This document shows, one piece after another, positions 1-64,000 of a stretch of 64,000 bases of DNA. The DNA lies in the IMG/VR virus record IMGVR_UViG_3300031251_000011, positions 1 through 64,000 of that record; one strand, written 5' to 3'. The translations under genes and the position numbers were made by a program. Within the stretch, counting starts at the first letter, position 1. Each line of letters starts with the position of its first letter. The DNA comes from a virus. The notes below the pieces were generated by a model. The model searched no databases, was not told where the DNA came from, and was given only the letters and a program-made list of their open reading frames with translations.

Positions 1-1
1 G

Positions 2-175
2 GTCTACGGGCCGTACGGCAAGGAGGTCGACGTCAGCACTCTGAAGGAGGAGGAAGACGAAGAGGAGGACAACCCGCTGGCGGCCTTCCCCCTGTCCCCC
101 GCGGCAGAGGAGCCCGAGGCTGACAGCGCCGGCCCGACCGTCCACCTCTACCTCGACCCGGAGGACGTGGCATGA
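2..175 (+). CDS. C-terminal fragment of an acidic protein (5' end outside window)
   Basis: Frame 2 is open from the window edge (VYGPYGKEVDVSTLKEEEDEEE...TVHLYLDPEDVA*); its TGA overlaps the next ATG (ATGA at 172-175). Confidence 0.7.
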   Translation, partial: VYGPYGKEVDVSTLKEEEDEEEDNPLAAFPLSPAAEEPEADSAGPTVHLYLDPEDVA

Positions 176-2001
176 TTATCCAACTCGCGATGGACGATGC
201 GGCCAATTGGAACGAGGGCGACCACCCGCGCGACGGCACGGGCAAGTTCACGAAGGGCGGCGCGGTCACCGCGTCACTGGCGAAGAGCGGATGGAAGAAA
301 GCCGGACTTCAAACCGCGAAGACCAGCACTTACACGAGCGCGAACGGTGTTGACACGCTCAACGTCAACAACGAAAACGGAAAATTCGCCGGCTGGGTTG
401 GCGGCAGTTACGTGGGAGGAGAAGGCAAAGCCGAGCTGCCCTCGCACCTCCAGGCCGGAGGCGACGGGACAGGGGGGAACAAGTCGATCGGCAGCATCAC
501 GCATCTCGCCGACAGTCCCACGCCGACCTTCACCGAGAAGCAGTCCGACTACATCGTCAACTCGCACGTCGGCAAGCTGATCCTGGCGGCGGGCTTCAAG
601 AAGACCAAGTCACCGGCCGGCGTGCTGGAGTACAAGCACCCGAGCGGCGCGATGGTGAAGATACATCCGCCGGCCGCCGACAAGAAGTCGTCGAGCGACT
701 GGACACACTTCGAGCCGAACGCTGCGGCCGGCGCGAAGGGCTCGGGCGTGGCGATCGGCAAGCTGCTGGGGCAGGCGGTGGCGAAGGCTGAGGCGGCGAA
801 GCCCGCAGCAGCAGTCACAGCTTCGACGGTTAAGGAGACATCGCTGGCCGACGCGGGTTACGTGGCAACGTCTATCGCCGGAGGTGCCAGCGGCAGTCTG
901 AACCAGTACAAAGGACCGAACGGCAGCTTCGTTGACTACAACACAAAGACCGGAACGTGGGCCGGCATTATCAACGGCAAGGCTTCCACAGGGGAAGGCG
1001 TGTCGTCGCTGAACCAGAAGCTCGCGGAAGCGGCGCCGGCTAAGCCTGAGAGCGCTCCGGCAAAGACGCCCGCCTACGTCTCTCCCTCCGTCGCCGAGAA
1101 GATCACGAAACATATCTACGGCAAGAACTTCGACTTGAAAGGCGCGCTGAAGGGTGACGGTTACGGAGACCCGACGGAGGCCGGCGGTGGCGTTTACGTC
1201 TTCAAGAAGGGCGACGCCACGGTGGAGGTCAACGTCACCGGAAAGTGGCTCGCCAAGACGCCCGGCCACATGACCAAGGAGGGCGAGGGCGGGGCCGCGC
1301 TGATGCAGCTCCTCTCCGGCCAGCCGGCTATCCTGAAGAAGGGCGACGCGCAGCCGTGGAAAAACTCGTCAGAGACCACGCTCGTGCCGCCGTCGCCGGA
1401 GCAGCAGGCGGCGCAGGCCGCGGCCAAGGCGGCGAAGGCGGCGGAGGAGGCGAAGGCCAACGAGAAGTCGGCCTCGTACCACCAGACGATGGAGAAGCTG
1501 AAAGCGGCGGCGCCGATGCCGACGTCCGCCCAGGAGAAGGCGCTGGGGAGCTACACCGGGTCAGCGTACAAGGCGTGGAACGACAACCTGCGCCACGATC
1601 CGGACTTCAACGATGCCAAGACAAAGGCGATGGACGACTACCTGCACGGGGCAGTCTTCCCGGAGGACGTGACCATCTACCGCAAGGTGTCCGGCGAATA
1701 CTCGAAGATACTGAAGTCCATCCTCATCGAGGGGACCAAGTTCGTGGACCACGGCTACGTGAGCACGAGCACGCACGAGGGGACCTGGAGCGGCGACATG
1801 CGCTGGGTGATCTCGGTGAAGAAGGGCCAGCGCGGCGCGGCGGTGAAGGACTACAGCAGCCACTCCGGCGAGAACGAGGTCATACTGCCGCGCGGCACCG
1901 CGTTCACGGTCACCAAGTACGACCGCAAGGCCGGGCTCGTCCACGTCGAGGTAGACCAGAAGCACATCGAGCACAAGTGGAAAGACAAAGTCAGCGCGTA
2001 A
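172..2001 (+). CDS. Multidomain protein with C-terminal VIP2/Alt-like (R-S-E) ADP-ribosyltransferase, probably virion-packaged
   Basis: C-terminal motifs YTGSAY..WNDNLR, TIYRKV (R), GYVSTST (STS), GENEVILPRG (ExE); N-terminal LAMD and WNEGDHPRDGTGKF leader; four internal repeats of about 60 aa. Confidence 0.88.
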   Translation: MIIQLAMDDAANWNEGDHPRDGTGKFTKGGAVTASLAKSGWKKAGLQTAKTSTYTSANGVDTLNVNNENGKFAGWVGGSYVGGEGKAELPSHLQAGGDGTGGNKSIGSITHLADSPTPTFTEKQSDYIVNSHVGKLILAAGFKKTKSPAGVLEYKHPSGAMVKIHPPAADKKSSSDWTHFEPNAAAGAKGSGVAIGKLLGQAVAKAEAAKPAAAVTASTVKETSLADAGYVATSIAGGASGSLNQYKGPNGSFVDYNTKTGTWAGIINGKASTGEGVSSLNQKLAEAAPAKPESAPAKTPAYVSPSVAEKITKHIYGKNFDLKGALKGDGYGDPTEAGGGVYVFKKGDATVEVNVTGKWLAKTPGHMTKEGEGGAALMQLLSGQPAILKKGDAQPWKNSSETTLVPPSPEQQAAQAAAKAAKAAEEAKANEKSASYHQTMEKLKAAAPMPTSAQEKALGSYTGSAYKAWNDNLRHDPDFNDAKTKAMDDYLHGAVFPEDVTIYRKVSGEYSKILKSILIEGTKFVDHGYVSTSTHEGTWSGDMRWVISVKKGQRGAAVKDYSSHSGENEVILPRGTAFTVTKYDRKAGLVHVEVDQKHIEHKWKDKVSA

Positions 2002-2023
2002 ACCAACGGAGGCCAGAGCTACC

Positions 2024-2617
2024 ATGAACAATTCCAAAGAGAGGACCGACGCAGCGGCGGCGCTCGGCCTCGACGACGGCCGCCTGCGCAAGCTCGCGCT
2101 CGTGCCGGTCGACGCGAGCAACGACGAGATCAAGCTGATGGCGGAGCAGCTGCTGCGCTACCGGCGCGAGCCCCGCCACCCCGACGTGTTCGGCGACGTG
2201 GGCGCGTTCCACAGCAAGTTCAATCTGCCAAGGCACCCCGCCGTGAAGCCGGCGATCCAGGCCGTTGAGATCATGCAGTACCGGGAGAATTTCCTGCGCG
2301 AGGAAGTTACGGAGTTCAGCGAAGCGTGGGTCGCGGACAAGAGCTACGAGGACACGGTCGACGCGCTGGTGGACCTGGTCTACGTGGCGCTCGGCACGAT
2401 GCACTTCATGGGCGCGCCGTTCAACGAGCACTGGCGCGAGGTGCAGCGCGCCAACATGGACAAGGTGAAGGGCGACATGGGCAAGGCCCGCACCGCGGCG
2501 CTCCCCGGGATCGGTGAGGCGTTCGAGGTGGCGAAGCCTCCCGGGTGGAAGGGTCCCGACCACGGGCGCGTGCTGCGCGACTTCCTGTACGTCCACCACG
2601 ACAGGACCTTCCCTTAG
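2024..2617 (+). CDS. MazG-like / all-alpha NTP pyrophosphohydrolase
   Basis: FHSKF...LREEVTEF...DALVDLVYV...EVQRANMDK...KPPGW pattern (EExxE...D..D). Confidence 0.85.
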   Translation: MNNSKERTDAAAALGLDDGRLRKLALVPVDASNDEIKLMAEQLLRYRREPRHPDVFGDVGAFHSKFNLPRHPAVKPAIQAVEIMQYRENFLREEVTEFSEAWVADKSYEDTVDALVDLVYVALGTMHFMGAPFNEHWREVQRANMDKVKGDMGKARTAALPGIGEAFEVAKPPGWKGPDHGRVLRDFLYVHHDRTFP

Positions 2618-2693
2618 GCTGGAGACTAAGGGGCTTAGGCAGGAGTAAAGTCAGGGCGCTACCGTTGAAAACACTCAGAGCGAGGAAGATAAC

Positions 2694-3020
2694 ATGGACG
2701 AGAAGCGGACCAAGAACATGCTGAAGCAGAACCAGCTCTTCAGGCTGGGCGACCTGCTCAGACAGCACTGCAGCTCGGTGGACGGCTTCGCCGTCTACTC
2801 GGACGGCTGGAGCGACGAGCAGGTCGTCGAGACGCTGAAAGGCGAGTTCTCCCTGACCGTGAGCAACGTTGCGGGCCTGCGCAAGAGCCTCCTGGGCAAG
2901 TTCCCTCCGTCGACCGAGAGCGGAGGCAACGCCAGCAACGCGTCGCTGATGCGGAGAATCGAGGCGCTGGAGAAGTGGGCCGCGGCCCGCCCCGTAGCCT
3001 CCTTCAAGAGGGAGGGCTGA
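2694..3020 (+). CDS. Hypothetical protein
   Basis: 108-aa ORF with upstream GAGGA and genome-typical codon usage. Confidence 0.7.
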   Translation: MDEKRTKNMLKQNQLFRLGDLLRQHCSSVDGFAVYSDGWSDEQVVETLKGEFSLTVSNVAGLRKSLLGKFPPSTESGGNASNASLMRRIEALEKWAAARPVASFKREG

Positions 3021-3023
3021 CGA

Positions 3024-3251
3024 ATGCCAGCCAGAGCTGATCGTCTCATAGAAATGTATGGCGTCAGCGGAAGGAGCCTGTTCGGGGACCTCCCGGACCC
3101 GCGGCGCTTCCGTCCCCCTGCCTCCCCGGGCGCGCACCAAACGCTCCGGCAGGCGGTCCTGGCGCGCAGGCTCGCCGCGCAGGGTCTCGTCATGCTGGAC
3201 CTCCGCGAGGTCGAGCTGCGGCTGCTGGCGAGGGGCACGACCGATGGCTGA
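3024..3251 (+). CDS. Hypothetical protein
   Basis: 75-aa ORF tightly packed between neighbours. Confidence 0.5.
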   Translation: MPARADRLIEMYGVSGRSLFGDLPDPRRFRPPASPGAHQTLRQAVLARRLAAQGLVMLDLREVELRLLARGTTDG

Positions 3252-3417
3252 GAAGAAGGTCAAGCGCACGGCCCGCCACCTGGCCGAGAGCCCCGGGAAC
3301 GCGAGAGCCGTCATCACCGCGTGCGGGGCCTACGTCCTGACAACGCGGACAAGCCAGAACGTCGACGAGGTCATCTGCCGCGAGTGCAGGCTGAGCAAAG
3401 CCAATGCCGACGCGTAA
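3244..3417 (+). CDS. Small putative zinc-binding protein (H..CG..CxxC)
   Basis: MAEKKVKRTARHL...TACG...VICREC; GAGGGG upstream. Confidence 0.6.
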   Translation: MAEKKVKRTARHLAESPGNARAVITACGAYVLTTRTSQNVDEVICRECRLSKANADA

Positions 3418-3580
3418 ACGCCGCGAGGTGACGCACCTCGTCAAATGGCGCAGCGTGAGTTCACGGCGGTGCACGGCGTACTGTGGTTGCTTTACGCCTA
3501 ACGCGGTTCGGTTCACGTCTCTTGGCGTGAACTGCAAGAGATGCTTGAGAATTGTCAACGTGAAGGGAAGAGGCAGATGA
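3404..3580 (+). CDS. Small putative zinc-binding protein, similar to the preceding ORF (not in ORF track)
   Basis: Hand translation MPTRKRREVTHLVKWRSVSSRRCTAYCGCFTPNAVRFTSLGVNCKRCLRIVNVKGRGR*; stop overlaps the kinase ATG (ATGA 3577-3580). Confidence 0.6.
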   Translation: MPTRKRREVTHLVKWRSVSSRRCTAYCGCFTPNAVRFTSLGVNCKRCLRIVNVKGRGR

Positions 3581-4233
3581 GCAAGGACGGAGCAATTATC
3601 ATTCTTGAAGGTGCCGACGCAGCGGGCAAGAGCACGCTGGCGCTCGCGATCGGGGCCGAGGTGATCGCCCAGGGCTCGGATTTCCTGTACCTGCACGGGC
3701 AGCCGTGGCCTGGCGTAGTTTACAAAGAACATTGCCGTATGCGGGACCACTCCATCGCCGCGGCGAACGCCGGAGCGGTCGCCGTGTTGGATCACTTTTG
3801 GATCGCAGAAAACCTGTACGGAACGGAGTACAGGGGGGCGCCCGCGTACGACCCGGCCAACATCGACGCCGAGATGCGCTCGGTCGGTGCCCTGCTCGTG
3901 CTCTGCGTCCCCACCAACCTGTCGGCCCAGGTCGCGCGGCACGCCGAGCGCCACGCGAGAGGCAAGGAGCACTTCGACCGCGCTTCCGGCATCATCGCGC
4001 GCTACGCCGAGCTGTGCGCCGGCAACGCCGACAAGAAGGGCGACGGCTACCTCGACGTGATCACACGTCGCTGCCGCTTCTTCCACCGCGACGACACCAT
4101 GCACTACGACATGGACCACCACAAGCCCGACTTCTGGGCGAAGCAGCTCGTCACCAACGGCCGCGACTTCCGGCGGATCAAGATGCAACCGAGCTATCAG
4201 GCGCATTCTGTGAAGACAGGCGGTGAAGCGTGA
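3577..4233 (+). CDS. P-loop deoxynucleoside monophosphate kinase (thymidylate kinase-like)
   Basis: IIILEGADAAGKSTLA Walker A; LDHFW at the usual DR position; adjacent to the TS homologue. Confidence 0.8.
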   Translation: MSKDGAIIILEGADAAGKSTLALAIGAEVIAQGSDFLYLHGQPWPGVVYKEHCRMRDHSIAAANAGAVAVLDHFWIAENLYGTEYRGAPAYDPANIDAEMRSVGALLVLCVPTNLSAQVARHAERHARGKEHFDRASGIIARYAELCAGNADKKGDGYLDVITRRCRFFHRDDTMHYDMDHHKPDFWAKQLVTNGRDFRRIKMQPSYQAHSVKTGGEA

Positions 4234-5123
4234 GCGCCGCGACGACGGCCTGGCGCAAGATGCTGTTCGACATTCTCGACGTCGGCTCCGAGGTCAAGCA
4301 GGTCAGCGCCGGCGCCGACTTCAAGGGCTCCACCAACAGGGAGCTGATCGGCTACCAGTCCCGCTGGCCGATGGCGATGCCGTCGGTGGCTTCGCCTTCC
4401 CGCAAGCTCGGCTACCGTTTCATGGCGGCGGAGGCCGCGTGGATACTTAGCGGAGACAATCGCCTCGCGACCATCGCGCCGTACACCAAGCACATGGCGC
4501 GCTTCTCCGACGATGGGCTGTTCCTGCGCGGCGCCTACGGGCCGCCGTTCGTGGAGCAGGTGAGCTGGGTGGCGGAGACGCTGCTGACGGAACCGTACAG
4601 CAGGCAGGCCGTCGCCACCATCTGGCGGCCGCGGCCCGGGCCGGGGAGGGATACCCCTTGCACGGTGGCGCTGCAGTGGCTCGTGAGGAACGGCGGACCG
4701 GGACACGAGATGACTTTGAACTGCGTCGCCACGATGCGATCGTCGGACGCATGGACCGGCGTGCCTTACGACGTCTTCAACTTTTCCATGATGACGGCGT
4801 ACCTGGGTCTCGTCATCAAAGACACGATCGCGCGTGAAGCCAGACGGCGCGGAGCACCGACTGTCGGGCGGCCGCCGAAGCTCGGCACGCTGATCCTTAC
4901 GGCCGGCTCTCAGCACCTCTACAAAGCGGACTGGGACGAGGCGCAGGCCGTCCTGACCGAGGCCGGGAGCAACGCCGAGGAGGCTGTGAACCTCTTCGAG
5001 CAGTCCCAGCTTGACCTCAACATGTTCTCAAACCCGCAGGAGCTTATCGACGCCCTGTGGTTCATCGCCCATCTGCCGTCGTCCGAGGCCGCGGGCGAGG
5101 CCCTGTCACGGTGGCACCCGTGA
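4230..5123 (+). CDS. Thymidylate synthase homologue, probably dCMP (hydroxy)methylase
   Basis: SRQAV, catalytic PCT, MRSSDAWTGVPYDV (Asp where ThyA has Asn), AGSQHLY. Confidence 0.85.
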   Translation: MSAATTAWRKMLFDILDVGSEVKQVSAGADFKGSTNRELIGYQSRWPMAMPSVASPSRKLGYRFMAAEAAWILSGDNRLATIAPYTKHMARFSDDGLFLRGAYGPPFVEQVSWVAETLLTEPYSRQAVATIWRPRPGPGRDTPCTVALQWLVRNGGPGHEMTLNCVATMRSSDAWTGVPYDVFNFSMMTAYLGLVIKDTIAREARRRGAPTVGRPPKLGTLILTAGSQHLYKADWDEAQAVLTEAGSNAEEAVNLFEQSQLDLNMFSNPQELIDALWFIAHLPSSEAAGEALSRWHP

Positions 5124-5653
5124 GGCCCGGCCGCGACGAGATAGGCCTGCTCATCGCCTCAGCCTGGGCGCTGAGGGCGACGTGCGGGAGAAGGCAGGTC
5201 GGCTGCGCGCTCTTCGACCGCGACGGGCACCTGCTGTCGACCGGCTACAACGGGCCGGCGAGCGGGCAGAGGCACTGCACAGATGAGCCGTGCCCCGGCA
5301 ACGACCCCGCGTTCAGGAGCGGTGAGGGGCTGAGCTTCTGCGAGGCGATCCACGCCGAGGCCAACGCGCTCCTGCGCTGCTCTAGCGTGGGAAGGATCGA
5401 CACTGCGTACGTCACGCACTCGCCGTGCCTGGACTGCGTGAAGCTCCTGCTGAACACCGGCTGCAAACGCATCGTGTTCCTGCAGGAGTACGCCCACGAC
5501 GCCGCGGCGAGGGAACGCTGGACCCGCGAGCCGCACAACGCGTACTTCAAAGGGCGCGCCGACTACCAGCCGCGGTTCCGGAGGTGGGAACACTTCGCGC
5601 CGACCATGGCTTTAATATCGACGGCTGAGCTGACGGACCTGAGAGGAGACTGA
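5120..5653 (+). CDS. dCMP deaminase (ComEB-like, Zn-dependent)
   Basis: RATCGRRQVGC, STGYNG, HAEANA, HSPCLDC; GTG start overlaps upstream stop. Confidence 0.92.
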   Translation: MRPGRDEIGLLIASAWALRATCGRRQVGCALFDRDGHLLSTGYNGPASGQRHCTDEPCPGNDPAFRSGEGLSFCEAIHAEANALLRCSSVGRIDTAYVTHSPCLDCVKLLLNTGCKRIVFLQEYAHDAAARERWTREPHNAYFKGRADYQPRFRRWEHFAPTMALISTAELTDLRGD

Positions 5654-5656
5654 ATT

Positions 5657-6085
5657 ATGAAGATCACCCTGTGCGGCTCGACGCGTTTCGTGAAAGCGTT
5701 CGCCGACTGGAATGCCGGTCTCACGCTCGCCGGCCACGTTGTCTACGGCCTGGCGATGCACGGGCGCCAGACCTCGGACAAAGGCAAGCCCGAGGAGCTT
5801 GAGCTGATAACGGACGACGAGAAGATCGTCCTGGACCTGATGCACCTCGCCAAGATCGAGGAGAGCGACGCGGTCGTGATCCTCAACGTTGACGACTACA
5901 CCGGCGAGAGCACGAAGCGCGAGCTTCGCTGGGCTCAGCTTCGAGGCAAGCAGGTGTTTTACCTGGAGAACGCGCGCCGCGGGGTCGGCGTGATCGGCGC
6001 CAGCGTGTGGCACATCTACTCCACCGATGACAAGCCTCTGCTGTCGTCGGCCGGGCGGAAATATTTCAAGGCGTACGGAGAATGA
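5657..6085 (+). CDS. Nucleoside 2-deoxyribosyltransferase-like (NDT/Rcl/MilB superfamily) protein
   Basis: ITLCGS...HLAKIEESDAVVILNVDDYTGESTKRELRWA...GKQVFY; strong GAGGAG RBS. Confidence 0.7.
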   Translation: MKITLCGSTRFVKAFADWNAGLTLAGHVVYGLAMHGRQTSDKGKPEELELITDDEKIVLDLMHLAKIEESDAVVILNVDDYTGESTKRELRWAQLRGKQVFYLENARRGVGVIGASVWHIYSTDDKPLLSSAGRKYFKAYGE

Positions 6086-6444
6086 ATTTACCTACGCAGC
6101 CCGGCTTCTACTGGGCCCAGTGGCGCGTGAGCGACGACACCGTTGCCGTCGCTCACGATTACACGCCAAGCCACCGCTGGGAGGTCATGTGGGTCGACAC
6201 GCCGTACGCTGACGACAGCCCGGAGAAGCTCATGTGCGAGATACCGGGAGTTCCCGGCCAGCACACTCTGGAGGGTTTCGTTTGGCACGGCTCGCCGCCT
6301 CTCCCCCTGCCCTCTCCACCTAACAAGCAGTTCGGCAGCGAGCGCGAGAGGCTGAGCAGCGAGGAGGCTTACCGGCTCTACAAGAAGATGACGCCTGACC
6401 AGCGCATCGAGAATTTTTACAAGCTGACGCGGAGGACGAAGTGA
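6082..6444 (+). CDS. Hypothetical protein
   Basis: Starts LPTQPGFYW; overlaps both neighbours by 4 nt. Confidence 0.7.
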   Translation: MNLPTQPGFYWAQWRVSDDTVAVAHDYTPSHRWEVMWVDTPYADDSPEKLMCEIPGVPGQHTLEGFVWHGSPPLPLPSPPNKQFGSERERLSSEEAYRLYKKMTPDQRIENFYKLTRRTK

Positions 6445-7370
6445 CGACAACGGCGAAGGTGGTGGCTGACAGCGTGAGCCCGCAGGGCAAGCGCCTGATA
6501 ACCTGGGTGACGCGTTATCCGTGGCAGATACACGGCGAGGTGATGACGCATCGCGTCTTCTCCCGCAACGCGTCGAGCAACCGCGCGGTGCCGATCGCCA
6601 AGATGCTGGAGGAGGTTCGCAACCCGGACCTGCGCGCTTACCCGTCGTTCGCCGTCGTCGCCGGAAAGGGGATGACAGGGGGCGAGCCGACCACTCCCAC
6701 GCAGAGGCGCGCGTTCCGGATGGCGTGGGACCAAGCCGCGCTGAAGGCAGCCGACGCGGCCGAGGTTCTGAGCACCCTGGGCGCCGCCAAGCAGGACGTC
6801 AACCGTCTGCTGATGCCGTTCACGCACGCCAACGTCATCATCACGGCCACCGAGGTCGACAACTTCTTCGGCTTGCGGCTCGACGCGGCGGCGGACCCGA
6901 CCATGCGCGAGCTGGCGGAGATGATGTGGTACAGCATGAAAGCGTCGGAGCCGAAGCCGCTGAAACCGGGCGAGTGGCATCTACCGTTCATCGGTGACAA
7001 TGAACGCGAAGCTGCTGCGTTCACCGCGATGCACGATGCTATGTTCGATCCGGTACAAGCTCTTGTAAAAGTATCCGTAGCCCGCTGCGCGAGGGTCTCT
7101 TACCAGTCCTTCGAGACCGGCAAGCTGTCGACCGTGGCCGAGGACCTGGCTTTGTATGACAGGCTTGTCGGCCAGCGCGTGCTGCACGCTTCGCCGGCGG
7201 AGCACCAGGCGACGCCCGATCAACTGGCTAAAGCCGCGCTGCCTTTGGTTGAAGGTGAAGTGTGCTGGGAATATCCTGAGGAGCATGGCAACCTCGTCGG
7301 CTGGCGCCAGCTCCGGAAGATGTTGCCCGGCGAGAGCAGGGCGCCGCTGCCCGAGGGATACTCGCTGTGA
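6441..7370 (+). CDS. thyX: Flavin-dependent thymidylate synthase (phage ThyX type)
   Basis: EVMTHRVFSRNASSNRAVP motif, KQDVNRLL, NFFGLR, ARCARVSY, HASPAEH. Confidence 0.88.
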   Translation: MTTTAKVVADSVSPQGKRLITWVTRYPWQIHGEVMTHRVFSRNASSNRAVPIAKMLEEVRNPDLRAYPSFAVVAGKGMTGGEPTTPTQRRAFRMAWDQAALKAADAAEVLSTLGAAKQDVNRLLMPFTHANVIITATEVDNFFGLRLDAAADPTMRELAEMMWYSMKASEPKPLKPGEWHLPFIGDNEREAAAFTAMHDAMFDPVQALVKVSVARCARVSYQSFETGKLSTVAEDLALYDRLVGQRVLHASPAEHQATPDQLAKAALPLVEGEVCWEYPEEHGNLVGWRQLRKMLPGESRAPLPEGYSL

Positions 7371-7819
7371 GCGCGCGGGTCGGGACGCCCTTGCAGGCGG
7401 TAAAGTTCACGCTCACGAAGTTCCAGGACGGGTTCGTCGGGGCCATGTTTCTGCGAGACTGGTTCAGCGGCGCGCTGTCCGACGGGAGGTTCGAGGCGAC
7501 GCTGGCGCTCTTCACGAGCTTCTGCGCCGCCAACCCCGACGAGCCCGAGCGCGCTGACGGCCGCAAGGCCCACTACGGAAGCGGCAGGCAACCGCTCGAC
7601 GACATCGTCGACGCGGGCTGGGGGCCGGCCTTCTGCGCCGGCAACGTGCTGAAGTACATGCGGCGCGACAAGCAGGTCGAGGACAGCCGGAGGAAGGCGA
7701 AGTGGTACTGGGACAGGCTGTACGGTGAGAAGCCCACCGACGCGGGGTTCGAGGTGTTCGACCAGCTCGTGAAGCTGCTGACCGAGGACGAGCTGCGCTT
7801 CCTGACAGACAATGGCTAA
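7367..7819 (+). CDS. DUF3310 (T7 gp1.7-like) domain protein
   Basis: HYG...FCAGNVLKYMRR...ED..KAKWY. Confidence 0.75.
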   Translation: MSARVGTPLQAVKFTLTKFQDGFVGAMFLRDWFSGALSDGRFEATLALFTSFCAANPDEPERADGRKAHYGSGRQPLDDIVDAGWGPAFCAGNVLKYMRRDKQVEDSRRKAKWYWDRLYGEKPTDAGFEVFDQLVKLLTEDELRFLTDNG

Positions 7820-9851
7820 GAAGCCCCAGCGCTCCCTGCAGCTCCCCCTGTGGAAGCCGGCCACGCGCTGGCTCCCGCCGGAGGAGATGCCGAGCCTGTC
7901 GACCTGGCGCCCCAAGCGCATAGCGATCGACGTGGAGACGCGTGACCCTTCCCTTGCCGCGGACCTCGGCCCCGGCGTGCGCCGCGGCGGGTACATCGTG
8001 GGGCTGGCGCTCGGCATCGACCTTGGCCCGCGCTTCTACTTCCCGGTCCGCCACGAGGGCGGCGGGAACATGGACCCGAAGATGGTGATGGGCTGGGCTC
8101 GAGATGAGCTGAACAGCTACGAGGGCGACGTGGTTGGCTCGAACATCCTCTACGACCTGGACTACCTCGCCGAAGAAGGCGTGACGTTCGGTAAGGTGAA
8201 GGCGACGGGCTGGCACGACGTCCTGCTCGCTGAGCCGATGTTGGATGAACACAAAAGAGGTCGCTACAACCTCGACGCGGTGTCGCTGGAACACCTGGGC
8301 GAGGGCAAGGACGAGGAGGAGCTGCGCGCGTTCGGCCTGGCGTACGGCTGGAAGACGCAGAAGGAGGTCAAGTCGAACATCTGGCGGCTGAGCGGCCCGG
8401 AGGCGGGGACCTACGGCGAGGGCGACGTCGATCGCCCGCTGCGTATCCTTCCCGAGCAGATCAGGAAGCTGGAAGCAGACGAGCAGCTCCACTGCTACGA
8501 CCTGGAGCGCGAGCTTACCCCCTGCCTCCTCGCCATGCGCCGGCGCGGTGTTCGCGTCGACATGAACGCGGTCGACAGGGCGGACGTAATCCTGAAACGG
8601 GAGATCGCCAAGTGGACGCGGGCAGTCCAGAGACTGGCGGGAACCTCCGAGTTTGGTTCGGCCGAGAAGCTGGCGCCCAAGCTGCGCGAGCGCGGTCTGC
8701 ACTACGACATGACAGCGGGAGGCGAGAAAGCCAAGCCGAAGCCGAAGGTCGACAAGGAGTTCCTGGAGAAGAACCAGGGCGACGAGCTTGTCGACGCGAT
8801 CGCCATGGCGCGGCGGATGTTCACGCTGAAGAACACGTTCATCGACGGTGCGTTCCGGTCGTACGTTGTCAAGGGGCGCATCCATCCCTCGTTCAACCAG
8901 GCGAAGGGCGACGAGACGGGGACGGTGGGCTCGCGCTTCTCCGGGTCTGATCCGAACCTGCAGTTCATCCCGACGCGCGAGAGCGAGTGGGACGAGCAAC
9001 TCGACTTCGGAGACGCGGGGACCGTGTCGAAGATGATACGCGGCTGCGTATGCCCCGACGAGGGCGAGGACTGGCAGCGCGACGACTACAGCCAGGTGGA
9101 ATTTCGGCTCCTCGCGCACTTCGCCGTGGGACAGGGGGCGGAGGCTGCGCGCCAGCGTTACCGTGACGACCCGAAGACCGACTTCCACAAGCTCTGCGCC
9201 GAGATGCTCGGCGTCGACCCCGAGGATAAGGTCAAGCGGAAGCGCGTGAAGAACACGAACTTCGGACGTCTGTACGGCGCGCAGGTTCGGAAGCTGTCCG
9301 TAACGTTCAACTGTTCCGAGGAGGAGGCGCAGAGCTTCATCGACGAGTACGACCGACATCTGCCGTTCGCGAACAAGACGATGACGACGGCGGCGCAGTG
9401 GGCGCAGCGCCGCGGGTACGTCGTGACCGTCCTCGGGCGCAAGCAGCGGTTCCCGTTCTGGGTTCCGGCGTTCAACGGCCGCGGGAAGGTCCCGCTTCGG
9501 CTGGAAGAGGCTCGGAAGCGCTACGGCCGTTACGGCGACGACGGCGCGTGGATTTCGGAGCGGCTCGTTCGCGCGAAGGACTACGTGGCATTGAACAGGA
9601 AGCTCCAGTCTTCGGCGGGAGAGCTGATGAAGCTGGCGATGCGCGACGCCTGGCGCGCGGGCCTGTGCGAGCCGGAAGCCCTGGGCCCGCTCCTCGTCAC
9701 GGTGCATGATGAATTAGGAAGCTCGGTCCCAAAGACGAAGCGCGGCGACGAGGCGGGCAAAGAGCTGACTCGTATAATGACTAACGTCGCGGCACTGAAA
9801 GTCCCGCTGCTCGTCGACAGCGCGCGCGGGACGAACTGGGGCGACGTATGA
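7812..9851 (+). CDS. polA: Family A DNA polymerase with 3'-5' exonuclease domain
   Basis: AIDVET, NILYDL exonuclease motifs; RFSGSDPNLQ; motif A DYSQVEFR; motif B KNTNFGRLYG; motif C VHDE. Confidence 0.96.
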   Translation: MAKKPQRSLQLPLWKPATRWLPPEEMPSLSTWRPKRIAIDVETRDPSLAADLGPGVRRGGYIVGLALGIDLGPRFYFPVRHEGGGNMDPKMVMGWARDELNSYEGDVVGSNILYDLDYLAEEGVTFGKVKATGWHDVLLAEPMLDEHKRGRYNLDAVSLEHLGEGKDEEELRAFGLAYGWKTQKEVKSNIWRLSGPEAGTYGEGDVDRPLRILPEQIRKLEADEQLHCYDLERELTPCLLAMRRRGVRVDMNAVDRADVILKREIAKWTRAVQRLAGTSEFGSAEKLAPKLRERGLHYDMTAGGEKAKPKPKVDKEFLEKNQGDELVDAIAMARRMFTLKNTFIDGAFRSYVVKGRIHPSFNQAKGDETGTVGSRFSGSDPNLQFIPTRESEWDEQLDFGDAGTVSKMIRGCVCPDEGEDWQRDDYSQVEFRLLAHFAVGQGAEAARQRYRDDPKTDFHKLCAEMLGVDPEDKVKRKRVKNTNFGRLYGAQVRKLSVTFNCSEEEAQSFIDEYDRHLPFANKTMTTAAQWAQRRGYVVTVLGRKQRFPFWVPAFNGRGKVPLRLEEARKRYGRYGDDGAWISERLVRAKDYVALNRKLQSSAGELMKLAMRDAWRAGLCEPEALGPLLVTVHDELGSSVPKTKRGDEAGKELTRIMTNVAALKVPLLVDSARGTNWGDV

Positions 9852-10543
9852 AGTCTGATTATTACGTCTACCTCCTGTTCAGGGAAACCGGGCGACCTCT
9901 CTACGTGGGCCGCGGTCGAGGACGACGCTGGAATGTGCACGAGCAGACGGCGCTGACCGGGGACACTCACAGGGACCGCGCCGTGCGGAAGGTTCTCAAG
10001 GCGATCGGATCGGTCCCGAAGGTTAAGCTGAACGAAAACCTAACGGTTGAAGAAGCTAACGAGCTTGAGCGGCTGTGGATACGGACGATCGGACGGGAGC
10101 CTGCAGGGCCGCTGATAAACCAGACGGACGGCGGTGACGGTCTGACCAACCCTTCGGCGGAGGTACGTTACCGCTGTGGGAGCGGGAACAGAGGGCGGAA
10201 GTTGCCGGAGATCACGTGTCAGCGGATGAGCGCATCAAGGGCGGGCTTCACCCTCTCGCCGGAGGCCCGCGCGAGATGCGCTGCCACCAATAAAGCCCGC
10301 GGCCACAAACGAACCGCTGAGACAAGGGCGAAGATGAGCGCGGCCAAGCTGGGGAAGCCCGCGGCGCGTATCGGTTTCAAGCTGACTGAAGAACATAAAG
10401 CTAAGCTGCGCGGACCGCGAGGACCTCAGCCTAACATGCGAGGCCCGCGCGGGAGCTGGTTTCGGGGCAGGCGCGGAAATACTTACATTGACTTCGCCCC
10501 GCGGGAACGTGGCGACAAGAGAGGAAGAGGTAAAATAAAATGA
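9848..10543 (+). mobile_element. Free-standing GIY-YIG homing endonuclease with NUMOD3-like repeats
   Basis: YYVYLL...LYVGRG...R, E..ELE, NQTDGGDG, then ETRAKMSAAK / EEHKAKL repeats; less GC-biased codons than neighbours. Confidence 0.85.
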
Positions 10544-11169
10544 ATGATCTAATCCTAGTTTGGGACACTGAAACATCGGGTTTCCCCAAGGACGACCTCG
10601 GCCTGGGCCACCACACGCAGCCCAAGCTCGCGTCGATCGCGGCGACATTGTATAAACCCGACGCGACGCAGCTCGCCTCTTTCAACTTCATCGTGCGCCC
10701 CGACCTCAACGCGGACGGGACGCCCGCGTGGACCATGCCGCCGAAGGTCGTGAAGATACACGGCATCAGCACGGAGATCGCGATGGCGGCCGGCGTCACT
10801 CTCCGCGTCGCGATCGCCGCCTTCACCAACATGCGAGGCCGCGCGGCCGAGATCGTCGCGCACAACCGGAAGTTCGACGAGAAGATGGTCGAGATCGCGC
10901 TCGCCTACATGGGCGTGAAGGCCTCTAACCCGTGGCCGGAGAAACGCGTATGTACATGCACAGACGACGCCGTCGTCGAGCTGGTGAAGGCGAAGCCGTC
11001 CGCCAAGCAGAAGCAGTATTACCCGGACAAGAAGTACAAGACACCGAACCTCACGGAGCTGCACACGTTCCTCTTCAAGGAGGGCTTCGAGGGAGCCCAC
11101 GGAGCGGCGGCGGACCGGGACGCGTGCGCCAGGTGCTTCTTTGAGCTGAGGAAGAGGGGCATGGTATGA
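10540..11169 (+). CDS. DEDDh 3'-5' exonuclease (DnaQ-like)
   Basis: WDTETSG, IHGIS, AHNRKFD, AHGAAAD. Confidence 0.92.
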   Translation: MNDLILVWDTETSGFPKDDLGLGHHTQPKLASIAATLYKPDATQLASFNFIVRPDLNADGTPAWTMPPKVVKIHGISTEIAMAAGVTLRVAIAAFTNMRGRAAEIVAHNRKFDEKMVEIALAYMGVKASNPWPEKRVCTCTDDAVVELVKAKPSAKQKQYYPDKKYKTPNLTELHTFLFKEGFEGAHGAAADRDACARCFFELRKRGMV

Positions 11170-11471
11170 GGGCTCTGCGGCTCTGCCTGGCGATCGCCCT
11201 GCTGTCGGCTCCTGCGATCGCGCAGGACAGCATGCCACCGATCTACACTTTTGACGCAGGATCGCAGAGCGGCTTCGCGATGCCTTCGCCGCAGCTGACC
11301 ATAGCGGCGGCGCATTCAAAAACTATCATAACAGTCTCAGAAGATATGTTGACGGTGACGTTCGATTGGCCGGCGGTGGAGAGCTGCGTGTCCGACCCTG
11401 GGTTAGGCTACCTGCTCAGGAACTTCTGCGCCGTGGCAGTCGCGGCCAGGAAGGAAGGGGCGGAGCGATGA
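11166..11471 (+). CDS. Hypothetical exported protein
   Basis: Signal-peptide-like MRALRLCLAIALLSAPAIA-QDS; two Cys in the mature part. Confidence 0.65.
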   Translation: MRALRLCLAIALLSAPAIAQDSMPPIYTFDAGSQSGFAMPSPQLTIAAAHSKTIITVSEDMLTVTFDWPAVESCVSDPGLGYLLRNFCAVAVAARKEGAER

Positions 11472-11686
11472 CGCGCCTTCTCGCTGTCGTGCCGTTAACC
11501 GTGGGCTTCTGTTTCGTCGGGATGAGCTGGAGCGTGTTCATGGAAACTTACGTCACGCCGCCTTCCTGGTACTGTGACGTTGGGCGTTACGGCGCGCAAA
11601 CACTTCTGGTCATTATGACCTTAACGGCCGCGTCGGCCGCGTTCTTCACCGCGTTCTGCGTTGCCACTAAACGACGGAAGCCGTGA
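11468..11686 (+). CDS. Small membrane protein (two hydrophobic segments)
   Basis: MTRLLAVVPLTVGFCFVG... and LLVIMTLTAASAAFF; 4-nt overlaps at both ends. Confidence 0.6.
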   Translation: MTRLLAVVPLTVGFCFVGMSWSVFMETYVTPPSWYCDVGRYGAQTLLVIMTLTAASAAFFTAFCVATKRRKP

Positions 11687-12243
11687 TGAAACGCAAAGAC
11701 TTCGACCTGCTCCGCAAGTTCATGAAGATGACGGAGTCGGACAACGACGCCGAGGCCCTGGTGGCGATCAGGAAGGCCAACGGCGTGATCGCGAAGGCCG
11801 AGGTCTCGTGGGACAGGTTCTTCGACCGCGCCGTCAGGATCGAGGTGGAGGACGCCAGCAGCTACGGCGAGAAGGCGCGAGGGGAGCCGGCAAAGGACGT
11901 CCCGCCGCGACAGCAGGACCACGTGCCGGCCGACGACGAGGGCCTGCACGACGAGCCTCCCGGCTACCCCGAGGGCTACCATGAACAATCGCAACCGAGC
12001 AACCCCCGCGCGGCCGCGGTAGGCAGGCTCGACAAGGAAGCTGAGGAGGAGCTGGCGCGGGTCACAGCTGCCTTCGCCGTCATCGACGAGGTCGGCGTGG
12101 GCGACGAGAAGGCTAAGTCGTTCATCGAGAGCCTGCGCTCGCAGTGGAAGCGCAAGGGAACGTTGAGCGGACCGCAGATGGCCGCGCTCGACAAGTTCAA
12201 GGCGGGGGCGGAGCGGTTCAAGAACAGCAGGGGTTACAGATGA
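11683..12243 (+). CDS. Hypothetical protein with DUF2786-like N-terminal helices
   Basis: LLRKFMKMTESDNDAEALVAIRKAN; C-terminal FIESL..QW....LSGPQ. Confidence 0.7.
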   Translation: MMKRKDFDLLRKFMKMTESDNDAEALVAIRKANGVIAKAEVSWDRFFDRAVRIEVEDASSYGEKARGEPAKDVPPRQQDHVPADDEGLHDEPPGYPEGYHEQSQPSNPRAAAVGRLDKEAEEELARVTAAFAVIDEVGVGDEKAKSFIESLRSQWKRKGTLSGPQMAALDKFKAGAERFKNSRGYR

Positions 12244-12323
12244 CAGTCTACGAAGTCTTCGTTTTGGGTGTGGTGTTCGTGGCGTTCGCGTTCGGCCTGG
12301 GTTTGTCGGGATGGCCACGGTGA
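12240..12323 (+). CDS. Very small membrane peptide
   Basis: MTVYEVFVLGVVFVAFAFGLGLSGWPR*; ATGA overlap; fills the gap. Confidence 0.45.
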   Translation: MTVYEVFVLGVVFVAFAFGLGLSGWPR

Positions 12324-12772
12324 GCGAGTCCGAGCTGAGCGCGCTGTTCCGCCGCGAGATGGCGCCGTTCGGCAGGACGCACCCGATCGAGTGCCCCGAC
12401 TCCGACAAGATGGGAACGCCCGACTGCGTCTGCCTGCTGCGGAGACCTCACGCTCCTCACGACCCAGGCGTCGGCGGCGTGACTGCGTGGGTGGAGTTCA
12501 AGCACGAGCCCGCGTGGCCGAAGATGCCGAACACGCCGCTTCGCCTGAAGAGGTTCACGGCAGCTCAGCTGTCGTTCCTGACAGGTTGGCACGCGGGCGG
12601 CGGCAGATGCGCGATGCTGCTGCAGGTGAAGAGCTACTACCTGCTCCTCCCCCCCTGGCACCTGCGGCAGGTCTTCGAGGGACGAACGCAGAGCGAGCTG
12701 AAGATGCTAGGGGTCGTAACTAGCGGCGTTGGTTTTCCGACGGCCTACATCATGAAGTGGTTGACACGATGA
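12311..12772 (+). CDS. PD-(D/E)xK nuclease, VRR-NUC/Holliday junction resolvase-like
   Basis: SESEL, GTPD, WVEFK, FTAAQLSFL...AGG; true start may be GTG at 12320. Confidence 0.82.
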   Translation: MATVSESELSALFRREMAPFGRTHPIECPDSDKMGTPDCVCLLRRPHAPHDPGVGGVTAWVEFKHEPAWPKMPNTPLRLKRFTAAQLSFLTGWHAGGGRCAMLLQVKSYYLLLPPWHLRQVFEGRTQSELKMLGVVTSGVGFPTAYIMKWLTR

Positions 12773-13239
12773 ATAATTTATTGAGCAGGCGGCTGACGCC
12801 AGGCGAGCGCCTGCTGCTGTGGCGACGCAGCTTCGGATGGACGCAGACGCACGCGGCGATCCACACCGGCTTCTGTCGACAGCTCTACTCGCTGATGGAG
12901 CTTGACCAACACACGCCGATGATACGAACAGGACCGACGGGAAGACTGTCGTTTAGACCCGACATACGTGAACCCTTGGACGAGGCTAAGCTGTTGTTCC
13001 TTGCGCGCCGTCGTTCCGGCCTGACCCTGGAGGAGATCGGGAAGAGGCTAAACGTCTCCCGCCCGACGGTTCTAAAGTGGGAGGACAGGGGGGACGCGAG
13101 GCTGAGGGCCTTCTACAAAACGCCTTCGTCGCTGAAAATAACGGCTGCGCCGAAAGGCATCCGGGTCGGGGCGCGGGTCACGGGACCCAACGGGTACAAA
13201 GGCAGGATCATCGCGGTCAGTGGTTCGGGAAAGGCCTAA
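12769..13239 (+). CDS. Tandem XRE-type HTH DNA-binding protein
   Basis: Two HTH units: RRSFGWTQTHAA...YSLME and RRRSGLTLEEIG...VSRPTVLKWE. Confidence 0.8.
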   Translation: MNNLLSRRLTPGERLLLWRRSFGWTQTHAAIHTGFCRQLYSLMELDQHTPMIRTGPTGRLSFRPDIREPLDEAKLLFLARRRSGLTLEEIGKRLNVSRPTVLKWEDRGDARLRAFYKTPSSLKITAAPKGIRVGARVTGPNGYKGRIIAVSGSGKA

Positions 13240-13255
13240 AACAGGCCCTTTCTTC
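13233..13255 (+). terminator. Weak intrinsic terminator candidate
   Basis: GGCCT-AAAAC-AGGCC followed by CTTTCTTC at the end of the replication operon. Confidence 0.35.
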
Positions 13256-13259
13256 ACTG

Positions 13260-13289
13260 TTTACTCCTGCCTAGACTTAGGCTTATAAT
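13260..13289 (+). promoter_or_regulatory. Sigma70-like early promoter
   Basis: TTTACT-N18-TATAAT; same architecture recurs at 18802. Confidence 0.7.
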
Positions 13290-13300
13290 CCTCCCCGAGG

Positions 13301-13323
13301 GCGGCAAGCCGACACGGACCCGC
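13301..13323 (+). promoter_or_regulatory. Leader motif AGCCGACACGGA, copy 1, in a stem-loop
   Basis: 12-mer at 13307-13318 closed by GCGG/CCGC. Confidence 0.6.
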
Positions 13324-13353
13324 AGACCTCAGAATGGATAAGGAGACTTTCAG

Positions 13354-13749
13354 ATGGCCCGTTACTCCACCGCCGACGTCCGCGTCGTTCAGGACCTCGT
13401 CAACAAGGCCGTGAAGGCCGCCCTCGCCGGGACAGGCTTTGAGATTGAGAACACGAAGGGGACCTACGGCGACAAGCTCGCCGTCAGCGTCAACTTCAAG
13501 CGCGCGGGAGAGGCCGGCGCTAACGACGTTCGCGACAAGTGGAACGCGTACTGCGGCCTCTACGACCTGAAGCCCACGGACTTCGAGGCGACCTTCGTCA
13601 ACGGCGGCAAGACCTACAAGGCCGTCGGCTTCAACCTGAACCGCCCCAAGTACCCGCTCGTCGGCGTCGAGGTGGAGACCGGCAAGACGCTGTTCTTCAC
13701 GGAGCTGAGCATCAGCAAGATCAAGCGCAACGCGCTCGTCGCCGCGTAA
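13354..13749 (+). CDS. Early hypothetical protein
   Basis: TAAGGAG RBS; strongly biased codon usage. Confidence 0.85.
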   Translation: MARYSTADVRVVQDLVNKAVKAALAGTGFEIENTKGTYGDKLAVSVNFKRAGEAGANDVRDKWNAYCGLYDLKPTDFEATFVNGGKTYKAVGFNLNRPKYPLVGVEVETGKTLFFTELSISKIKRNALVAA

Positions 13750-13762
13750 CCTCCTCCTCTCA

Positions 13763-13802
13763 CTCAACCCCGCTCAGGCTAGGACCCTGACGCGGGGTTG
13801 AG
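13763..13802 (+). other. Conserved bulged RNA hairpin, copy 1
   Basis: CTCAACCCCGC-TCAGG-loop7-CCTGA-C-GCGGGGTTGAG. Confidence 0.7.
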
Positions 13803-13811
13803 CTGTCAGAA

Positions 13812-13834
13812 GGGGCCAGCCGACACGGAGCCCC
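13812..13834 (+). promoter_or_regulatory. Leader motif AGCCGACACGGA, copy 2
   Basis: 12-mer at 13818-13829 closed by GGGGC/GCCCC. Confidence 0.6.
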
Positions 13835-13855
13835 GACTTGAATGGAGACTGAAAC

Positions 13856-14038
13856 ATGTTCTACACTTTCCTCAGAGGCGACGGCCGCGAGCTGGGCCCG
13901 TTCGCTTTCCTCCGCGAGGCGATCAGCGCCGCGGTGGAGCACAACATCCCCGCGCAGGTCACGGAGCAGGTCGGAGACGAGCGCGTCGTCCGCGGCTTCT
14001 GGAACAACCTGGGCGGCTACCGCGCGGTGCAGTCATGA
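13856..14038 (+). CDS. Early hypothetical protein
   Basis: GGAG RBS; 60 aa with GPF motif. Confidence 0.7.
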   Translation: MFYTFLRGDGRELGPFAFLREAISAAVEHNIPAQVTEQVGDERVVRGFWNNLGGYRAVQS

Positions 14039-14292
14039 CCTTCGCGGAGTGGAAGGCTACCCGCCGCGAGGTCCCCAACCTCGACGCGCACTTCGGCGAC
14101 GGAGACGGCACGACCTGCTCGGAGGGTCCGGGCTACGTCTACGCGGGCGAGTGTTACATCACGCAACTTATGGACGGTGAGGTGGAGAACGGCTTCCACT
14201 TGCACGTCGGGACTGAGGAGTGGACCTTCGAGGACCTCGGCGAGGCGGAGGCCAAGCTGTGGGAAGTCTGGGCCGAGGGAGAGGTTGCTTAG
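14035..14292 (+). CDS. Early hypothetical acidic protein
   Basis: MTFAEWKATRREV...; ATGA overlap. Confidence 0.75.
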   Translation: MTFAEWKATRREVPNLDAHFGDGDGTTCSEGPGYVYAGECYITQLMDGEVENGFHLHVGTEEWTFEDLGEAEAKLWEVWAEGEVA

Positions 14293-14358
14293 GTCTCTGC
14301 CGGTGAGTGCTCCTCCTGCGATGACCTTCATCGCGTAACAGAGACCGAGCAACCGGGT

Positions 14359-14399
14359 CTCGACCCCGCTCAGCCCTGAAAAGCTGACGCGGGGTTGAG
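14359..14399 (+). other. Conserved bulged RNA hairpin, copy 2
   Basis: CTCGACCCCGC-TCAGC-loop8-GCTGA-C-GCGGGGTTGAG. Confidence 0.7.
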
Positions 14400-14451
14400 G
14401 CGACAGAGGAGCCGGATTGTCTGGTCCTCGGTAACAGAAGAGAGCGAGAAC

Positions 14452-14670
14452 ATGGCTGCAGTGAAGATCGAGTACGCGAAGGACAAGATCATCGTCACCA
14501 TCCCCTACAAGGAGGCCGACATCGAGGCGGCGCCCCTGTCCGGCACGGGCGTCTCCAAGATGATCACGCAGACCAAGGGCTTCGTCGACGTCCCCGACTG
14601 CCCCGGCGAGCCGCGCATCTCCGTCACCCTCATCAAGCCGCTGCCGAAGGACCAGCGCCCGAAGAAGTAG
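14452..14670 (+). CDS. Early hypothetical protein
   Basis: MAAVKIEYAKDKIIVTIP...PLSGTGVSKMI..TKGF; typical codon usage. Confidence 0.8.
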   Translation: MAAVKIEYAKDKIIVTIPYKEADIEAAPLSGTGVSKMITQTKGFVDVPDCPGEPRISVTLIKPLPKDQRPKK

Positions 14671-14687
14671 CCTGCCGATCGCCTGCC

Positions 14688-14720
14688 GGCCCGCCCAGCC
14701 CTGAGAAGCTGGAGCGGGCC
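14688..14720 (+). other. Conserved bulged RNA hairpin, copy 3
   Basis: GGCCCGC-CCAGC-loop8-GCTGG-A-GCGGGCC. Confidence 0.65.
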
Positions 14721-14758
14721 TTAGGCGTTGAGTAGAGCCAGAAAGAAGGAGATCAACC

Positions 14759-14989
14759 ATGGCTGAAGACGGACCCGGCAACCTGAACGAGATCAGGATG
14801 TTCCAGCACTGCGCCCTGTGCATCCACGAGCTGCCCGCCGGGACCTCCCCGGCTGACTTCGCCCAGCTTGAGATGGGCTGGACCAAGCGCGGCTTTCAGG
14901 TCTGGTGCAGACGCCACGACGCCAACGTTTTGCACGTCGACTTCGAGGGCGCGACGCACAAGGCCAACACGACCAGGAGGAGCAACTAG
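14759..14989 (+). CDS. Small Cys/His protein (HCALC...WCRRH)
   Basis: AAGGAG RBS; potential Zn ligands. Confidence 0.75.
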   Translation: MAEDGPGNLNEIRMFQHCALCIHELPAGTSPADFAQLEMGWTKRGFQVWCRRHDANVLHVDFEGATHKANTTRRSN

Positions 14990-15187
14990 ATGACGACCCT
15001 CGCGCCCTACGACAGGCTGCTGCTCACGCGGCACCTGAAGTCGGCGGCGACCCACTACGACGGGATCGTCTCGACGCTCTGGAACGACCCGCGCTGCAAC
15101 GCGCACAGGCCGCTGATCGAGAGCTACCAGAAGCTCGCCGTCGAGGCGCGCACTTTCGTCAAGCGCCTGGAGGATGACAAGTCATGA
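14990..15187 (+). CDS. Hypothetical protein
   Basis: AGGAGGAG RBS; abuts neighbours. Confidence 0.7.
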   Translation: MTTLAPYDRLLLTRHLKSAATHYDGIVSTLWNDPRCNAHRPLIESYQKLAVEARTFVKRLEDDKS

Positions 15188-15903
15188 GCAACCGCCCGAC
15201 CAGGATCGACTTCTTCGACGGGACGGCCCACGACTTCCTGTCAAACTTCCACGCGGCAGAGCCGATCGAGTACGACGGCCGCCTCTGGCCGACGACCGAG
15301 CATGCGTTCCAGGCGATGAAGACACTCGACTTCAACTACAGGAGGAAGATCAGCCTCACGAAGGGTCCGGGCGCCGCGAAGGGCCTGGGCCAGCGGGCCG
15401 CCTTCGTCAAGCACGGCGTCGAGCTGCGCCCGGACTGGGACACGGTGAAGTTCGGCCACATGCTGGACCTCCTCCGGATCAAGTTCGCGCAGTCGAAGAT
15501 GAGGAAGTTGCTGCTCGGGACGGGCGACGCGGAGCTGGTCGAGGGCAACGTCTGGAACGACACCTGCTGGGGCGTGGAATACTTCCCGCGACAGAACGGT
15601 CGCCTGGGCGTCGGGACCAACCACCTGGGGCGTCAGCTGATGCGCGTGCGGGCGGAGATCAGGCCACAGATCAGAACCATGTGGCAGGTGACTGGCATCG
15701 GGTTTAACGGCTTCTACGAGCGCACCGTCGAGTGCAGGACCCTGGCCGGCGTGAGGAGGGCGGCGGAGAAGCTCGCGGCGAAAATGCGGGCGCCCCTCCT
15801 GTCTCCCGGAAAAATCACGGCCATGTTTTTGGGCGGGAGTTCAGACCCCCGCAGGATCGTCGGCGAGGGTGGGAGTTACGTGGAAGTGGAGCAGGTGAAA
15901 TGA
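15184..15903 (+). CDS. NADAR (YbiA-like) ADP-ribosyl hydrolase with C-terminal extension
   Basis: FLSNFH...WPTTEHAFQAMK...AKGLG...RPDWD...KF.Q...LLLGTGDAELVEGNVWNDTCWG...GTNHLGRQLMRVR. Confidence 0.93.
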   Translation: MSNRPTRIDFFDGTAHDFLSNFHAAEPIEYDGRLWPTTEHAFQAMKTLDFNYRRKISLTKGPGAAKGLGQRAAFVKHGVELRPDWDTVKFGHMLDLLRIKFAQSKMRKLLLGTGDAELVEGNVWNDTCWGVEYFPRQNGRLGVGTNHLGRQLMRVRAEIRPQIRTMWQVTGIGFNGFYERTVECRTLAGVRRAAEKLAAKMRAPLLSPGKITAMFLGGSSDPRRIVGEGGSYVEVEQVK

Positions 15904-16934
15904 GTTCGCAGCAGGCCCTCAACGACGCCGAGCTGAAGGTCATCGAGAAGGTCAAGAAGATACTCGACCTGGCCGCCCGCAACCCGAACGAGCACGAGGC
16001 AGCCTCAGCGCGGGACAAGGCGGCGCAGATGATGGCGCAGCACAACCTCGACGTCGCGACCGTAGAGGCCAACACAGGCCTGGTCGGCAAGCGCGAGGAG
16101 GCGCTCGTCGACGGGGGCTTCTACTCGTACCAGCGCGACCTCTGGAACTCCGTCGCCGAGCTTCACTTCTGCAGCTACTGGAACCAGAAGTACCTGACGA
16201 AGGACTACGTCTCGCAGACCCACAAGGAGCGCGGCGTGTACCTCGGCATGAAGAAGGTCCGCGTCATGCGCAGGCGGCACGCGCTGATCGGGAGGGTGGT
16301 CAACGCCAGGGCGACGCAGGCGATGGCCGGCTACCTGCAGGAGGCGATCGAGAGGTCGCTGCGGGAGAGGCTGGCAGGCGACGCCGATGTGAGCCACCTC
16401 AACGCGGCCAGCAACTGGGCCCACTCCTTCCGGAAGGGCGCGGCCGCAAGGCTGACGCTCAAGCTGATGGAGCGTCGCGACGAGAAGCTGGCGGAGGAGG
16501 CGGCCGAGGAGGAGCGGCGCGCGAGGCAGGCGAGCGGCGTGTCGACCGGGACAGGCGTCACGCTGGCCACGTACTCCAAGTCGGAGGAGCAGGCGAACTA
16601 CGACTACAAGCACGGCGACGGCTCTTGGCAGCGGCGCGCCGATCGCCGGGCCAGGTACGCGAGGGAGATGGCCGAGGAGCTTGCCGCTGAAGCTCAGTGG
16701 GCCAAGGACAACCCGGAGGAGGCGCGCAAGCAGCAGGAGGAGTGGGACAAGAAGGAGGCCAAGAACTCCGCGCGCCGGAAGGGCCGGCGGTTCACGGGCT
16801 GGCGCAAGGACGGCACCGACCTCGGGGCCTACTACGCGGGGAGCGACGCCGCGGGCAAGATAGGCATAGACCCGCAGGCGGGAGACAGGGGGAAGACGGC
16901 GAGGCTGGCGGGCGGAAAGGACATACACCTATGA
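15900..16934 (+). CDS. DUF2786 domain protein
   Basis: IEKVKKILDLA..NPNEHEAASARDKAAQMMAQHNL; later SFRKG and AYYAG..A motifs. Confidence 0.8.
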   Translation: MSSQQALNDAELKVIEKVKKILDLAARNPNEHEAASARDKAAQMMAQHNLDVATVEANTGLVGKREEALVDGGFYSYQRDLWNSVAELHFCSYWNQKYLTKDYVSQTHKERGVYLGMKKVRVMRRRHALIGRVVNARATQAMAGYLQEAIERSLRERLAGDADVSHLNAASNWAHSFRKGAAARLTLKLMERRDEKLAEEAAEEERRARQASGVSTGTGVTLATYSKSEEQANYDYKHGDGSWQRRADRRARYAREMAEELAAEAQWAKDNPEEARKQQEEWDKKEAKNSARRKGRRFTGWRKDGTDLGAYYAGSDAAGKIGIDPQAGDRGKTARLAGGKDIHL

Positions 16935-17020
16935 GCGCCGGCTCCGAGTTCATCCTGGCGGCGCTGTTCGTGGCGCCCTCCCCCTGGCTCTGCATCACTG
17001 TCGTCGGGTGGTTCCTGTGA
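16931..17020 (+). CDS. Very small membrane peptide
   Basis: MSAGSEFILAALFVAPSPWLCITVVGWFL*; 4-nt overlaps on both sides. Confidence 0.45.
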   Translation: MSAGSEFILAALFVAPSPWLCITVVGWFL

Positions 17021-17232
17021 GGATCACCCTGGCCGACGGGACCTCCCGCGAGGTCTCAATCCGTGACGGCTACACCGGCCCCAAGGCTGAAGCCGTTACC
17101 CTGACCAAGGCGGACGTTGACGCGTTCCGGCGACTAGCTAACTCAGCGCCGGTTCTTTTCAACATTCGCATGCGCGAGCTGGCGAGCCGGTTCGTGCAGG
17201 GCGGCGACGTGATGGAGGTGAGGAATGGCTAA
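17017..17232 (+). CDS. Hypothetical protein
   Basis: GTG start overlapping upstream stop. Confidence 0.55.
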   Translation: MRITLADGTSREVSIRDGYTGPKAEAVTLTKADVDAFRRLANSAPVLFNIRMRELASRFVQGGDVMEVRNG

Positions 17233-17428
17233 CCTGGCGGAACTGTTTGACGACCAATCGCTGAAGACCGACGTGCCGTACTTCATCGTCACCTTGGCGA
17301 TGACGCGAGCGATCCCGAAGCTGGGGCCGTACCCGAGGTGGGGAACCTCGGAGAAGAACGCCTGGAACACCGCGTTCGCGGGTATGCTGAAAGAGATCGA
17401 AGGAGAGGACCTGGTGATAAATGCCTGA
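17225..17428 (+). CDS. Hypothetical protein
   Basis: GGAGG RBS; overlapping chain of ORFs. Confidence 0.65.
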   Translation: MANLAELFDDQSLKTDVPYFIVTLAMTRAIPKLGPYPRWGTSEKNAWNTAFAGMLKEIEGEDLVINA

Positions 17429-17651
17429 CCTCTGCAAGGGCTGTGGCCTGCCCGTGAAGGACGGCGATGTTCGCTACGTTGCCTCCGAACATCGCGGCGA
17501 GTTCTGGCACTGGAACTGCCACAAGAAGGCTATCGACCTGAAAGGGCCACTTGCCAGGATCAGGCAGCTCAGCGACGAGGCGAGAGCTGTGATGCAGGAC
17601 ATCGAGCGCAAGACGACGATCAGACCGAGAGGACCCAATGGTAAGCGTTAA
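17421..17651 (+). CDS. Small putative Zn-finger protein
   Basis: CKGC...WHWNC. Confidence 0.65.
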   Translation: MPDLCKGCGLPVKDGDVRYVASEHRGEFWHWNCHKKAIDLKGPLARIRQLSDEARAVMQDIERKTTIRPRGPNGKR

Positions 17652-18573
17652 GGACATGGACGAGCAGGGCGCCACCGGGACGTTCATCAACTACTCCGGC
17701 CGCTCCTTCAACAAGCCGCAGATGGCTCGCATCGAGACGATCAACGTGATCCTCGCGGAGTACGGCCGCGCGCTGACCGTGAGGCAGCTCTACTACCAGC
17801 ACGTCGCGCGGGGCCTGATCCCGAACGAGCAGCGCGAGTACGGGCGCCTCGAACACCTGCTCGGCGAGGCTCGCCTGGCGGGCCTGGTCTCGTGGACTGC
17901 CATCGAGGACCGCGGCCGCAACCTGATGGGGCACCGCACGTACGACGGGCCGACGCAGGCGATCAAGGAGGTTCGCGCCGAATACAAGCGCGACCTCTGG
18001 GCCTCGCAGCCGATCAGGCTTGAGACCTGGTGCGAGAAGCAGGCGCTTGAGGGCGTCGTCGGCGAGATTTGCAACGAGGAGCGCGTTGACTTCTTCAGCA
18101 CCAAGGGCTACAACTCATTGTCTGAGATGTGGCGCGCCGGGCAGCGCTTCGCGAACTACTACAGGAAAGGCCAGCGGCCGGTGGTTTTGCATTTAGGAGA
18201 CCACGACCCCGCGGGCATCGACATGACGAGGGATTTGAAAGAGAAGCTCGCGATGTTCGCCGGCACCGAGGTCACGGTCATCCGCATCGGCCTCAACATG
18301 GACCAGGTCGAGCGCCTCAACCCGCCGCCGCAGCCGGCGAAGGAGAGCGACAGCAAGACGCCGGCCTACGTGGCCGAGTACGGCGAGGACTGCTGGGAGC
18401 TTGACGCGCTGCCGCCCGACCAATTGCAAGCCGTGATTAAAGACGAGGTCACGAAGTGGCGCGAGCCGAAGCTGTGGGACGCGGCGCTGAAGGAGGAGGC
18501 CGAGGACAAGAACGAGCTGGACGCGATCATCGAGGAGCTGGGCGGAACCGCTGAACCTGAAATGGAGATGTAG
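17638..18573 (+). CDS. Topoisomerase VI-A/Spo11-like wHTH-TOPRIM protein
   Basis: LTVRQLYY, IEDRGR, WCEKQAL, KGYNS, LGDHDPAGIDM, WELDAL. Confidence 0.78.
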   Translation: MVSVKDMDEQGATGTFINYSGRSFNKPQMARIETINVILAEYGRALTVRQLYYQHVARGLIPNEQREYGRLEHLLGEARLAGLVSWTAIEDRGRNLMGHRTYDGPTQAIKEVRAEYKRDLWASQPIRLETWCEKQALEGVVGEICNEERVDFFSTKGYNSLSEMWRAGQRFANYYRKGQRPVVLHLGDHDPAGIDMTRDLKEKLAMFAGTEVTVIRIGLNMDQVERLNPPPQPAKESDSKTPAYVAEYGEDCWELDALPPDQLQAVIKDEVTKWREPKLWDAALKEEAEDKNELDAIIEELGGTAEPEMEM

Positions 18574-18575
18574 AG

Positions 18576-18779
18576 ATGAGCGACACGAAGCTGGACCAGG
18601 CGCAACTGGACTGCGCGTTGGACAGAGCCAACGGGTTGGTGGTCGGAGACTCAATGGAGTCGGGCTACTCCGCCGATGTATTCATGGCGTGTGCCATGCT
18701 GAACGCGAGGAGGGCTCTGGTCAAGCGCGGCGTCCCACTGAAGGACCTTGACGGCCTGATGCGGGGCGACGAAACGTAG
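18576..18779 (+). CDS. Hypothetical protein
   Basis: 67-aa ORF immediately after the TOPRIM gene. Confidence 0.55.
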   Translation: MSDTKLDQAQLDCALDRANGLVVGDSMESGYSADVFMACAMLNARRALVKRGVPLKDLDGLMRGDET

Positions 18780-18801
18780 AGTTCACTGGCTTTCTGAGCT
18801 G

Positions 18802-18831
18802 TTTACCCTTGCCCACACCCTGGGCTATACT
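18802..18831 (+). promoter_or_regulatory. Sigma70-like early promoter
   Basis: TTTACC-N18-TATACT; context CTGTTTAC shared with the promoter at 13260. Confidence 0.7.
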
Positions 18832-18842
18832 AAACCCGCCCG

Positions 18843-18864
18843 CCGGAAGCCGACACGGAACCGG
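18843..18864 (+). promoter_or_regulatory. Leader motif AGCCGACACGGA, copy 3
   Basis: 12-mer at 18848-18859 closed by CCGG/CCGG. Confidence 0.6.
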
Positions 18865-18887
18865 GGGCCTAATGAGGAGAATGATTT

Positions 18888-19319
18888 ATGCCAGCGCTTG
18901 GATTACTAGATTTACGGCTCATCGTTCGTGACAGCCTGAGGAACGCCATCGACAACGGGAACGCTGAGCTGAAGACGATGGACCCTACTAAGGTCGTTGA
19001 GGACCTTCTGACCTGCGACGCGGACCTCGAAGGCGCGAGCCCCGACGCGGTTGTCGCGATGGGCATCATCGTCAAGGAATGGCAGACCGAGAAGGTCCAG
19101 TATGTCTGCGACGAGGCTCGCCATCTAATCTGCGTTCCGTACTCGGCGCACTTCATGCACGAGATGGCCGCGGAGCTTGGCGTCAAGCGCGGCTGGTTCC
19201 ATCCCGGCGACAAGGCCCACTACGACATACCGAAGAGCCGCGTCGCCGACGTGACCAAGCTCTGCCACGTCGTCTCGTCCAAGCTCATTGTTAAGATCAC
19301 TTCTGGAGCAGCCCTGTGA
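18888..19319 (+). CDS. DUF4031-like domain protein
   Basis: C-terminal HL...MHEMAAELGVKRGWFH...HYDI. Confidence 0.7.
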   Translation: MPALGLLDLRLIVRDSLRNAIDNGNAELKTMDPTKVVEDLLTCDADLEGASPDAVVAMGIIVKEWQTEKVQYVCDEARHLICVPYSAHFMHEMAAELGVKRGWFHPGDKAHYDIPKSRVADVTKLCHVVSSKLIVKITSGAAL

Positions 19320-20914
19320 ACGCCGTCCTCCCCCTGTCCTCCGTGACTAAGCCCCGCCCCTTCGTTCCCTCCGAGATGCAGACCAGCTTCTTCAGCTGGG
19401 TGTCAGGGGGAAGGGGCTGCGCGATCCTTGAGGCCGTCGCCGGCTCCGGAAAGTCGACGACCATCGTGCGGGCGCTGACCTTCATCCCGGAGTGGGTGCC
19501 CGTCCTGATCCTCGCCTTCAACGCGGCGATCGTCACGGAGATGAAGGAGAAAGTGGCGGCGCTCGGCAAGGAGCTGGGTCGCGACTTCCGCAACGTCCGG
19601 GTCAGCACCTTCCACTCGCTCGGCTTCGGCGCCTTGAAGAAGTTATTCAACTGCGACCATCGGGCCATCAAGACCGACCCCAACAAGCTCCTCACGCTCG
19701 CGGAGCAACTGTGGAGCGCCGAAACCGTCGAGCTGTACGGCTCGTTCGTCTGCGACCTCGTCAGCCTTGCGAAGGGTGAGGGCATCGGGACGGGCCTGTG
19801 CCACGACGAGACGCGGGAGTGGACACGGCTCATCGAACACCACGACCTCACGCACTCCAGCTACGACGCCGACGACGAGACGGCCATCCGCCTCGCGCGC
19901 GAGCTGCTCAGCCACTCCACGACCGTGGCGAAGGACAAGCGCTGGATCGACTACGACGACATGCTGTATCTCCCGCTCAAGTGGAGGCTCAAGCACTTCG
20001 GGCAGGGCTGGGTGTTCATCGACGAGGCGCAGGACACCAACCCGGCTCGCAGAGCCATGGCCCGCGGCGCGCTGAAGGTCGGCGGCAGGCTCTGCGCCGT
20101 CGGCGACCGACGTCAGGCCATCTACGGCTTCACGGGAGCGAGCCACGACGCGCTCGATCTGATCGCGCAGGACTTCAACGCCACCAGGATGCCTCTGACG
20201 GTCTCCTACAGGTGCCCGCAGGCCGCGCTTGAGGCGGTCGGCCACCTCGCGCCGGAGTTCAGCGTACACGCGAGCGCCCCGCGCGGCTCCTACCGGAGGT
20301 ACGTCACGTTGGACGACGCGCTCAAGGTCCTGAAGCCGACGGACGCGGTCGTGTGCCGGAACGTGGCCCCGCTCGTGACGCTGGCCTACGGCCTGATGCG
20401 TCGCAGGGTCGCCTGCCGCATCCTGGGCCGCGAGATCGGCGCGGGCCTGGTCAAGCTCGTGAAGTCGATGCGGGCGAAGACGCTGGACGCCATGCTTGAG
20501 AAGCTGGAGGCGTGGCGCGAGCGTGAGACGGCCAAGTTCCTGGCGCAGAAGAAGGAGCAGAAGGCCGACGCGGTCGACGACCGGGTGAACTGCGTCCTTG
20601 AGTTCGTGTCACAGCTCGATGAGAACTCGCGGACGGTGCCGAAGCTGATCGCGGCGATCGAGGCCACCTTCTCGAACGAGGACGGCTCGCCGCGGCTCAC
20701 TCTCATGTCCTGTCACAAGGCGAAGGGGCTGGAGTTCGAGAGCGTGGCCCTGCTGCGGTCCGACCTGATGCCCTCGCCCTGGGCGCGCCAGGAGTGGCAG
20801 CAGGAGCAGGAGCGCAACCTGGAGTACGTCGCCGGGACGCGGTTCAAGCTCAACATGATGGTGCTGAGCGACGACGGGTCGGAGAAGAAGGTCAAGAAAG
20901 AGGGCGGGCAGTGA
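19316..20914 (+). CDS. Superfamily 1 (UvrD/Rep-type) helicase
   Basis: AVAGSGKST, LAFN, TFHSLG, DYDDML, IDEAQD, VGDRRQAIYGF, SYRC, HKAKGLEF, NLEYVAGTR. Confidence 0.95.
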   Translation: MNAVLPLSSVTKPRPFVPSEMQTSFFSWVSGGRGCAILEAVAGSGKSTTIVRALTFIPEWVPVLILAFNAAIVTEMKEKVAALGKELGRDFRNVRVSTFHSLGFGALKKLFNCDHRAIKTDPNKLLTLAEQLWSAETVELYGSFVCDLVSLAKGEGIGTGLCHDETREWTRLIEHHDLTHSSYDADDETAIRLARELLSHSTTVAKDKRWIDYDDMLYLPLKWRLKHFGQGWVFIDEAQDTNPARRAMARGALKVGGRLCAVGDRRQAIYGFTGASHDALDLIAQDFNATRMPLTVSYRCPQAALEAVGHLAPEFSVHASAPRGSYRRYVTLDDALKVLKPTDAVVCRNVAPLVTLAYGLMRRRVACRILGREIGAGLVKLVKSMRAKTLDAMLEKLEAWRERETAKFLAQKKEQKADAVDDRVNCVLEFVSQLDENSRTVPKLIAAIEATFSNEDGSPRLTLMSCHKAKGLEFESVALLRSDLMPSPWARQEWQQEQERNLEYVAGTRFKLNMMVLSDDGSEKKVKKEGGQ

Positions 20915-21132
20915 GTGCGCCTAAGGTCTACGTCATCATGGGCAACGACTACCCCAAGGCCGTGTGTGTCAGCGAGGAGGCCGCGGAGGCCCGGATGACG
21001 GAGCTGCGCGCGGAGGCTGAAAAACACTGGCAGCAGAGCCACGTCGGAAGAAAGCTGGCGGCGCCCTACAAGGGCTCCGGTCAGGTCTACTACCGGGCAT
21101 ACGAGTTTGAACTTCAAAGCGAGGAGAAGTAG
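20911..21132 (+). CDS. Hypothetical protein
   Basis: GTG start, KVYVI...AV..SEEAAE pattern common in small phage proteins. Confidence 0.7.
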   Translation: MSAPKVYVIMGNDYPKAVCVSEEAAEARMTELRAEAEKHWQQSHVGRKLAAPYKGSGQVYYRAYEFELQSEEK

Positions 21133-21134
21133 TC

Positions 21135-21626
21135 ATGGCAAAGAGGCAGAAGAGAGTACCAGTCCAGCGTTCATCGTCAATCGACGGCGCCGTGTCCGAC
21201 GGCCTGTCGGAGGTCCAGGAGCTGAAGCAGGAGATGGAGGACTGGGCCTCCAACATGGAGAGCAGCAACATGGAGCACCTCCCGAAGTACGAGGAGGTGA
21301 ACGAGTGCAAGGAGACGCTGGAGGAGCACGCGGACAGCGAGCCCACCATCCCCGACGCGTTTCCGGAAGGGCTGGAGGACAAGGTTGACTGGCAGGAACC
21401 GATGGCGAAGCGCGCCGGCCACATCAGCCGTGCGCTCCGCCTCGACCAGGCGCTCGCAGGTGTCTCCGCGGCGAAGGATCACGTGCAGGGCTTTCTCGAC
21501 GAGCACGACGATGACGATGCCTGCTGGACCGAGGACTGCGAGCGCTCGGAGTGGGAGAACTACCTCAGCGAGCTGGAGACGATCGTCGACGGCCTCGAAG
21601 GCGTCAGCTTCCCGGGGATGTACTGA
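21135..21626 (+). CDS. Acidic helical hypothetical protein
   Basis: GAGGAG RBS; 163 aa rich in E/D. Confidence 0.8.
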   Translation: MAKRQKRVPVQRSSSIDGAVSDGLSEVQELKQEMEDWASNMESSNMEHLPKYEEVNECKETLEEHADSEPTIPDAFPEGLEDKVDWQEPMAKRAGHISRALRLDQALAGVSAAKDHVQGFLDEHDDDDACWTEDCERSEWENYLSELETIVDGLEGVSFPGMY

Positions 21627-22360
21627 TGGACGCAGGACCGATCCCCGCCTTCCTCCTCCGGGCGCCGAGCCCGGAGGCGAGGGCGCGGGCCGACGAGATC
21701 GTCAGGCAGACCACCGAAGGCAAGCGCGGCTGGGCTCCCATGCGGAGCCTGGAGGAGATCAGGGCGAGCGAGCGGACGATTGAAGCTGTCAAGCAGAGCG
21801 AGAGGAGAGCGGAGGAGATGGCCAAGTACAACCAGCTGATAAAGAACAGGGCGGCGCCTGTGGAGCTGCTACGCTACCCGACCGAGGGCGGCCCGGGCGC
21901 CGACCCGGTGTTCGTCCGCAACTTCGCGGACATGGACGAGTTCGAGAGGTTCTACCGCGGGCCGCCGGTCCACCGTGACCTCGGCGTCACCTGCACGGCG
22001 GAGACGACCACGATCCTGCTCGACATAGCGGGCAACCCGAACCTGGTGCCGAAGTCCGCTCCTCTGTCCTCCGGGGAGAAGGTCGTGAAAGTTCCGCGCG
22101 CCGTCGGCCCCAAGGCCAAGGGCAAGTGGTACATCGTCAACAGCCACGTCGGGATGATCCTGCGGGCGGAGGGCTTCCAGCAGAAGTCCAACGAGGACAG
22201 CGAGCCTCTCACGTTCGTGCGCGGCGACGATGTCTGCGTGATCCCGGAGCCGGCGGCCGACAAGAAGTCGTCCAGCAAGTGGGAGGCGACCGTGAAGGGC
22301 AAGCTCACGGCAGGCTTCGGCGTCGCGATCTTCGAGGACGTGCTGAGGGGGAAGAAGTGA
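21626..22360 (+). CDS. Hypothetical protein sharing a C-terminal domain with the ART; N-terminal IPAFL motif
   Basis: TGATG coupling; YIVNSHVG...PAADKKSSS.W...G.GVAI matches the ART segment at 550-756. Confidence 0.8.
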   Translation: MDAGPIPAFLLRAPSPEARARADEIVRQTTEGKRGWAPMRSLEEIRASERTIEAVKQSERRAEEMAKYNQLIKNRAAPVELLRYPTEGGPGADPVFVRNFADMDEFERFYRGPPVHRDLGVTCTAETTTILLDIAGNPNLVPKSAPLSSGEKVVKVPRAVGPKAKGKWYIVNSHVGMILRAEGFQQKSNEDSEPLTFVRGDDVCVIPEPAADKKSSSKWEATVKGKLTAGFGVAIFEDVLRGKK

Positions 22361-22452
22361 TGGCCCGCGTCCTGATAGTCTCCGGCATCGCGGTCGGGCT
22401 TCTCATGATCTACGCGCAGCTGTACTGCGGCTTCACGGGAAAGTGCTTCTGA
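22360..22452 (+). CDS. Very small membrane peptide
   Basis: MARVLIVSGIAVGLLMIYAQLYCGFTGKCF*; TGATG coupling. Confidence 0.5.
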   Translation: MARVLIVSGIAVGLLMIYAQLYCGFTGKCF

Positions 22453-22556
22453 TGCGCTGGCTCGGTGTTGCTCTGGTAGGCCTGGCGCTCTTCATGTGGG
22501 CGGCGCCGCGGTCGAAGGTAGAGGTCCCGCCGTTCAAGATGGAGGCTAGGCGATGA
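22452..22556 (+). CDS. Very small membrane peptide (not in ORF track)
   Basis: MRWLGVALVGLALFMWAAPRSKVEVPPFKMEARR*; coupled at both ends. Confidence 0.5.
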   Translation: MRWLGVALVGLALFMWAAPRSKVEVPPFKMEARR

Positions 22557-22819
22557 AGCTGATGACAGACTCGCAGGCGCGGTCCACGCTGTGCCCGCTG
22601 AAGATGGCAGGCGCGAAGGCCTCACCGAGAGGGGTCCGCGTGAGCCGGAGCTGCGAGGGCGCGCGGTGCCAGCTCTGGACCAACGGCCCGGAGAGCGAGG
22701 AGACCGGGCGCTGCTCCTTCGCCATCAGCGCCATGTCCCTCTTCCTGGTCCCGGCGGCGATCGGCGACAGCGTCTTCAACGCCATCGGGGGCGCGGTCGC
22801 GACGGAGAGGAGCCGCTGA
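22553..22819 (+). CDS. Small Cys-rich protein
   Basis: LCP...CEGARCQLW...GRC pattern; GGAGG RBS. Confidence 0.7.
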   Translation: MKLMTDSQARSTLCPLKMAGAKASPRGVRVSRSCEGARCQLWTNGPESEETGRCSFAISAMSLFLVPAAIGDSVFNAIGGAVATERSR

Positions 22820-22980
22820 TGGCCTCCCCCTGCCCTCCCTGGTACGGCCGGAAGGCCCCGCCCTGGGCGGGCAGGGAGCCCGCCAGGCAGCCGCGGGGAC
22901 AGGGGGAGGGAGGGTTGCCCCTCCTCGCCGGGCTCCTCCTGGTGGCCCTGTTTCTGGCCCTTCCCGACCTCCTGAAATAA
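22819..22980 (+). CDS. Small protein with C-terminal hydrophobic segment
   Basis: TGATG coupling; last + strand gene before the convergence point. Confidence 0.45.
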   Translation: MASPCPPWYGRKAPPWAGREPARQPRGQGEGGLPLLAGLLLVALFLALPDLLK

Positions 22981-23086
22981 GCCCCGCCAGGCAGGCCTCT
23001 TGCGGGCGGGTCCTGCCCTAGCTGCCCCCTGCCCCGACCCCTCGCTTTGCCCAAAATTCCCGGGGTTTCCCTACCCCCAAACGACT

Positions 23087-23115
23087 AGGGCGCCCTCCGT
23101 TTCCGGGGGCGCCCT
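23087..23115 (-). terminator. Terminator-like hairpin at strand convergence
   Basis: AGGGCGCCC...GGGCGCCCT stem with GAAA-containing loop on the - strand; weak U-tract. Confidence 0.55.
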
Positions 23116-23223
23116 CATCAGGGTAGTTACCAAAGGTGAGCAGTCCTGTTCCGTCTACATGATCGGCCTCCGGGTCCTGTGAAGCTCTTTCGAGAACCTC
23201 ATCGGGTGCGGGGAGCCTACCAC

Positions 23224-23263
23224 AAACGGAAAGGGCCTGCCTCAGGTTTCCCCGAGGCAGGCC
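23224..23263 (-). terminator. Intrinsic terminator of the late operon
   Basis: GGGCCTGCCTC...GAGGCAGGCCC stem followed by TTTCCGTTT on the - strand. Confidence 0.7.
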
Positions 23264-23331
23264 CCCTTCCGGGAGGAGGTCAGACAGGCTGACCCTCGGC
23301 GGGTTGACGAGACCCGCGAGCTAGGAAGCGG

Positions 23332-23583
23332 TCAGGGCGCCGCCGGAGGTCCCGCCGCCACGAGAGCGTTGTGCGCCGCGACCGCGTCGGCGAACTGGGT
23401 CTCGTAGCCGGAGACCGTGGCGTCGAGCGACGCGAACGCCGCCGCGTCCGGCGCCTCGGGCGTCCCGAGGTTGGCGATGGCGTTGCGCAGACCCACGACG
23501 AGCGGGGCGACGTTCACGCCGATCTCGACGAGCTGCGGGATGTAGCTGGCGGCGAGCGCCAGGGCCGCGATGATGGCTGACAT
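23332..23583 (-). CDS. Lysis-cassette small membrane protein (possible spanin partner)
   Basis: Hydrophobic N-terminus; GGGAGG RBS; last gene of late operon. Confidence 0.6.
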   Translation of the reverse strand: MSAIIAALALAASYIPQLVEIGVNVAPLVVGLRNAIANLGTPEAPDAAAFASLDATVSGYETQFADAVAAHNALVAAGPPAAP

Positions 23584-23586
23584 GTT

Positions 23587-24027
23587 CTAGCCTCCCTGCT
23601 TGACGCCGTAGGTGACCATCGCCGTCTGGAACTCGGCGTACGCCGCCTTCAGGACGTCGATGCTGACGCTCAGATCGGACTGCGACGGGCTCGCCGACAG
23701 CGCGAGCGCCTCCGCCCTGTTGATCGCCGATGACAGCGTGGCCCGCGCCTTGTCGAGAGCGCTCACGCCCGCGTCGCTGGAGCACAGCGGGGCCGGCAGC
23801 GCCTTGGGGAACGAGCAGGGCGTCTGCGTGACGTACGCCTTGGCGAACGGCAGCGCGATCGCGTAGCCGCTCTTCACGGCGTAGACCGTGTTGCGGGCGT
23901 CGGCGATCGTCTGAGCCCCCACCGGGGTGGAGGCCGCTGAGCTGATGCTGCTCGCGGCCTTGAGGTACTCGCAGCCACCGAGCGCGAGCAGCGCCGAGCA
24001 GCCGATCAGCAGCAGAAGTCGTTTCAT
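23587..24027 (-). CDS. Lipoprotein, possible spanin
   Basis: MKRLLLLIGCSALLALGG-C lipobox; follows holin. Confidence 0.7.
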   Translation of the reverse strand: MKRLLLLIGCSALLALGGCEYLKAASSISSAASTPVGAQTIADARNTVYAVKSGYAIALPFAKAYVTQTPCSFPKALPAPLCSSDAGVSALDKARATLSSAINRAEALALSASPSQSDLSVSIDVLKAAYAEFQTAMVTYGVKQGG

Positions 24028-24039
24028 ATTTCAGCTCCT

Positions 24040-24348
24040 TCAGATTTTGTTGACGCTGGCGAGCGAGGGGCTCTTGTCCTCGGCCGCGGCCTGGGCGCCG
24101 GGCGAAGCCGACGCGGGCACGAGTATCTGGACGCCGGTGGCGGCCGCCTGCTGCAGGACGGCCTTGTCGCGCTTCTTCCACCAGCCGTAAGCCATGATGC
24201 CGAGCCCCGCTACGATCGGCCCGGCTTCGCTGCCGGCGTGGATGAGCGTGTTGGCGTTGTCCTGCGTCAGCTTCCCCGTGGACACGAGGTAGGTCAGGAC
24301 GATGAGAGCCAGCGAGCGCAGCTGGCTGTATACCTGCTCCTTGTTCAT
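24040..24348 (-). CDS. Putative holin
   Basis: MNKEQVYSQLRSLALIVLTYLV...GPIVAGLGIMAYGWWKKR, two hydrophobic segments, directly after endolysin. Confidence 0.7.
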   Translation of the reverse strand: MNKEQVYSQLRSLALIVLTYLVSTGKLTQDNANTLIHAGSEAGPIVAGLGIMAYGWWKKRDKAVLQQAAATGVQILVPASASPGAQAAAEDKSPSLASVNKI

Positions 24349-24361
24349 AGTGCCTCTCTTT

Positions 24362-25036
24362 CTAGGCCGTTGCGGCCTGCAGCGCCTTGTCGAACAGCTC
24401 CGCGTTGGCGGCGATCTCGTCGGCGTGGTCGAGACCGTTGATGACCTTCCTCGCGTTAACGAAGTCGGTCTCGTCATCGTTGACGTACTCCTCCAGGGCG
24501 TGGCCCGTGAAATCGCCGACGTGGCTGTCGGCGCGCAGCATACCCTCGAACATGACCCACACGGCGACCGGAAGCTCAAGCGCCCGGTCCGGGGTCAGCG
24601 TGAGGTCGATCGGCGCGGAGCCCAGCACCTTCGCCAGCTCATCACCGGGCCTGGCGAGTTCCGCCGACAGCAACGTCCCCATCTTGAGGTAGTTGCTGTA
24701 GTGCGTCAGCTGCACCAGGCCGCGGCCGTAGTACGACTGCCCGGTGAGCGGGTTCGTGACCGCGTACCAGACCCCCTTGAGGCGGTTGCGGGCCTGCAGG
24801 TCCGACGTCGCGAAGGTCTCGCGCACAGGGACCATGGCAACCCCGCACTCACGGTACGGCGTGGCGAGGATGTAAGCGAGCTGCGTGACGGGCCCGACCT
24901 CGTGCAGATCAACGCGGCGCTCCCACTCGTCGAGAATCGCCTCCATCGTGTTGACCTGGCCGCTGTTGAGCCGGCCGCCGAACAGCGACTTGCAGACCCC
25001 GTCGGGGCCGTGGTAGAACTCGGCGCGGTCGATCAT
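24362..25036 (-). CDS. Endolysin, glycoside hydrolase family 19 type
   Basis: QLAYILATPYRE, PVRE, YYGRGLVQLTHYSNY, ARKVINGLD. Confidence 0.92.
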   Translation of the reverse strand: MIDRAEFYHGPDGVCKSLFGGRLNSGQVNTMEAILDEWERRVDLHEVGPVTQLAYILATPYRECGVAMVPVRETFATSDLQARNRLKGVWYAVTNPLTGQSYYGRGLVQLTHYSNYLKMGTLLSAELARPGDELAKVLGSAPIDLTLTPDRALELPVAVWVMFEGMLRADSHVGDFTGHALEEYVNDDETDFVNARKVINGLDHADEIAANAELFDKALQAATA

Positions 25037-25037
25037 G

Positions 25038-25529
25038 TCACTTGCCTCCTCTGAACGCGTTGAACTGAAGTTCCTTGATGTCCTTGGTCTGCTGCTCGTC
25101 GGAGCGCGAGAGAGCGTCGAGGCGGTTGGCCTGCGCGTCGAACCTGCTGTTGAAGAACTGGCTGAGCGACGGTATCTGGAACGTCACGATGGCGTTCAGC
25201 GAGTTCTTGAGATTGTTCATCTCCAGCAGCATGGCCGTGAACGCCTGCGTCTGCCTGTCCTGGGCAACACCCTGCGTCCTGACCGCCTCGCGCAGGTCGT
25301 TCCAGATGAGACCGCCGAGCGCCAGGATACAGAGCATGAGCGTCGGTGTTATGTACGCCATGTTTAGGCGGGCGAGCAGCTTCAGCTCAGGCTTGTCGGC
25401 TGCATTGTTCATGTCACGGGAGCGGTCACGCAAGCGGTTCTCGCGCTCCGCCATGGCGTACGCCTTGACTATGTCTTCCCGCGGCATCGGACCCTCCGTT
25501 CCGCCGCCTTCGGCTGGAAGCTCTGTCAT
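25038..25529 (-). CDS. Single-TM coiled-coil protein of lysis region
   Basis: ITPTLMLCILALGGLIW hydrophobic segment followed by heptad-rich tail. Confidence 0.65.
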   Translation of the reverse strand: MTELPAEGGGTEGPMPREDIVKAYAMAERENRLRDRSRDMNNAADKPELKLLARLNMAYITPTLMLCILALGGLIWNDLREAVRTQGVAQDRQTQAFTAMLLEMNNLKNSLNAIVTFQIPSLSQFFNSRFDAQANRLDALSRSDEQQTKDIKELQFNAFRGGK

Positions 25530-25666
25530 GTTTTCGTCCCACCGCCCGTCCGGGCGGTTTCCGCTTCCGCCAGCTTGGCGTCGATGACGGCTAGCAGCTC
25601 TTTCATGCTCGGGACCTTGAGCGTCTTGAGGATCGGGGGCTCGTGTAGGCGGTGGAGAGGTTTCAT
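25526..25666 (-). CDS. Small hypothetical protein (not in ORF track)
   Basis: MKPLHRLHEPPILKTLKVPSMKELLAVIDAKLAEAETARTGGGTKT*; ATGA overlaps both sides. Confidence 0.5.
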   Translation of the reverse strand: MKPLHRLHEPPILKTLKVPSMKELLAVIDAKLAEAETARTGGGTKT

Positions 25667-26058
25667 TTGACCGCCATCAGGTTGAGCACCTGCGTCTCAA
25701 GGCGCGTGATGCGCTCGCGCGTGACGATGTCGGCCGCCGCCAGCTTCTCCGTCGCCGCGCGGCTCTCCGCGGCCAGCAGCCCCGTGGAGACCTTCAGCTC
25801 AGCGGCCAGCTTCTCCGTCGCCGCGCGGCTCTCCGAGGCCAGGCGGTCCGCCGTCGTGCGGTTCTCCACGGCCAGCACCAGGGCCGCCGTCTGCATCCCC
25901 GTGATCGTGTCCTTGCTGGTGACGACCTGCTGCGTCATGCCGCCCATCTGCTGCGCGATCCAAGCGACGTAGCCGAGCGCGGTCACGACCGCGATCACCG
26001 TGGGCAGGTTGATGACCTGGCTGCTGCCGTTTGAGCTTAACCTCAACTCGTTCGCCAT
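25663..26058 (-). CDS. Single-TM coiled-coil protein of lysis region
   Basis: INLPTVIAVVTALGYVAWIA segment; ends RITRLET; internal repeat. Confidence 0.65.
   Translation of the reverse strand: MANELRLSSNGSSQVINLPTVIAVVTALGYVAWIAQQMGGMTQQVVTSKDTITGMQTAALVLAVENRTTADRLASESRAATEKLAAELKVSTGLLAAESRAATEKLAAADIVTRERITRLETQVLNLMAVK
25739..25835. repeat. 31-bp exact direct repeat (66-bp period) inside CDS
   Basis: GCCAGCTTCTCCGTCGCCGCGCGGCTCTCCG at 25739-25769 and 25805-25835, encoding ESRAATEKLA twice. Confidence 0.9.
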
Positions 26059-26207
26059 GCTGAGCCCCCACCCAAAAGATGTTTGCTGCCACGGTGTCGC
26101 AGGTCGCGCAACGCCGCCGGGCACCGGAAGACTTTCGCCCTCGGCTCCCGGCGACGGCGCCGGCGGCGGGGAGGCAGACCCGCCGCAAGCTCTTAACGGC
26201 GTTTGAG

Positions 26208-28646
26208 CTACGACCGGCCCCGAAGGTCGCGCCAGCCGCAGGTGTGGATGTAGAGAGGCTCGCCGCTGTAGCTCGGGAACCCGACGTATATCCGCGCGGA
26301 CGTGTCCGTCGGCGGACCGATGACAGAGTTCGTCGAGCTTGACCCCTGCGCCGGGTTTCCCTCGTAGTGAGACATGACGGTGGCCAGGAGCGTCGCGCTG
26401 GCTCCTGGGGCGTACTGCACGGCGGCCGTGTTGTTGTTGATGGAGTTGGCTGTTATGACCGTGAACGGCTCGACGACGATACCCACAGGAACCGACAGGG
26501 CTGTCAGCGTGGCTGGCTGGGTCCCTCCCCCTCCGGTAAGGTCCAGGATTTCCAGGCGGTAGAAGTCGTCACCGAACTGCTGGAATGCGACCCAGTGCCC
26601 TGAACCGTCCGTCTGCATGGCGCCAATGCGGCGGTACTGCGTGTAATCGGTCGGCAGGAGCGCGGGGACCACAAAGTTGAGCGACGTGATAACGTCGACG
26701 GCCCGCGTCGAGGGGTTCCGGATCAGATACGCGGCGTACCACGTGCTGTTGGCGATGGACCCCTGGTCCAGCGACCCGTTGCCGGAGCCGGCGGCCCACG
26801 CGTCCGTCGTCTTCGTGTAGGCTGCCACCAGCTGCATGATGACCGTGCTGTCGGTGTCGGCCGCCACGCCCGCCGCGATGCCGAAGACCGCCGAGCCGCC
26901 GGCCGTCGAGAGGTTCAGCCCGTCGAGGTAGCCCACCAGGTCCGTGGCCAGGTTTCCGTTCGCCGGTGGTGTGTTGTTGGAGATGCCCGTCAGCGCCACG
27001 CCGTTGGCGTAGACCACGCCCGCGGTTCCCGCCAGCGCGTTGTCCAGGTGGTTGAATGACTGGCCCGCCGTGCCGCCCGTCGCCGAGGTCGGGTACTCCC
27101 CCTGCCCCGGGTTGACGAAGAACGGGACGCCGGCCTGGCCTGCCGCGATCTCCGCCATCGACACGCCGAGCACCGCCGTGGTCTCAACCTTGACGATCGC
27201 CATCAAAGTAGTAGCGGAGTTCTGCTGGTCGTAAACCATGATCGCGGTGAAGTCGCCGCAGGTCGCCGGGGCCGTGGGCTGGTTGACAGGGGGGGAGCTG
27301 CCGCGGTAGAGCCCGCCGCCGCCGGAGAGGAGCCTGGGCCACAGCGAGCCCGTGGTCGCAGCCGCGGAGCCGATCGCCGTGGGCGCTGACCTGAGGTACG
27401 GAGCGGAGACGCCGAGCGACGCGTCGGGGAGACCCGCCGACAGCCAATACTGCCCTGAGGTTCCGCTGGACGCCGCGAGCGCCACGAGAGAACCGTTGAT
27501 GACCTCGGCGTCGAGAGCGAAGGTCGACGCGCTGAGGGTGGACGAGCCCATCCCGGAGGCGGAGGCGTAGGTGGCGCCCGCAGCCGTGAGACCCAGCAGG
27601 TACAGACCGTTGCCGGCGGAGCTGAAGTACGCCAGCCAGAAGTAGATGCCGTCGTTCGTGAGCTTGACCTGCGGGTAGGTTCCCGCGTTCAGCGTGTTCG
27701 CCGCGCTGAACGGTGTCCCCTGGACGACGCCCGCGTTCGTGTAGACGGCGCAGATCAGGTTGGTGCCGTTGGCTTCCGCGACCGCGAAGTAACCCGTCAT
27801 GACGCTGATCTCAAGCAGGCCGGCCACGGAGGTGCTGTCGACGCTGGTAGGTCCCGCCACGTTGACACCTCCCACCGTGAACACGGTGAAGCTCGTCCCG
27901 CCGAACGAGTTCGCTGCCATCGTGCCGCGGTAAGCGCAGACCAGGTTGCCGCTTGAGAGCTGCCCCAGCTTCAGCGTCTCGACCGCCGCCGATCCTGTGA
28001 GGGCCTGCACGGACGTGGCGCCCAGCACGGGAGAGCCGGCGTTGCTGTACGTGACCAGGTTGATCGCCGTGGCGGCGCTGCTCTGGAAGACGACGGCGAA
28101 GCCGCCGCCGCTGAGGGCGACCGCCGAGTGGTAGACGACGTTCGTCGACGCGCGCTCGGTGGCGAACGCTGAGGGGCCAGCGATCAGCGTGAGCATCGAG
28201 TCGAAGATCACGAAGCACAGGACACCGGCGCTGCGCGCGTAGACACAGCAGAAGTTCCCGTTGGACAGCTGGAACAGGATCGGCGTGTTGACCGTTGTGG
28301 CGGTAGAGTCCAGCACGGCTGACACCAGGCTCGCGCCGAGAGGGCTCCGCTTGTACGCCACCAGGCGCCCGCTTCCGTTCGTGCCCATAATGTAAACGTT
28401 GCCAAGCCTGTCGCGGGCGACAGCCTGGCGCGCGGAGCCGGTCACGGCGAACGACGCGACAGCGCTGGGAGACAGCAGCGTCTGGGCCTCGGCGTTGACC
28501 GCGTAGTCGATGGTGGCGACGGGCCACGCCTCGGAGCCGAGGCCACCGACCAGGACCAGGTCGCCCTGCGCGACAGCGGAGCTTCCCGCCGGGACCTTGA
28601 GCTGCTGGCCGTTCTTGACGAAGTTGGAAGTTCCCTGAGCGCTCAT
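26208..28646 (-). CDS. Tail fibre / receptor-binding protein with propeller-like repeats
   Basis: Repeated LSxGN/GF + hydrophobic strands; C-terminal fibre module GSGNGSLD...TWY.AYLI...YTQYRRIG; position after baseplate. Confidence 0.7.
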   Translation of the reverse strand: MSAQGTSNFVKNGQQLKVPAGSSAVAQGDLVLVGGLGSEAWPVATIDYAVNAEAQTLLSPSAVASFAVTGSARQAVARDRLGNVYIMGTNGSGRLVAYKRSPLGASLVSAVLDSTATTVNTPILFQLSNGNFCCVYARSAGVLCFVIFDSMLTLIAGPSAFATERASTNVVYHSAVALSGGGFAVVFQSSAATAINLVTYSNAGSPVLGATSVQALTGSAAVETLKLGQLSSGNLVCAYRGTMAANSFGGTSFTVFTVGGVNVAGPTSVDSTSVAGLLEISVMTGYFAVAEANGTNLICAVYTNAGVVQGTPFSAANTLNAGTYPQVKLTNDGIYFWLAYFSSAGNGLYLLGLTAAGATYASASGMGSSTLSASTFALDAEVINGSLVALAASSGTSGQYWLSAGLPDASLGVSAPYLRSAPTAIGSAAATTGSLWPRLLSGGGGLYRGSSPPVNQPTAPATCGDFTAIMVYDQQNSATTLMAIVKVETTAVLGVSMAEIAAGQAGVPFFVNPGQGEYPTSATGGTAGQSFNHLDNALAGTAGVVYANGVALTGISNNTPPANGNLATDLVGYLDGLNLSTAGGSAVFGIAAGVAADTDSTVIMQLVAAYTKTTDAWAAGSGNGSLDQGSIANSTWYAAYLIRNPSTRAVDVITSLNFVVPALLPTDYTQYRRIGAMQTDGSGHWVAFQQFGDDFYRLEILDLTGGGGTQPATLTALSVPVGIVVEPFTVITANSINNNTAAVQYAPGASATLLATVMSHYEGNPAQGSSSTNSVIGPPTDTSARIYVGFPSYSGEPLYIHTCGWRDLRGRS

Positions 28647-29803
28647 TATTCCATGCTCCAGTTTCCGGATTTCAGCGAGAACGTGACGCCCTCAAGCCAG
28701 TTGACGTCGAGCGGGAAGCTCCCGGAGAAGCCCTCCACAGTGGCGCCGTTGGGGTCGATCGTGCAGGCGTTCTTCGCGAGCGCGCCGCCCACGTCCTTGA
28801 TCGTGTAGTTGTCCCCGAGCGCGCCGCCGCTCTGGAACTGGAACGTGAAAGGGCCGCCCGTCGTGTCGACGTGGTAGACGCCCGGCGCGTAGAGGCCGGA
28901 GGAGTTCACGTAGACCGCCTGCGCCGAGAACACGACGGGTACGGGCGCCTGCGTGATGAGAAAGCCCGTTGAGCCGTCAGAGGTGATCTTGGCCGACTGA
29001 TTAGGGCGGAGAATTTGTGTGCCGGCGGCGATGCCGTTCAGCGTGGTTCCCCCCGGCGCGGTTATCGTGAGGATGGCTGTGGTGTCGACGTTCTGTTCCG
29101 TGATGCTCCAGCCGTTCTGCACCGTGCTCGCGTTGGGCAGGTGGTCTACCATCGCTGTTCCGGAGTTCGAGCGGGCCACGGTGCTTCCCGTGTTGACGGC
29201 CGTGGAGTTGAAGGTGTTCCCCGTGACGTAGGCGATGGCACTCAGCGTTGTCAGGGGGAGCCACGCGGCTCCGGCCGTGTTGCCCGTCGCGTAACACCAC
29301 CAGAAAGACAGACCCACGTAGTCCCAGCACAGCGTTGGCGCGGACGACCCCGTCGCTTGCTGGCCGGCGACGTGCCCGTTCGGGTTCCCGGCGTAGACCT
29401 GGTCGATCGACACCAGCGACCAGCCCGCGCCGCCCGTGTCGGGGTCCGTGACGTTGTCGTCGACCTTGGACACCCACCAGCCCAGCCCGCTCGCGGCAAC
29501 AAGCGCGGCTCCCATCGGGTAGCCCCCGATCTCCGCCGAGAACGACGCGTCATAGCCCACGGGTCCACCCACCCCCTGCCACCTGCTCCACTGCGTGACG
29601 AGACGCAGGATACCGTTCATGTCCTGCCCGAAGGGCGGGATGCCGCCGGAGGCCAGGGGGCGGAAGTTGTCGGGCGGGAAGCCACCCTGCATGGACGCGC
29701 GGCCCGGAACCGACGGCGCGGGGGGTATGGTGTCGACGTACTGCGGGTCCGCGTCCGACGCGAACGGGACCGGGACCAGCGCGGGGAGGTCTATGTATTT
29801 CAT
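28646..29803 (-). CDS. Tail fibre protein (baseplate-anchored)
   Basis: N-terminal GRAS...GFPP...GGIPPFGQDMNGIL...IGGYPMGA...DDNVTDPD typical of Bcep781-like fibres. Confidence 0.85.
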   Translation of the reverse strand: MKYIDLPALVPVPFASDADPQYVDTIPPAPSVPGRASMQGGFPPDNFRPLASGGIPPFGQDMNGILRLVTQWSRWQGVGGPVGYDASFSAEIGGYPMGAALVAASGLGWWVSKVDDNVTDPDTGGAGWSLVSIDQVYAGNPNGHVAGQQATGSSAPTLCWDYVGLSFWWCYATGNTAGAAWLPLTTLSAIAYVTGNTFNSTAVNTGSTVARSNSGTAMVDHLPNASTVQNGWSITEQNVDTTAILTITAPGGTTLNGIAAGTQILRPNQSAKITSDGSTGFLITQAPVPVVFSAQAVYVNSSGLYAPGVYHVDTTGGPFTFQFQSGGALGDNYTIKDVGGALAKNACTIDPNGATVEGFSGSFPLDVNWLEGVTFSLKSGNWSME

Positions 29804-29805
29804 GG

Positions 29806-30453
29806 CTAAAGCACCTGGTAGCTGACGGCCACGCCGGTCGGACGCGGCAGGACGTTTGAGCTTGTTATCAGGGCGACCTCCACCGGGGTCGGCACGAAGC
29901 CGAAGGTGTACGTCATCGTCATGTCCTGGTTGTCTACGACGTAGCACGGCCCCCGCAGCGGGAAGAGGAGCTGCAGCACGGCGTTGATGCCAGGCGTCGA
30001 GCCGAACGTTATGTTCGCGAGCGCTTTGGCCAGGATGAGCACCCTGTAGGCGCCGTCGGAAAGCTCGAAGCTCTGCGTGGGGCCGCCGCCCGCGTAGAAC
30101 GGCGACACGTTGAACGGGTCGTAGTCCGGGCCGCCCTCCTCGAAGCCGAGGAAGCGCGATGACACCGACAGCGTGCGCTTGATGACGACGATGCGGCCCC
30201 ACACGTCGAGCCCGTAGCCCTCCGCCGTGTCGATGTTCCACAGCTTGTCGTAGAACGCGTCGACGTCCGTCTTCTGTTCCATCGCCGCGGCGAAGCTGGC
30301 GATGATACCGAGGATGCGGCCGCTGTTGGCGTACTGGCTTATCACCGTGGCCTGCCAGTCGTAGAACTGGCCGCCGATGGCGAAGTCGCCGATGCCGCCC
30401 TCCCCTATGCCGCCTGACTGTTTCGGATGGGGGAAGTAGGGGAGGTCGGTCAC
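29806..30453 (-). CDS. Baseplate wedge protein (DUF2612-like)
   Basis: ISQYANS, WNIDTAEGYGLDVWGRIV, YRVLILAKALANI, LPRPTGV. Confidence 0.88.
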   Translation of the reverse strand: MTDLPYFPHPKQSGGIGEGGIGDFAIGGQFYDWQATVISQYANSGRILGIIASFAAAMEQKTDVDAFYDKLWNIDTAEGYGLDVWGRIVVIKRTLSVSSRFLGFEEGGPDYDPFNVSPFYAGGGPTQSFELSDGAYRVLILAKALANITFGSTPGINAVLQLLFPLRGPCYVVDNQDMTMTYTFGFVPTPVEVALITSSNVLPRPTGVAVSYQVL

Positions 30454-30462
30454 GTCGGCGCC

Positions 30463-30702
30463 TTACTTCTTGGGCGCTTCAGACGGTGTCTTCAGCTTGG
30501 CCACCTCGGCTTTGAGTTCGGCGTTCTCCTTGCGCTTGGCGACAAGCTCCTCGACAACCTTGTTCAAGGACTCCAAAAGGTGGCGCTGCGATCCTTGGAA
30601 GACGGTGAAGTCTTCGCCCAGCATCTTGATCGGGTCGGGAGCCTCCTGCGCGAATGCCGGGGACGTGACGAGCAGCGCGATGGCGAATGCGATCTTTTTC
30701 AT
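30463..30702 (-). CDS. Small exported coiled-coil protein
   Basis: Signal peptide MKKIAFAIALLVTSPAFA-QE; C-terminal heptads ENAELKAEVAKLK. Confidence 0.75.
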   Translation of the reverse strand: MKKIAFAIALLVTSPAFAQEAPDPIKMLGEDFTVFQGSQRHLLESLNKVVEELVAKRKENAELKAEVAKLKTPSEAPKK

Positions 30703-30726
30703 AACTTGGTTCCTGCCTCTTGAGTT

Positions 30727-32094
30727 TTAAGGTATGCAGCCGCTCGGCTCCCCGTTGAGCAGAACCATCCCGGTGATCGGTGGGATGGTTATGACCCCGG
30801 TGAAGCGCGTGCAGTCGCTGCGGTGGTACACGCTCGCCCCTAGGTCGTAGGTGCGCGAGAGCGTGGTAGAAGGGTTGACGAGCGCCAGCAAACTGGCGAA
30901 CGTCCGGTAGTACACGTTTCCTGTCACCGCGTAAGCGCCGCTTGCCACGCCGTGCGTCAGGTAGAACTGCGGCCAGAACGCGGTCGGCGTGTTTTCGTTG
31001 TAGTACCCCGGCCCTCCGGCGGAACCACTGTCAAAATACATCGTCATGTAGGTGTGCGCGTTCTTCAGCAGCAGGTAGCTGGCGGCGGCGTACTCAACCA
31101 CTTCAAAATTGGTGCTCACGCCCGCCTTGGTAAACGACCCGATGGGGCAGATGGAGTTCTCGTCAACGTAGGCGTTCGGCCCGGCCCCGCCGTTCAGGCC
31201 GGTGATGAATGCGATCTTGTTGATCCAGTAGGTGCCTGTCGCTCCTGATCCGTTGTTCGGAGTGCAGGCGGACGGCTGACTGTCTCCGGTGATCCCCTGT
31301 TCGTCGTACCATATGTCGTAAGCGTTCACGAGCCGCGCCGTGTCGGTTAGATTGGCCGCGTCGTAGCTGATGTTGGCCATCGTCGATTTGCCTTGGGTGT
31401 GCGCCCAAGCCGTGACGGCCTGCCCCCAAGCCACGCGGTTGTTTATGAACGTCGCGTCGTTCTGAACGGCTCCGCTGTAAAGCTGAGTCCACGTCCCGCC
31501 GTCTGCCGTGCAGTTGGTCGTGGGAGCTATCGAGCAGATGCCCACCTCATCCCAATCGTTCCGGTCGGTGACGTTGTCGATGCTGAACGATTGGTAGCCC
31601 GCGCTCAAGATGGGCGCGTAGACGTTCGTCTCCAACCATGACTGAACGGTCACGTTGCTTATGTCGAGAGGCACCCAAGTTGTGTCCCCGAACTGGTAAG
31701 CGGGCGTCACCTGATCCGAAGTGTAGATGATCCACGTCGGATGGTTGGTTCTGAACCAAGCCAAAGGGCACCCGCCGCTGGGTACCCCGCAGGCTTTTAG
31801 AATGGTGATGCCTGTGCCGTAAGGCGATGCGTATGTCGGTACACGGTTGACCGCCGTGTACCCGCTCGAAAAAACGCTCGACGGAAGTATGAGCACGTAA
31901 CCCTGCGCCGAGTTGGGTCGGTTGTCCCAAATTATGTCGTAGGTGCTCAACTTGTTCTGATACTGCGAGAGCGTGTAATCATAGACGAACTCGCCTGCGC
32001 GTCCCACCCTCGTTGACACGTCGGCCGGGAGGGACTGCGCGAGGGAGACGCTCGTCCACAGAAGCGCAATGAGACCAAGTGTGAATTTTCCCAT
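30727..32094 (-). CDS. Exported protein, possible TIM-barrel glycoside hydrolase
   Basis: Signal peptide MGKFTLGLIALLWTSVSLA-QS; HPTW...LDISN..VQSW...GYQSFSIDN, WYDE, YYRTF..LLALVNP pattern; eight Cys. Family assignment tentative. Confidence 0.5.
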   Translation of the reverse strand: MGKFTLGLIALLWTSVSLAQSLPADVSTRVGRAGEFVYDYTLSQYQNKLSTYDIIWDNRPNSAQGYVLILPSSVFSSGYTAVNRVPTYASPYGTGITILKACGVPSGGCPLAWFRTNHPTWIIYTSDQVTPAYQFGDTTWVPLDISNVTVQSWLETNVYAPILSAGYQSFSIDNVTDRNDWDEVGICSIAPTTNCTADGGTWTQLYSGAVQNDATFINNRVAWGQAVTAWAHTQGKSTMANISYDAANLTDTARLVNAYDIWYDEQGITGDSQPSACTPNNGSGATGTYWINKIAFITGLNGGAGPNAYVDENSICPIGSFTKAGVSTNFEVVEYAAASYLLLKNAHTYMTMYFDSGSAGGPGYYNENTPTAFWPQFYLTHGVASGAYAVTGNVYYRTFASLLALVNPSTTLSRTYDLGASVYHRSDCTRFTGVITIPPITGMVLLNGEPSGCIP

Positions 32095-32097
32095 GGT

Positions 32098-35000
32098 CTA
32101 ATTCCCAATCACGGTCCACTGAACGCCGTTGTAGACGGCGAGCGCATAGGCCGCGCCGCCGAGCGCTAGAGCCGAACCGATGGCAGGCGCGGTCGCCGTG
32201 TTGACCGAGATGATCGTGCCTGTCAGAGCGGCGGCAACTATGGTGGCGTTGGGAGTGTGCACGATGCCCGTTGACACGTTCACCGCTCCGCTGCCCTTCG
32301 GCGTCAGGCTGATGCTGATGTTGCTGTCGCTGCCTGTGGCCAGCAGTTCAACCGGATTAGCGGTGACGTTGCCGTTGATCGCCCAGTAGTTGACCATTGC
32401 CCCGGCCGCACCATGCACGCCGAAGCGCGCGATGTACTGCTGGATATTGTTCGTCATTACATCGACGCCGGTTGCACCGTTCCCTGACAGTTGCATGTTC
32501 AGGTTGGTAGAGCCCTGCGCGACAATCGACGGTGTGTTGTTGGACGCCACAAGAATGTAGTTGTTGCTGCTTCCACCCGGCCCGATCTGGAAGGCGGTCT
32601 GCAGGGCGTTGACGGTCGTGCCGGTGGAGCCTTGGTTAGAGGTTTTGAAGAAGATGCTGCCGCCGTAGCCCGTGCCTTTGCCCTGCCCAGCCGCGATGGT
32701 GATGCTCGCGCCCGCGATGTTGGACGTGCCGCCCGCGAGCACGTTCTGCATGCTGATCGTCTGCGCGACGGGAGCGGTGTCCACGTCCGCCGCACCGAGC
32801 CGCAGGTTGGCAGCAGCGGCCCGTCCCAGCAGAAGGTCGGTGCTGAACAGAAGTTGTGCCGCGCCTGTCGGCAGCGTCACGGTGCTGCTGAACGCCGCCG
32901 CCCCGGTGAAGAACGAGGCCGATGACACCGTCCAAGCCGAGGCGTTGGTCAATCCGTAGTCAAGTTTCGTCACACCGCCAATCTGGAACAGTTGCTTGCC
33001 TGCACCTTTCGTGTTGAAAGTCAACCCAACATCGGTGTCGCTTCCCGCTGCAGCCAGAGTCGGTGATGCAGTGGTCAAGGCGGCCGTCAACGTGAAGTAG
33101 TTTACGCTCGAATTGCCGCTGCTGAAAAAGCGGGCGATGGTGACGTTCGTGAGGTTTGACAGAATATCGACGCCGCTAGTGCCGTTACCCGACAGTTGCA
33201 GGTTCACGTTTGTGGCACCCTGCGCGCTGACAGTCGGCGTGTCGTTGGCATCAAACCGCAGGTAGTACCCAAGCGTGCCCGGCGCTTCAAACTCCGCGAC
33301 ACGTTTGCCGCTCGCCGCTATGTTGACGACAGTAGCGGTACGAAAGTACATGCCGCTCGTCGGATCAGCCAAGGAAGAATAAGGCGGATTGCTGACACTT
33401 CCGGCCAGCAAGAGAGTGGTATTGAACATAGGGGCTGCGGGAGACCCTGTGTTGTTACCGAACACCGACGTTGCCCCGGCGCTCGTGACCGGAGCGACGC
33501 CGCAGTCCTGCACGCCTGTTGCTGTGTAACAGGCGACATTACCGGGAGTGCCGCCGAGAACGGTCGTGGCCACCGTGCTGGTCGCGGCGGGCATCGTGTA
33601 GGTGTACGCGCCGGGCATGGCGAACGTGGTGTTGTACGCGCCCGTCATCGTCAGGTTGCCGCCCAGCGTTATCAGCTTCCCGGCGACGCTGAGATTGACG
33701 GAAGCGTTGATCGTGCCGGCCACGTCCAGTTCAACGGCAGGTGCTTTCGTGAGAATGCCGATCTTGGCAGTCGAGATGGTCGAACCCGTTCCCGTCAGCC
33801 CGGTGCCGTAGATGGCGTTGCCGATGACAAGCTGGCCGTTTGCCGTGGCAGAAGCCAACGCATTGTCGAAGCCGATGGAGATGTTCTGGCTGCCGGTCGT
33901 GAGTTGATTGAGCCCCGCGCTGGATGAAGACGCACCTACAATGACGTTCTGTGCGCCTGTCGTTGCGCCGTAGCCCGCAGCATTTCCCACAAACACATTG
34001 GCTGCCGTACCAGTAGCGATACTGTAGCCCGCCTGCTTGCCAACTAGGGTATTACCTGTCGCCGTGTACGTGCCCCCGACGCCGTAGCCAGCATCGCGCC
34101 CCACCGCAACAGTATCAGTTGATGTCGTGGCGTTATAGAGCGCGTGATCTCCGACTGCGGAATTACCGGCGCCAGTTACGTTATTGATCAAGACTTGATA
34201 GCCGACGCCGGTATTCCCGGAACCGCTAGTCTGGGCCTGCATAGCGGCAAGACCAATACCAACATTTCCATCTCCAGAGACGAGAGCGTAAAGCGCGCGA
34301 CGACCAATCGCTACGACATCGTTTGCCGCCACGAGTGCCGATGCTGCGTCACTGCCAACTGCGGTATTTCGATTGCCACCGGAGACGGCATAAAGCGCAG
34401 AATTACCAAAACCAGTATTCTCGTCGCCGGTGAGTCCAGCCAGCATCGAGTGAGCGCCAACTGCGGTATTGTAGGAGCCGCTGGTATGCTGTTCCATCGT
34501 CGAGTTGCCGACCCCGACGTTAAAGATGCTGGCACCAGTCAGCGCGCCCATGCTCTGGTAGCCAATGGCAGTATTGGCGTCGCCGCCGTTCATAACTTGG
34601 AGTGCTAGCGGCCCGATGGCGATAGATGCGCTATCGTGCACTGCCGCATTAAAAGCGTTGTAACCAATGGCGATGCTCTTACAGCCGTTAGTCAGGGACG
34701 AGGCGGCATTCTTTCCGATGCCGATAATCCACAGCCCGTAACTGCCAGAGCATTCCCCATGACCGCCGGTCGACGAGGACGTGAGAGAAGGCACTATGGG
34801 AGCGAGAGCAAAACCGCTGCTGAACGTCGGCACGTCAGCGACAGTTATGTTACCGTTCTGGTACAGGTACGCGGCAAGGTTGAGCGTGCCGCTACCTTCG
34901 CTCCCGCCCGTCGGCGTGCCCAGCGTCAGGCTGGTGCCTGTGGCAGCGCCGAGGGACGGCGTCGTGAAGGATGGCGACGTCTGCATGGCGACCACGGTGC

Positions 35001-35625
35001 CCGTTCCCGTGATTGTGTACTCGCCCAAGACGGAACCGTTCACGCGGAGAACGCGCGTGTCGGTCCCCCCTGTCACCGTCGTGCTTCCGACCGTGATGCC
35101 TGCCGCGGTCGGGTTGACCCACGTCCCGTCGCCCCGCAGGAACGTCGAGGAGCTGGCGCCGCTGCCGGAGTTGAAGCGGTTGACGGAGACCGTGCCCGTG
35201 AGGTTGGCGGCGTCGGTCCCCGTGGCGAACGCGCCGAACAGGACGCCGTTGGTCTTCGTGACGGAGATGGCGCCGACGTTGGACAGCGTGGCGTCGCCGG
35301 AGAGGGCGCGCGCGGTGGCAATGCCCGAAGCGTTGCCGACGAAGAGCGCGCCCGGCGTGAGCGCGTTCGACATGCCGCCCAGGTTGGTGAGGGCCGCGGC
35401 AGCGGAAGTCGCGCCGGTGCCGCCGTAGACGATCGGGATGCCGCCCGTGTAATAGCCGACCTTGTTGGTCCACTGGCGCTGCCACTCCTGCGGCGTGGGA
35501 ACGTAGCCCAGCGACCAGTTGGGACCGAAGAACGGACCGTTGACCGAGGGCGTCGGCTGCGCGGCCGCGCCGCCCGCCAGGAGCAGGAGCGCGGAGGTGA
35601 GGGAAAGGAGGAGCTTCTTAATCAT
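32098..35625 (-). CDS. Large tail-fibre/adhesin-like protein with N-terminal signal peptide and 14-aa NTAxG beta-roll repeats
   Basis: MIKKLLLSLTSALLLLAGGAAA-Q; GGTGATSAAAALTNLG and TFLRGDGTW fibre motifs; many N[TV]x[IV]G repeats; duplicated C-terminal module. Confidence 0.8.
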   Translation of the reverse strand: MIKKLLLSLTSALLLLAGGAAAQPTPSVNGPFFGPNWSLGYVPTPQEWQRQWTNKVGYYTGGIPIVYGGTGATSAAAALTNLGGMSNALTPGALFVGNASGIATARALSGDATLSNVGAISVTKTNGVLFGAFATGTDAANLTGTVSVNRFNSGSGASSSTFLRGDGTWVNPTAAGITVGSTTVTGGTDTRVLRVNGSVLGEYTITGTGTVVAMQTSPSFTTPSLGAATGTSLTLGTPTGGSEGSGTLNLAAYLYQNGNITVADVPTFSSGFALAPIVPSLTSSSTGGHGECSGSYGLWIIGIGKNAASSLTNGCKSIAIGYNAFNAAVHDSASIAIGPLALQVMNGGDANTAIGYQSMGALTGASIFNVGVGNSTMEQHTSGSYNTAVGAHSMLAGLTGDENTGFGNSALYAVSGGNRNTAVGSDAASALVAANDVVAIGRRALYALVSGDGNVGIGLAAMQAQTSGSGNTGVGYQVLINNVTGAGNSAVGDHALYNATTSTDTVAVGRDAGYGVGGTYTATGNTLVGKQAGYSIATGTAANVFVGNAAGYGATTGAQNVIVGASSSSAGLNQLTTGSQNISIGFDNALASATANGQLVIGNAIYGTGLTGTGSTISTAKIGILTKAPAVELDVAGTINASVNLSVAGKLITLGGNLTMTGAYNTTFAMPGAYTYTMPAATSTVATTVLGGTPGNVACYTATGVQDCGVAPVTSAGATSVFGNNTGSPAAPMFNTTLLLAGSVSNPPYSSLADPTSGMYFRTATVVNIAASGKRVAEFEAPGTLGYYLRFDANDTPTVSAQGATNVNLQLSGNGTSGVDILSNLTNVTIARFFSSGNSSVNYFTLTAALTTASPTLAAAGSDTDVGLTFNTKGAGKQLFQIGGVTKLDYGLTNASAWTVSSASFFTGAAAFSSTVTLPTGAAQLLFSTDLLLGRAAAANLRLGAADVDTAPVAQTISMQNVLAGGTSNIAGASITIAAGQGKGTGYGGSIFFKTSNQGSTGTTVNALQTAFQIGPGGSSNNYILVASNNTPSIVAQGSTNLNMQLSGNGATGVDVMTNNIQQYIARFGVHGAAGAMVNYWAINGNVTANPVELLATGSDSNISISLTPKGSGAVNVSTGIVHTPNATIVAAALTGTIISVNTATAPAIGSALALGGAAYALAVYNGVQWTVIGN

Positions 35626-37484
35626 ACCAGGTTCACCTCTATGCAGGCCGCCGTAACCGTCGGGGCCTGGTTTATACGAACGTTAGTCGCGGTCTGGTCC
35701 GGGACCACAGCCTGGAACGCCTCAAGCGCGACCTTCTGCGCGGCGCTTACCGAGTAGCGCCCCGCGGCCCCCGATGTGCCTGAGAGCTGCGCCGTGATCG
35801 TCGTGCCTTCGTTGATGTTGCCGTCAGCGTCGAACAGGAACTGCCCGACCGCGAGCGTCCCCGACGTGACCGTAGCGACCACAGCTACGGCGCTCGTGGT
35901 TGTCAGGGCAGCGGCTGACGCCGTCGTCGCCACGCTGGTCGTGTAATCCCCTGTCCCTCCGGTCGTGCCGCTGTCCTGAGAGAGGATCGTCGTTCCCGAA
36001 GGGGCGCCGGTTCCGACGACTGTGTCGCCGACCGACACGTAGCCGGTCAGAGAGCTGATCGTAAGAGTTGTGCCGACCGCTGTTCCCGTGAACGACGCGC
36101 CAATGGCCAGCGTCCCGGTCGCGGTCGGGAGGTTCTCCGTGCCGAGCAGCAGCGAGACGATGTTCGCCCACGAGCCAAGCGCGGCGACAGGGGGATAGAA
36201 GCGGCTGGCATAGACCGGGTAGCCGATCCTGGCGCGCTGGCCTCCGTCCGCCCCGGCGAAGGCCGCTATGACGGCAGCCTGCACTTGAGCCTCGAAGTCC
36301 GCGGGGACCTCGGGGCTGTTGGCCAGGTTAACGCGGAACACGAACGGCAGAGACGACGGTCGCTCGAACTTCACCGTGTACGCGGCGCCGGGCGGCGGCA
36401 CCTGCGTGTTGAGGTCGTAGACGGTGACGGTCGTGTTGCCGTCGTACCAAGCGCAGCCCGGCGACTTCTTCGACCAGGCCGCGGTCGCCACAGCGTCATC
36501 GGTCCCGCCCACGGCCGCGACGTACAGGCAGTTCGGCCCGAGCACGACGCCGCCGAGGTTCATCTCCGAGGCCGCGACGGTCTGCGACACGCTAACGGTC
36601 CAGTCGTTCCCGCTTATGAAGCTGACGATCGTTGTGCCGTTGGCGACCGGGACGTTGGAGGCTGACGAGCCGGTGAGCGTTTGCCCCGCCGCGATGAAGC
36701 CGCTGACAACGCTCGTGACCGTGAGCGTGGTTCCGCTTATCGAGCCCTGGACGACGCCCGTCGGCGTGTAGCCCACCTCATACGAGTTCGGGTTGTCGTT
36801 TACGTAAGCGTCGAGCACGCCGCTCACGTTCAGCACCGCGCCGTAGACCGACGGGATGAAACCGACCGTGTTGAGCGCCACCGACAGCTCGCGCCGGGTC
36901 TCGAACGCGGACCTGCTCTCCACCGCGTTGCCGAGCACGCCGTCGGTCGGGTTGTTGATGCTGTCCCAGCCCGGTATGGACCTGTAGACCCGGTTCAGCG
37001 TGTCGGCGGGACAGCTGACCGGACCCGTGACCTGACAGGCGAAGTCCAGGGTGATCGAACCACCAACCGGTATCACTCCGCCCGACACGGCGTAGTAGAG
37101 GTTGCCGTCAGAAGCTATGGCGAGGGCGCCCGGCGGTATCGGCGTGTTGGCCAGACCGATGCAGAGGCACGACGCCACGGTGCTCTGCGCGGGAAGCCGG
37201 GTCATGAAATAGATGCGGCCGATCGCGTCCTGCAGGCGGCCCGTGGAGAACGCGGGGTCCACTCCGTTGGCCAGCGCGCAGAACGTGTCGTTCGCGTCGC
37301 CGACTATCGCCGACTCGCTGGCGACCAACTGCCCCTGCGGCGTGGGGTTGGTGACCGTGCCAAAGTTAAGCTCCACCCCAAACGCCTGGTTCCAGTCGAG
37401 CTTCAGGCCCGCCAGAACGTCCGGCTCGGTCGGAGGCACGAACCCCGTGGCGGTGAACGTCGGCTTCGGAACGTTGGTTGTCAT
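35622..37484 (-). CDS. Baseplate J-like protein with three inserted accessory domains
   Basis: TPQGQL, DPAFSTGRLQDAIGRIYF, IPGWDSINN, ES...FETRR. Confidence 0.9.
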   Translation of the reverse strand: MTTNVPKPTFTATGFVPPTEPDVLAGLKLDWNQAFGVELNFGTVTNPTPQGQLVASESAIVGDANDTFCALANGVDPAFSTGRLQDAIGRIYFMTRLPAQSTVASCLCIGLANTPIPPGALAIASDGNLYYAVSGGVIPVGGSITLDFACQVTGPVSCPADTLNRVYRSIPGWDSINNPTDGVLGNAVESRSAFETRRELSVALNTVGFIPSVYGAVLNVSGVLDAYVNDNPNSYEVGYTPTGVVQGSISGTTLTVTSVVSGFIAAGQTLTGSSASNVPVANGTTIVSFISGNDWTVSVSQTVAASEMNLGGVVLGPNCLYVAAVGGTDDAVATAAWSKKSPGCAWYDGNTTVTVYDLNTQVPPPGAAYTVKFERPSSLPFVFRVNLANSPEVPADFEAQVQAAVIAAFAGADGGQRARIGYPVYASRFYPPVAALGSWANIVSLLLGTENLPTATGTLAIGASFTGTAVGTTLTISSLTGYVSVGDTVVGTGAPSGTTILSQDSGTTGGTGDYTTSVATTASAAALTTTSAVAVVATVTSGTLAVGQFLFDADGNINEGTTITAQLSGTSGAAGRYSVSAAQKVALEAFQAVVPDQTATNVRINQAPTVTAACIEVNLV

Positions 37485-37487
37485 CGC

Positions 37488-37847
37488 CTAGAACCTCGCC
37501 TGCGCCTTGGCGCTGGTGATCTCGTCAGTTATCTGGACCTGCCCCGTGACCTCGCGGTTGGCGACCGAGTCGATCACGCAGAGCGCGGATATTACCCCCG
37601 GCACCGTCAGGGCAGCCTGCTCGAACTTGGCTTTCATGAGCGCCAGCGGCGGGAGGTGGCCCAGTATCTCCTGCCAGTAAGGGATGCCCTGGTTCACGTC
37701 GTACTGCAGCTCGCCGCGGAACAGCCTGATGGCGCTCGCCGCGTCCTGCGCCTGGCTGTAGGGGTCGCTGGCGAGCGCCAGGTTGCCGGCCTGGTCCAGC
37801 ACGAGGTCCCAGGTGTCGACGTCGAGGAGCAGCGTTTTCATCTTCAC
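37488..37847 (-). CDS. Baseplate wedge / sheath initiator
   Basis: TLLLD..TWDL.LD..GNLA...AQDAASAIRLFRGE..YD...GIPY; synteny. Confidence 0.8.
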   Translation of the reverse strand: MKMKTLLLDVDTWDLVLDQAGNLALASDPYSQAQDAASAIRLFRGELQYDVNQGIPYWQEILGHLPPLALMKAKFEQAALTVPGVISALCVIDSVANREVTGQVQITDEITSAKAQARF

Positions 37848-38692
37848 GTCCCCGGGGTCGGCGGGTTGGTCGGAACTTCCGTGTCGCCGTGGCTGTCGTT
37901 GCCCTGCGTGTGCGTGTGCGTGGTGAGCCCGACGCCGCCAGGGCCGTTGCCCTCCACGGTGCCGCCGAACACGGCGCCTCCGGAGACGTCTAGCGCGCCG
38001 TTTATCTTGAAGCTCGTCGTCGTGGCTTCGATCATCCCCGGCTTCAGGTTCATAATGTTGCCGTTACAGTCCTCCAGCTTCATACCTTCCGAGCTGGTCG
38101 TGATCTTGTTCCCGAACTTGTCGGTCGTGACCACGCCGCTCTCGCCGGTCTCGGTGCTGTTGCCCTGGTTGTCCAGGAGCACGTAGCCTTTCGCCTTGAA
38201 CCTGACATACTGATCCGAGACACCGTTGAGAACCGGCCCCACGTACACGCCGTCGGCCGCGTCGTAGCGCCGGCTTGAGCCCGGCGTCGCCGCGTCGCGG
38301 TTGGCCTTGACCGACGAGATGTCGCGGTCGGCGCAGGCCATAGCCCCGATGTCGCCCGCCTTCGGGTCGCATATGACGGCGCTCCCGCCGCCCTGCTGCC
38401 TGGTGAACGGCACACCGTAGATGATGCCGTGCGGGGTGGCCTGGTTCGCGCCGTCCACCTGCGACACAAGCGGCTGCACGTCCACGAAGCCGGTCGGCCC
38501 GACGACGCCCGTGTCGTCCGGAGACACAGGTGACATGTTCGAGTCGTAGACCGCGATGACTTTCACGATCTTCGTCGTAGCTACCTGCGCGATCGCCTGA
38601 GCTATCTGGAACGCCCTGACGTTGAACTCCGACGAGGTGTCGAACGGACCCTGCTGGCCTACTCCCGCCGCTGGCGTGACTTCGTCTGTCAT
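37844..38692 (-). CDS. Baseplate central spike (gp138/gpV-like)
   Basis: VDVQPLV, DPKAGDIG...ADRDIS, C-terminal THTH metal-binding tip. Confidence 0.88.
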   Translation of the reverse strand: MTDEVTPAAGVGQQGPFDTSSEFNVRAFQIAQAIAQVATTKIVKVIAVYDSNMSPVSPDDTGVVGPTGFVDVQPLVSQVDGANQATPHGIIYGVPFTRQQGGGSAVICDPKAGDIGAMACADRDISSVKANRDAATPGSSRRYDAADGVYVGPVLNGVSDQYVRFKAKGYVLLDNQGNSTETGESGVVTTDKFGNKITTSSEGMKLEDCNGNIMNLKPGMIEATTTSFKINGALDVSGGAVFGGTVEGNGPGGVGLTTHTHTQGNDSHGDTEVPTNPPTPGT

Positions 38693-39576
38693 CGTGTCAG
38701 CGGCAGCGGCGTGTCAGGGTCGTAAGCCGAGATCGTCGACTGCCACTTGCCGTTGGGCGTCCGGCTGTCGAGCAGATGGTCCACCGCGCCGACCGCCCAC
38801 ACGCCGTTGGCGGGGGTGAGAGTGCTGACCACCTTGATCTTGCCGCCGAACCGGATAGCGGGGTTGAACGACGTCTGCAGCATGAGACCCTGCGACGTGA
38901 AGGCCGGGTATCCGATCATCCCCGTGTCGGGCGCCACAACTATGACCTGTCCCTTCCTGGCCCTGTTCTTCGGCCATACCGACAGGATGCCGTTGTCTAT
39001 GATCCAGTCGATGTTCGCGGCGTCGACGGCCCGCTGCGCCTGGCTCCGGTACGACCCCGAGAAGTACGGGTTGGAGAGTATCACGGAGACGCCGTTACCC
39101 TCGAAGACCAGCCCCATCTGTTTCGCGAGGTACGCCAGCACCGTGGAAACGTCGGTCGCGCCCTTGAAGCTCGTCGCCTTGGCGTTCACGACGTCCTCGG
39201 CCAGACCCGCGCTCGCGTCCACGCGGAACGCCACGTCCGGCGCGCCCTGCGCGTCGAAGTACGCGTTGAATATGGTCCCCTGAAAAACGGTGAACATACC
39301 TTCGGAGTCGCCGGCCGACAGAACCACGGTGTCTCTCGGCACCGTGCTGATTTTCATTCCCAGCGTGGACAGCTGGTTCATCTGCGACAGGGTCATCCCG
39401 TACACGGTTATCTGCGCGGTGCTCTTCATGACGCCGCCGGCCTTGACTATCCTGGACGATATGCGCAAGCCCTTCAGCGTGATCGTGTTGACCTTGGTGC
39501 CCTTGAAGTTCACCGCGCTGCCGTTCCTCGGCGCCAGCGTGAACGTGATGTCGAGCAGCTTCGCCGTGAAGCTCAT
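38689..39576 (-). CDS. Baseplate hub protein
   Basis: AQITVYGM, VFQGTI, TGMIGYP, NPAIRFGG, NGKW; synteny. Confidence 0.82.
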   Translation of the reverse strand: MSFTAKLLDITFTLAPRNGSAVNFKGTKVNTITLKGLRISSRIVKAGGVMKSTAQITVYGMTLSQMNQLSTLGMKISTVPRDTVVLSAGDSEGMFTVFQGTIFNAYFDAQGAPDVAFRVDASAGLAEDVVNAKATSFKGATDVSTVLAYLAKQMGLVFEGNGVSVILSNPYFSGSYRSQAQRAVDAANIDWIIDNGILSVWPKNRARKGQVIVVAPDTGMIGYPAFTSQGLMLQTSFNPAIRFGGKIKVVSTLTPANGVWAVGAVDHLLDSRTPNGKWQSTISAYDPDTPLPLTR

Positions 39577-39890
39577 GACTCAAGCGCCGTGAGGTCGGCG
39601 GAGTTCAGGTAGACCAGCTGAAACCTGGTCCCAAGCTCCGCGAAGTACGGGTTGTCACGCGCGCCGCTGGAGTCGTAGAACACCAGGTCACCCACGAGCC
39701 CGAGGTACGCGTCGCGCACGATGCGGTTCATGTTCTGGCAGATCACGAGCCCGACTATCTCGACGTTCTCCACCTGCACGTTGATGAACAGCCCGCTCGC
39801 GAGCTGCCGCAGCGTCAGGACGACCTGCTGGTCGGCGAGGATCACGCCGAACGTCTGCGCGGGGGTTGCGCGGAGCGGGATCAGCTGCAT
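39573..39890 (-). CDS. Small baseplate protein
   Basis: MQLIPL...PAQTF...YLG..GDLVF.D...LGTRFQLVY; synteny. Confidence 0.78.
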   Translation of the reverse strand: MQLIPLRATPAQTFGVILADQQVVLTLRQLASGLFINVQVENVEIVGLVICQNMNRIVRDAYLGLVGDLVFYDSSGARDNPYFAELGTRFQLVYLNSADLTALES

Positions 39891-39894
39891 GGCG

Positions 39895-40479
39895 TCACGG
39901 GGCGTTGAAGGCTGCGCTGATGATCGACTGCTGGCTCGCCGTCGTATCTTTTGCCTGCACCTGGCCCCCGTCCTGCGTCGCGGCCCCGCTGGGCGCCGCC
40001 GTGTCGGTCGTTGCGACGGTCGCGTTCTCTCTGATCTCCGTCAACCACACGGCCACGGTTATCAGGCCGGCGCCGTTCACGGCGGTTCGCCTGTAATCGT
40101 AGTGCATGATGTTGACGCTGGTGTAGGTCTTCTCCGGCGTCACGACGTCGTACTTCTTGAGGTCCCCGGCCACCTGGTCGATGGAGGCGAGCAGGTGCTG
40201 ACGGTTCCTGAAGCTGCCGCCCGAGCTGAACGTGATGCGGGCGGAGAACGGCGTGTCGACCTTGTCGTAGCTCTCGAACGCCCCCTGTTCCATCGGGTAG
40301 TCCGCGACGGTCCACTCCTGCTTGTACTCGAAGTTCACGACGTTGTCGGCGACCACGACCGACTCGCCGCTGTCGTTGAAGATACCCCACAGCGGTTCGA
40401 TGATACCGAACGCGGCGAGGTCCCGCTGGATTATCGTCGGGCCGCCGCCGAAGCCGAAGACCGTCGGGAGACTGGCCAC
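39895..40479 (-). CDS. Tail tube initiator / Dit-like baseplate protein
   Basis: WGIF, DYPMEQGAFESYDKV, YDVVTPEKTY; follows tape measure. Confidence 0.8.
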   Translation of the reverse strand: MASLPTVFGFGGGPTIIQRDLAAFGIIEPLWGIFNDSGESVVVADNVVNFEYKQEWTVADYPMEQGAFESYDKVDTPFSARITFSSGGSFRNRQHLLASIDQVAGDLKKYDVVTPEKTYTSVNIMHYDYRRTAVNGAGLITVAVWLTEIRENATVATTDTAAPSGAATQDGGQVQAKDTTASQQSIISAAFNAP

Positions 40480-40481
40480 GG

Positions 40482-42605
40482 CTAAATCTGCCCATAGTTC
40501 GAGTTGGCGGCGAACGTGTTCCGCTCCAGCGCCGGCTTGATGTCATCGGCGATGCCCTGGGCGTCGGTCGCCTGCGTGTTGACGACGATCGTCCCGATGT
40601 TGGTCTCGCTGCTGGACGTCCCAGGTATCTGGAACGGGGGAAGCGCGGCGGCAGAAACCGCAGCAGCGGCCGGCGCTCCCGTTGGGACTGTAGCCTGAGG
40701 TTGTGAACCAGGGGGACGGTATAGCTCGGCGGCGAGAGCAGAGCGTTTCACAGCCTCAAGGCCTGCGTATTTAGGGCGCTCGTACAGCGTCGATAACACG
40801 CGTGCGGCTTCTCCAGGGCTTCCTGTACGCTTCAGCGCTTCTCCCGCCGCACGTTCACTGTTACGCAACTCCCAGTCCGTGAACCTTCTCTGCTCGTCAC
40901 GCGTTGACTCACGTATGTCATGCCCGAACACCTGCTTGAAGTTGGCCTGGCGATCAGGATGCCACTGGTGAAGGCCATATGCTTTACCGCCATCACCAAC
41001 GGCGTTTTTGTCACCTGTGCTTTCCGCAACGGTGTTGGCAACGATGCCGGTGGCCTGCTCTCGGGTCCATCCGAGCGCTTGGTACGCGGCGATGTCCTCG
41101 TCTATCTGCTTGCGATCAGCCGGCGCTTTTATAGCGCCGCCTCCCGCTGCCGCGCTAGCACCAGGGCCGTCTGTGTCGGTCTTCTGCCCCCACCCGCCGG
41201 TAGAGTCCTTCTCAAACAGGTTGCCACCCGTAATCGCGCGCCAGATCACGTTAGCCCGTTCCATAACCCAGTCAAAGCCGGCGCTGAACGCCTGCTTAAT
41301 AGCGTCGTAGATCGCAGGCGTCGCGTTGTAGATAGCTTTAGCCAGGCCGTCCCAAAAATTGACCCACTGCGTTCCGATGGCACCTACGAGATTGCTCCAC
41401 GCAGACTTCACGTCCTCGGCGGTCCCGAAGAACAGCGCGTACGCCAGCCTCCAGCCGGCAGCCCAGATGTTGAACGTGTCGACCATGAGCTGCTTCAGGC
41501 CGCTCAGGATCGGCATGACGCTACCGCCGATGTCGTCCCACACCTTGGTCGCCGTGTCCCTGATCGCGTTCCACTTGTCTGTGACGTACTGCCAGAACTC
41601 CCCAAACTGCGACTTGCCTCCCTCGTTCCACGTCCGCCAGTCGTCGTAGAGCAGAGCGCCAGCGACGGCGAGCGCCGCCACCCAGGCGATCGGTCCGCCG
41701 AACGCCAGGCCCAGCGCAACCACTGCCGCCGTCACTCCGGCGAACGCGAGCTTCAGCTTTTCCGGGTTCGCCTGGAACCACACGAACACGTCCTGCAGCT
41801 TCTTCAGCAGGTTGTTGAACGCCGGCGACAGGCTCTGGAGTATCATGCGGCCCAGCGTCGTGAACGACTGCGTGACGCCGGCCGTGTTGTACTGCAGCTC
41901 CTGGGCGGCCGCGGCCTGCTCCTTGGTGACGGTGCCCCAGCGCTGCTGATCCTGCATGAACTTGTTGAACACCTCATCGCTCTGGATGAGGATGTTGATG
42001 AGGTCCTGCCCGAGCCCCATGCCGGAGAGGATGGCGGTCGAGCGCGCCGCGTCCATGCCCTGCACGGCCTTGTGGAGGTCCGGGAGCATGTCGACGGCCG
42101 TGCGCATCTGACCGTTGGCACCCATCAGCGACAGGTTGACCGCCGGGGCGAACGCCTGCAGCGCGCGGAGGTACGGGATCACGCTGGACTCGCCCGTGAG
42201 CGAGAGGTTCACGAGAGACTGGTTGAGCGAGTTGATGCCACCCGTGACGCCGGCCGCCGACCCGCCCGTGGCGTTGGCTATCCCCTGCCACCTCGACAGC
42301 GTCTGCGTGGTCGTCCCGACGATGACGGCCATGCGCCCGAGCGCGGCGTCGTTCTGCACCAGGTCCGCCGTGAACTGCTTGATGCCCTTGCCGCCCATGA
42401 AGGCCGCGGCGAGCATGAGCACGCGTCCCTGGAGCTGCTGCAGGAACTCGCCGGACTTCTTGGCGCTCTCCTCGATGGCCTTGCCCGAAGACTTCGCCTC
42501 GTCCTTCGTCTTCAGCCACGCTTGCGCCGCGGCCTTCTGCCCCGCGTTGAAACCCGCGGGGTCGAGGCCGAGCGTTACGATGAGACTGTCGACGACTGTG
42601 GGCAT
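40482..42605 (-). CDS. Tape measure protein with C-terminal phage-tail lysozyme domain
   Basis: VDSLIVTLGLD start, Ala/Trp-rich helical body, GIVANTVAEST...GDGGKAYGLHQWHPDRQ...YERP. Confidence 0.9.
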   Translation of the reverse strand: MPTVVDSLIVTLGLDPAGFNAGQKAAAQAWLKTKDEAKSSGKAIEESAKKSGEFLQQLQGRVLMLAAAFMGGKGIKQFTADLVQNDAALGRMAVIVGTTTQTLSRWQGIANATGGSAAGVTGGINSLNQSLVNLSLTGESSVIPYLRALQAFAPAVNLSLMGANGQMRTAVDMLPDLHKAVQGMDAARSTAILSGMGLGQDLINILIQSDEVFNKFMQDQQRWGTVTKEQAAAAQELQYNTAGVTQSFTTLGRMILQSLSPAFNNLLKKLQDVFVWFQANPEKLKLAFAGVTAAVVALGLAFGGPIAWVAALAVAGALLYDDWRTWNEGGKSQFGEFWQYVTDKWNAIRDTATKVWDDIGGSVMPILSGLKQLMVDTFNIWAAGWRLAYALFFGTAEDVKSAWSNLVGAIGTQWVNFWDGLAKAIYNATPAIYDAIKQAFSAGFDWVMERANVIWRAITGGNLFEKDSTGGWGQKTDTDGPGASAAAGGGAIKAPADRKQIDEDIAAYQALGWTREQATGIVANTVAESTGDKNAVGDGGKAYGLHQWHPDRQANFKQVFGHDIRESTRDEQRRFTDWELRNSERAAGEALKRTGSPGEAARVLSTLYERPKYAGLEAVKRSALAAELYRPPGSQPQATVPTGAPAAAAVSAAALPPFQIPGTSSSETNIGTIVVNTQATDAQGIADDIKPALERNTFAANSNYGQI

Positions 42606-42622
42606 GGGTGCGGTTGCCTCGG

Positions 42623-43227
42623 TCAGCTCTTCTGCTGCGCGCGCTTCTGCTGCAGGCGCCGGTTGTGGGCGTCCACGGCTACGATCTCAAGGAGGTCGTA
42701 CACGTCCCTCAGGGAGTAGACGGTCTGGCATTCCGCGAGGGTTGCCTTGCCGGACGAGACGGCTGCGCCGATTGAGGCGGGGACGTTCCGGTATTCGGCG
42801 TACCCTCCTTCGCTCCCGAGTTCAAGTTCGAGAGGAAGTCGGCTATAGAAAAATTTGCGTGGAGAGCGATCACCTCCATGCGTATGTCGAGGACGGTGCC
42901 GATCTCCTCGATGTCCCCGTCAGCAAGCGCCCGCTGGTAGAGCGGGTTCTTGACCGGGTCCGGCACGACCTGCACGCACTCGAACATCTCGTCCAGGAGC
43001 GGCTTGGCGTCGAGCGGGTCGAGCTTGGCGATCGCCTGAATGCCCAGCGCCGCCACGGCCTGGAGCGAGGGCTGTGCGTTGTCGGGGAACTCCACGCCGC
43101 GCCGGGCGAGCGCGAGGAAGAGCCGCGTCGCCCACCACTCTGTCTTCATCGCGTCGGCTTCCGTGAGCCTGAACATCTTCTGCGCGTCACGACCTTTGGT
43201 CGCGACGAAGTCTCTCTGCTGCCTCAT
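42623..43227 (-). CDS. Tail assembly chaperone; short form 43227-42709 and -1 frameshifted long form ending 42623
   Basis: Slippery A-AAT-TTT at 42856-42850; -1 frame open to TGA at 42623 encoding ATLAECQTVYSLRDVYDLLEI. Confidence 0.82.
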
Positions 43228-43256
43228 CTGCCTCTGCCTCTCTCAGTTTGTGACGC

Positions 43257-43691
43257 CTACGTCGGGTTCGGCACCGCCTGCTGCCAGGTGATCTCCATCT
43301 TGCGGGGCTTGAGCGTCTTGCCCGCGTCGGGGATTGGCATGTAGCCTGTCAGGAAGCCCTGCGTCATCGCCCACTTCTTGCCCAGGCTCTTGAGCGTGAT
43401 GACCGCCTGCGCGGTGTAGGTCTCCTGCGCCACCTGCATCGCCGACCACCACTGGTCGAACTGTTCGAGCGAAGGCGAGTTGGCCTGCAGCATGATCGAC
43501 TGCACGACGGGGACGAACACGAAGCCTCCCGACAGGATGCCGTCGACGCCCATCGAGACCTCGACGGACTTGAGCATCTCCGTCGAGAAGATGTCGTCAG
43601 CCGCGAACTGCTGGAGCTGCTGCGGGGAGCTGAACACGCCCGGGATCGTGAGCATGTAAACCGCCGTGGCGGAGGTGAGTGAGCCGGCCAT
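43257..43691 (-). CDS. Tail tube protein
   Basis: LQQFAADD...MGVDG.LSGG...LQANSPS; between sheath and chaperone. Confidence 0.85.
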   Translation of the reverse strand: MAGSLTSATAVYMLTIPGVFSSPQQLQQFAADDIFSTEMLKSVEVSMGVDGILSGGFVFVPVVQSIMLQANSPSLEQFDQWWSAMQVAQETYTAQAVITLKSLGKKWAMTQGFLTGYMPIPDAGKTLKPRKMEITWQQAVPNPT

Positions 43692-43703
43692 TTCGTTCGC
43701 TCC

Positions 43704-45440
43704 TTACTGGATCGCGATGCTCGCGAGGTTGATCTTCTGCACCGCGCCCGCGTCCGTGTACCAGAACGTGCAGGGCGGCGATTGCCGGTTCTGCCGGACC
43801 TGCGCCGTCGCCGGGCTGATCTGGACGTAGTAGCCGAGCGTGAACAGAGCGTTGGTGATGTCGACGCCGGCCGAGTTCTTGACCTCCGCGGCCTGCAGCG
43901 AGGACAGGGGGACGCCCGGGGAGATGGCGCCGAAGTTGAGCGCCTCCTGGATCGTGCTCCCGAGCGAAGCCTCGATCATCGTGTAGCCGGCCGTCGTGTA
44001 CGGCACCGACTTGACCTGCGTCAGCAGAAGCATGAGGTCGAGCTGGAACTGGGCGTTCATCCAAATCTGGTTGACGTAGCTGTCGGCCCACTTGAAGCTG
44101 CCGCTGACCGAACCGGGGTAGAAGAACACGAACCCGTCGTTCGCCGTCGCGTACGCCCCGTAGAAGTTGTAACCGTTCGCGATCAGGTTGTCGGAAACGG
44201 TCTGGTTGGTGACGCTCGCCGGGATGCCGGACTGGCTGCGGAAGGCCATCGTGGCGCGGCCCTGGCGCTGCGTGAAGTCCAGCGACGCGATGGCGCCGCA
44301 CTCGAACGCGGCGAGGTTGTCGCCGTTCGGATCGTAGATGAGGATGGTCCCGGAGTATTTGTTCTGCTGCAGCAGGTAGCCGAGGCTGGTGACAGCCGGC
44401 ACCGTGACGGTCGGCGCCACGTCGCTGTCCCAACACACGTAGGTCCAGCGGTTGTTCTGCTGCGACGTCCACAGCGCGAACTCCAGCTTGACAGCGTTGC
44501 CGGAGCCGTCGTCCGGGTCGAACAGCGTCGTGTACGACGCCCAGTTCTGCGTCGTGGCAACGATGCCGTCCATGAAAGCGGCCGGCGCGGCAGCCGCGGC
44601 ACCCTGGCTGAGGACAGCTCCCGTCGCTTCGGTGAGGAAGATGTGCGCGGCGAGCGTGCCCGTGGCAAACGCCGCGGTGGAGTAAGTGCCCTCCACTCCG
44701 GAGGTCGCCACGAAGGCGCCGGACGTGCTGTCGTACGAGACCACGATCGGGGTCGCCGACGCCGTGATCGCGACCGGGCTGCCCACGGTCTGCGAGGTGT
44801 CGATGAGGTAGGTGCCCGCGGCGCCGGGCGTGCCGGTGAGCTGCGACAGGATTTTGGTTCCCAGCGTGACGCCGGCTCCGGAGATGGTCTGACCGGGCGC
44901 CCAGGTTCCTGTGATCGTGCCGCCGACCGTCAGCGTGGTCGTGGCGATCGTGGAGGCCGAGCCGGTCGCCGCCTGCGGCTGCGAAGCGTTGATGGCCGTG
45001 TTGATGATCGACGCCGCGTTGGAGTAGCTCGTGGCAGCCGACAGGGTGATCGACGCCGCTGCGTGCGTGTAACCGTCCATCACGATCGACAGGCTGCCCG
45101 TCGGGATGGCCTGGAGCTGGGCGAGCGTCAGCGAGGCCACCTCGCCGCCGCGCAGGTACGCGGCGACGGCCGCCGGGTTGTACTGCGTGAAGTAGAGCCG
45201 GCCCGGCTTGATGTTGGACCCTTCGAAACCCGCGAAGTAGACCGCGGCGGCCGCGGCCTGGTCGCTCGAAGCCCCGAAGTAGGTCTCGACGTCAGCTGCG
45301 CTTGAGAACGGCTGCACGGCGCCGATCGGAACGCGGGTCGTGTCGTCCAGGATGATGCCGTTGAGCGCGAGGCCCAGGCCACCCGCCGCGAGCACGCCGG
45401 GCTCGACGGATACGATCGCTTTCGCGGGAATGGTTGCCAT
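43704..45440 (-). CDS. Tail sheath protein (DUF3383-like) with one inserted accessory domain
   Basis: IPAKAIVSVEPGVL, QNWASY, GRATMAFRSQSG, NGYNFYG, WADSYVNQIW, WYTDAGAVQ. Confidence 0.9.
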   Translation of the reverse strand: MATIPAKAIVSVEPGVLAAGGLGLALNGIILDDTTRVPIGAVQPFSSAADVETYFGASSDQAAAAAVYFAGFEGSNIKPGRLYFTQYNPAAVAAYLRGGEVASLTLAQLQAIPTGSLSIVMDGYTHAAASITLSAATSYSNAASIINTAINASQPQAATGSASTIATTTLTVGGTITGTWAPGQTISGAGVTLGTKILSQLTGTPGAAGTYLIDTSQTVGSPVAITASATPIVVSYDSTSGAFVATSGVEGTYSTAAFATGTLAAHIFLTEATGAVLSQGAAAAAPAAFMDGIVATTQNWASYTTLFDPDDGSGNAVKLEFALWTSQQNNRWTYVCWDSDVAPTVTVPAVTSLGYLLQQNKYSGTILIYDPNGDNLAAFECGAIASLDFTQRQGRATMAFRSQSGIPASVTNQTVSDNLIANGYNFYGAYATANDGFVFFYPGSVSGSFKWADSYVNQIWMNAQFQLDLMLLLTQVKSVPYTTAGYTMIEASLGSTIQEALNFGAISPGVPLSSLQAAEVKNSAGVDITNALFTLGYYVQISPATAQVRQNRQSPPCTFWYTDAGAVQKINLASIAIQ

Positions 45441-45444
45441 AGTT

Positions 45445-46227
45445 TCAAGCTCCTTGTTCGAAGGGGTAGTTAGCCGCGTCGGCCAGCGTCAGGGAAAGCT
45501 CATCGGTGAACCGCTGCGGGACGTCAACCCTGAAGTCGGCCTGCGCGTGCAGGTCGACGGAAAGCCGCTTCTCGACCTGCTTCTCGCCGTTGATGAACGG
45601 CGTCTGCCTCGGATCGTCGGCGTAGAGCGGGGAGAGCGGGTAGCCGTTCTCCTCGAACAGGTCCGCCGCGTACTGGTCGCGGAACAGCGTGGCGATCAGC
45701 GCCGCGTTCTGCACTGACAGAGGGCCATGCACGTCAACCTGCACCGTCACGTCAGCGGTCTGCGTGACGCTCTGGATGCCGGCCGCCATCTGCGTGCTCG
45801 TCACCGACTGCGACGGGTACACCTTGAAGACCACCGGGCCGCCGATCGCCAGCGTGTCCCCGATGCTGCCGACCCCGATGCCGCCGCTGATGTCTCCCGG
45901 TATTGCCGTTATTACCGTTCCGTCCGAGACGCCGTCGCCGAACACCGGGCTGCCGACGTGAAGCGTTCCGGTGTAGCCCGGCTCGATCGCTGTGACCGTC
46001 AGCGTGTCGGCATCGATCGACCCCGTGAACACGATGTCGGCGTACTCGTCGAGGTTGGTCGCCAGCCGCGGCATCATCAGGAGCCACATGATCGCGTAGT
46101 CGCTGTTCTGCGGCTCCGGCGTCCGGTTTATCTCCCCCTGCTTCACCGGGGTGCCAGGGGGGAGCACCGCGAGCAGGAAGCCGCGCACGGCCTTGAAGAT
46201 GTCATCGCCGGTCGGCGTGATCTCCAC
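45445..46227 (-). CDS. Tail completion / neck protein with inserted accessory domain
   Basis: NRTPEP, RLATN, VQVDVHG, TLFRD, PLYADDPRQ.PF.NGE.Q.E.R. Confidence 0.8.
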   Translation of the reverse strand: MEITPTGDDIFKAVRGFLLAVLPPGTPVKQGEINRTPEPQNSDYAIMWLLMMPRLATNLDEYADIVFTGSIDADTLTVTAIEPGYTGTLHVGSPVFGDGVSDGTVITAIPGDISGGIGVGSIGDTLAIGGPVVFKVYPSQSVTSTQMAAGIQSVTQTADVTVQVDVHGPLSVQNAALIATLFRDQYAADLFEENGYPLSPLYADDPRQTPFINGEKQVEKRLSVDLHAQADFRVDVPQRFTDELSLTLADAANYPFEQGA

Positions 46228-46230
46228 GGC

Positions 46231-46539
46231 CTAGCCGACCTCCTTGCAGAACAGCACGTCCACGACCGGCGAGCCGGTCTGCTTGATGAACTGGAACGCC
46301 GAGAAGTTCCCGCGGAACTCGTAGGGCGCGGCGCCCGCGGCGATCGGCATGCCGACGCTGGCGGTCGGAGCATCGCCCGTGGACAGCCAGCTGATGCCGG
46401 CTCCGGTCACGCTGATCTGCACCATGTTCGTGCCCTCGGGCACCGCGTTGTCGGTGAGGCCGTCGGCGAGCCCGAACGGGCCGATGCCGCTGGCGTCGAC
46501 CTGGTTGTACGCGAGCGTGACGAAACGCTGAATGCCCAT
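46231..46539 (-). CDS. Small beta-rich virion-associated protein
   Basis: MGIQRFV...W..TGDAPTASVGMPI; located in neck module. Confidence 0.6.
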   Translation of the reverse strand: MGIQRFVTLAYNQVDASGIGPFGLADGLTDNAVPEGTNMVQISVTGAGISWLSTGDAPTASVGMPIAAGAAPYEFRGNFSAFQFIKQTGSPVVDVLFCKEVG

Positions 46540-46544
46540 GGTGT

Positions 46545-47138
46545 CTATTCCCCGTTCTGAAGCGTGACGACGACCGCGCACCAGCCGGCGTAGGTCCAGT
46601 CCTCAAGCACGTTGTTTACCAGCCACACCTTGCCGCTCGGGTCGGTGATGAGGTCGCCGCCCTTGCCGTCGGCGCGCACGATCGCCTCGACCTGGCCGTA
46701 GAGGTAGCACTTGCGCATCGTGCCCTGGAGGTTCAGCCCGTCGATCTGCTGGAGGTCCTTCCAGCCCATCGGCTGGACCTGGCCGATGAGGATGAACGTG
46801 GCGTCGCAGGCCACGGCCATCAGCTCGTCCTGCGAGATGTTCAGGAGGTAATCGCCCAGGCCCCCCGCGGGGCCGCTGGTCTGCCCGACGATCACGGTGC
46901 CGACCTTGACGCCGGTCCCCGTCACGCGCTGGCCGACCTGGAGCTTGCCCGCGGTCTGCGTCCCAACGGTCATGACGTAGCCGTCGAAGTCAGCCTGGAA
47001 CGCTCCGGGCGTCGCGTAGCCCGGCGACGCCACGCCGCTGTCGCTGATGACCTCCACGCCCGTCGAGACGCGCACGACGAGCGGGACGTTCTGGTTGACC
47101 GCGCCGACCTGCGCCGCGACGACCGCGTGCAGGTTCAT
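46545..47138 (-). CDS. Head closure protein with inserted accessory domain
   Basis: MNLH.VV...VN, QVQP...DL.QIDGLNLQG, KGGDL, WLV..VLEDW..W. Confidence 0.8.
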   Translation of the reverse strand: MNLHAVVAAQVGAVNQNVPLVVRVSTGVEVISDSGVASPGYATPGAFQADFDGYVMTVGTQTAGKLQVGQRVTGTGVKVGTVIVGQTSGPAGGLGDYLLNISQDELMAVACDATFILIGQVQPMGWKDLQQIDGLNLQGTMRKCYLYGQVEAIVRADGKGGDLITDPSGKVWLVNNVLEDWTYAGWCAVVVTLQNGE

Positions 47139-47144
47139 CGAAGA

Positions 47145-48161
47145 CTAGCCCCTGATCTCGTAGTCGTACGTCGACGTGTTCAGGGCCGCGGAGTTGAAGG
47201 TGAAACCCGTGCCGGCGGTCCGGGCCGTGACGAACGCAGCGCCCACGGTTCCGCCCGGCGTGTTGATCGTGAGACTGATCTGCGACCCGGCCGTGACGCG
47301 GGCGTCGGATACGGTCACAGGCGTGGCGCCGTTGGCGGCGCCGGTCGTGCCGGTCTTGGGAAAGTACCCCTGCGCGACGGCAACCATCGTGAGCGTCGCG
47401 GACCCGTCCCGCGTGACCAGGTACTCCACCCACGAGTTGGCCGGCACGACCGTAGCTTCGGAAACCGTCACGCCGACGCCTCCCGCGATCGTGATGGGGA
47501 AGACGCCGTTGTTGATGTAGCGGTAGGTCATCGACTTGCCGATGATGCCGAGGCCCGAGGCTGCCGCGATGATCGCGACGGCCGTGTCGGTCGTGTCGGT
47601 GTGGGCCGCCGTCTGCGCCGAGCGCGTGGTGAGACCGGCCACGACACCCGCGGCCGTGATCGTGCCATCGCCCGTGCCGCCGAGCGCGGTGGCCTTCGGG
47701 TTCAGCAGCGACGCCGGGAGGTTGGTCCCGTTGGTGTCGATGTGCGTGAGCGTGACCGTGGGAGCCGCCTGCGTGCCGCCCATCGTCCCGAAAAACACGG
47801 CGGCGCCGAACGGGGGCACGACCGTCGTCGACGCGAGCGTGACGCCCGAGCCCGCTGCCATCGTCATCGGGAAAGCCGTGGAGTTCTTGTAGGTGAAGGC
47901 GAACGTCTCGCCGACCGAGAGGTTGGCGCCGAGCAGCGCCGCGATGGCGGCGGCGGTCGCGGTGGTGTCCGTGAACGCGGCGACCGGGCCGGTGCGCGTG
48001 ATGAGACCGCCGTCCAGGGCCGCGGCCGTCAGGACGCCGTCGCCGGCCGTGGTGATCGGCGTGTTGACGATGCTGCTGCCGTCGCCGCCCAGGATGGCGT
48101 TCAGGAGGTCCGCGGTCAGGACGCCGCCGTTGACAAAGAAGTCGATGCCGACTACGTTCAT
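47145..48161 (-). CDS. Putative head/neck fibre or decoration protein with tandem duplicated domain
   Basis: N-terminal FVNGGVLTADLLN; two copies of GDG.(L/I)TAA...G..TR.....A.TDTT.TA.AI.A...N...FP.T.A.G.GVT. Confidence 0.65.
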   Translation of the reverse strand: MNVVGIDFFVNGGVLTADLLNAILGGDGSSIVNTPITTAGDGVLTAAALDGGLITRTGPVAAFTDTTATAAAIAALLGANLSVGETFAFTYKNSTAFPMTMAAGSGVTLASTTVVPPFGAAVFFGTMGGTQAAPTVTLTHIDTNGTNLPASLLNPKATALGGTGDGTITAAGVVAGLTTRSAQTAAHTDTTDTAVAIIAAASGLGIIGKSMTYRYINNGVFPITIAGGVGVTVSEATVVPANSWVEYLVTRDGSATLTMVAVAQGYFPKTGTTGAANGATPVTVSDARVTAGSQISLTINTPGGTVGAAFVTARTAGTGFTFNSAALNTSTYDYEIRG

Positions 48162-48171
48162 GCTAAGTCTC

Positions 48172-48609
48172 CTATTTCACTTTGAATGTGACGCTGTTGA
48201 GCATCGTCGATGTCTCGATCAGCGGCTTGTCAAAACCCTTGCGTTTAATCGTGCTCTCCTTCAGCGGCGGCGAGACAAGCTCGCGTATGCCGTCCTGCAC
48301 GTCGTCCCTGATGCCGACGCCCATCATGGTCAGCGCCTTCTTGGCATCGTAACCGGAGCGCACGAGCGCCACGCCCAGGTTGTGGCCCCAGGCGTTTCCG
48401 CGCTTCTTGATCGTGCGCCGGAAAAACGGGCGCGGCGGCACGTTACCGTGACCGAACTCGTTCATAGCAGCGACGAAGGCGACCGGAGTGCCGTCAGGTT
48501 CCGTGGCGTTGCCCATGAAACCGACGGTGAGAACCGCAGCCTTCTTGACGGCCGCGCTCATCTTCTTCAGCGCCGCGTCCAGCTTGTCTCCACCCTTCAG
48601 CTGGACCAC
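48172..48609 (-). CDS. Neck protein (HK97 gp10-like)
   Basis: VGF...AT.PDG..VA..AAMNEFG...PPRPFFR...PPL..STIKRKG..KPLIET. Confidence 0.82.
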   Translation of the reverse strand: MVQLKGGDKLDAALKKMSAAVKKAAVLTVGFMGNATEPDGTPVAFVAAMNEFGHGNVPPRPFFRRTIKKRGNAWGHNLGVALVRSGYDAKKALTMMGVGIRDDVQDGIRELVSPPLKESTIKRKGFDKPLIETSTMLNSVTFKVK

Positions 48610-49094
48610 GGGCCGCCCCAGCCGTAGAGCCCGCCGTAACCGTTCCCAGGCGGGAGACCGCCGGGCTGCAGGGAGCCTGGCGCGTAGCGCATCGTCCTGT
48701 ACGCGGCGGTCGCCGCCCAGAAGCCCAGGCCGTACTTGGTCTGCGCCAGCCACGCCTCCACGCCGCCCGTGCCCGGAGCCGTCGCAAGCTCGGTCGAGAC
48801 GTTCACGCTGCCCTGCGCGGCGGAGCTGACGCGACCGACCGGCGTGTTGGCGTCCTGCGGCGCGCCCGGCTCAAGCGCCCCCTGGCTCTGCGAGTAGAGC
48901 GCCGCGATGTGCGCGGTCAGCATGTTCAGGTAGAGCAGCTGCGTGCCGACGGTCGGGTTCAGCGACGTGCCGTCGTTGCGCCAGTACAGCCCGGCCTCGG
49001 CGAAGTAGGCGGCCGCGGTCGCCTCAGGCACGGCGGCGAACTCGGGGTAGCGAGCCACCCAGCCGTCGTAGCTGAAGTCCACCGCGGCCGACAC
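48597..49094 (-). CDS. Head-tail adaptor (DUF4054-like)
   Basis: YPEF, LTAHIA.L, VGRVSSA.QGSV.VS, W.AQTKYG..FW. Confidence 0.88.
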   Translation of the reverse strand: MSAAVDFSYDGWVARYPEFAAVPEATAAAYFAEAGLYWRNDGTSLNPTVGTQLLYLNMLTAHIAALYSQSQGALEPGAPQDANTPVGRVSSAAQGSVNVSTELATAPGTGGVEAWLAQTKYGLGFWAATAAYRTMRYAPGSLQPGGLPPGNGYGGLYGWGGPWSS

Positions 49095-49095
49095 G

Positions 49096-49599
49096 CTACT
49101 GGAACCTCGGCTGCTCGTCAGCCGGCACAGCGTCCGCGATGCCGCTCTTCGGGCGCGGGCGCCGCGGGTCGCCGACAGGCGCGAAGGGCTCCAGGCCTGA
49201 GCGGGTCTCGGCGTGGTCGTCGCTCCAGGCTTCGCCGTCGGCCTGGTCGGCGGCCGCGTAGATGAGGTTGTTGCGGACCATGGCAGAGTCGCGGTTGGCT
49301 TCCAGCCAGTTGTCCCACAGGTTCTTGTCGATGCCGGTGGTGATGGCGTAGCCGTTCTCGTTGACCAGCGTTTTGGCCGCGCCGCCGAACGGCTTGGACA
49401 CGCCGAAGATGAGAGCCTCCTGGCCCGTGGGCTCCGCGACGTTCACGTCGCGCGACCCGCCGCCCATGACAAGCTCGCTGGTCTTCCGCATGCGGTAGCC
49501 ACGGATGCGCACGCCGTGGGGGAGCTTGCAGAACACCGTGACCTTCTCGCCTGCTGAGCTGGCGCCCGGCGTTGCCGCGGCGCCCCTGTTCTTTGCCAT
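49096..49599 (-). CDS. Conserved head-module protein
   Basis: VTVFCKLPHG...GYAIT...WDNW...SGLEP; directly after the capsid gene. Confidence 0.75.
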   Translation of the reverse strand: MAKNRGAAATPGASSAGEKVTVFCKLPHGVRIRGYRMRKTSELVMGGGSRDVNVAEPTGQEALIFGVSKPFGGAAKTLVNENGYAITTGIDKNLWDNWLEANRDSAMVRNNLIYAAADQADGEAWSDDHAETRSGLEPFAPVGDPRRPRPKSGIADAVPADEQPRFQ

Positions 49600-49632
49600 T
49601 CCGTCGTCCTCCTGGTTTCAGCTGCCGTGCCT

Positions 49633-49686
49633 CCGGCCGCTGAGAAGGAGCCGCCGGCGAACCGGCGGCCCAGACTCAGCGGTCGG
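49633..49686 (-). other. Long hairpin with UUCG loop after the capsid gene
   Basis: CCGACCGCTGAG...GCCGCCGG-TTCG-CCGGCGGC...CTCAGCGGCCGG on - strand; no U-tract. Confidence 0.6.
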
Positions 49687-49688
49687 CG

Positions 49689-50801
49689 TCAGACGCCGAT
49701 CATCTGCTGGAAGGCGAACGGCTGGCGGATGATGGCGCCCCAGGTGCCACCGATCTCCTTCTGCTTGTACGCGCTCATCTCGCGCACGATCGGGAACGTG
49801 CGGAGCTTCTCGTTGAACGCGCAGTAGCCGGTGTCCTGACCCTCGACCTCGTCGGCGATCAGCTGGACCAGGTTGCCGGCGGCGACGCCCTGGCTGTTCG
49901 AGGTCGTCTGCGCGCCGTACTGCGGCACGGTGACAATCTTGATCTTCCCGCCGAAGTTCTTCTTCAGCAGGTCCTCGACGTTCACGTTGAACGAGTTCGT
50001 GAAGGTCATCGCGACCGACGAGCCCGGCGACATGGCCAGGGTCATCTGCGTGTCCTTGTCGACCAGGCCCGCGTTGACCTGCACGAGGCGCTCGAACATC
50101 ATGATGATGTCGTTGTAGACCTCGTTGGCCGTGGCGTTGGGAGCGCCGGAGGCTGTGAACCAGCCGGTGCCGCCGTTCGCCTTGGTCGCGGGGGTCAGGG
50201 GGGCGGGCAGCTGCGGGTCGTTGGTGAGCCCGTAGTTCTGCAGGCCGGCGACGCCGAACAGGTACGTGAAGTTCGAGTACCGGGTTAGCAGGTCGGCGGC
50301 GGAGCGGTTCAGCTCCGACACCCAGTTGATCTTTGCCAGGCCCGCGCGCTCCATCTCCAGGTCGCCGTACGAGACGATCGTCTGGAACAGGTACGACTGG
50401 CGCTGCGGCCAGTTGGTGTTCGCGCCGGCGCTTCCGTTGTTGCTGTAGTCCCCGTAGCTGGAGACCTCGCCGGTGTGCTCGACGACCGGGAACATCGCGG
50501 TTTGCGTGGTCCAGTCGCCCTTCTTGTTCTCGCCCAGGACCTCGGCCGCCTTCGTCGGCGCGAAGAGCACCTCGATGGTGGTCGGGTCGATGAACGTGGT
50601 CAGCATCGTGGGGACGCCGGAGTTCGGGTCCGTCTGCAGGCCGGGCTGCGCGTCCATGCCCATGACGGCATCCATCGCCATGGCGTAGTTGCTGCGGAAG
50701 GCGGGAGGCAGGTAGGCGCTCACGCCGTGGAGGTTCACGCCCAGCTCCCGGAAGCGGCCGACGTCGGCCTGGAACTTTGCGCGCGCTTCGATGAGGTTCA
50801 T
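49689..50801 (-). CDS. Major capsid protein (DUF2184-like)
   Basis: AMDA..., KKGDW, E.TGE..SYGD, RQSY.FQT, GLQNYGLTNDP, GGTWGAII; strong codon bias. Confidence 0.92.
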   Translation of the reverse strand: MNLIEARAKFQADVGRFRELGVNLHGVSAYLPPAFRSNYAMAMDAVMGMDAQPGLQTDPNSGVPTMLTTFIDPTTIEVLFAPTKAAEVLGENKKGDWTTQTAMFPVVEHTGEVSSYGDYSNNGSAGANTNWPQRQSYLFQTIVSYGDLEMERAGLAKINWVSELNRSAADLLTRYSNFTYLFGVAGLQNYGLTNDPQLPAPLTPATKANGGTGWFTASGAPNATANEVYNDIIMMFERLVQVNAGLVDKDTQMTLAMSPGSSVAMTFTNSFNVNVEDLLKKNFGGKIKIVTVPQYGAQTTSNSQGVAAGNLVQLIADEVEGQDTGYCAFNEKLRTFPIVREMSAYKQKEIGGTWGAIIRQPFAFQQMIGV

Positions 50802-50832
50802 GGTTCAGGTGTCCTTTCTGTTCCGGCCACGA

Positions 50833-51774
50833 TCAGCCGAGGTAATGGTCGCTGATCTTGACCAGCTCGCCGACACCGGCGAACGACATGGCCTTCCATT
50901 TGGTGGCGACGTTGACGGTAGAGCCGATGGTGGTCGACCCAGCGGTCTGCGTGGTGCCGACGTAGTAGGTCCCGAGGCCGCCCGTTCCGGTGCCGAACTC
51001 GTAGATGGTCGTGCCGGCCGTGACGCCCGAGCCCGACAGGATCGATCCGATGCTGAACGAGCCGGTGAGGCCCGAGGCGGCGGTGAAGACGCCGTAGGTG
51101 CCGGCGATCGCCGTGCCCGCCGCCACGGCCTGGTCGGGGATCGACACAGCGTAGGTGCCGACGTCGTGGGCCGTGCCGGAGAGCTGGCGCACGATGCGCG
51201 TGCCGCTGGCGACGCCGGTGCCCGTGAGGAGCGCGCCGTTCACCAGGAGGCCCGAGCCGCCGTTGACGGTGGTGACCGTCAGCGTGTCGTTGACGATCGA
51301 GCCCACGACGTCGATGGCGGTGCCCGCGGCGATGGAGCCCGTGACGGCGCCGGTGAGAGCGCCGAACGTGACCTTGCCGTCGGCGAGGTTGGCGTAGGCC
51401 GTGGCGCCGGGGACGACCGCGGCCGCCCCGTCGTTCACGCACCAGAAGTCGCCGCCGTTCATCAGCGTCATGCCGAAGCCCTGCGGGATTTTCATCGATG
51501 CGATGGCGAGGTAGTCGCTGATGAGGGCCTGCTGCTCGCGGTGAACGAAGCCCGCGACCGAGCCCACGCCCACGTTGCTCGCCTGCGCGGGAGCGCCGTC
51601 GCCGTCAGCCGGCGCGTAGAGCCACGCGAAGCGGCCGACGTAGCAGCCCCCCGCGGCAGCCACGATGCCGGCGGGGCCGGCGTCGACGCTGAAGTAGGGG
51701 TTGCGGCTGGCGAAGTCGCCCGCCACGCCCCGTGCCGGCTGGTCGTTGACCGCCGTCTGGAAACCGTTGCTCAT
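50833..51774 (-). CDS. Capsid cement / decoration protein with two inserted accessory domains
   Basis: GFQT.VN.QPA.GVAGDFAS.NP, GRFAW, GFVHRE, GDFW, TKW...GELVKIS. Confidence 0.82.
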   Translation of the reverse strand: MSNGFQTAVNDQPARGVAGDFASRNPYFSVDAGPAGIVAAAGGCYVGRFAWLYAPADGDGAPAQASNVGVGSVAGFVHREQQALISDYLAIASMKIPQGFGMTLMNGGDFWCVNDGAAAVVPGATAYANLADGKVTFGALTGAVTGSIAAGTAIDVVGSIVNDTLTVTTVNGGSGLLVNGALLTGTGVASGTRIVRQLSGTAHDVGTYAVSIPDQAVAAGTAIAGTYGVFTAASGLTGSFSIGSILSGSGVTAGTTIYEFGTGTGGLGTYYVGTTQTAGSTTIGSTVNVATKWKAMSFAGVGELVKISDHYLG

Positions 51775-51801
51775 TCTCTAGTCCTTTCCTGTTTCCGGCG
51801 A

Positions 51802-53421
51802 TCAGCCGAGGTTGCCGATGTTGGCGGTGTGCGGGAAGCGCTCGGCGAAGCTCGTCGCCGCGGCGGCGTCCAGCGCGATGGGCTCCGCCCCCTGGCGGCG
51901 GGCGCCGGGCTTCGGCTGCGCCGAGACCACGAGCTTGAGCGCGGCCGGATCGGTCACGCCCTCGGTCTTGACGCCGAGCGCGCTGAGGGCGCCCTGGTAG
52001 ACCGCCTCCGCGCTGTCGAACGCGAGAGACGAGACCTCGCCGACCCACGGCTTGACGAAGGCGACCGCCTCGTGGATGGACTTCTGCGTCTCGCGCACGC
52101 GCTTCTCGGTGGCCTCGGTCGCGGCCTTGATGGCAGCGTCCATAGCGGGTTTCGTCACCATGTCCTTCTTGTCCTTGTCCTTGTTGGGGTCCTCGTCATC
52201 GGCTGTGGCGTCGGGATCGGCGCCCTCTTTGGCAGCGGCCGCGGGGTCAGCCCCGCCGCCCGCCATCGCCATGATCTTGGCGACGACCTCGGGCGGCAGG
52301 CCGAGCGTGGCCAGGAAGGCCGTCAGCTCGGCGTTGTCACCGCCCGCCGCCATCGCGGGGTCACCGGCGCCGGGCTCGGTCGCGGCGGGCATCGCCGCCT
52401 CCGGGATCATCGCGTCGGCCTCGACCGCGGGGGGAGCGCCGCCGGGCGCCACGACCTGGTCGAGCAGCTTCATGATGATGTCGTCCGGGCCGACGCCGCC
52501 AGACGCGGTCGCCTCGGGCGTCATCATCGGGTCCAGCGCGTCGCGCGCGATCTTGACGACCGCGGCCAGCTTCTTCTTATCGATCGACTTGCCGTCCTGC
52601 GCGAGCAGTGTCTTCAACGTCACGCCGCTCGTGATCTTCGCGTAGTCCGGCTTCTTGTCCATGGCGAGCTTCGGAGCGTAGAGGGCCATCAGGGCCGCCG
52701 ACACACCGAGCGCGGCACGCGATACCGGCGTCACCTTCTTGCTCATCTCGTTCTCCTCTTGCTGTGGCATGGCCTCGTCACCGACGACCACGTCAGGGCC
52801 GGCACGGCCCTTCTTCACGAGAGCAACGTGGTTGCCCACGATGTCGCGCATCACTCCGTCGTACTTGACGCCCTCCCAGGCGCCGGGGGTCATGTCGGCG
52901 CGGTATCGGTACGCGCTCGACAGCTCCTTCTGCTGATCGCTCTCGACACCGTCGATCGCCTCGCGCGTCCAGACGGACAGCGCGTTGTAGAGGTAGGGGT
53001 CCTCGAAGAAGGCCGTCGTTCCCGTGCAGCCGCCGACGATGTCCTTCTGCGGGTCGTCAGCCGAGACCGCGACGTGCTTCACGAGGATCGGCAGGCCGTT
53101 GAACGTCGGCGCCGCCTTGCGAAGCTCCTCCGGGTCGCGGAAGAGCATGTAGACCTGCGTGGGGACCAGCCCCAGCTCCTCGGCGTTCGGTATCTCGGAG
53201 CCCAGGTACGGGTTCACGCAGGCCTTGCTGATGGGAGCCTGGTTGACCCGCAGGCGGCCGTCGGCGTCGTAGACGCGCGTGGTGTCCTTGTCGAACGCCA
53301 GGCCGGAGGGCAGGGGGAGGGTGAGAAGGGCTGAGGCGCGGCTGGCGACCTCGCGCGACGGGAACGGTCCCACCGGGGTCTCGGAGTCAGCGGCGAGGAA
53401 GTAGAAGCCGTCGTTGTCCAT
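51802..53421 (-). CDS. Prohead protease / scaffold (DUF2213-like)
   Basis: R.YD.DGRL...[39 protein letters not shown]; acidic Ala/Pro scaffold tail. Confidence 0.9.
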
Positions 53422-53628
53422 TCAGCACCTCCCCCACTCTTCAATCTTCCAGTTGTGCAGCCTGAGCGCGTGCGCCTTCATCAGAGCGCCGAGCTTGCTC
53501 GCCTCCTCGGCGTCGCCGCTCGCCAGCCTCACGGCCTCGGCGGCCTGCTCGTCCGTGAAGCCGAGCCACCCCGCCATCGCGTTCACGTACACGCCGTCGT
53601 TGAACCTGATCTCGACCCGGTAGGCCAC
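53422..53628 (-). CDS. Hypothetical protein
   Basis: 68-aa ORF exactly filling the MuF-protease gap. Confidence 0.55.
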   Translation of the reverse strand: MAYRVEIRFNDGVYVNAMAGWLGFTDEQAAEAVRLASGDAEEASKLGALMKAHALRLHNWKIEEWGRC

Positions 53629-53629
53629 C

Positions 53630-54448
53630 TCAGATGAAACCCGGTATCACCGTGCGCGACGTACACCTACAATTTATCAGCTGCCCAGGGAAGATGCGCT
53701 CGCCGACCGCCGGGTCCAGCCACCCGAGCCTGACGTCGTACAGCTCGCCGTCGTTCTTCACGTGCGTGGGCCGTGGCTTCTTGCCAGCGTGGCTGTGCTT
53801 CCACACCGCCTGCTCCGCGCCGATCTCGAGCTGGCGGGACCTGGTGAACGCGCTCGTGATCTTCGTGTTCTGGTCGAGGCTGATGATCTTCGCGCGGCGC
53901 TTGCTGACCCCGTACGACTGCTCCAGCTTCTTGGACAGGCCGCCCACGTCCATGCCGGTCTGCACCGCGCTGGCGACGTGGACCTGCACATCTTTCAGGT
54001 ACTGCTCCGGGATCGACTTGATGAGCCCGACGTTCTCGGCGACCGCGCTCGCCAGTATCTCGCGCTGCGCGGCCGTCATCTCGAAGTCGATCGAGAAGCC
54101 GGCGTCCTGCAGTATCTTCCTCAGCTGCGCGTCGGACCTCTTGCCCGCGGCCTTTGCGAAGTAGGCCGCCAGGCGCTCGGCGCCCTCGTCGAAGTTGTCG
54201 AGCCAGCGTTTGGTCAGCTCGTCGACAACCTTCTGCGCCCTGGTCTTTGACTTGGCGGCGTCAAGCGCGAGGGAGGCCTGATCCTGCGCCAGCTTCTGCA
54301 TCGCCGGCGGGTCCGCCCTGTACGCCGCGAGCACCCACTTCGTGAACGACGCGTGCATGGCGTCGATCATCGCGTCGAGGCGCCTGCGGTACTTGACCTG
54401 CAGGCCCGCGTTCGGGAAGACGGGGCGGAGGACCTTGGGCTTCTTCAC
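53630..54448 (-). CDS. MuF-like minor head protein (short form)
   Basis: ENVGLIKSIP, RA.II..DQ..K, W.HS....PRPTH, PGQLINCRC. Confidence 0.9.
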   Translation of the reverse strand: MKKPKVLRPVFPNAGLQVKYRRRLDAMIDAMHASFTKWVLAAYRADPPAMQKLAQDQASLALDAAKSKTRAQKVVDELTKRWLDNFDEGAERLAAYFAKAAGKRSDAQLRKILQDAGFSIDFEMTAAQREILASAVAENVGLIKSIPEQYLKDVQVHVASAVQTGMDVGGLSKKLEQSYGVSKRRAKIISLDQNTKITSAFTRSRQLEIGAEQAVWKHSHAGKKPRPTHVKNDGELYDVRLGWLDPAVGERIFPGQLINCRCTSRTVIPGFI

Positions 54449-54864
54449 GTAGCCCTGTGTTTGCTGTGAACGGCGTTATGAACGTCCTTGCCGTTCTTAG
54501 AATGCAGCTCGACGGTCTCCATCTGGTAGGGGCCGGGCGATCGTTCCCATGACGACACGTGCAGACCTCCCATCATCGGGGAGAGCTTATCCATGTATTT
54601 TCCGGAGCCCTGCTGGTACGACGGCTTGAAACCGTTAGCCTTCAAATGTTGCACAATGTTCTCGTGAGGGACTGGCTTCGCCGGCGCGTAGCTCTGGTAC
54701 GCGTTCAGCTCCGGCTTGTAGCCCGAGCCAGGCTTGTGAGCAAGCCCCGCTTTCTTCAGAACGTCCGCGCCACTCCCGAACTGCCCATTCGCGGCGCGCT
54801 TGATCTCAGCGTCCATCGCGAAGTGTCGTGTCCGGTAAGCCAGCTCAGCTTCAAGGTCTGTCAT
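54445..54864 (-). CDS. Small putative head-packaged protein
   Basis: FAMDAEIKRAANGQFGSG leader resembling the ART leader; between portal and MuF; lower GC. Confidence 0.65.
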   Translation of the reverse strand: MTDLEAELAYRTRHFAMDAEIKRAANGQFGSGADVLKKAGLAHKPGSGYKPELNAYQSYAPAKPVPHENIVQHLKANGFKPSYQQGSGKYMDKLSPMMGGLHVSSWERSPGPYQMETVELHSKNGKDVHNAVHSKHRAT

Positions 54865-56636
54865 GGTACAAGCTCCGATGCTGGCCGCGCCCTCGTGCGC
54901 CGGTCGCCCTCGCGCCCCCTGCCATCGCGGCCAGCGCGTCTGTCTCCTCGCGCCTGCAGCCGGTCCTCTTCCCGCTCCTGCTCGCGCTTCTTCAATCTCT
55001 CTTCCCTAGGATCGGCGCGCCCCTCCTCGCCGATGCCGAACATGCCTCCGACGTCGCCGGTGAAGTCCTCCTGGTCGACGCTCTCGGGCACGTCGTCGAC
55101 GTCGAGCCCGCTGTACGGCGAGTTCTTGTCGCCCGCCAGCTTCTCGCGCACCTCGGTCGGGTCCAGGATGCCCGCGCCTACGTAGGCCACGTCGGTGTCG
55201 GCCTCGGTCTTCTTGACGCCGGCCAGCTCCGTCTCGTTCAGGCTCTCCATCGGCACGAACTCGAAGACGATCTCGGTGTCGAGCTTCCCCCACAGGTCGT
55301 ACATGCAGAAGCCCACGACCGCTTCGAGGTGCTCGCGGTAGAACTTGTCCTGGTACGCCGAGACCCACTCGTACCACGTGGTCAGCTCTCCTTCTGAACT
55401 CGCGTTCAGACCGGCGGGCTGCACGCCCAGGAGCTTGACGACCGGCGTTCCCGACACCGAGCACATCTGCTCCTGGGCCTGAGCCTGCAGCTTGTCGAGC
55501 GAGGCCAGCGAGGCCGACACGTTCTTGAAGTCCTCGCTGTCCTTGTTGATGAGCATCAGGCCCTGGTTCGTCTTCAGGTTCGCGAAGAGGGCCGCCCTCC
55601 TGAACAGCGCGTCGCCGCCCTCGGAGCCCAGCGACGCCATGTCCGTGCTTAGCACCATCGTGGAGAAGGTCCAGATGAGGTCGGCCACGGACTGCCGCGT
55701 GCGCAGCCAGTTGTCGATGTAGGGCTTCGCCATCTGCGACATGGAGAGGCCGCCGAACGCGTAGCTAGGCTTCAGCAGGTCCGGGACCTCGCGGCCGATG
55801 AACGTCAGCAGGCGGCTGACGTGCATCTGCTTCCCCTGCACGAACCACTGTTGCGGGTTGTACCAGTCGGGCTTCAGCGGGTCGGTCGCGTTGTAGCCGG
55901 CCGGGTAGGTCCAGACGGGCTCGACCGGCTTCACGGCCTTCAGGAAGCCCGTCTTGCCGCCGAACTTGAACTTGGTCGTCTCGTCGCGGCCGTTGCCGAT
56001 CGGTGTCTTCAGCTCGTCGCGCTCGTCCGTGGCGCCCGTGTCGATGTAGAGGTGCGCCCTGCCCATCAGGCCGTCGATCTCCGTCATCTTCCGGAACACG
56101 CCGCGCACGTTCAGCTGCTTGAGCCTGTTCTCAAGCTGCTTGATCTTCTCCACCTTGGAGTCGGCGTCGGTCGAGGTCGACTTGAACTCGATCCACTGCC
56201 GGGTCATGTCGGTCGCCAGCACCTCGCTGATGCGCCGGTACTCCGGGCGCTGCGCCAATTCGCTGAGGTACGGGTAGCCGAGGAACGTGATGCCGTTGAA
56301 GAAGGCGTTGTTGTAGACCGCCTGCGAGGCCCACACGGCCGCGCTGTCCGAGTCGATGCCCGCGTCCATGGCGATGCGCGAAGCCGTGAGCTTACCCGGC
56401 AGGACGCGGGGCGGGGGCTCGACGATGAAGAACGGCTGCACGAGGTGCCCCTCGCTCTTCAGCCGCGAACGTATCAGCAGGCTGTCGCTGATCTTCGACC
56501 AGGGCTGAGGGGGAGACAGGGGGGCGGCCGCGATCGCCCTGTCGAGCGCCGTGTCCTTGCGCGGCTTGATGACCTCGGGCTTGAACGGCTTGCGCCTCTT
56601 CGCCTTCGTCTTCTTCGGGAGGAGGCTACGCGCCAA
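54861..56636 (-). CDS. Portal protein (DUF1073-like)
   Basis: FLGYPYLSELAQRPEYR, YNATDPL, HVSRLL, Y.FGGLS, WLRTRQSV, KLLG..P.GLNASSEGE. Confidence 0.92.
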   Translation of the reverse strand: MARSLLPKKTKAKRRKPFKPEVIKPRKDTALDRAIAAAPLSPPQPWSKISDSLLIRSRLKSEGHLVQPFFIVEPPPRVLPGKLTASRIAMDAGIDSDSAAVWASQAVYNNAFFNGITFLGYPYLSELAQRPEYRRISEVLATDMTRQWIEFKSTSTDADSKVEKIKQLENRLKQLNVRGVFRKMTEIDGLMGRAHLYIDTGATDERDELKTPIGNGRDETTKFKFGGKTGFLKAVKPVEPVWTYPAGYNATDPLKPDWYNPQQWFVQGKQMHVSRLLTFIGREVPDLLKPSYAFGGLSMSQMAKPYIDNWLRTRQSVADLIWTFSTMVLSTDMASLGSEGGDALFRRAALFANLKTNQGLMLINKDSEDFKNVSASLASLDKLQAQAQEQMCSVSGTPVVKLLGVQPAGLNASSEGELTTWYEWVSAYQDKFYREHLEAVVGFCMYDLWGKLDTEIVFEFVPMESLNETELAGVKKTEADTDVAYVGAGILDPTEVREKLAGDKNSPYSGLDVDDVPESVDQEDFTGDVGGMFGIGEEGRADPREERLKKREQEREEDRLQARGDRRAGRDGRGREGDRRTRARPASELVP

Positions 56637-56880
56637 CTGCCTCGGCCTTCCTCATCCGGGCCAGGCGCCGCTGCGCGATGGTCTTCTTCGTGCTCGGCCC
56701 CGGCTTCACGAGCGACGGCGAGAGCGGGAACTGCGCCAGCATGATGGTCGCCGCGGCCTTCGGGCCGCTCAGCTTCGAGACGTCGACAACGCGGCTCGCG
56801 ATCAACCTGGCGAGCGAGCCCGGGCGCGTGGCCGTGTTGATGACGAGGGCCTTCTCCGCTTCCATCAGAGCCTCTTTCAT
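56626..56880 (-). CDS. Small basic hypothetical protein
   Basis: MKEALMEAEK...; overlaps portal start. Confidence 0.55.
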   Translation of the reverse strand: MKEALMEAEKALVINTATRPGSLARLIASRVVDVSKLSGPKAAATIMLAQFPLSPSLVKPGPSTKKTIAQRRLARMRKAEAVGA

Positions 56881-56978
56881 CGGTCCGCCGCCGGCGCGCC
56901 GTAGCGGACCTGGCAGCCGATCGCCGACCGCAGCAGGTTCCACGCCAGCTTCGCCACTCTGATCTGCTTATCGCTCAT
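56877..56978 (-). CDS. Very small hypothetical protein (not in ORF track)
   Basis: MSDKQIRVAKLAWNLLRSAIGCQVRYGAPAADR*; GGAGAG upstream; ATGA overlap. Confidence 0.45.
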   Translation of the reverse strand: MSDKQIRVAKLAWNLLRSAIGCQVRYGAPAADR

Positions 56979-56994
56979 GCTGCTCTCCACCGCG

Positions 56995-57228
56995 TTACAG
57001 GTCAGCGCTCATGAACACGTCCCTCACGCTGAGAGGCCGGTTGCGCAGCTTCCCGCGCAGGCCCAGGCTGCGTGGGCGATGAGCACGCGGCTGCTTCTCT
57101 GTTCTGGGCCACGCGCCCAAGAACATGCCGGCCACGTTCTCCATGGCCTGGCGCTCGTCGACCGTGTACTTCCACTTCTGAGCGCGCGCCGCCAGCTTCG
57201 CGCCGCAGCGGAGCAGCGTGTCGTTCAC
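56995..57228 (-). CDS. Small basic hypothetical protein
   Basis: AGGAGG RBS; GTGA overlap. Confidence 0.55.
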   Translation of the reverse strand: MNDTLLRCGAKLAARAQKWKYTVDERQAMENVAGMFLGAWPRTEKQPRAHRPRSLGLRGKLRNRPLSVRDVFMSADL

Positions 57229-57419
57229 GCCGCCCTCCTGAACAAATCACGCACCGTCAGCCTGCGTTCCCGCATCGGCTTCTCGCGACGCTGGCTCGGG
57301 TAGAAGCGCCACTCGTCAGACAGGGCCGGGCGCTCAACCGTCATCATGGCCTGCACGAACCAGGCGAATTTGCAGAACGCGCGCATGGCCGGATCGATCC
57401 GCCGCTTATTAGGCTGCAC
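57225..57419 (-). CDS. Small basic hypothetical protein
   Basis: Overlaps TerL stop and next gene start. Confidence 0.5.
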   Translation of the reverse strand: MQPNKRRIDPAMRAFCKFAWFVQAMMTVERPALSDEWRFYPSQRREKPMRERRLTVRDLFRRAA

Positions 57420-59043
57420 GTCTTCCGCCCACCAGCATGGCGCTCTTCATCAGCAGCTCGTCGCTGATCTGCAGGCCTCGCTGCGCCCTCGCCATCCGGA
57501 TCATCACCGCGTCGGCGAGGTTCGGCGACCTGGCGCCCTCGGGCGTCTTGTCAACGACGATCTTGCCGGAGGTGTTCAGCTCGTAGGTCGGCTGCGAAAG
57601 CTCCAGCAGCAGCTTCGGCCGCAGCTTCATGCCGCCGTCGATGAAGATCATCTCGTCGGCCTTGTAGATCGCGTCCTTCGTGACCGCGCGCCACGTCTTG
57701 TAGAACCTGGTGCGAAGCTCCCACCACGCCTGCGCCTTGCGGTTCGCGAAGTAGTCCTCGTTCTTGCGGCCCTTGACGTCCTCGCGCTCCGGGTCCAGCA
57801 CCGCCGCGCTCCCGCGGAAGGCCTCGAAGACGATGGGCGGCCGCGGGTGGCGCTTCTCGTTCGCCACGCGCGCGTCGCCTCTGGCGCCTGCGCCCAGCCC
57901 GTCGGCGTCGTACCTGATCTTCTTGACCCCGGCCGCGTCGGCGAGGTCGATCGCCTTCAGCACCGTGTCGTAGATGTCGCTCCCCTTGCCCGACCACTCG
58001 ACCAGGTCCTCGACCAGGGGTCCGATGCCGCAGCACCAGGCGTTGCCGTCCTTGCCCTCGTCGGCGATGTCCAGCGATCCGAACCGCTCGCCCGTCGCGC
58101 TCATCTTCAGCTTCTTGTTCGCGTCCACCGCGGCCTGCACCCACGCGCTCGGGATCAGAGCGCCCTGCGTGCTCGCCTGGTAGTCGATGTCTATCTCCTG
58201 GGCGACGATGACCGGGTCGAGGTCCTCGTTCTGCCGCGCGTACCAGGCGTCGTCCTTGCGCGGGTCGTCGCGCCAGTGGAAGGTGAAGACCTTGATCTTG
58301 CCGCCGTGGCGCTTGATCGCGAACGTGTTGCCCATGCCGTTGACCGACGAGACGTCGAGCCGGCAGTTGGTGGTCTGCGAGAGCGCCGCGTCGACCTGCT
58401 CGGGATGCTCCAGGTAGGCCGACTCGTCCACGAGGTAGATGGCCGTGCGGTCTCCTCGGCCGATGTTGTCGCCGGCCTCGCCGGTCATCGTGGCGCCGCT
58501 CTCCGGGAACGACAGCCGCATGTGCGGCGAGTTCTTCTTCCTGTCCCAGCCGCCTCTGAACTCGACCGGCAGGTTCTCCATGAACACGCGGGCCTTGTAG
58601 AAGAGCGACTTCGGGTCGCCGAGCCTGTCGACGTAGTCTTCCTTGCGAGAGCCGAAGCCGATGGCCATGCCTTCGTAATGCAAACACAAAGAGCACGCGG
58701 TAGACGTCATCAGCCAGCTCAGCCCCATGTCGCGCGACTTCTCGGTGATGCCCGGGCGCTGGCTCTTCCAGCGGTCAACCAGGAACTCCACCCACTCGCG
58801 CTGCTTGGGGAACAGCTTGAACGGTATCAGAGCCGGCCTGCCCAGCTCGATGTTGCGCGGGTCGAAGGTCCAGCCCCAATCGTCGATGAACTGCGCAGGG
58901 TTGTCGCGGTAGTAGAGCTTCAGCAGCCTGACGTCGATCTCGCCGCGCCTGATCCGTTCCAGCCGCTTCCCGCGCTCCACGATCACGCTGACGTAGTCAG
59001 GGGCCTTAAAGTCGAACGGCGTGGCCGCGGCAGGCTTAGCCAT
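57409..59043 (-). CDS. terL: Terminase large subunit
   Basis: LFPKQ, EKSRDMGLSW (Walker A), YLVDESA (Walker B), LDIADEGKD, YDADGLG, SPNLADA. Confidence 0.95.
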   Translation of the reverse strand: MAKPAAATPFDFKAPDYVSVIVERGKRLERIRRGEIDVRLLKLYYRDNPAQFIDDWGWTFDPRNIELGRPALIPFKLFPKQREWVEFLVDRWKSQRPGITEKSRDMGLSWLMTSTACSLCLHYEGMAIGFGSRKEDYVDRLGDPKSLFYKARVFMENLPVEFRGGWDRKKNSPHMRLSFPESGATMTGEAGDNIGRGDRTAIYLVDESAYLEHPEQVDAALSQTTNCRLDVSSVNGMGNTFAIKRHGGKIKVFTFHWRDDPRKDDAWYARQNEDLDPVIVAQEIDIDYQASTQGALIPSAWVQAAVDANKKLKMSATGERFGSLDIADEGKDGNAWCCGIGPLVEDLVEWSGKGSDIYDTVLKAIDLADAAGVKKIRYDADGLGAGARGDARVANEKRHPRPPIVFEAFRGSAAVLDPEREDVKGRKNEDYFANRKAQAWWELRTRFYKTWRAVTKDAIYKADEMIFIDGGMKLRPKLLLELSQPTYELNTSGKIVVDKTPEGARSPNLADAVMIRMARAQRGLQISDELLMKSAMLVGGRRAA

Positions 59044-59650
59044 TGCCGCCGAGCAGCTTCTGGTACTCGCCGACGGCCTGCTGCGGTGTCATGTTCAACG
59101 TGTTGTTGTGCTGCGAGAAGCTGAAGTTGTTGATGACCGTGCTACCGTCACCGGGCTGAAGGTTCTTTGCGTTCGGTGCCAGGTAACGCAGCAGCGTGGT
59201 CAGAGCGCCGAGCTTGTCGTGTAGTTTGAACTTGGTGCGCTTAACCGCTCGCGCGTCATCTCCGCGGCCTTCCGTGTACTCTTCAGTTATCAGCTCGCTG
59301 ACCGCTGCGAGCTGCTCACGAGTAGCTGTGCTGAAATCGATATACCGTTCCCCGCTGCCGTTGAGCGAGGTGTAGTCAGCCAGGTTACTGAACCCCAGCT
59401 TTCCGATCTCGGCCACTACATCATCGAGCACGATCCTGGTGCGTTGCCGCAGCAGCTCAAGCTCTTCCCCCAGGATTTTTTCCACGTTGGGGTTTCTGAG
59501 GAGCTTCGACGCTTCCGACGCTGCGGAGGCAGGGGGGAGGCCAGTAGCTATCGCCGCCTGTGTGGCATTGAATTTCATCGCAAGATAGTTCATCGCGAAC
59601 ATCCGCTCGCGCTCAGCCTTCCGATACTGAGTTTTCTTAGGCGCCGGCAT
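59036..59650 (-). CDS. terS: Terminase small subunit
   Basis: F..NYL...NATQAAI..G....A...ASKLL.NPNV; KLHDKLGAL. Confidence 0.92.
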   Translation of the reverse strand: MPAPKKTQYRKAERERMFAMNYLAMKFNATQAAIATGLPPASAASEASKLLRNPNVEKILGEELELLRQRTRIVLDDVVAEIGKLGFSNLADYTSLNGSGERYIDFSTATREQLAAVSELITEEYTEGRGDDARAVKRTKFKLHDKLGALTTLLRYLAPNAKNLQPGDGSTVINNFSFSQHNNTLNMTPQQAVGEYQKLLGGNG

Positions 59651-59652
59651 TG

Positions 59653-60171
59653 TCAGACCAGCTCCAGCGCCCGCTTGGACACCTTCATCTCGCGCTCGGA
59701 GCCGAACAGGCTCAGCAGGACCTTGACGCGGTCGCCCTTCGACCAGGTCACGGGTCCGGTGTGTCCTGCGAAAGGTCCCTCGGTCAATTTCACTCTGGCT
59801 CCGACGGGGGTGACGATCAGACGTTTCAGCGTCCTGTCGATCGACGCGGCCTCGACCGTCGATCCTCTGCAGAGCATCAGGAGTTCTTCGACCACGCCGT
59901 CCCGCACCCTGGCCGGTGAGTCGGGAGACGACAGCATGAGCTGTTTCACGCCTCGGGTCCCGTTGATCGAGCGCCACTGCGTGAGGGCGCGGTCGAAGTT
60001 GATGAAGATGTAGCCGGGGAAGTACGCGTACTCCGTCGTAACCTTGCGGCCGCGGGTCACTCTCGTGAACTCGTAGCGCGGGGCGAAGGGCTCGAAGCCC
60101 TGGCGCACGAGGTGCTCCTCAGCGGTCAGCTCCATGAAAGGCTGAACGGTCGCGACGTGCCAGGCGTGCAA
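59653..60171 (-). CDS. nusG: NusG/RfaH-family transcription antiterminator
   Basis: NGN: WHV...HL..QGF..F.P, FPGYIFI, INGTRGV; KOW: GARVKLTEGPFAGHTG...RVKVLLSLFG; TTG start. Confidence 0.93.
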   Translation of the reverse strand: MHAWHVATVQPFMELTAEEHLVRQGFEPFAPRYEFTRVTRGRKVTTEYAYFPGYIFINFDRALTQWRSINGTRGVKQLMLSSPDSPARVRDGVVEELLMLCRGSTVEAASIDRTLKRLIVTPVGARVKLTEGPFAGHTGPVTWSKGDRVKVLLSLFGSEREMKVSKRALELV

Positions 60172-60194
60172 GCTGTTGATCCCCCGTTCAAGTT

Positions 60195-60202
60195 GCTACC
60201 GC
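60195..60202 (-). promoter_or_regulatory. ops-like element (GCGGTAGC)
   Basis: 8-nt match to the core of the RfaH ops site on the non-template strand, 23 nt upstream of the NusG paralogue start. Confidence 0.4.
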
Positions 60203-60370
60203 ACCCGTGGAGCTTTCGCAACCGGGTTAGCACGTCGGAAGAGCCCGCTAAGTACCAAGCCCTCGCCCGGGTGTCTACAGCTTTGCTAGACCTCGGCGGT
60301 GCGGGGGAGACAGGGGGAGCGTCGCGATCGCGCTGCACCGTGACCGGCAATCGGTATTGCCTATATAGAT

Positions 60371-60454
60371 GCTATACTTGGTAAAATCTAAGGTAACTGT
60401 TTATAAACTGTATACAACAGATAAAGAGTTACACTAGATTTTACCAAGCCTAGC
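60371..60454. repeat. AT-rich long imperfect inverted repeat in the divergent intergenic region
   Basis: CTTGGTAAAATCTA (60377-60390) / TAGATTTTACCAAG (60435-60448), inner GTAACT/AGTTAC, and palindromes GTTTATAAAC and TGTATACA. Confidence 0.85.
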
Positions 60455-60497
60455 CTCTTATAGGGGATACGCCCCACAACGATGGAGGTCTTTCACG

Positions 60498-61046
60498 ATG
60501 AGCAGACAGCCGCACCACTCGAAGAACTACGGCGGCATCCGCCTGGGATCGGGCCGCAAGGGCGCCGACATGTACCCCCCTGCCGACGGCGACGAGCTGG
60601 AGCTGTACCCGCGGCGCTCCTTCACCGTGGAGGGCGGCCCCGTCTACCTGGAAGAGGGCGACGGCATCGCGTACGAGAACGCGCAGCGCGTCGCGGTCCT
60701 CCTCAAGAAGATGGGGCTGTCGCCCGTGTTCTCCGTCGTGGCGCCCGACGGCGTGGAGAAGCGCAAGGTGCCGCACAAACGCGTCGAGGCTCCCGTGGTC
60801 CGGGACATCCTGTACGACAGAGGCCCCGAGGGTTTCACTATCCCGGAGCTTGCGCGCGCGCTCTTCAAGCCCGGTGACGAGCTGTGGAGCCCGATGGACC
60901 AGAAGGCCGGCGAGAACAAGGCCCACATGTGGATGGCCAAGCTGCGCCGCGAGGGCGTCGCCACGCGCTTCTACCGCCACTCCGACGGCAAGGCGATCTA
61001 CATTCATGTTCAGCGGGCCGCCGCTCTTCAACCCGCTGACAAATAA
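60498..61046 (+). CDS. Hypothetical protein with possible C-terminal winged HTH
   Basis: GGAGGT RBS; GG.R.GSGRK motif; FTIPELARAL...MAKLRREG. Confidence 0.7.
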   Translation: MSRQPHHSKNYGGIRLGSGRKGADMYPPADGDELELYPRRSFTVEGGPVYLEEGDGIAYENAQRVAVLLKKMGLSPVFSVVAPDGVEKRKVPHKRVEAPVVRDILYDRGPEGFTIPELARALFKPGDELWSPMDQKAGENKAHMWMAKLRREGVATRFYRHSDGKAIYIHVQRAAALQPADK

Positions 61047-61215
61047 CCCTTTACCTCAAAAGCCAAGGGGGTTTAGTAGGGGTGTTCCCGAGGAGAGGGC
61101 GTTAAACCTCTCTCCTCTCCTGCTTAGAGCCAGAAGAGAGACGGGAACATATGAGCTACCCAAGCGGCCCGACTTCGAGCGACCTGTGGTAGGCGTCCTC
61201 CGCGGCTCCACCGCC

Positions 61216-62940
61216 ATGACCCCGCTCGACTACGAGCACTTCGGACCTGTCCCATACGAGTGGCAGGACGAGTGCCATGCAGCCACGGCCGAGGCTCTCT
61301 ACCATGCGCTGCTGTCTGAGCCCCGCTGCGGGAAGAGCAAGCCCATCATCGATACGGCCTGCTACCGTTTCCTGCTCGGCCGCTCCTCCCCCCTGTACTG
61401 CGACCTCGTCCTGATCGTCGCCATGCCTTCGGGCGCGCCCTGGAACTGGGAGCGCGTCGAGGTGCCGAAGCACTGTCGCCCTGATGTCAACCCGCTCTGC
61501 CTGACCTGGGAGAGCGACGAGGCTGCCGCTCGCACCGAGAAGGGCCGCCGCGTCTTCGGCTCCAAGGCCTGGCGCGATCGCCTCATCGACTTCGAGAACC
61601 ACGCTGGCCTCCGCTTCCTGCTGGTCCACGGTGAAGCAATTCTCACGGAGCCGTTCCTCGACCTGCTGCGCCGCCTCTTCCCCAAATCCAAAGTCATGGT
61701 CGTGGGTGACGAGTCTTCGCTGATAATGAAAGCGCCGCCCGGTCCCAAGCACGGCAAGCGCACCGCGAAGATGCACGTCATCAGCCGCCAGAAGACTGTC
61801 GTGTGCCGTCGCATCATGGACGGCACGCCGGTGGGCGAGGGACCTCTTGACCTGTTCGGCCAGGTCGGCTTCCTGATGCCCGAGCCGTTCGGCTTCAAGA
61901 CGTTCGTCGCGTTCCGCGCGCACCACGTCTCGATGGTTGACGGCACGGACTACGTGTTCAAGATCGGGCTGAGCCGCGGCGAGGAGGTGGCGCCCCTCTA
62001 CGGCTTTGAAGGAAAAACTGCAGCTGACTTCGCCGAGGCCTACGCGGTCCGTTCCGGCGGGAAGAGGTGGCCCGCCAAGGAGAAGGACGAGAGCACGGGC
62101 GAGGTCAAGTACAAGAACCTCGATGAGCTTGGGGCCAAGCTGGCGGAGTTCTCCACGCGGATAAAAAGGCGTGACGTCTACAAGAGCCACGAGAAGGTTT
62201 ACCAGAAGGTCTTCTTCGAGATGTCGCCTGAACAGAAGCGGGTCTACGAAGAATTGCGGTCAACGTATGAGGCCGAGCTTGAGGGTGGGAAAAGGGTAGA
62301 GGCTCGCAACGTTCTTGAACGGCTGATGCGCCTGCAGCAGGTGACGTCGAACTTCTACCCCGATCCTAAATCAGTGATCGCCTGCGGAAGCTGCGATGGC
62401 GAGGATGGCAGCTGTGAGACCTGCGGCGGGGCAGGCTACGTCGAGAGCAAAGGTCCGAGGACCATGCGTCGCATCGGGAACAGCAACCCGAGGCTGGAGG
62501 CCCTGGGCGAGCAGCTGACCGGAGAGCCGACCATCGTGTGGTGCCGCTTCCACCAGGAGATGGACGACGTGATGGGGCTGCTTCGTGAAAGAGGTATGGG
62601 CCCCGTCGAATACTCCGGCCGGATGAAGACTGCCGAGAAGCGCGAGAACGCCTTCGCGTTCCAAGAGGGCAAGGCCGGGAGCGTGGTGGCGACGCAGCGG
62701 AGCGCGGGTAGGGCGATCGCGCTGCCCGCGAAGATGATGTGTTACTACACGCAAGAATACTCGTTGCTGTCCAGACTGCAGAGTGAAGACAGAGCCGAGA
62801 TGCCAGGCAACAAAGAAGGTACGGGCGTTCTGGACTTGGTGGCCGTTGGAAGCAAAGACCTAGCCATCGTGCAAGCCCTCATAGGTAAACGTAGAGTGTC
62901 TGATGTAATCATGCGAGAGAGTTCGGGGAGCTGGCTGTGA
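61216..62940 (+). CDS. SNF2-like (SF2) helicase with inserted CxxC zinc finger; start uncertain
   Basis: YEWQ, EPRCGKS, GDESS, DGTP, DLFGQ, LMRLQQV, IVWCRF, QSEDR; CGSCDG...CETCGGAG insert. Confidence 0.88.
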   Translation: MTPLDYEHFGPVPYEWQDECHAATAEALYHALLSEPRCGKSKPIIDTACYRFLLGRSSPLYCDLVLIVAMPSGAPWNWERVEVPKHCRPDVNPLCLTWESDEAAARTEKGRRVFGSKAWRDRLIDFENHAGLRFLLVHGEAILTEPFLDLLRRLFPKSKVMVVGDESSLIMKAPPGPKHGKRTAKMHVISRQKTVVCRRIMDGTPVGEGPLDLFGQVGFLMPEPFGFKTFVAFRAHHVSMVDGTDYVFKIGLSRGEEVAPLYGFEGKTAADFAEAYAVRSGGKRWPAKEKDESTGEVKYKNLDELGAKLAEFSTRIKRRDVYKSHEKVYQKVFFEMSPEQKRVYEELRSTYEAELEGGKRVEARNVLERLMRLQQVTSNFYPDPKSVIACGSCDGEDGSCETCGGAGYVESKGPRTMRRIGNSNPRLEALGEQLTGEPTIVWCRFHQEMDDVMGLLRERGMGPVEYSGRMKTAEKRENAFAFQEGKAGSVVATQRSAGRAIALPAKMMCYYTQEYSLLSRLQSEDRAEMPGNKEGTGVLDLVAVGSKDLAIVQALIGKRRVSDVIMRESSGSWL

Positions 62941-63560
62941 AGAAATTCTACGTTTACGTCCTCTCTTCAAAAACTGTTGGCCCGTTCTACGTGGGCAAAG
63001 GTCACGGAGAACGCTGCAAGCTACATGAGCGTGAAGCTAAGCTGCGCGCTCCTACGCAGGACTCGGTAAACCCGTTCAAGCTGCGGGTTATCCGGAAAAT
63101 ACTGAAAGCCGGTGAAGAGGTTGACATCAAGCTGACATTCTACGTCACTGATACAGCGGCGTTGAGAGCTGAGAAAAGGCTTATAGCTAAGCACGGGCGC
63201 AGAGACATCAAAACTGGCTGTCTTGCTAACCTGACCGATGGCGGTGAAGGCGCGGCAGGTTACAGGCATACAGCTGAGGACAAAGTTGTATGCGGTAACT
63301 CATGGCGCGGCAAGAAGCGTCCTCCAGAATTCAGCGCGATGCTGAAAGCACGACGCGGGGAAAAGCGCAGTGACGTGACGAAAGCCCGACTGAAGGCTGC
63401 GCACAAACACAGAGACAAAGAGGCTTGGAAGAAGAAGCTGAGGGCCGCGTGGCGCCGAAGAAAGAAACGCGGCCCTATCTTCAGCGAAGAGGAGCGTCTT
63501 AAAATATCAACGCGCGTTAAGGAATGGTGGGATATTCGCCGAGGGATTTCAGCACCATGA
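62937..63560 (+). mobile_element. Free-standing GIY-YIG homing endonuclease
   Basis: FYVYVL...FYVGKG..ER, AEKRLI, LANLTDGGEG, basic tail; lower GC. Confidence 0.85.
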
Positions 63561-63775
63561 CAAACCGTTTCAGGATGGACTGCCCCACCTTCGGCAAGTG
63601 TCCGATGCCGGAGATATGTTTTCTGGAGAAGCTGGACGCCCGGAGCGGGGAGCGCCGCTGCAGACGCGCGACCGCCGAGGGACAGGGGGAGGGCCTGACG
63701 CTGGGAGCGCCGTCGGCGCTGGGTGCGTCGCCCTCCCCCGCCTTATCCCCCTGTCTTCCCGGTGCGTCATGCTAG
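63557..63775 (+). CDS. Small Cys-containing hypothetical protein
   Basis: MTNRFRMDCPTFGKCPMPEIC...; ATGA overlap with endonuclease stop. Confidence 0.4.
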   Translation: MTNRFRMDCPTFGKCPMPEICFLEKLDARSGERRCRRATAEGQGEGLTLGAPSALGASPSPALSPCLPGASC

Positions 63776-64000
63776 CTCACGTCAAGGGCGCGAGCTTCAC
63801 CATCCTCGCCGTCGGACTGATATTGACATATGCGGAATGGCAAGCGGAGACGCTCAGCGGCTTCTGGAGCACGTGGCGCTGCGGGGGTCTCGTGGGCCTG
63901 GGTGTCGGGGCCATCGTCAGCGACGTGACCCTGGGCGCGCTGCACGAGAAGGTCAAGGACATGCAGAAGCAGATGGAAGCTCTGCTGGCGAGAGAGGAAA
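63769..64000 (+). CDS. Membrane protein, 3' end outside window
   Basis: MLAHVKGASFTILAVGLIL...GLVGLGVGAIV...LHEKVKDMQKQMEALL; frame open to the edge. Confidence 0.55.
   Translation, partial: MLAHVKGASFTILAVGLILTYAEWQAETLSGFWSTWRCGGLVGLGVGAIVSDVTLGALHEKVKDMQKQMEALLAREE

Follow-up and report, generated by a model that had tools for sequence, protein, structure and literature searches.

In phage T4, the pathway to 5-hydroxymethylcytosine (5hmC) is divided among the gp42 dCMP hydroxymethylase, the gp56 dCTPase, the gp1 dNMP kinase, the cd dCMP deaminase, and td. The 5-methylcytosine (5mC) module of phages Xp12 and PaMx74 consists of a dCMP methyltransferase homologous to thymidylate synthase (TS), a 5mC-selective deaminase, and an NTP pyrophosphatase (NTP-PPase) (Yang et al. 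bioRxiv 10.1101/2024.12.05.627091); the relative AXL1 carries DHFR. Metavirome contigs with modified cytosine are enriched in a module made up of a TS homologue with Asp177, a deaminase, a PRA-PH protein, and PolA; in selecting such modules, MetaGPA targeted modification of cytosine rather than of thymine. The TS clade described here has its closest cultured carriers in Stenotrophomonas phage AXL3, Pseudoxanthomonas phage PW916, MW202510, and Pelagibacter phage HTVC119P. Outside phages, MilA/MilB and BcmA/BcmB pair a CMP hydroxymethylase with an hmCMP N-glycosidase in nucleoside antibiotic pathways.

The locus reported here is a phage gene set of this described type, for replacing cytosine in DNA with a modified cytosine; the literature already describes the module (Yang et al. 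2021, 2024), and there is no novelty in the idea. The source is the 75.8-kb (about 76 kb) genome of an uncultured Pam3/E217-like myophage, IMGVR_UViG_3300031251_000011, and the window, i.e., the whole stretch of DNA analyzed, is 64,000 nt long. Positions 2024 to 9851 form a single co-oriented gene run, as follows.

2024..2617, + strand: MazG/PRA-PH-type all-alpha NTP pyrophosphatase (PF01503, 2.2e-11; phrog_671, 1.4e-23)
2694-3020, + strand: small ORF, no assigned function (no Pfam or PHROG match)
3058-3417, + strand: small ORF, no assigned function (no Pfam or PHROG match)
3541..4233, likely start 3577, + strand: P-loop nucleotide kinase, thymidylate-kinase type (phrog_761, 1.3e-5; Atlas clusters)
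4230..5123, + strand: TS-fold enzyme, 297 aa, with a predicted cytosine-specific, hydroxymethylase-type active site (PF00303, 6.8e-15; residue signature)
5120..5653, + strand: dCMP-family zinc deaminase, HAE...PCxxC (PF00383, 8e-17; phrog_174, 4.3e-37)
5657..6085, + strand: NDT-superfamily protein (nucleotide N-glycosidase/deoxyribosyltransferase fold) of an uncharacterized family (AF2 and Foldseek)
6082..6444, + strand: 120-aa ORF, no assigned function, overlapping its neighbor on either side by 4 nt (no match in Pfam or PHROG searches)
6441..7370, + strand: divergent ThyX-family flavin-dependent pyrimidine C5-methylase (PF02511, 41.6 bits; phrog_85, 2.6e-69)
7367..7819, + strand: DUF3310-like protein (PF11753, 20 bits, below the 24-bit cut-off; phrog_236, 9.3e-6)
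7812..9851, + strand: family A DNA polymerase, PolA (PF00476, 5.6e-56)

All the genes named in a first-pass annotation (TS, ThyX, kinase, deaminase, MazG-like, NDT-like, DUF3310, and PolA) are thus present and co-oriented. From the kinase to PolA, neighboring genes overlap by 4 to 8 nt, with a 3-nt gap as the sole exception; the kinase stop overlaps the TS start, and the TS stop the deaminase start, each within a GTGA. Among 72 related viral loci (IMG/VR relatives), the deaminase directly follows the TS gene in 68, PolA lies near it in 67, and a MazG homologue lies upstream of it in 52; because this synteny recurs, the gene order is not due to chance. A kinase homologue is found in 39 of the 72. 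The two small ORFs between the MazG-like gene and the kinase have no homologue in these loci, and the coding status of the second (3058-3417) is uncertain. An antisense ORF at 2795-3238 shows GC3 similar to theirs.

The TS homologue scores 55.4 bits against PF00303 (cut-off, 24.3). Its two previously noted motifs, RSSDAWTGVPYD and GSQHLY, were located at residues 170-181 (nt 4737-4772) and 226-231, respectively, and the catalytic-Cys stretch, RDTPCT, lies at residues 140-145. Residues D141, C144, T145, D173, and D181 correspond to positions 143, 146, 147, 169, and 177 of Escherichia coli ThyA. In E. coli numbering, used from here on, the aligned columns E58, Y94, C146, R166, D169, H207, and Y209 are kept, and the protein also has M80 and Q127. 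The meaning of positions 143, 146, 147, 169, and 177 has been described, hydroxymethylases following the rule of an acidic residue at 143 and a retained Asp at 169 (Lee et al. 2026, PMC13326640). At 143/146/147/169/177, the homologue reads D/C/T/D/D, exactly as does T4 gp42. The corresponding residues are N/C/P/D/D in Xp12 and PaMx74, which make 5m-dCMP and have Trp80 and Arg127; E/C/T/N/D in RB69 gp48, which makes 5-hydroxy-dCMP; D/C/N/D/N in dUMP hydroxymethylases; and L/C/H/D/N in E. coli ThyA. The best PDB sequence match is the CMP hydroxymethylase MilA (1e-17), with Asp aligned at both 143 and 177. Asp177 is kept in all 119 of the nearest database homologues and in 72/72 IMG/VR relatives; Asp143 and Thr147 are likewise fixed across the clade, and the catalytic residues are retained. 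Judged by these residues, the assignment of the TS homologue as cytosine-specific through the Asp at the Asn177 position stands, and the enzyme is a predicted 5-hydroxymethyl-dCMP synthase.

Other assignments for this protein fit less well. A canonical dTMP synthase would have N177, H147, a hydrophobic residue at 143, and W80, versus D177, T147, D143, and M80 here, and the score against the NCBIfam equivalog model TIGR03284 is 37.6 bits, versus a cut-off of 108. A 5-hydroxy-dCMP synthase of the RB69 gp48 type requires D169N, which the alignment shows for gp48 itself, whereas the homologue has Asp169. It is also extremely improbable that no DNA modification is involved and that the locus provides ordinary nucleotide salvage and dTMP supply, with a thymidylate synthase that is either redundant or inactive. 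These genes are indeed labeled as thymidylate pathway in databases and by the AXL3 authors, and the phage also encodes a class II RNR, but the clade-fixed Asp177, Thr147, and Asp143, the retained catalytic residues, the enrichment of the module in cytosine-modified contigs, and the resistance of AXL3 DNA to enzymes with G/C in their sites all speak against it.

In the tree, the query TS clade groups with all of the hydroxymethylases and the hydroxylase (SH-aLRT 91), apart from Xp12 and PaMx74, which form a separate branch (support, 99) splitting off beside canonical TS. This placement is soft, since T4 gp42, situated in an unresolved fork, and RB69 gp48 are both on very long branches. In one relative (L046), genes for a carbamoyltransferase, PRA-PH, an ORF, TS, and the deaminase follow one another in a row. 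The characterized carbamoyltransferase of that family is specific for 5hmC; the enzyme needs a hydroxyl group, and so its position directly before the module favors hydroxymethylation.

The cultured relatives also bear on the product. The AXL3 TS is 42% identical to the query and has an identical signature, and the gene order in the AXL3 group is NTP-PPase, kinase, TS, deaminase; ThyX is present in AXL3 and PW916 as well. The group differs in virion type and genome size and in having no C5 DNA methylase, and in AXL3, PW916, and MW202510 the module is preceded by a class-I SAM methyltransferase, no homologue of which was found in the query genome. AXL3 DNA is resistant to 35 of 37 restriction enzymes, KpnI and Eam1105I among them; resistance is at sites containing G/C, and A/T-only sites are cut. 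AhdI and KpnI cut the 5mC DNA of Xp12 to completion, whereas the 5hmC DNA of T4gt resists both KpnI and AhdI (Eam1105I/AhdI). AXL3 DNA therefore behaves like T4gt DNA and unlike Xp12 DNA, which favors hydroxymethylation, although the phenotype may not transfer to the query because of the AXL3 SAM methyltransferase. No published chemical identity for the AXL3 modification was found in the literature.

The evidence has to be weighed against its main competitor, an Xp12-type route, in which the TS homologue would make 5-methyl-dCMP, 5mC would replace C, the deaminase would turn part of the 5m-dCMP/5m-dCTP into dT, and a C5 methylase would top up residual C. In the Xp12/PaMx74 module, too, an Asp177 TS has a dCMP-family deaminase and a pyrophosphatase of the PRA-PH/MazG type as neighbors, with PolA encoded in the same genome. 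Asp177 alone is compatible with methylation, as ThyA N177D makes 5m-dCMP, and deaminases linked to Asp177 TS genes are often 5mC selective. The adjacency of TS and deaminase noted above, together with the presence of ThyX in only 3 of 50 clade genomes, is what a logic of methylating and then deaminating to dT predicts. Two further points count against 5hm-dCMP: five of seven assayed deaminase-linked metavirome TS enzymes, whose clade is not stated, made 5m-dCMP, and the rule for position 143 is for this clade a correlation, with Xp12 itself having Asn143 and no hydrophobic residue there. Nonetheless, we consider this route unlikely. An Xp12-type dCMP methyltransferase shares Asp177, but the query has Asp143, Thr147, Met80, and Gln127 where the two phages known to methylate have Asn143, Pro147, Trp80, and Arg127, and its clade lies on a different branch. 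The route would also make ThyX, absent from Xp12 and PaMx74, redundant, and it fits neither the resistance of AXL3 DNA to two enzymes that cut 5mC DNA nor the coupling of a clade member to a carbamoyltransferase. The first-pass annotation had allowed either 5-methyl- or 5-hydroxymethyl-dCMP; the signature at 143/147/169/177, the tree, and the relatives leave the methyl product less favored, and deamination of methyl-dCMP to dTMP, its stated alternative, is less likely given a signature that is not Xp12-like and the presence of ThyX. The modified base is most likely 5hmC rather than 5mC.

The neighboring genes supply candidates for the remaining steps. The MazG-like protein is proposed to be a dCTP (perhaps dUTP) pyrophosphatase, feeding dCMP to the TS homologue and keeping dCTP off the polymerase. 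The kinase, proposed to phosphorylate the modified dCMP, has only weak profile matches; its nearest Atlas clusters are viral and thymidylate-kinase-like (score, 0.97; TM, 0.76/0.87), and it gave no match at E<=1 to proteins of T4, Xp12, M6, ViI, or phiW-14. PDB matches of the deaminase are dCMP deaminases (2hvv, 8.9e-15; T4 cd, 1vq2, 1.5e-11), and it is 45% identical to AXL3 gp27. By the PHROGs label of phrog_236, "nucleotide kinase," the DUF3310-like protein is possibly a second such kinase. PolA has 35 to 38% identity to phage PolA proteins.

The ThyX-like protein is a divergent member of its family. It exceeds the PF02511 cut-off of 24.8 bits and has a confident AF2 model (pLDDT 92.6) with PolB and ThyX as top Foldseek matches (about 5e-5). 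Against TIGR02170, it reaches 37.6 bits, below the cut-off of 87.9, and matches only positions 66 to 205 of the 211 in that profile; no PDB sequence match was found. The motif is THRvfSRNaSSnR rather than the canonical RHRxxSxxxxSxR, its Thr being invariant in the family (THRxxSRNxSxxR). Family membership and fold thus bear out the earlier call of a separate ThyX, and its role as the dTMP synthase, from dUMP, is proposed.

The NDT-fold protein has no Pfam, NCBIfam, or PDB sequence match. Its AF2 model (pLDDT 88.6) has as top Foldseek matches BcmB (5.8e-4), NDT, DNPH1, and MilB, with modest TM values of 0.45 to 0.59 (about 0.5); nearly all of the top matches belong to the NDT superfamily (NDT, DNPH1/Rcl, MilB/BcmB), and the Atlas places it in a PF05014 cluster (0.92). 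Among 133 homologues, G7, S8, H27, D60, Y81, and G83 are invariant and E89 is present in at least 90%. The context of E89, G-x5-E-L-x2-A, resembles the motif of the superfamily, in which the catalytic nucleophile is a Glu.

In another reading, the hydroxymethylated cytosine nucleotide is only an intermediate: the deaminase would convert 5hm-dCMP or 5hm-dCTP to 5hm-dU nucleotides, to give 5hmU (or a 5hmC/5hmU mix) in DNA, or the NDT-fold protein would process the nucleotide as MilB/BcmB do hmCMP. Certain deaminases linked to TS turn 5hm-dC into 5hm-dU in vivo and also accept 5hm-dCTP; BcmB, MilB, and DNPH1, a 5hm-dUMP hydrolase, belong with hydroxymethylase pathways, either as partners or as analogues, and an NDT-like homologue lies within the module of a distant relative (L096). 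We regard this as very doubtful, since an NDT-like gene is found in only 2 of the 72 loci, ThyX and the cutting of AXL3 DNA at A/T-only sites suggest normal T, and MetaGPA selected for modified cytosine. The Mil and Bcm enzymes belong to bacterial small-molecule pathways acting on ribonucleotides, whereas the kinase, pyrophosphatase, and PolA context here indicates incorporation into DNA.

Outside the locus, the genome encodes a full-length C5 DNA methylase at positions 73905-75329 (PF00145, 2.5e-22; PC and QxRxR motifs) and, also at the genome end, an MBD4-like glycosylase. No glycosyltransferase, which the first-pass annotation had not seen in the window either, and no other 5hmC-decorating family was matched among the sizeable ORFs scanned in the 75.8-kb genome. 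Phages in nature seldom carry 5hmC without decoration, and this negative result counts against hydroxymethylation, as do the methylase and the glycosylase, a G:T-type enzyme; the pair fits 5mC DNA best, in keeping with the Xp12-type route. Complete replacement as in T4 is argued against by the C5 methylase, which would act after replication, and by the glycosylase, and no decorating enzyme was matched among the scanned ORFs; with the methylase encoded, replacement in this phage is probably incomplete.

The division of labor is nevertheless that of T4, with the same TS signature and with a dTMP synthase and a dCMP deaminase alongside. It differs in that the TS homologue is only distantly related to gp42, its clade carrying W80M and R127Q; the kinase is not detectably related to gp1; dTMP would be made by a ThyX-like enzyme in place of ThyA; the genome encodes a C5 DNA methylase, and no glucosyltransferase was matched among its scanned ORFs; and the genes form one compact operon adjoining PolA. 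What the sequences show is which genes are present, their active-site residues, the conserved gene order, and the placement of the clade; the substrates, the products, and the degree of replacement are inferred. Our best reading, which we hold to be probable, is pre-replicative 5hm-dCTP synthesis with dTMP supplied by the deaminase and ThyX; the residues and the published module support the route to a C5-modified cytosine (cytosine-specific TS, kinase, pyrophosphatase, PolA) put forward earlier. The MazG-like pyrophosphatase would convert dCTP to dCMP, and the TS-fold enzyme, reading cytosine through Asp181 (E. coli N177), would put the methylene of CH2-THF on C5, where water would capture it to give 5-hydroxymethyl-dCMP because Asp141 occupies the place of E. 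coli L143. The thymidylate-kinase-like kinase and then host NDP kinase would yield 5hm-dCTP for incorporation by the phage PolA. In a parallel branch, the deaminase would convert dCMP to dUMP and the ThyX-like enzyme dUMP to dTMP; the NDT-fold protein may hydrolyze an unwanted nucleotide.

A more elaborate arrangement, which we think quite unlikely, would combine two C5-modified cytosines, 5hmC made before replication by the TS homologue and 5mC placed at specific sites by the C5 methylase, with two policing enzymes. The NDT-fold protein, as a DNPH1-like N-glycosidase, would destroy 5hm-dUMP arising from action of the deaminase encoded in cis on 5hm-dCMP, and the MBD4-like glycosylase would remove T or 5hmU opposite G. 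If true, this would amount to a phage-encoded "sanitation" layer for modified cytosine, acting on both the nucleotide pool and the DNA, of a kind so far undescribed.

The source record, a 75,764-bp IMG/VR virus genome with a GC content of ~65%, is rated complete by CheckV, and its first 64 kb make up the window; a search of the phage collection for near-identical DNA gave no match. On the minus strand, the genes between 23.3 and 60 kb encode a contractile-tail virion resembling Pam3 and E217, with a DUF3383 sheath, a portal, baseplate J and Pam3 and E217 baseplate parts, and the plus-strand blocks carry replication and nucleotide genes. A Pfam screen of 33 pooled ORFs also placed NusG (1.8e-15) and KOW (9.7e-4) matches in the late-gene block (23587-60171, minus strand). 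All of the genes that the first-pass annotation had grouped into a cytosine-modification pathway are present at 2024-9851, co-oriented with PolA on the plus strand.

Genes of the module
2024-2617, plus strand: MazG/PRA-PH pyrophosphatase
Between the MazG and kinase genes, plus strand: two small ORFs without assigned function
3541 or 3577 to 4233, plus strand: P-loop kinase, thymidylate-kinase-like by PHROG and Atlas
4230-5123, plus strand: TS homolog
5120-5653, plus strand: dCMP-family deaminase
5657-6085, plus strand: NDT-like protein, 142 aa
6082-6444, plus strand: 120-aa ORF
6441-7370, plus strand: ThyX-like protein
7367-7819, plus strand: DUF3310-like protein
7812-9851, plus strand: PolA

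GTGA- or ATGA-type overlaps of 4-8 nt join successive genes from the kinase to PolA, with a 3-nt gap as the single exception, and this tightly packed unit is probably co-translated. Directly before the MazG gene lies a 609-aa protein (172-2001) with a C-terminal ADP-ribosyltransferase domain (PF03496, 7.6e-22; Alt-like phrog_802, 4.2e-12), and the same genome encodes a NADAR-domain protein (15184-15903; PF08719, 2.2e-23); the two may be a writer/eraser pair for ADP-ribosylation. Two homing-endonuclease-like ORFs with similar N termini, one directly 3' of PolA (9848-10543; NUMOD3, 9.2e-07) and the other after a SNF2-like helicase (62937-63560; weak LEM-3-like GIY-YIG match, 2.6e-4), have GC3 values of 0.68 and 0.56, respectively, compared to ~0.85-0.9 in their neighbors, and look like recent mobile insertions.

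We aligned the TS homolog with reference enzymes from public records that make dTMP (E. coli ThyA and RB69 td), 5hm-dCMP (T4 gp42), 5m-dCMP (PaMx74 and Xp12, the product of the latter being verified in the literature), 5-hydroxy-dCMP (RB69 gp48), or 5hm-dUMP (SPO1 gp29, M6, ViI, and phiW-14). The two motifs picked out by the first-pass annotation fall at residues 170-181 and 226-231, and the Asp that it had read at the position of ThyA N177, as in T4 gp42, is there. At positions 143/146/147/169/177 (E. coli ThyA numbering) the homolog has D/C/T/D/D, identical to T4 gp42; the corresponding residues are N/C/P/D/D in Xp12 and PaMx74, E/C/T/N/D in RB69 gp48, D/C/N/D/N in the dUMP hydroxymethylases, and L/C/H/D/N in ThyA. 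Published work assigns Asn177 to uracil and Asp177 to cytosine, associates an acidic residue at 143 with hydroxymethyl products, and treats Asn169 as a mark of 5-hydroxylases (PMC13326640). The TS homolog keeps D169, and we rejected a 5-hydroxy-dCMP synthase for this reason. In addition, Met replaces Trp80 and Gln replaces Arg127, features shared with the dUMP hydroxymethylases and not with Xp12. Trp80 of ThyA shields the exocyclic methylene intermediate, so its replacement here would be consistent with water access.

The best sequence match among solved structures is MilA, a CMP hydroxymethylase whose Asp residues at 143 and 177 both line up with those of the homolog. The signature is a property of the whole clade: Asp177 and Asp169 occur in all 119 nearest homologs, Asp or Glu occupies 143 in 118 of them, and D143/C146/(T or S)147/D169/D177 is found in 72/72 IMG/VR relatives. 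We also built a maximum-likelihood tree, a comparison that the first-pass annotation had proposed, with the dTMP synthases as root: Xp12 and PaMx74 branch off first and the clade then groups with T4 gp42, RB69 gp48, and the dUMP hydroxymethylases (SH-aLRT 91); several reference branches are very long, and so this placement is supporting rather than decisive evidence.

The best reading of the module is a 5hmC route, which we regard as reasonably probable; the gene identities, residues, and synteny are observed here, and every substrate and product in what follows is predicted. The MazG-like enzyme would convert dCTP to dCMP, from which the TS homolog, with CH2-THF and water, would make 5hm-dCMP; the kinase would raise this to the diphosphate and a host NDP kinase to the triphosphate, for incorporation by PolA. 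In parallel, the deaminase would convert dCMP to dUMP and the ThyX-like enzyme dUMP to dTMP. Deoxynucleotides would be supplied by a B12-dependent class II ribonucleotide reductase (NrdJ type), which is encoded past the end of the window at genome 68271-70019 (L002:4271-6019, L002 being the remainder of the genome) and scores 478 bits against TIGR02504, above the cut-off.

Gene-order counts from 72 related IMG/VR viral loci revealed a recurrent order of MazG, kinase, TS, deaminase, and PolA, with the deaminase directly 3' of TS in 68/72, PolA nearby in 67/72, MazG in 52/72, and the kinase in 39/72; Yang et al. found this module enriched in cytosine-modified metavirome contigs. The main rival is a 5mC route of the Xp12 type, which we consider unlikely. 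The TS-deaminase pairing is nearly invariant, and a second thymidylate synthase is missing from most clade genomes (ThyX in 3/50), both as Xp12 logic predicts, because there 5m-dC nucleotides are deaminated to dT. Furthermore, when Yang et al. assayed seven TS enzymes linked to deaminases, of unstated TS clade, five made 5m-dCMP; the authors state that in silico prediction, for which they cite residue 177, had assigned this product to all seven. Against this route stands the N/C/P/D/D signature of Xp12 and PaMx74, compared to D/C/T/D/D here.

Two observations on relatives discriminate between methyl and hydroxymethyl. In one related locus (L046:7238-11259), a two-domain carbamoyltransferase (Carbam_trans_N + C), PRA-PH, a 175-aa ORF, a TS with the same signature, and a deaminase stand in one row, an arrangement tied to 5-carbamoyloxymethylcytosine (Yang et al. 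2021). The characterized phage carbamoyltransferase of this family acts on 5hmC and not on 5mC or C, and so the enzyme in L046 would need a hydroxymethyl product. The second is the cultured Stenotrophomonas phage AXL3, with a TS that is 42% identical, the same signature and gene order, and a ThyX. Its DNA was cut, out of 37 enzymes, only by TasI and Tru1I, which have A/T sites, and it resisted KpnI and Eam1105I, of which we take AhdI to be an isoschizomer. Fully 5mC-substituted Xp12 DNA is cut completely by KpnI and AhdI and DNA of the Xp12-like phage AXL1 partly by KpnI and AhdI/Eam1105I, whereas T4gt 5hmC DNA resists both; AXL3 DNA thus behaves like 5hmC or something bulkier, unlike plain 5mC. 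That DNA modification is absent altogether seems to us very improbable.

A class-I SAM methyltransferase (Methyltransf_23) lies just upstream of the module in 54/72 loci (e.g., L071:7542-8609, L003:4653-5477, and L004:4936-5832) and in AXL3, Pseudoxanthomonas phage PW916, and MW202510, but the present genome has no homolog. Its chemistry, as with the carbamoyltransferase, would depend on a base that offers a reactive handle, and the enzyme may decorate the modified cytosine. The earlier observation that the window has no glycosyltransferase extends to the scanned, sizeable ORFs of the 75.8-kb genome, in which no other decorating enzyme was found either, a point that counts against the 5hmC reading; among the matches of the general per-ORF Pfam scans there was likewise no TET/JBP dioxygenase.

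The whole-genome search for hypermodification genes suggested in the first-pass annotation uncovered a pair of genes at the genome end (73411-75329; L002:9411-11329). A 165-aa protein in the last 2.4 kb, beyond the window, has significant PDB sequence matches that are all MBD4 glycosylase domains (1.2e-5), and the end of its gene overlaps the start of a full-length, 474-aa C5 cytosine DNA methylase (PF00145, 2.5e-22; PC and QxRxR motifs). The closest relative, the 75.9-kb contig L028, has a C5 methylase, ART, MazG, kinase, TS, deaminase, ThyX, DUF3310, PolA, and exonuclease in one run, which indicates that the ends of our record split a single cluster. C5 methylases occur in 6/50 clade genomes and are absent from AXL3, PW916, MW202510, Pelagibacter phage HTVC119P, and Xp12. 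Full substitution of C would leave a C5 methylase nothing to do, so the likely explanations are that only part of the C is replaced or that the methylase has some other DNA as its substrate.

The NDT-like enzyme of the first-pass annotation (5657-6085) has no sequence-profile match, yet its confident AF2 model (pLDDT 88.6) best matches BcmB, a deoxyribosyltransferase, DNPH1, and MilB in the PDB, and Atlas points to the same superfamily. Use of the 5hm-dC nucleotide as an intermediate, toward 5hmU or a glycosidase product, is quite improbable in our view. The kinase, compared with T4, Xp12, M6, ViI, and phiW-14 as a possible 5-hmU DNA kinase or gp1 homolog, had no match at E<=1, and hence none to gp1 in the T4 record, a result that the low sensitivity of single sequences makes uninformative rather than negative. 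The separate ThyX of the earlier reading holds as to family, with a score above the Pfam cut-off and a ThyX/PolB fold; it falls far short of the NCBI equivalog cut-off, leaves the initial third of that profile unmatched, and, throughout its large phage family, has THR instead of RHR, and so its role as a dTMP synthase is putative. PDB sequence searches with the NDT-like protein, kinase, ThyX-like protein, and MazG gave no useful match.

Both the concept and the module are already published (T4; Xp12; Yang et al. 2021 and 2024 [bioRxiv 10.1101/2024.12.05.627091]; Lee et al. 2026), and the unusual extras here are the ThyX-like and NDT-fold genes within the operon and the adjoining C5 methylase and MBD4-like pair. 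Modified cytosines protect phage DNA from restriction enzymes and are relevant to phage therapy, to efforts to sequence or clone phage DNA, and to enzyme sourcing. The module introduces no new principle; it places, by prediction, a very large TS clade (thousands of proteins in the databases) with the hydroxymethyl rather than the methyl enzymes.

Follow-up and report, generated by a model that had tools for sequence, protein, structure and literature searches.

The baseplate J gene and the DUF2612 wedge gene of the uncultured soil phage studied here are separated by three co-oriented late genes on the minus strand, encoding proteins of 1175, 455, and 79 aa (F1175, E455, and C79, respectively), and their sequences indicate that maturation of these proteins almost certainly takes place outside the cytoplasm, the compartment in which all other parts of the particle are put together. 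In the textbook account, tailed phages are assembled wholly in the cytoplasm, and their tail fibers are, to our knowledge, free of export signals. The Sec signal on the true fiber-family protein described here looks functional and has persisted while a whole phage clade diverged. In the literature, we found no paper on a secretion signal on a tail-fiber-type protein encoded after a baseplate gene and beside a secreted glycan-cutting enzyme. We favor, at a little under even confidence, the explanation that the three genes form an inherited accessory cassette within the late baseplate operon and that its products act outside the cytoplasm, with F1175 staying free and polysaccharide being degraded.

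Gene order and distribution of the cassette

The window analyzed is a 64,000-nt stretch (positions 1 to 64,000 of IMG/VR record IMGVR_UViG_3300031251_000011) from a phage whose 75.8-kb genome carries its own lysis genes and looks virulent. All genes described here are on the minus strand. The stop codon of J (620 aa; 35622..37484; PF04865, E = 2e-7; phrog_6, E = 5e-40) overlaps the start of the F1175 gene (32098..35625) in an ATGA, and the genes for E455 (30727..32094) and C79 (30463..30702) follow. Next come the DUF2612 wedge protein (215 aa; 29806..30453; PF11041, E = 2e-51; phrog_587), an ordinary signal-less tail fiber (385 aa; 28646..29803; phrog_12796 tail fiber protein, E = 5e-32), and a signal-less distal tail protein (812 aa; 26208..28646), which has an 820-aa homologue in the cassette-free loci L043/L045 and no Pfam or PHROG family match. 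An earlier note, made from the sequence alone, had placed three open reading frames of these lengths between J and DUF2612, and its coordinates proved exact. Short contigs from two independent rhizosphere runs (X2 and X3) were identical over the J/fiber, fiber/enzyme, and 79-aa/DUF2612 junctions; the arrangement is therefore no assembly artifact.

Baseplate genes of the P2/Mu type are ordered W-J-I-H (gp25-like, gp6-like J, wedge I/DUF2612, and fiber H). In the window, W (119 aa), J, DUF2612, and fiber come in the same sequence, but a signal-bearing fiber directly follows J, as it does at six further loci of a single well-supported J clade; the 4-nt overlap with J is present in 7/7 loci with context. 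Where downstream DNA is available, that fiber is separated from DUF2612 by between one and three additional genes, most of them signal-bearing. The view that J and DUF2612 normally adjoin, also taken from the earlier note, is borne out by eight related phages in which they are direct neighbors (L043/45, L044, L048, L049, L051, L052, and Acetobacter phage phiAO1). Since L043 is nested in the clade and has lost the cassette, and since ordinary signal-less fibers are present in the studied phage, the set is accessory and not the phage's assembly route.

No promoter-like or terminator-like site was found around the three genes, which overlap or abut their neighbors. This speaks against a moron, that is, a foreign, separately expressed lysogenic-conversion insert that modifies the lysogen's surface, as lambda lom/bor do. 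The GC and GC3 of the cassette do fall below those of the flanking genes, its position beside fiber genes is a classic moron site, and E455 is bacterial in origin (see below); however, the signal peptide and N-terminus of F1175 are at native GC3, the arrangement is inherited across the clade, and the genome looks virulent. Searches of 185,579 prokaryote species (one genome each) and of 50,697 deposited phage genomes also turned up no copy of the N-terminal module of F1175; with no relative across those species, and with a 75.8-kb genome that has its own lysis genes, this is not a prophage gene, and we consider the moron explanation close to refuted. Lambda Lom/Bor and T5 Llp are signal-peptide phage proteins encoded near tail-fiber genes that act in the host envelope, but those proteins are small, reside in the outer membrane or are lipoproteins, and often have promoters of their own, whereas F1175 is a 1175-aa tail-fiber-family protein translationally coupled to J and without its own promoter or terminator.

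Signal peptides and cysteine content

Signal peptides were called with our own heuristic, defined by a basic n-region, an uncharged hydrophobic h-region of ~10 to 15 residues, small residues at -3/-1 (A/S-x-A), and no lipobox Cys. All three N-termini pass, in agreement with the earlier description of a Sec-type signal peptide followed by Gln on each: aa 1 to 22 of F1175 (MIKK..AAA↓Q; 35560..35625), aa 1 to 19 of E455, and aa 1 to 18 of C79, each ending in A-x-A↓Q at a predicted signal peptidase I site. Only 5 of the ~95 open reading frames in the 75.8-kb genome pass the heuristic, and finding three in a row has a p of ~0.007. Among 12 homologues of F1175, A-3 and A-1 are conserved in at least 90% and Q+1 is invariant, and the signal properties and A-x-A↓Q are kept in the family despite sequence drift. 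The signal peptide and N-terminal module are common to ~30 clusters (50% identity) with varied C-termini. In the E455 family, the signal peptide stands directly ahead of the conserved mature N-terminus in nearly all of the 34 homologues listed.

It could be argued that these hydrophobic N-termini do not function in export, or that the true starts lie downstream of them, which would make F1175 an ordinary cytoplasmic fiber. Possible internal starts are present in E455 (GTG at codons 26 and 30) and C79 (ATG at codon 27). For F1175, however, the downstream start that the earlier note had named as grounds for rejecting export was not found: codons 2 to 60 contain no ATG, GTG, or TTG, and the first ATG is preceded at 8 nt by a strong Shine-Dalgarno sequence (GAGGTG, 35634..35639), supporting a start that includes the signal peptide. 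The conservation of signal and cleavage motif in both families further argues against this explanation, as does cysteine content.

We compared 198 fiber-like homologues, 93 signal-bearing and 105 signal-less. The signal-bearing proteins have 0.63 Cys per 100 aa, with an even number in 78% (p = 2e-7), while the signal-less proteins have 0.25 Cys per 100 aa and 48% even, with no such bias; Cys density is thus 2.5 times higher in the former (Mann-Whitney p = 1e-9). Because the excess and the even-number bias are confined to signal-bearing homologues, export and disulfide bonding are likely real, and we consider the lack of export very improbable. The earlier note had envisaged that a fiber, an enzyme, and a chaperone are exported, fold or form disulfides in the periplasm, and join the particle at lysis. 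Its first part, export and oxidative folding, is well supported by comparison, through the conserved A-x-A↓Q, the single available F1175 start, and the Cys bias; as to its second part, no evidence was found for a chaperone role of C79, and E455 is unlikely to be on the particle. In the explanation we favor, F1175, E455, and C79 would be exported by Sec and cut after A-x-A, leaving an N-terminal Gln that would probably cyclize, and the cysteine statistics suggest that F1175 and E455 would form disulfides in the periplasm.

F1175 as a tail-fiber-family protein

Residues 296 to 512 of F1175 match phrog_4636 (tail spike, E = 1.6e-22) and phrog_6002/23837 (virion structural protein), and tblastn with aa 250 to 660 returned annotated tail fibers and spikes. 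Homologues carry Collar and Peptidase_S74 domains, and the sister protein in the sister phage L002 matches Pfam Collar (E = 1e-16). By these matches, F1175 is a true tail-fiber-family protein. The anchor-like segment, FLRGDGTW-type motifs, and paired Cys described for it earlier are all present, as GYVPT (aa 40), GGTGATSAAAALTNLG (aa 68), FLRGDGTW (aa 162), and the Cys pairs 292/315 and 699/708. The repeats, previously described as YadA-like with a period of 14 aa, instead have a period of 17 residues (N-T-A-V-G..., aa 351 to 505; 34111..34575; GC3 low at 0.48 to 0.69); they lie in the region matching tail-spike PHROGs and give no YadA/Hep_Hag Pfam match even at E = 10. The absence of an autotransporter barrel was confirmed, as there is no Pfam match for one and the C-terminus is made up of a homologous pair of soluble-looking modules (aa 762 to 876, ~115 aa, 32998..33342; and aa 1000 to 1113, 32287..32628; local self-alignment score, 193). 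With no YadA_head/Hep_Hag domain, no C-terminal beta-barrel anchor, and a 17-residue period, a YadA-like trimeric autotransporter was rejected. Searches of F1175 revealed no enzymatic domain.

The most conserved part of F1175 is its mature N-terminal module (aa 23 to 130, NGPxxGPNWxxGYVPTxxEW..NKV..GGTGAT..NLG; 35236..35559), for which no known fold was found. It is shared by the ~30 clusters and has a GC3 of 0.91 to 0.94, with a break in GC3 after about codon 200. The clusters and the GC3 break together outline a conserved N-terminal end and an exchangeable distal part; the signal peptide and N-terminal module would be native to the phage lineage, and a distal glycan-binding or glycan-cutting part would have been swapped in. 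In other phages, the N-terminal motif occurs without a signal peptide at the extreme N-terminus of proteins whose later parts match PHROG tail-fiber families.

These features would also fit a periplasm-matured virion fiber, which we regard as possible but doubtful: F1175 would be exported, trimerize, become disulfide bonded, and be mounted on the finished baseplate via its N-terminal module only once the holin has opened the inner membrane and no later than outer-membrane rupture by the spanins, while E455 would remain soluble. Its membership in a tail-fiber family, with Collar and S74 in homologues, favors this, and a conserved module with swapped C-termini is the usual arrangement of a docking end and a variable receptor end. 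The phage encodes a signal-less GH19-like endolysin candidate and spanin-like genes. In lambda-type lysis, large holin lesions precede outer-membrane rupture, and the same may hold here. The same observations weigh against a free protein, which has no obvious need for an N-terminal module and, if released by lysis anyway, does not strictly need a signal peptide; both the invariable position after J and the signal-less tail-fiber proteins that start with the same motif fit a virion part better. On the other hand, no docking partner for F1175 was identified, the nested L043 does without the cassette while ordinary fibers exist, and the clade has no cultured member. The motif is also found in phages of different architecture (e.g., between terminase and portal in L006/L012), so it may be a generic fiber start and not a baseplate-specific dock.

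We found no described precedent in the literature for a tailed-phage part assembled outside the cytoplasm. The only experimental hint that we found for leader-bearing proteins in tailed-phage particles is the GenBank record of Cellulophaga phage phi18:3 (NC_021794), a cultured podovirus of the Pachyviridae: its gp085, gp086, and gp087 are adjacent and large, have signal-peptide-like N-termini ending ..SQ/AQ↓, and appear in the record as virion structural or tail proteins "based on experimental MS/MS proteomics." No paper discussing these signals was found. As for differences, phi18:3 is a podovirus of a Bacteroidota host, the three proteins have few Cys (0, 1, and 3), and a sequence relation is not expected. 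Should the fiber join the virion, this rhizosphere myovirus clade would have an unrecognized extracytoplasmic assembly step, tentatively one in which a secreted accessory fiber with periplasmic disulfides is mounted on the cytoplasm-built baseplate, beside J, only in the brief period that follows holin opening. Part of the host range would then be set by the host Sec/Dsb machinery, which would matter for phage engineering, expression of receptor-binding proteins, and host-range prediction from genomes. Whichever fate applies, annotation pipelines that call such genes "tail fiber" overlook the compartment.

E455 and a proposed role at host polysaccharides

The earlier note had likened the 455-aa protein, with its eight Cys, to a glycoside hydrolase, and both fold and family support this. 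The AF2 model (pLDDT, 92; pTM, 0.90) is a (beta/alpha)8 barrel whose best Foldseek matches are GH168 endo-1,3-fucanases (E = 2.7e-11; probability, 1.00; TM, 0.54 to 0.67). Like GHL15/GH114/GH168 TIM-barrel glycoside hydrolases, it combines the barrel with a C-terminal beta-sandwich; unlike them, it is phage encoded, and it has 10 to 13% identity to solved structures. All 32 members of the E455 family match Pfam GHL15 (best E = 3.6e-10) and 10 match GH114, although E455 itself falls under the Pfam threshold (E = 0.14; 12.5 bits versus a cutoff of 27). D144, D173, D260, D264, and E265 are invariant acidic residues in the family, and 34 homologues at 45 to 65% identity, nearly all with signal peptides, share 6 invariant Cys. 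E455 is therefore predicted to be a secreted TIM-barrel glycoside-hydrolase-like enzyme.

Bacterial homologues (in a Reyranella MAG and an alphaproteobacterial MAG) are encoded beside Poly_export/SLBB, UDP-glucose dehydrogenase, glycosyltransferase, and carbamoyltransferase genes. E455 is of bacterial origin, and it matches the homologues from these polysaccharide clusters in length and mature N-terminus; it thus has no docking domain, which makes its joining the phage particle unlikely. We propose that the phage acquired this soluble glycoside hydrolase from bacterial polysaccharide (EPS/capsule) loci and that the signal peptide was retained because the enzyme can fold only in the periplasm. 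In the sister phage L002, the second gene encodes a signal-bearing SASA-type carbohydrate-esterase-like protein in place of E455, so the enzyme slot appears to vary with the fiber, as expected for glycan-specific gear.

From these predictions we infer that the set most likely recognizes and degrades host envelope or matrix polysaccharide, in the periplasm first and then as free proteins after lysis, which would help progeny escape and reach neighboring cells. If F1175 stays free, phages export fiber-like glycan binders and captured glycanases as soluble tools, which would bear on biofilm and rhizosphere ecology and on depolymerase discovery. Action on the infected-cell surface or its glycans, the alternative offered in the earlier note, is at least as likely as joining the particle.

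A more specific form of such action, which we judge unlikely, is surface or receptor masking, analogous in effect to T5 Llp: the exported fiber would bind a host envelope glycan while leaving the cell and the enzyme would trim it, so that progeny or superinfecting phages fail to adsorb to the cell and its debris. All three proteins are predicted to be addressed to the envelope, and the companion enzymes are predicted to be glycan active. Signal-bearing, phage-like trimeric fibers are displayed on a Gram-negative surface in Bdellovibrio bacteriovorus, whose MAT (mosaic adhesive trimer) fibers have a signal peptide, a constant, beta-rich N-terminal domain of ~130 aa, and exchangeable C-terminal tips, some with S74 chaperone domains (Caulton et al. 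2024, PMC10769870). Compared by architecture only, the F1175 family follows the same modular logic, but MATs are the predator's cellular genes for display on its own surface, whereas F1175 belongs to the baseplate operon of a virulent phage. Masking is further weakened by late expression with the baseplate, when little time for exclusion would remain, and by the lack of a detectable outer-membrane translocation domain in F1175 (Pfam). F1175 has no detectable similarity to the phage's own fibers and is therefore not a decoy of the same specificity.

The small protein C79

C79 has a helical mature part and no Cys. No homologue was detected, and no Pfam, PHROG, or NCBIfam family matched above threshold, none of the Tfa, gp38, or gp57A-like chaperone kind included, so the earlier suggestion of a fiber chaperone found no support in these searches; the sub-threshold matches were of coiled-coil type only (DivIC and FtsL). 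C79 may instead be a small periplasmic helical partner of the set. In L003 and L058, its slot is occupied by small signal-bearing proteins unrelated to C79.

Genome context and signal peptides of the cassette

The window is taken from one contig of 75,764 bp, of which it covers the first 64 kb, and a search of 50,697 deposited phages revealed no DNA near-identical to that of this phage, which looks virulent and has a sheath of the DUF3383 type. Its tail module lies on the minus strand and runs from the tape measure through several baseplate genes and a gp25-like 119-aa gene to baseplate J (620 aa; window 35622-37484), followed by three genes with Sec-type signal peptides (leaders), F1175, E455, and C79 (1175, 455, and 79 aa; together 30463-35625, the cassette), and then by the wedge gene DUF2612 (215 aa; 29806-30453), a 385-aa ordinary tail fibre (phrog_12796), and an 812-aa protein (26208-28646). 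This last, distal tail protein weakly matches, at a sub-threshold E value of 0.022, the second domain (PF21916) of Mtd, which in Bordetella phage BPP-1 is the variable receptor-binding protein. The tail genes are directly followed by a lysis block (23332-26124, minus strand), delineated from ORF features and family searches. Its holin candidate is a hydrophobic protein of 83 aa, its endolysin candidate is a signal-less protein of 224 aa that matches GH19 below threshold, and an i-spanin-like protein of ~131 aa combines a membrane anchor with a tail that by eye is repetitive and helical. Also present is an o-spanin-like 146-aa lipobox lipoprotein; since such a lipoprotein is typical of an outer-membrane spanin, we take the host to be Gram-negative.

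The same phage occurs at low depth in two independent rhizosphere runs from other studies, as short contigs with 0-1 mismatches over window positions 26000-40000; another run, X1, may represent the source sample itself. These contigs cross the J/fibre, fibre/enzyme, and 79-aa/DUF2612 junctions with zero mismatches, and the arrangement is therefore not chimeric. No promoter-like or terminator-like site was found around the cassette.

Our reading of the ORFs agreed with the earlier note on the three genes and their N-termini. A signal-peptide heuristic gave five clean passes among the ~95 ORFs of the genome, namely, F1175, E455, C79, the spanin lipoprotein, and a 101-aa early protein; three passes in consecutive genes have a probability of about 0.007. 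The early-region protein (11166-11471, plus strand; MRALRL..APAIA/QD) is the sole other non-lysis exported candidate by this heuristic and has no Pfam match. The F1175 start codon overlaps the J stop (ATGA), with GAGGTG located 8 nt before the ATG, and neither ATG, GTG, nor TTG occurs in codons 2-60, so that any product with the conserved N-terminal motif must carry the hydrophobic leader. A true start downstream of the leader, which the earlier note had named as a possible refutation, is thereby ruled out for F1175 within those codons.

Cysteine content of signal-bearing and leaderless fibres

We split 198 fibre-like homologues of F1175 by the signal-peptide test. The 93 signal-bearing proteins contain 0.63 Cys per 100 residues, compared with 0.25 in the 105 leaderless ones (Mann-Whitney p 1e-9); among those having any Cys, the number is even in 78% of the signal-bearing proteins (binomial p 2e-7) and in 48% of the leaderless proteins. 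Both the excess and the even parity are as an oxidising compartment predicts. F1175 itself has two local pairs, 292/315 and 699/708, in keeping with the paired cysteines reported for it earlier. It is well supported by comparison that F1175, E455, and C79 are late proteins predicted to be addressed to the periplasm, and that the two with cysteines, F1175 and E455, would fold there; cleavage probably occurs at A-x-A/Q, and disulfides presumably form in the exported proteins. That the leader is non-functional appears very improbable.

The fibre family and its N-terminal module

Judged by its sequence, F1175 belongs with the tail fibres. Its residues 296-512 match tail-spike and virion-structural families of PHROG as well as proteins annotated as tail fibres in marine and enteric phages, and homologues sharing its N-terminus bear Collar, Peptidase_S74, or pectate-lyase-type domains. 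The YadA-like 14-residue repeats of the earlier note did not hold up: the period is 17 residues, there is no Pfam YadA-type match, and Tandem Repeats Finder detected no repeats at the DNA level. A full HMMER pass with residues 1-130 against 1.84 billion representatives yielded 525 proteins. Alignment from residue 1 extends to about 30 clusters, all with a basic start, a hydrophobic core, and A-x-A/Q, followed by the mature motif NGPxYxPNWxxGYVPTxxxWxxxWSNKxDY..GGTGAT..NLG; their lengths range from 204 to 1516 aa, and their C-termini are unrelated. In a 12-sequence alignment, Q+1 is invariant, and A-3 and A-1 reach 90% conservation or more. GC3 is 0.91-0.94 over the first 200 codons of F1175, like the remaining phage, and falls to 0.48-0.69 in codons 300-600, indicating a native origin of the leader and N-terminus and replacement of the distal part. 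Such swapping is usual for receptor-binding proteins. A decoy role, with F1175 sharing the specificity of the phage's own fibres, found no support: F1175 resembles neither the 385-aa nor the 812-aa protein.

A leaderless version of the motif forms the very N-terminus of proteins in other uncultured phages, the later parts of which match PHROG tail-fibre families. A strongly conserved module common to signal-less fibres is what would be expected under the main rival explanation, namely, that F1175 is mounted on the baseplate after the holin opens the inner membrane. We consider this rather unlikely, as the same motif is present in phages of different build.

Other searches were largely negative. 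The AlphaFold2 model of residues 23-290 was mediocre (pLDDT 60; 72-84 over residues 32-132) and matched nothing above Z 2.6 among 48,161 PDB representatives, no PDB sequence matched F1175, and an Atlas search gave viral fibre-like leads only, all sub-0.9. By tblastn against the 50,697 deposited phages, the N-terminal module had no match, and a second family of signal-bearing modules (type B, AQ/SSPNLITGQVPTAAQWNSYF) had two marginal ones. A contig scan of one genome each of 185,579 prokaryote species confirmed no relatives of F1175.

Inheritance of the cassette across related phages

In every locus with visible context (the window, L001/L057, L002, L003, L055, L056, and L058), a signal-bearing fibre with the F1175-like N-terminus (type A) directly follows J with a 4-nt overlap. 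The constant place behind J and the translational coupling of the two genes also speak for mounting on the baseplate. In the J tree, these loci form one clade (support 99/97), within which L043, in which J is directly followed by DUF2612, is nested as the sister of L001 (91/94); J and DUF2612 also adjoin in phages outside the clade. The clade thus inherited the cassette from its ancestor, with a single loss. That it is a moron seems the most improbable reading of all.

Judged by DUF2612, at 68% identity, L043/L045 is the nearest relative, with the order J, DUF2612, 387-aa fibre, 820-aa protein and the cassette absent around position 9992-10001 of L043. J measures 552-621 aa in the signal-fibre clade (window, L001-L003, L043, L055, and L056) and 393-482 aa in the outgroups. 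Several outgroup phages carry a type-B fibre-like protein (M..AQ/SSPNLITGQVPTAAQWNSYF..K.D) after the ordinary fibre. Among related phages, such genes occupy this position in L044 (11874-14162), L046 (11801-15895), and L047 (12615-14693), and in L044 another leader-bearing gene comes next.

The enzyme and the variable genes after the fibre

The resemblance of E455 to glycoside hydrolases, noted previously, is supported by fold and family. Its confident model (pLDDT 92) shows a TIM barrel followed C-terminally by a beta-sandwich and comes structurally closest to GH168 endo-1,3-fucanases. Pfam GHL15 is matched by all family members and GH114 by some, with E455 itself scoring below the curated threshold. 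The 34 homologues (45-65% identity) have six invariant Cys, with leaders in nearly all; an IMG/VR scan found no relatives. Bacterial relatives at 46% identity, in a Reyranella MAG and an alphaproteobacterial MAG, have the same length and mature N-terminus as E455 and lie in polysaccharide loci, adjoining a Wza-like exporter, UDP-glucose dehydrogenase, glycosyltransferases, asparagine synthase, and carbamoyltransferase. We read E455 as a putative captured, soluble periplasmic glycanase and not a virion part.

For C79, no homologue was found, with coiled-coil-type matches sub-threshold only, and it does not resemble the small signal-bearing proteins that L003 and L058 encode in this slot. The genes after the signal-bearing fibre vary between loci: the window has the glycoside hydrolase-like enzyme and the 79-aa protein; L002, a SASA-type esterase-like protein; L003, three genes of 299, 82, and 87 aa, of which the first has a hydrophobic, leader-like N-terminus, the second lacks such an N-terminus, and the third encodes a signal-bearing protein or lipoprotein; and L058, a signal-bearing protein of 157 aa, apparently helical by eye.

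Because different fibres are accompanied by different genes in the enzyme slot, the phage also has ordinary fibres, and the cassette was lost in one relative, we tentatively favour, at somewhat short of an even chance, a free accessory set: made late and addressed to the periplasm, F1175, E455, and C79 would bind and cut envelope or matrix polysaccharide and be freed at host lysis without joining the particle. Polysaccharide as the target is our inference. Masking of the cell surface by these proteins is improbable and, like the moron and the non-functional leader, less likely than either the free set or baseplate mounting.

Comparison with known systems

A literature search found no paper describing signal-peptide-bearing tail fibres or such a route of mounting, and the lack of a described route counts against mounting; in the phiCbK and 7-7-1 papers, signal peptides come up in other contexts only. 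In favour of mounting, the GenBank record of Cellulophaga phage phi18:3, which we checked, annotates three leader-bearing proteins as virion or tail from MS/MS; if the virion reading is true, the mechanism would be new in kind. The nearest cellular parallel is the mosaic adhesive trimer fibres of Bdellovibrio, with a signal peptide, a constant N-terminal domain, and exchangeable tips (PMC10769870). Tail fibres and exported phage proteins are known kinds; our analysis adds a clade of virulent rhizosphere myoviruses of proteobacterial type with a signal-bearing fibre, inheritance across the clade with a single loss, counterparts of the N-terminal module that lack the signal, the cysteine-parity test, and a putative captured EPS-type glycanase. 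The nearest cultured relative by J (50% identity) is Acetobacter phage phiAO1 (L053, LC644971), in which PhiAO1_380 (820 aa; 11345-13807), the protein that closes the tail module, begins with a signal-peptide-like segment (MSPLFKTRFLLSLCSGVVMLAGAEA..) and is a possible culturable test case.
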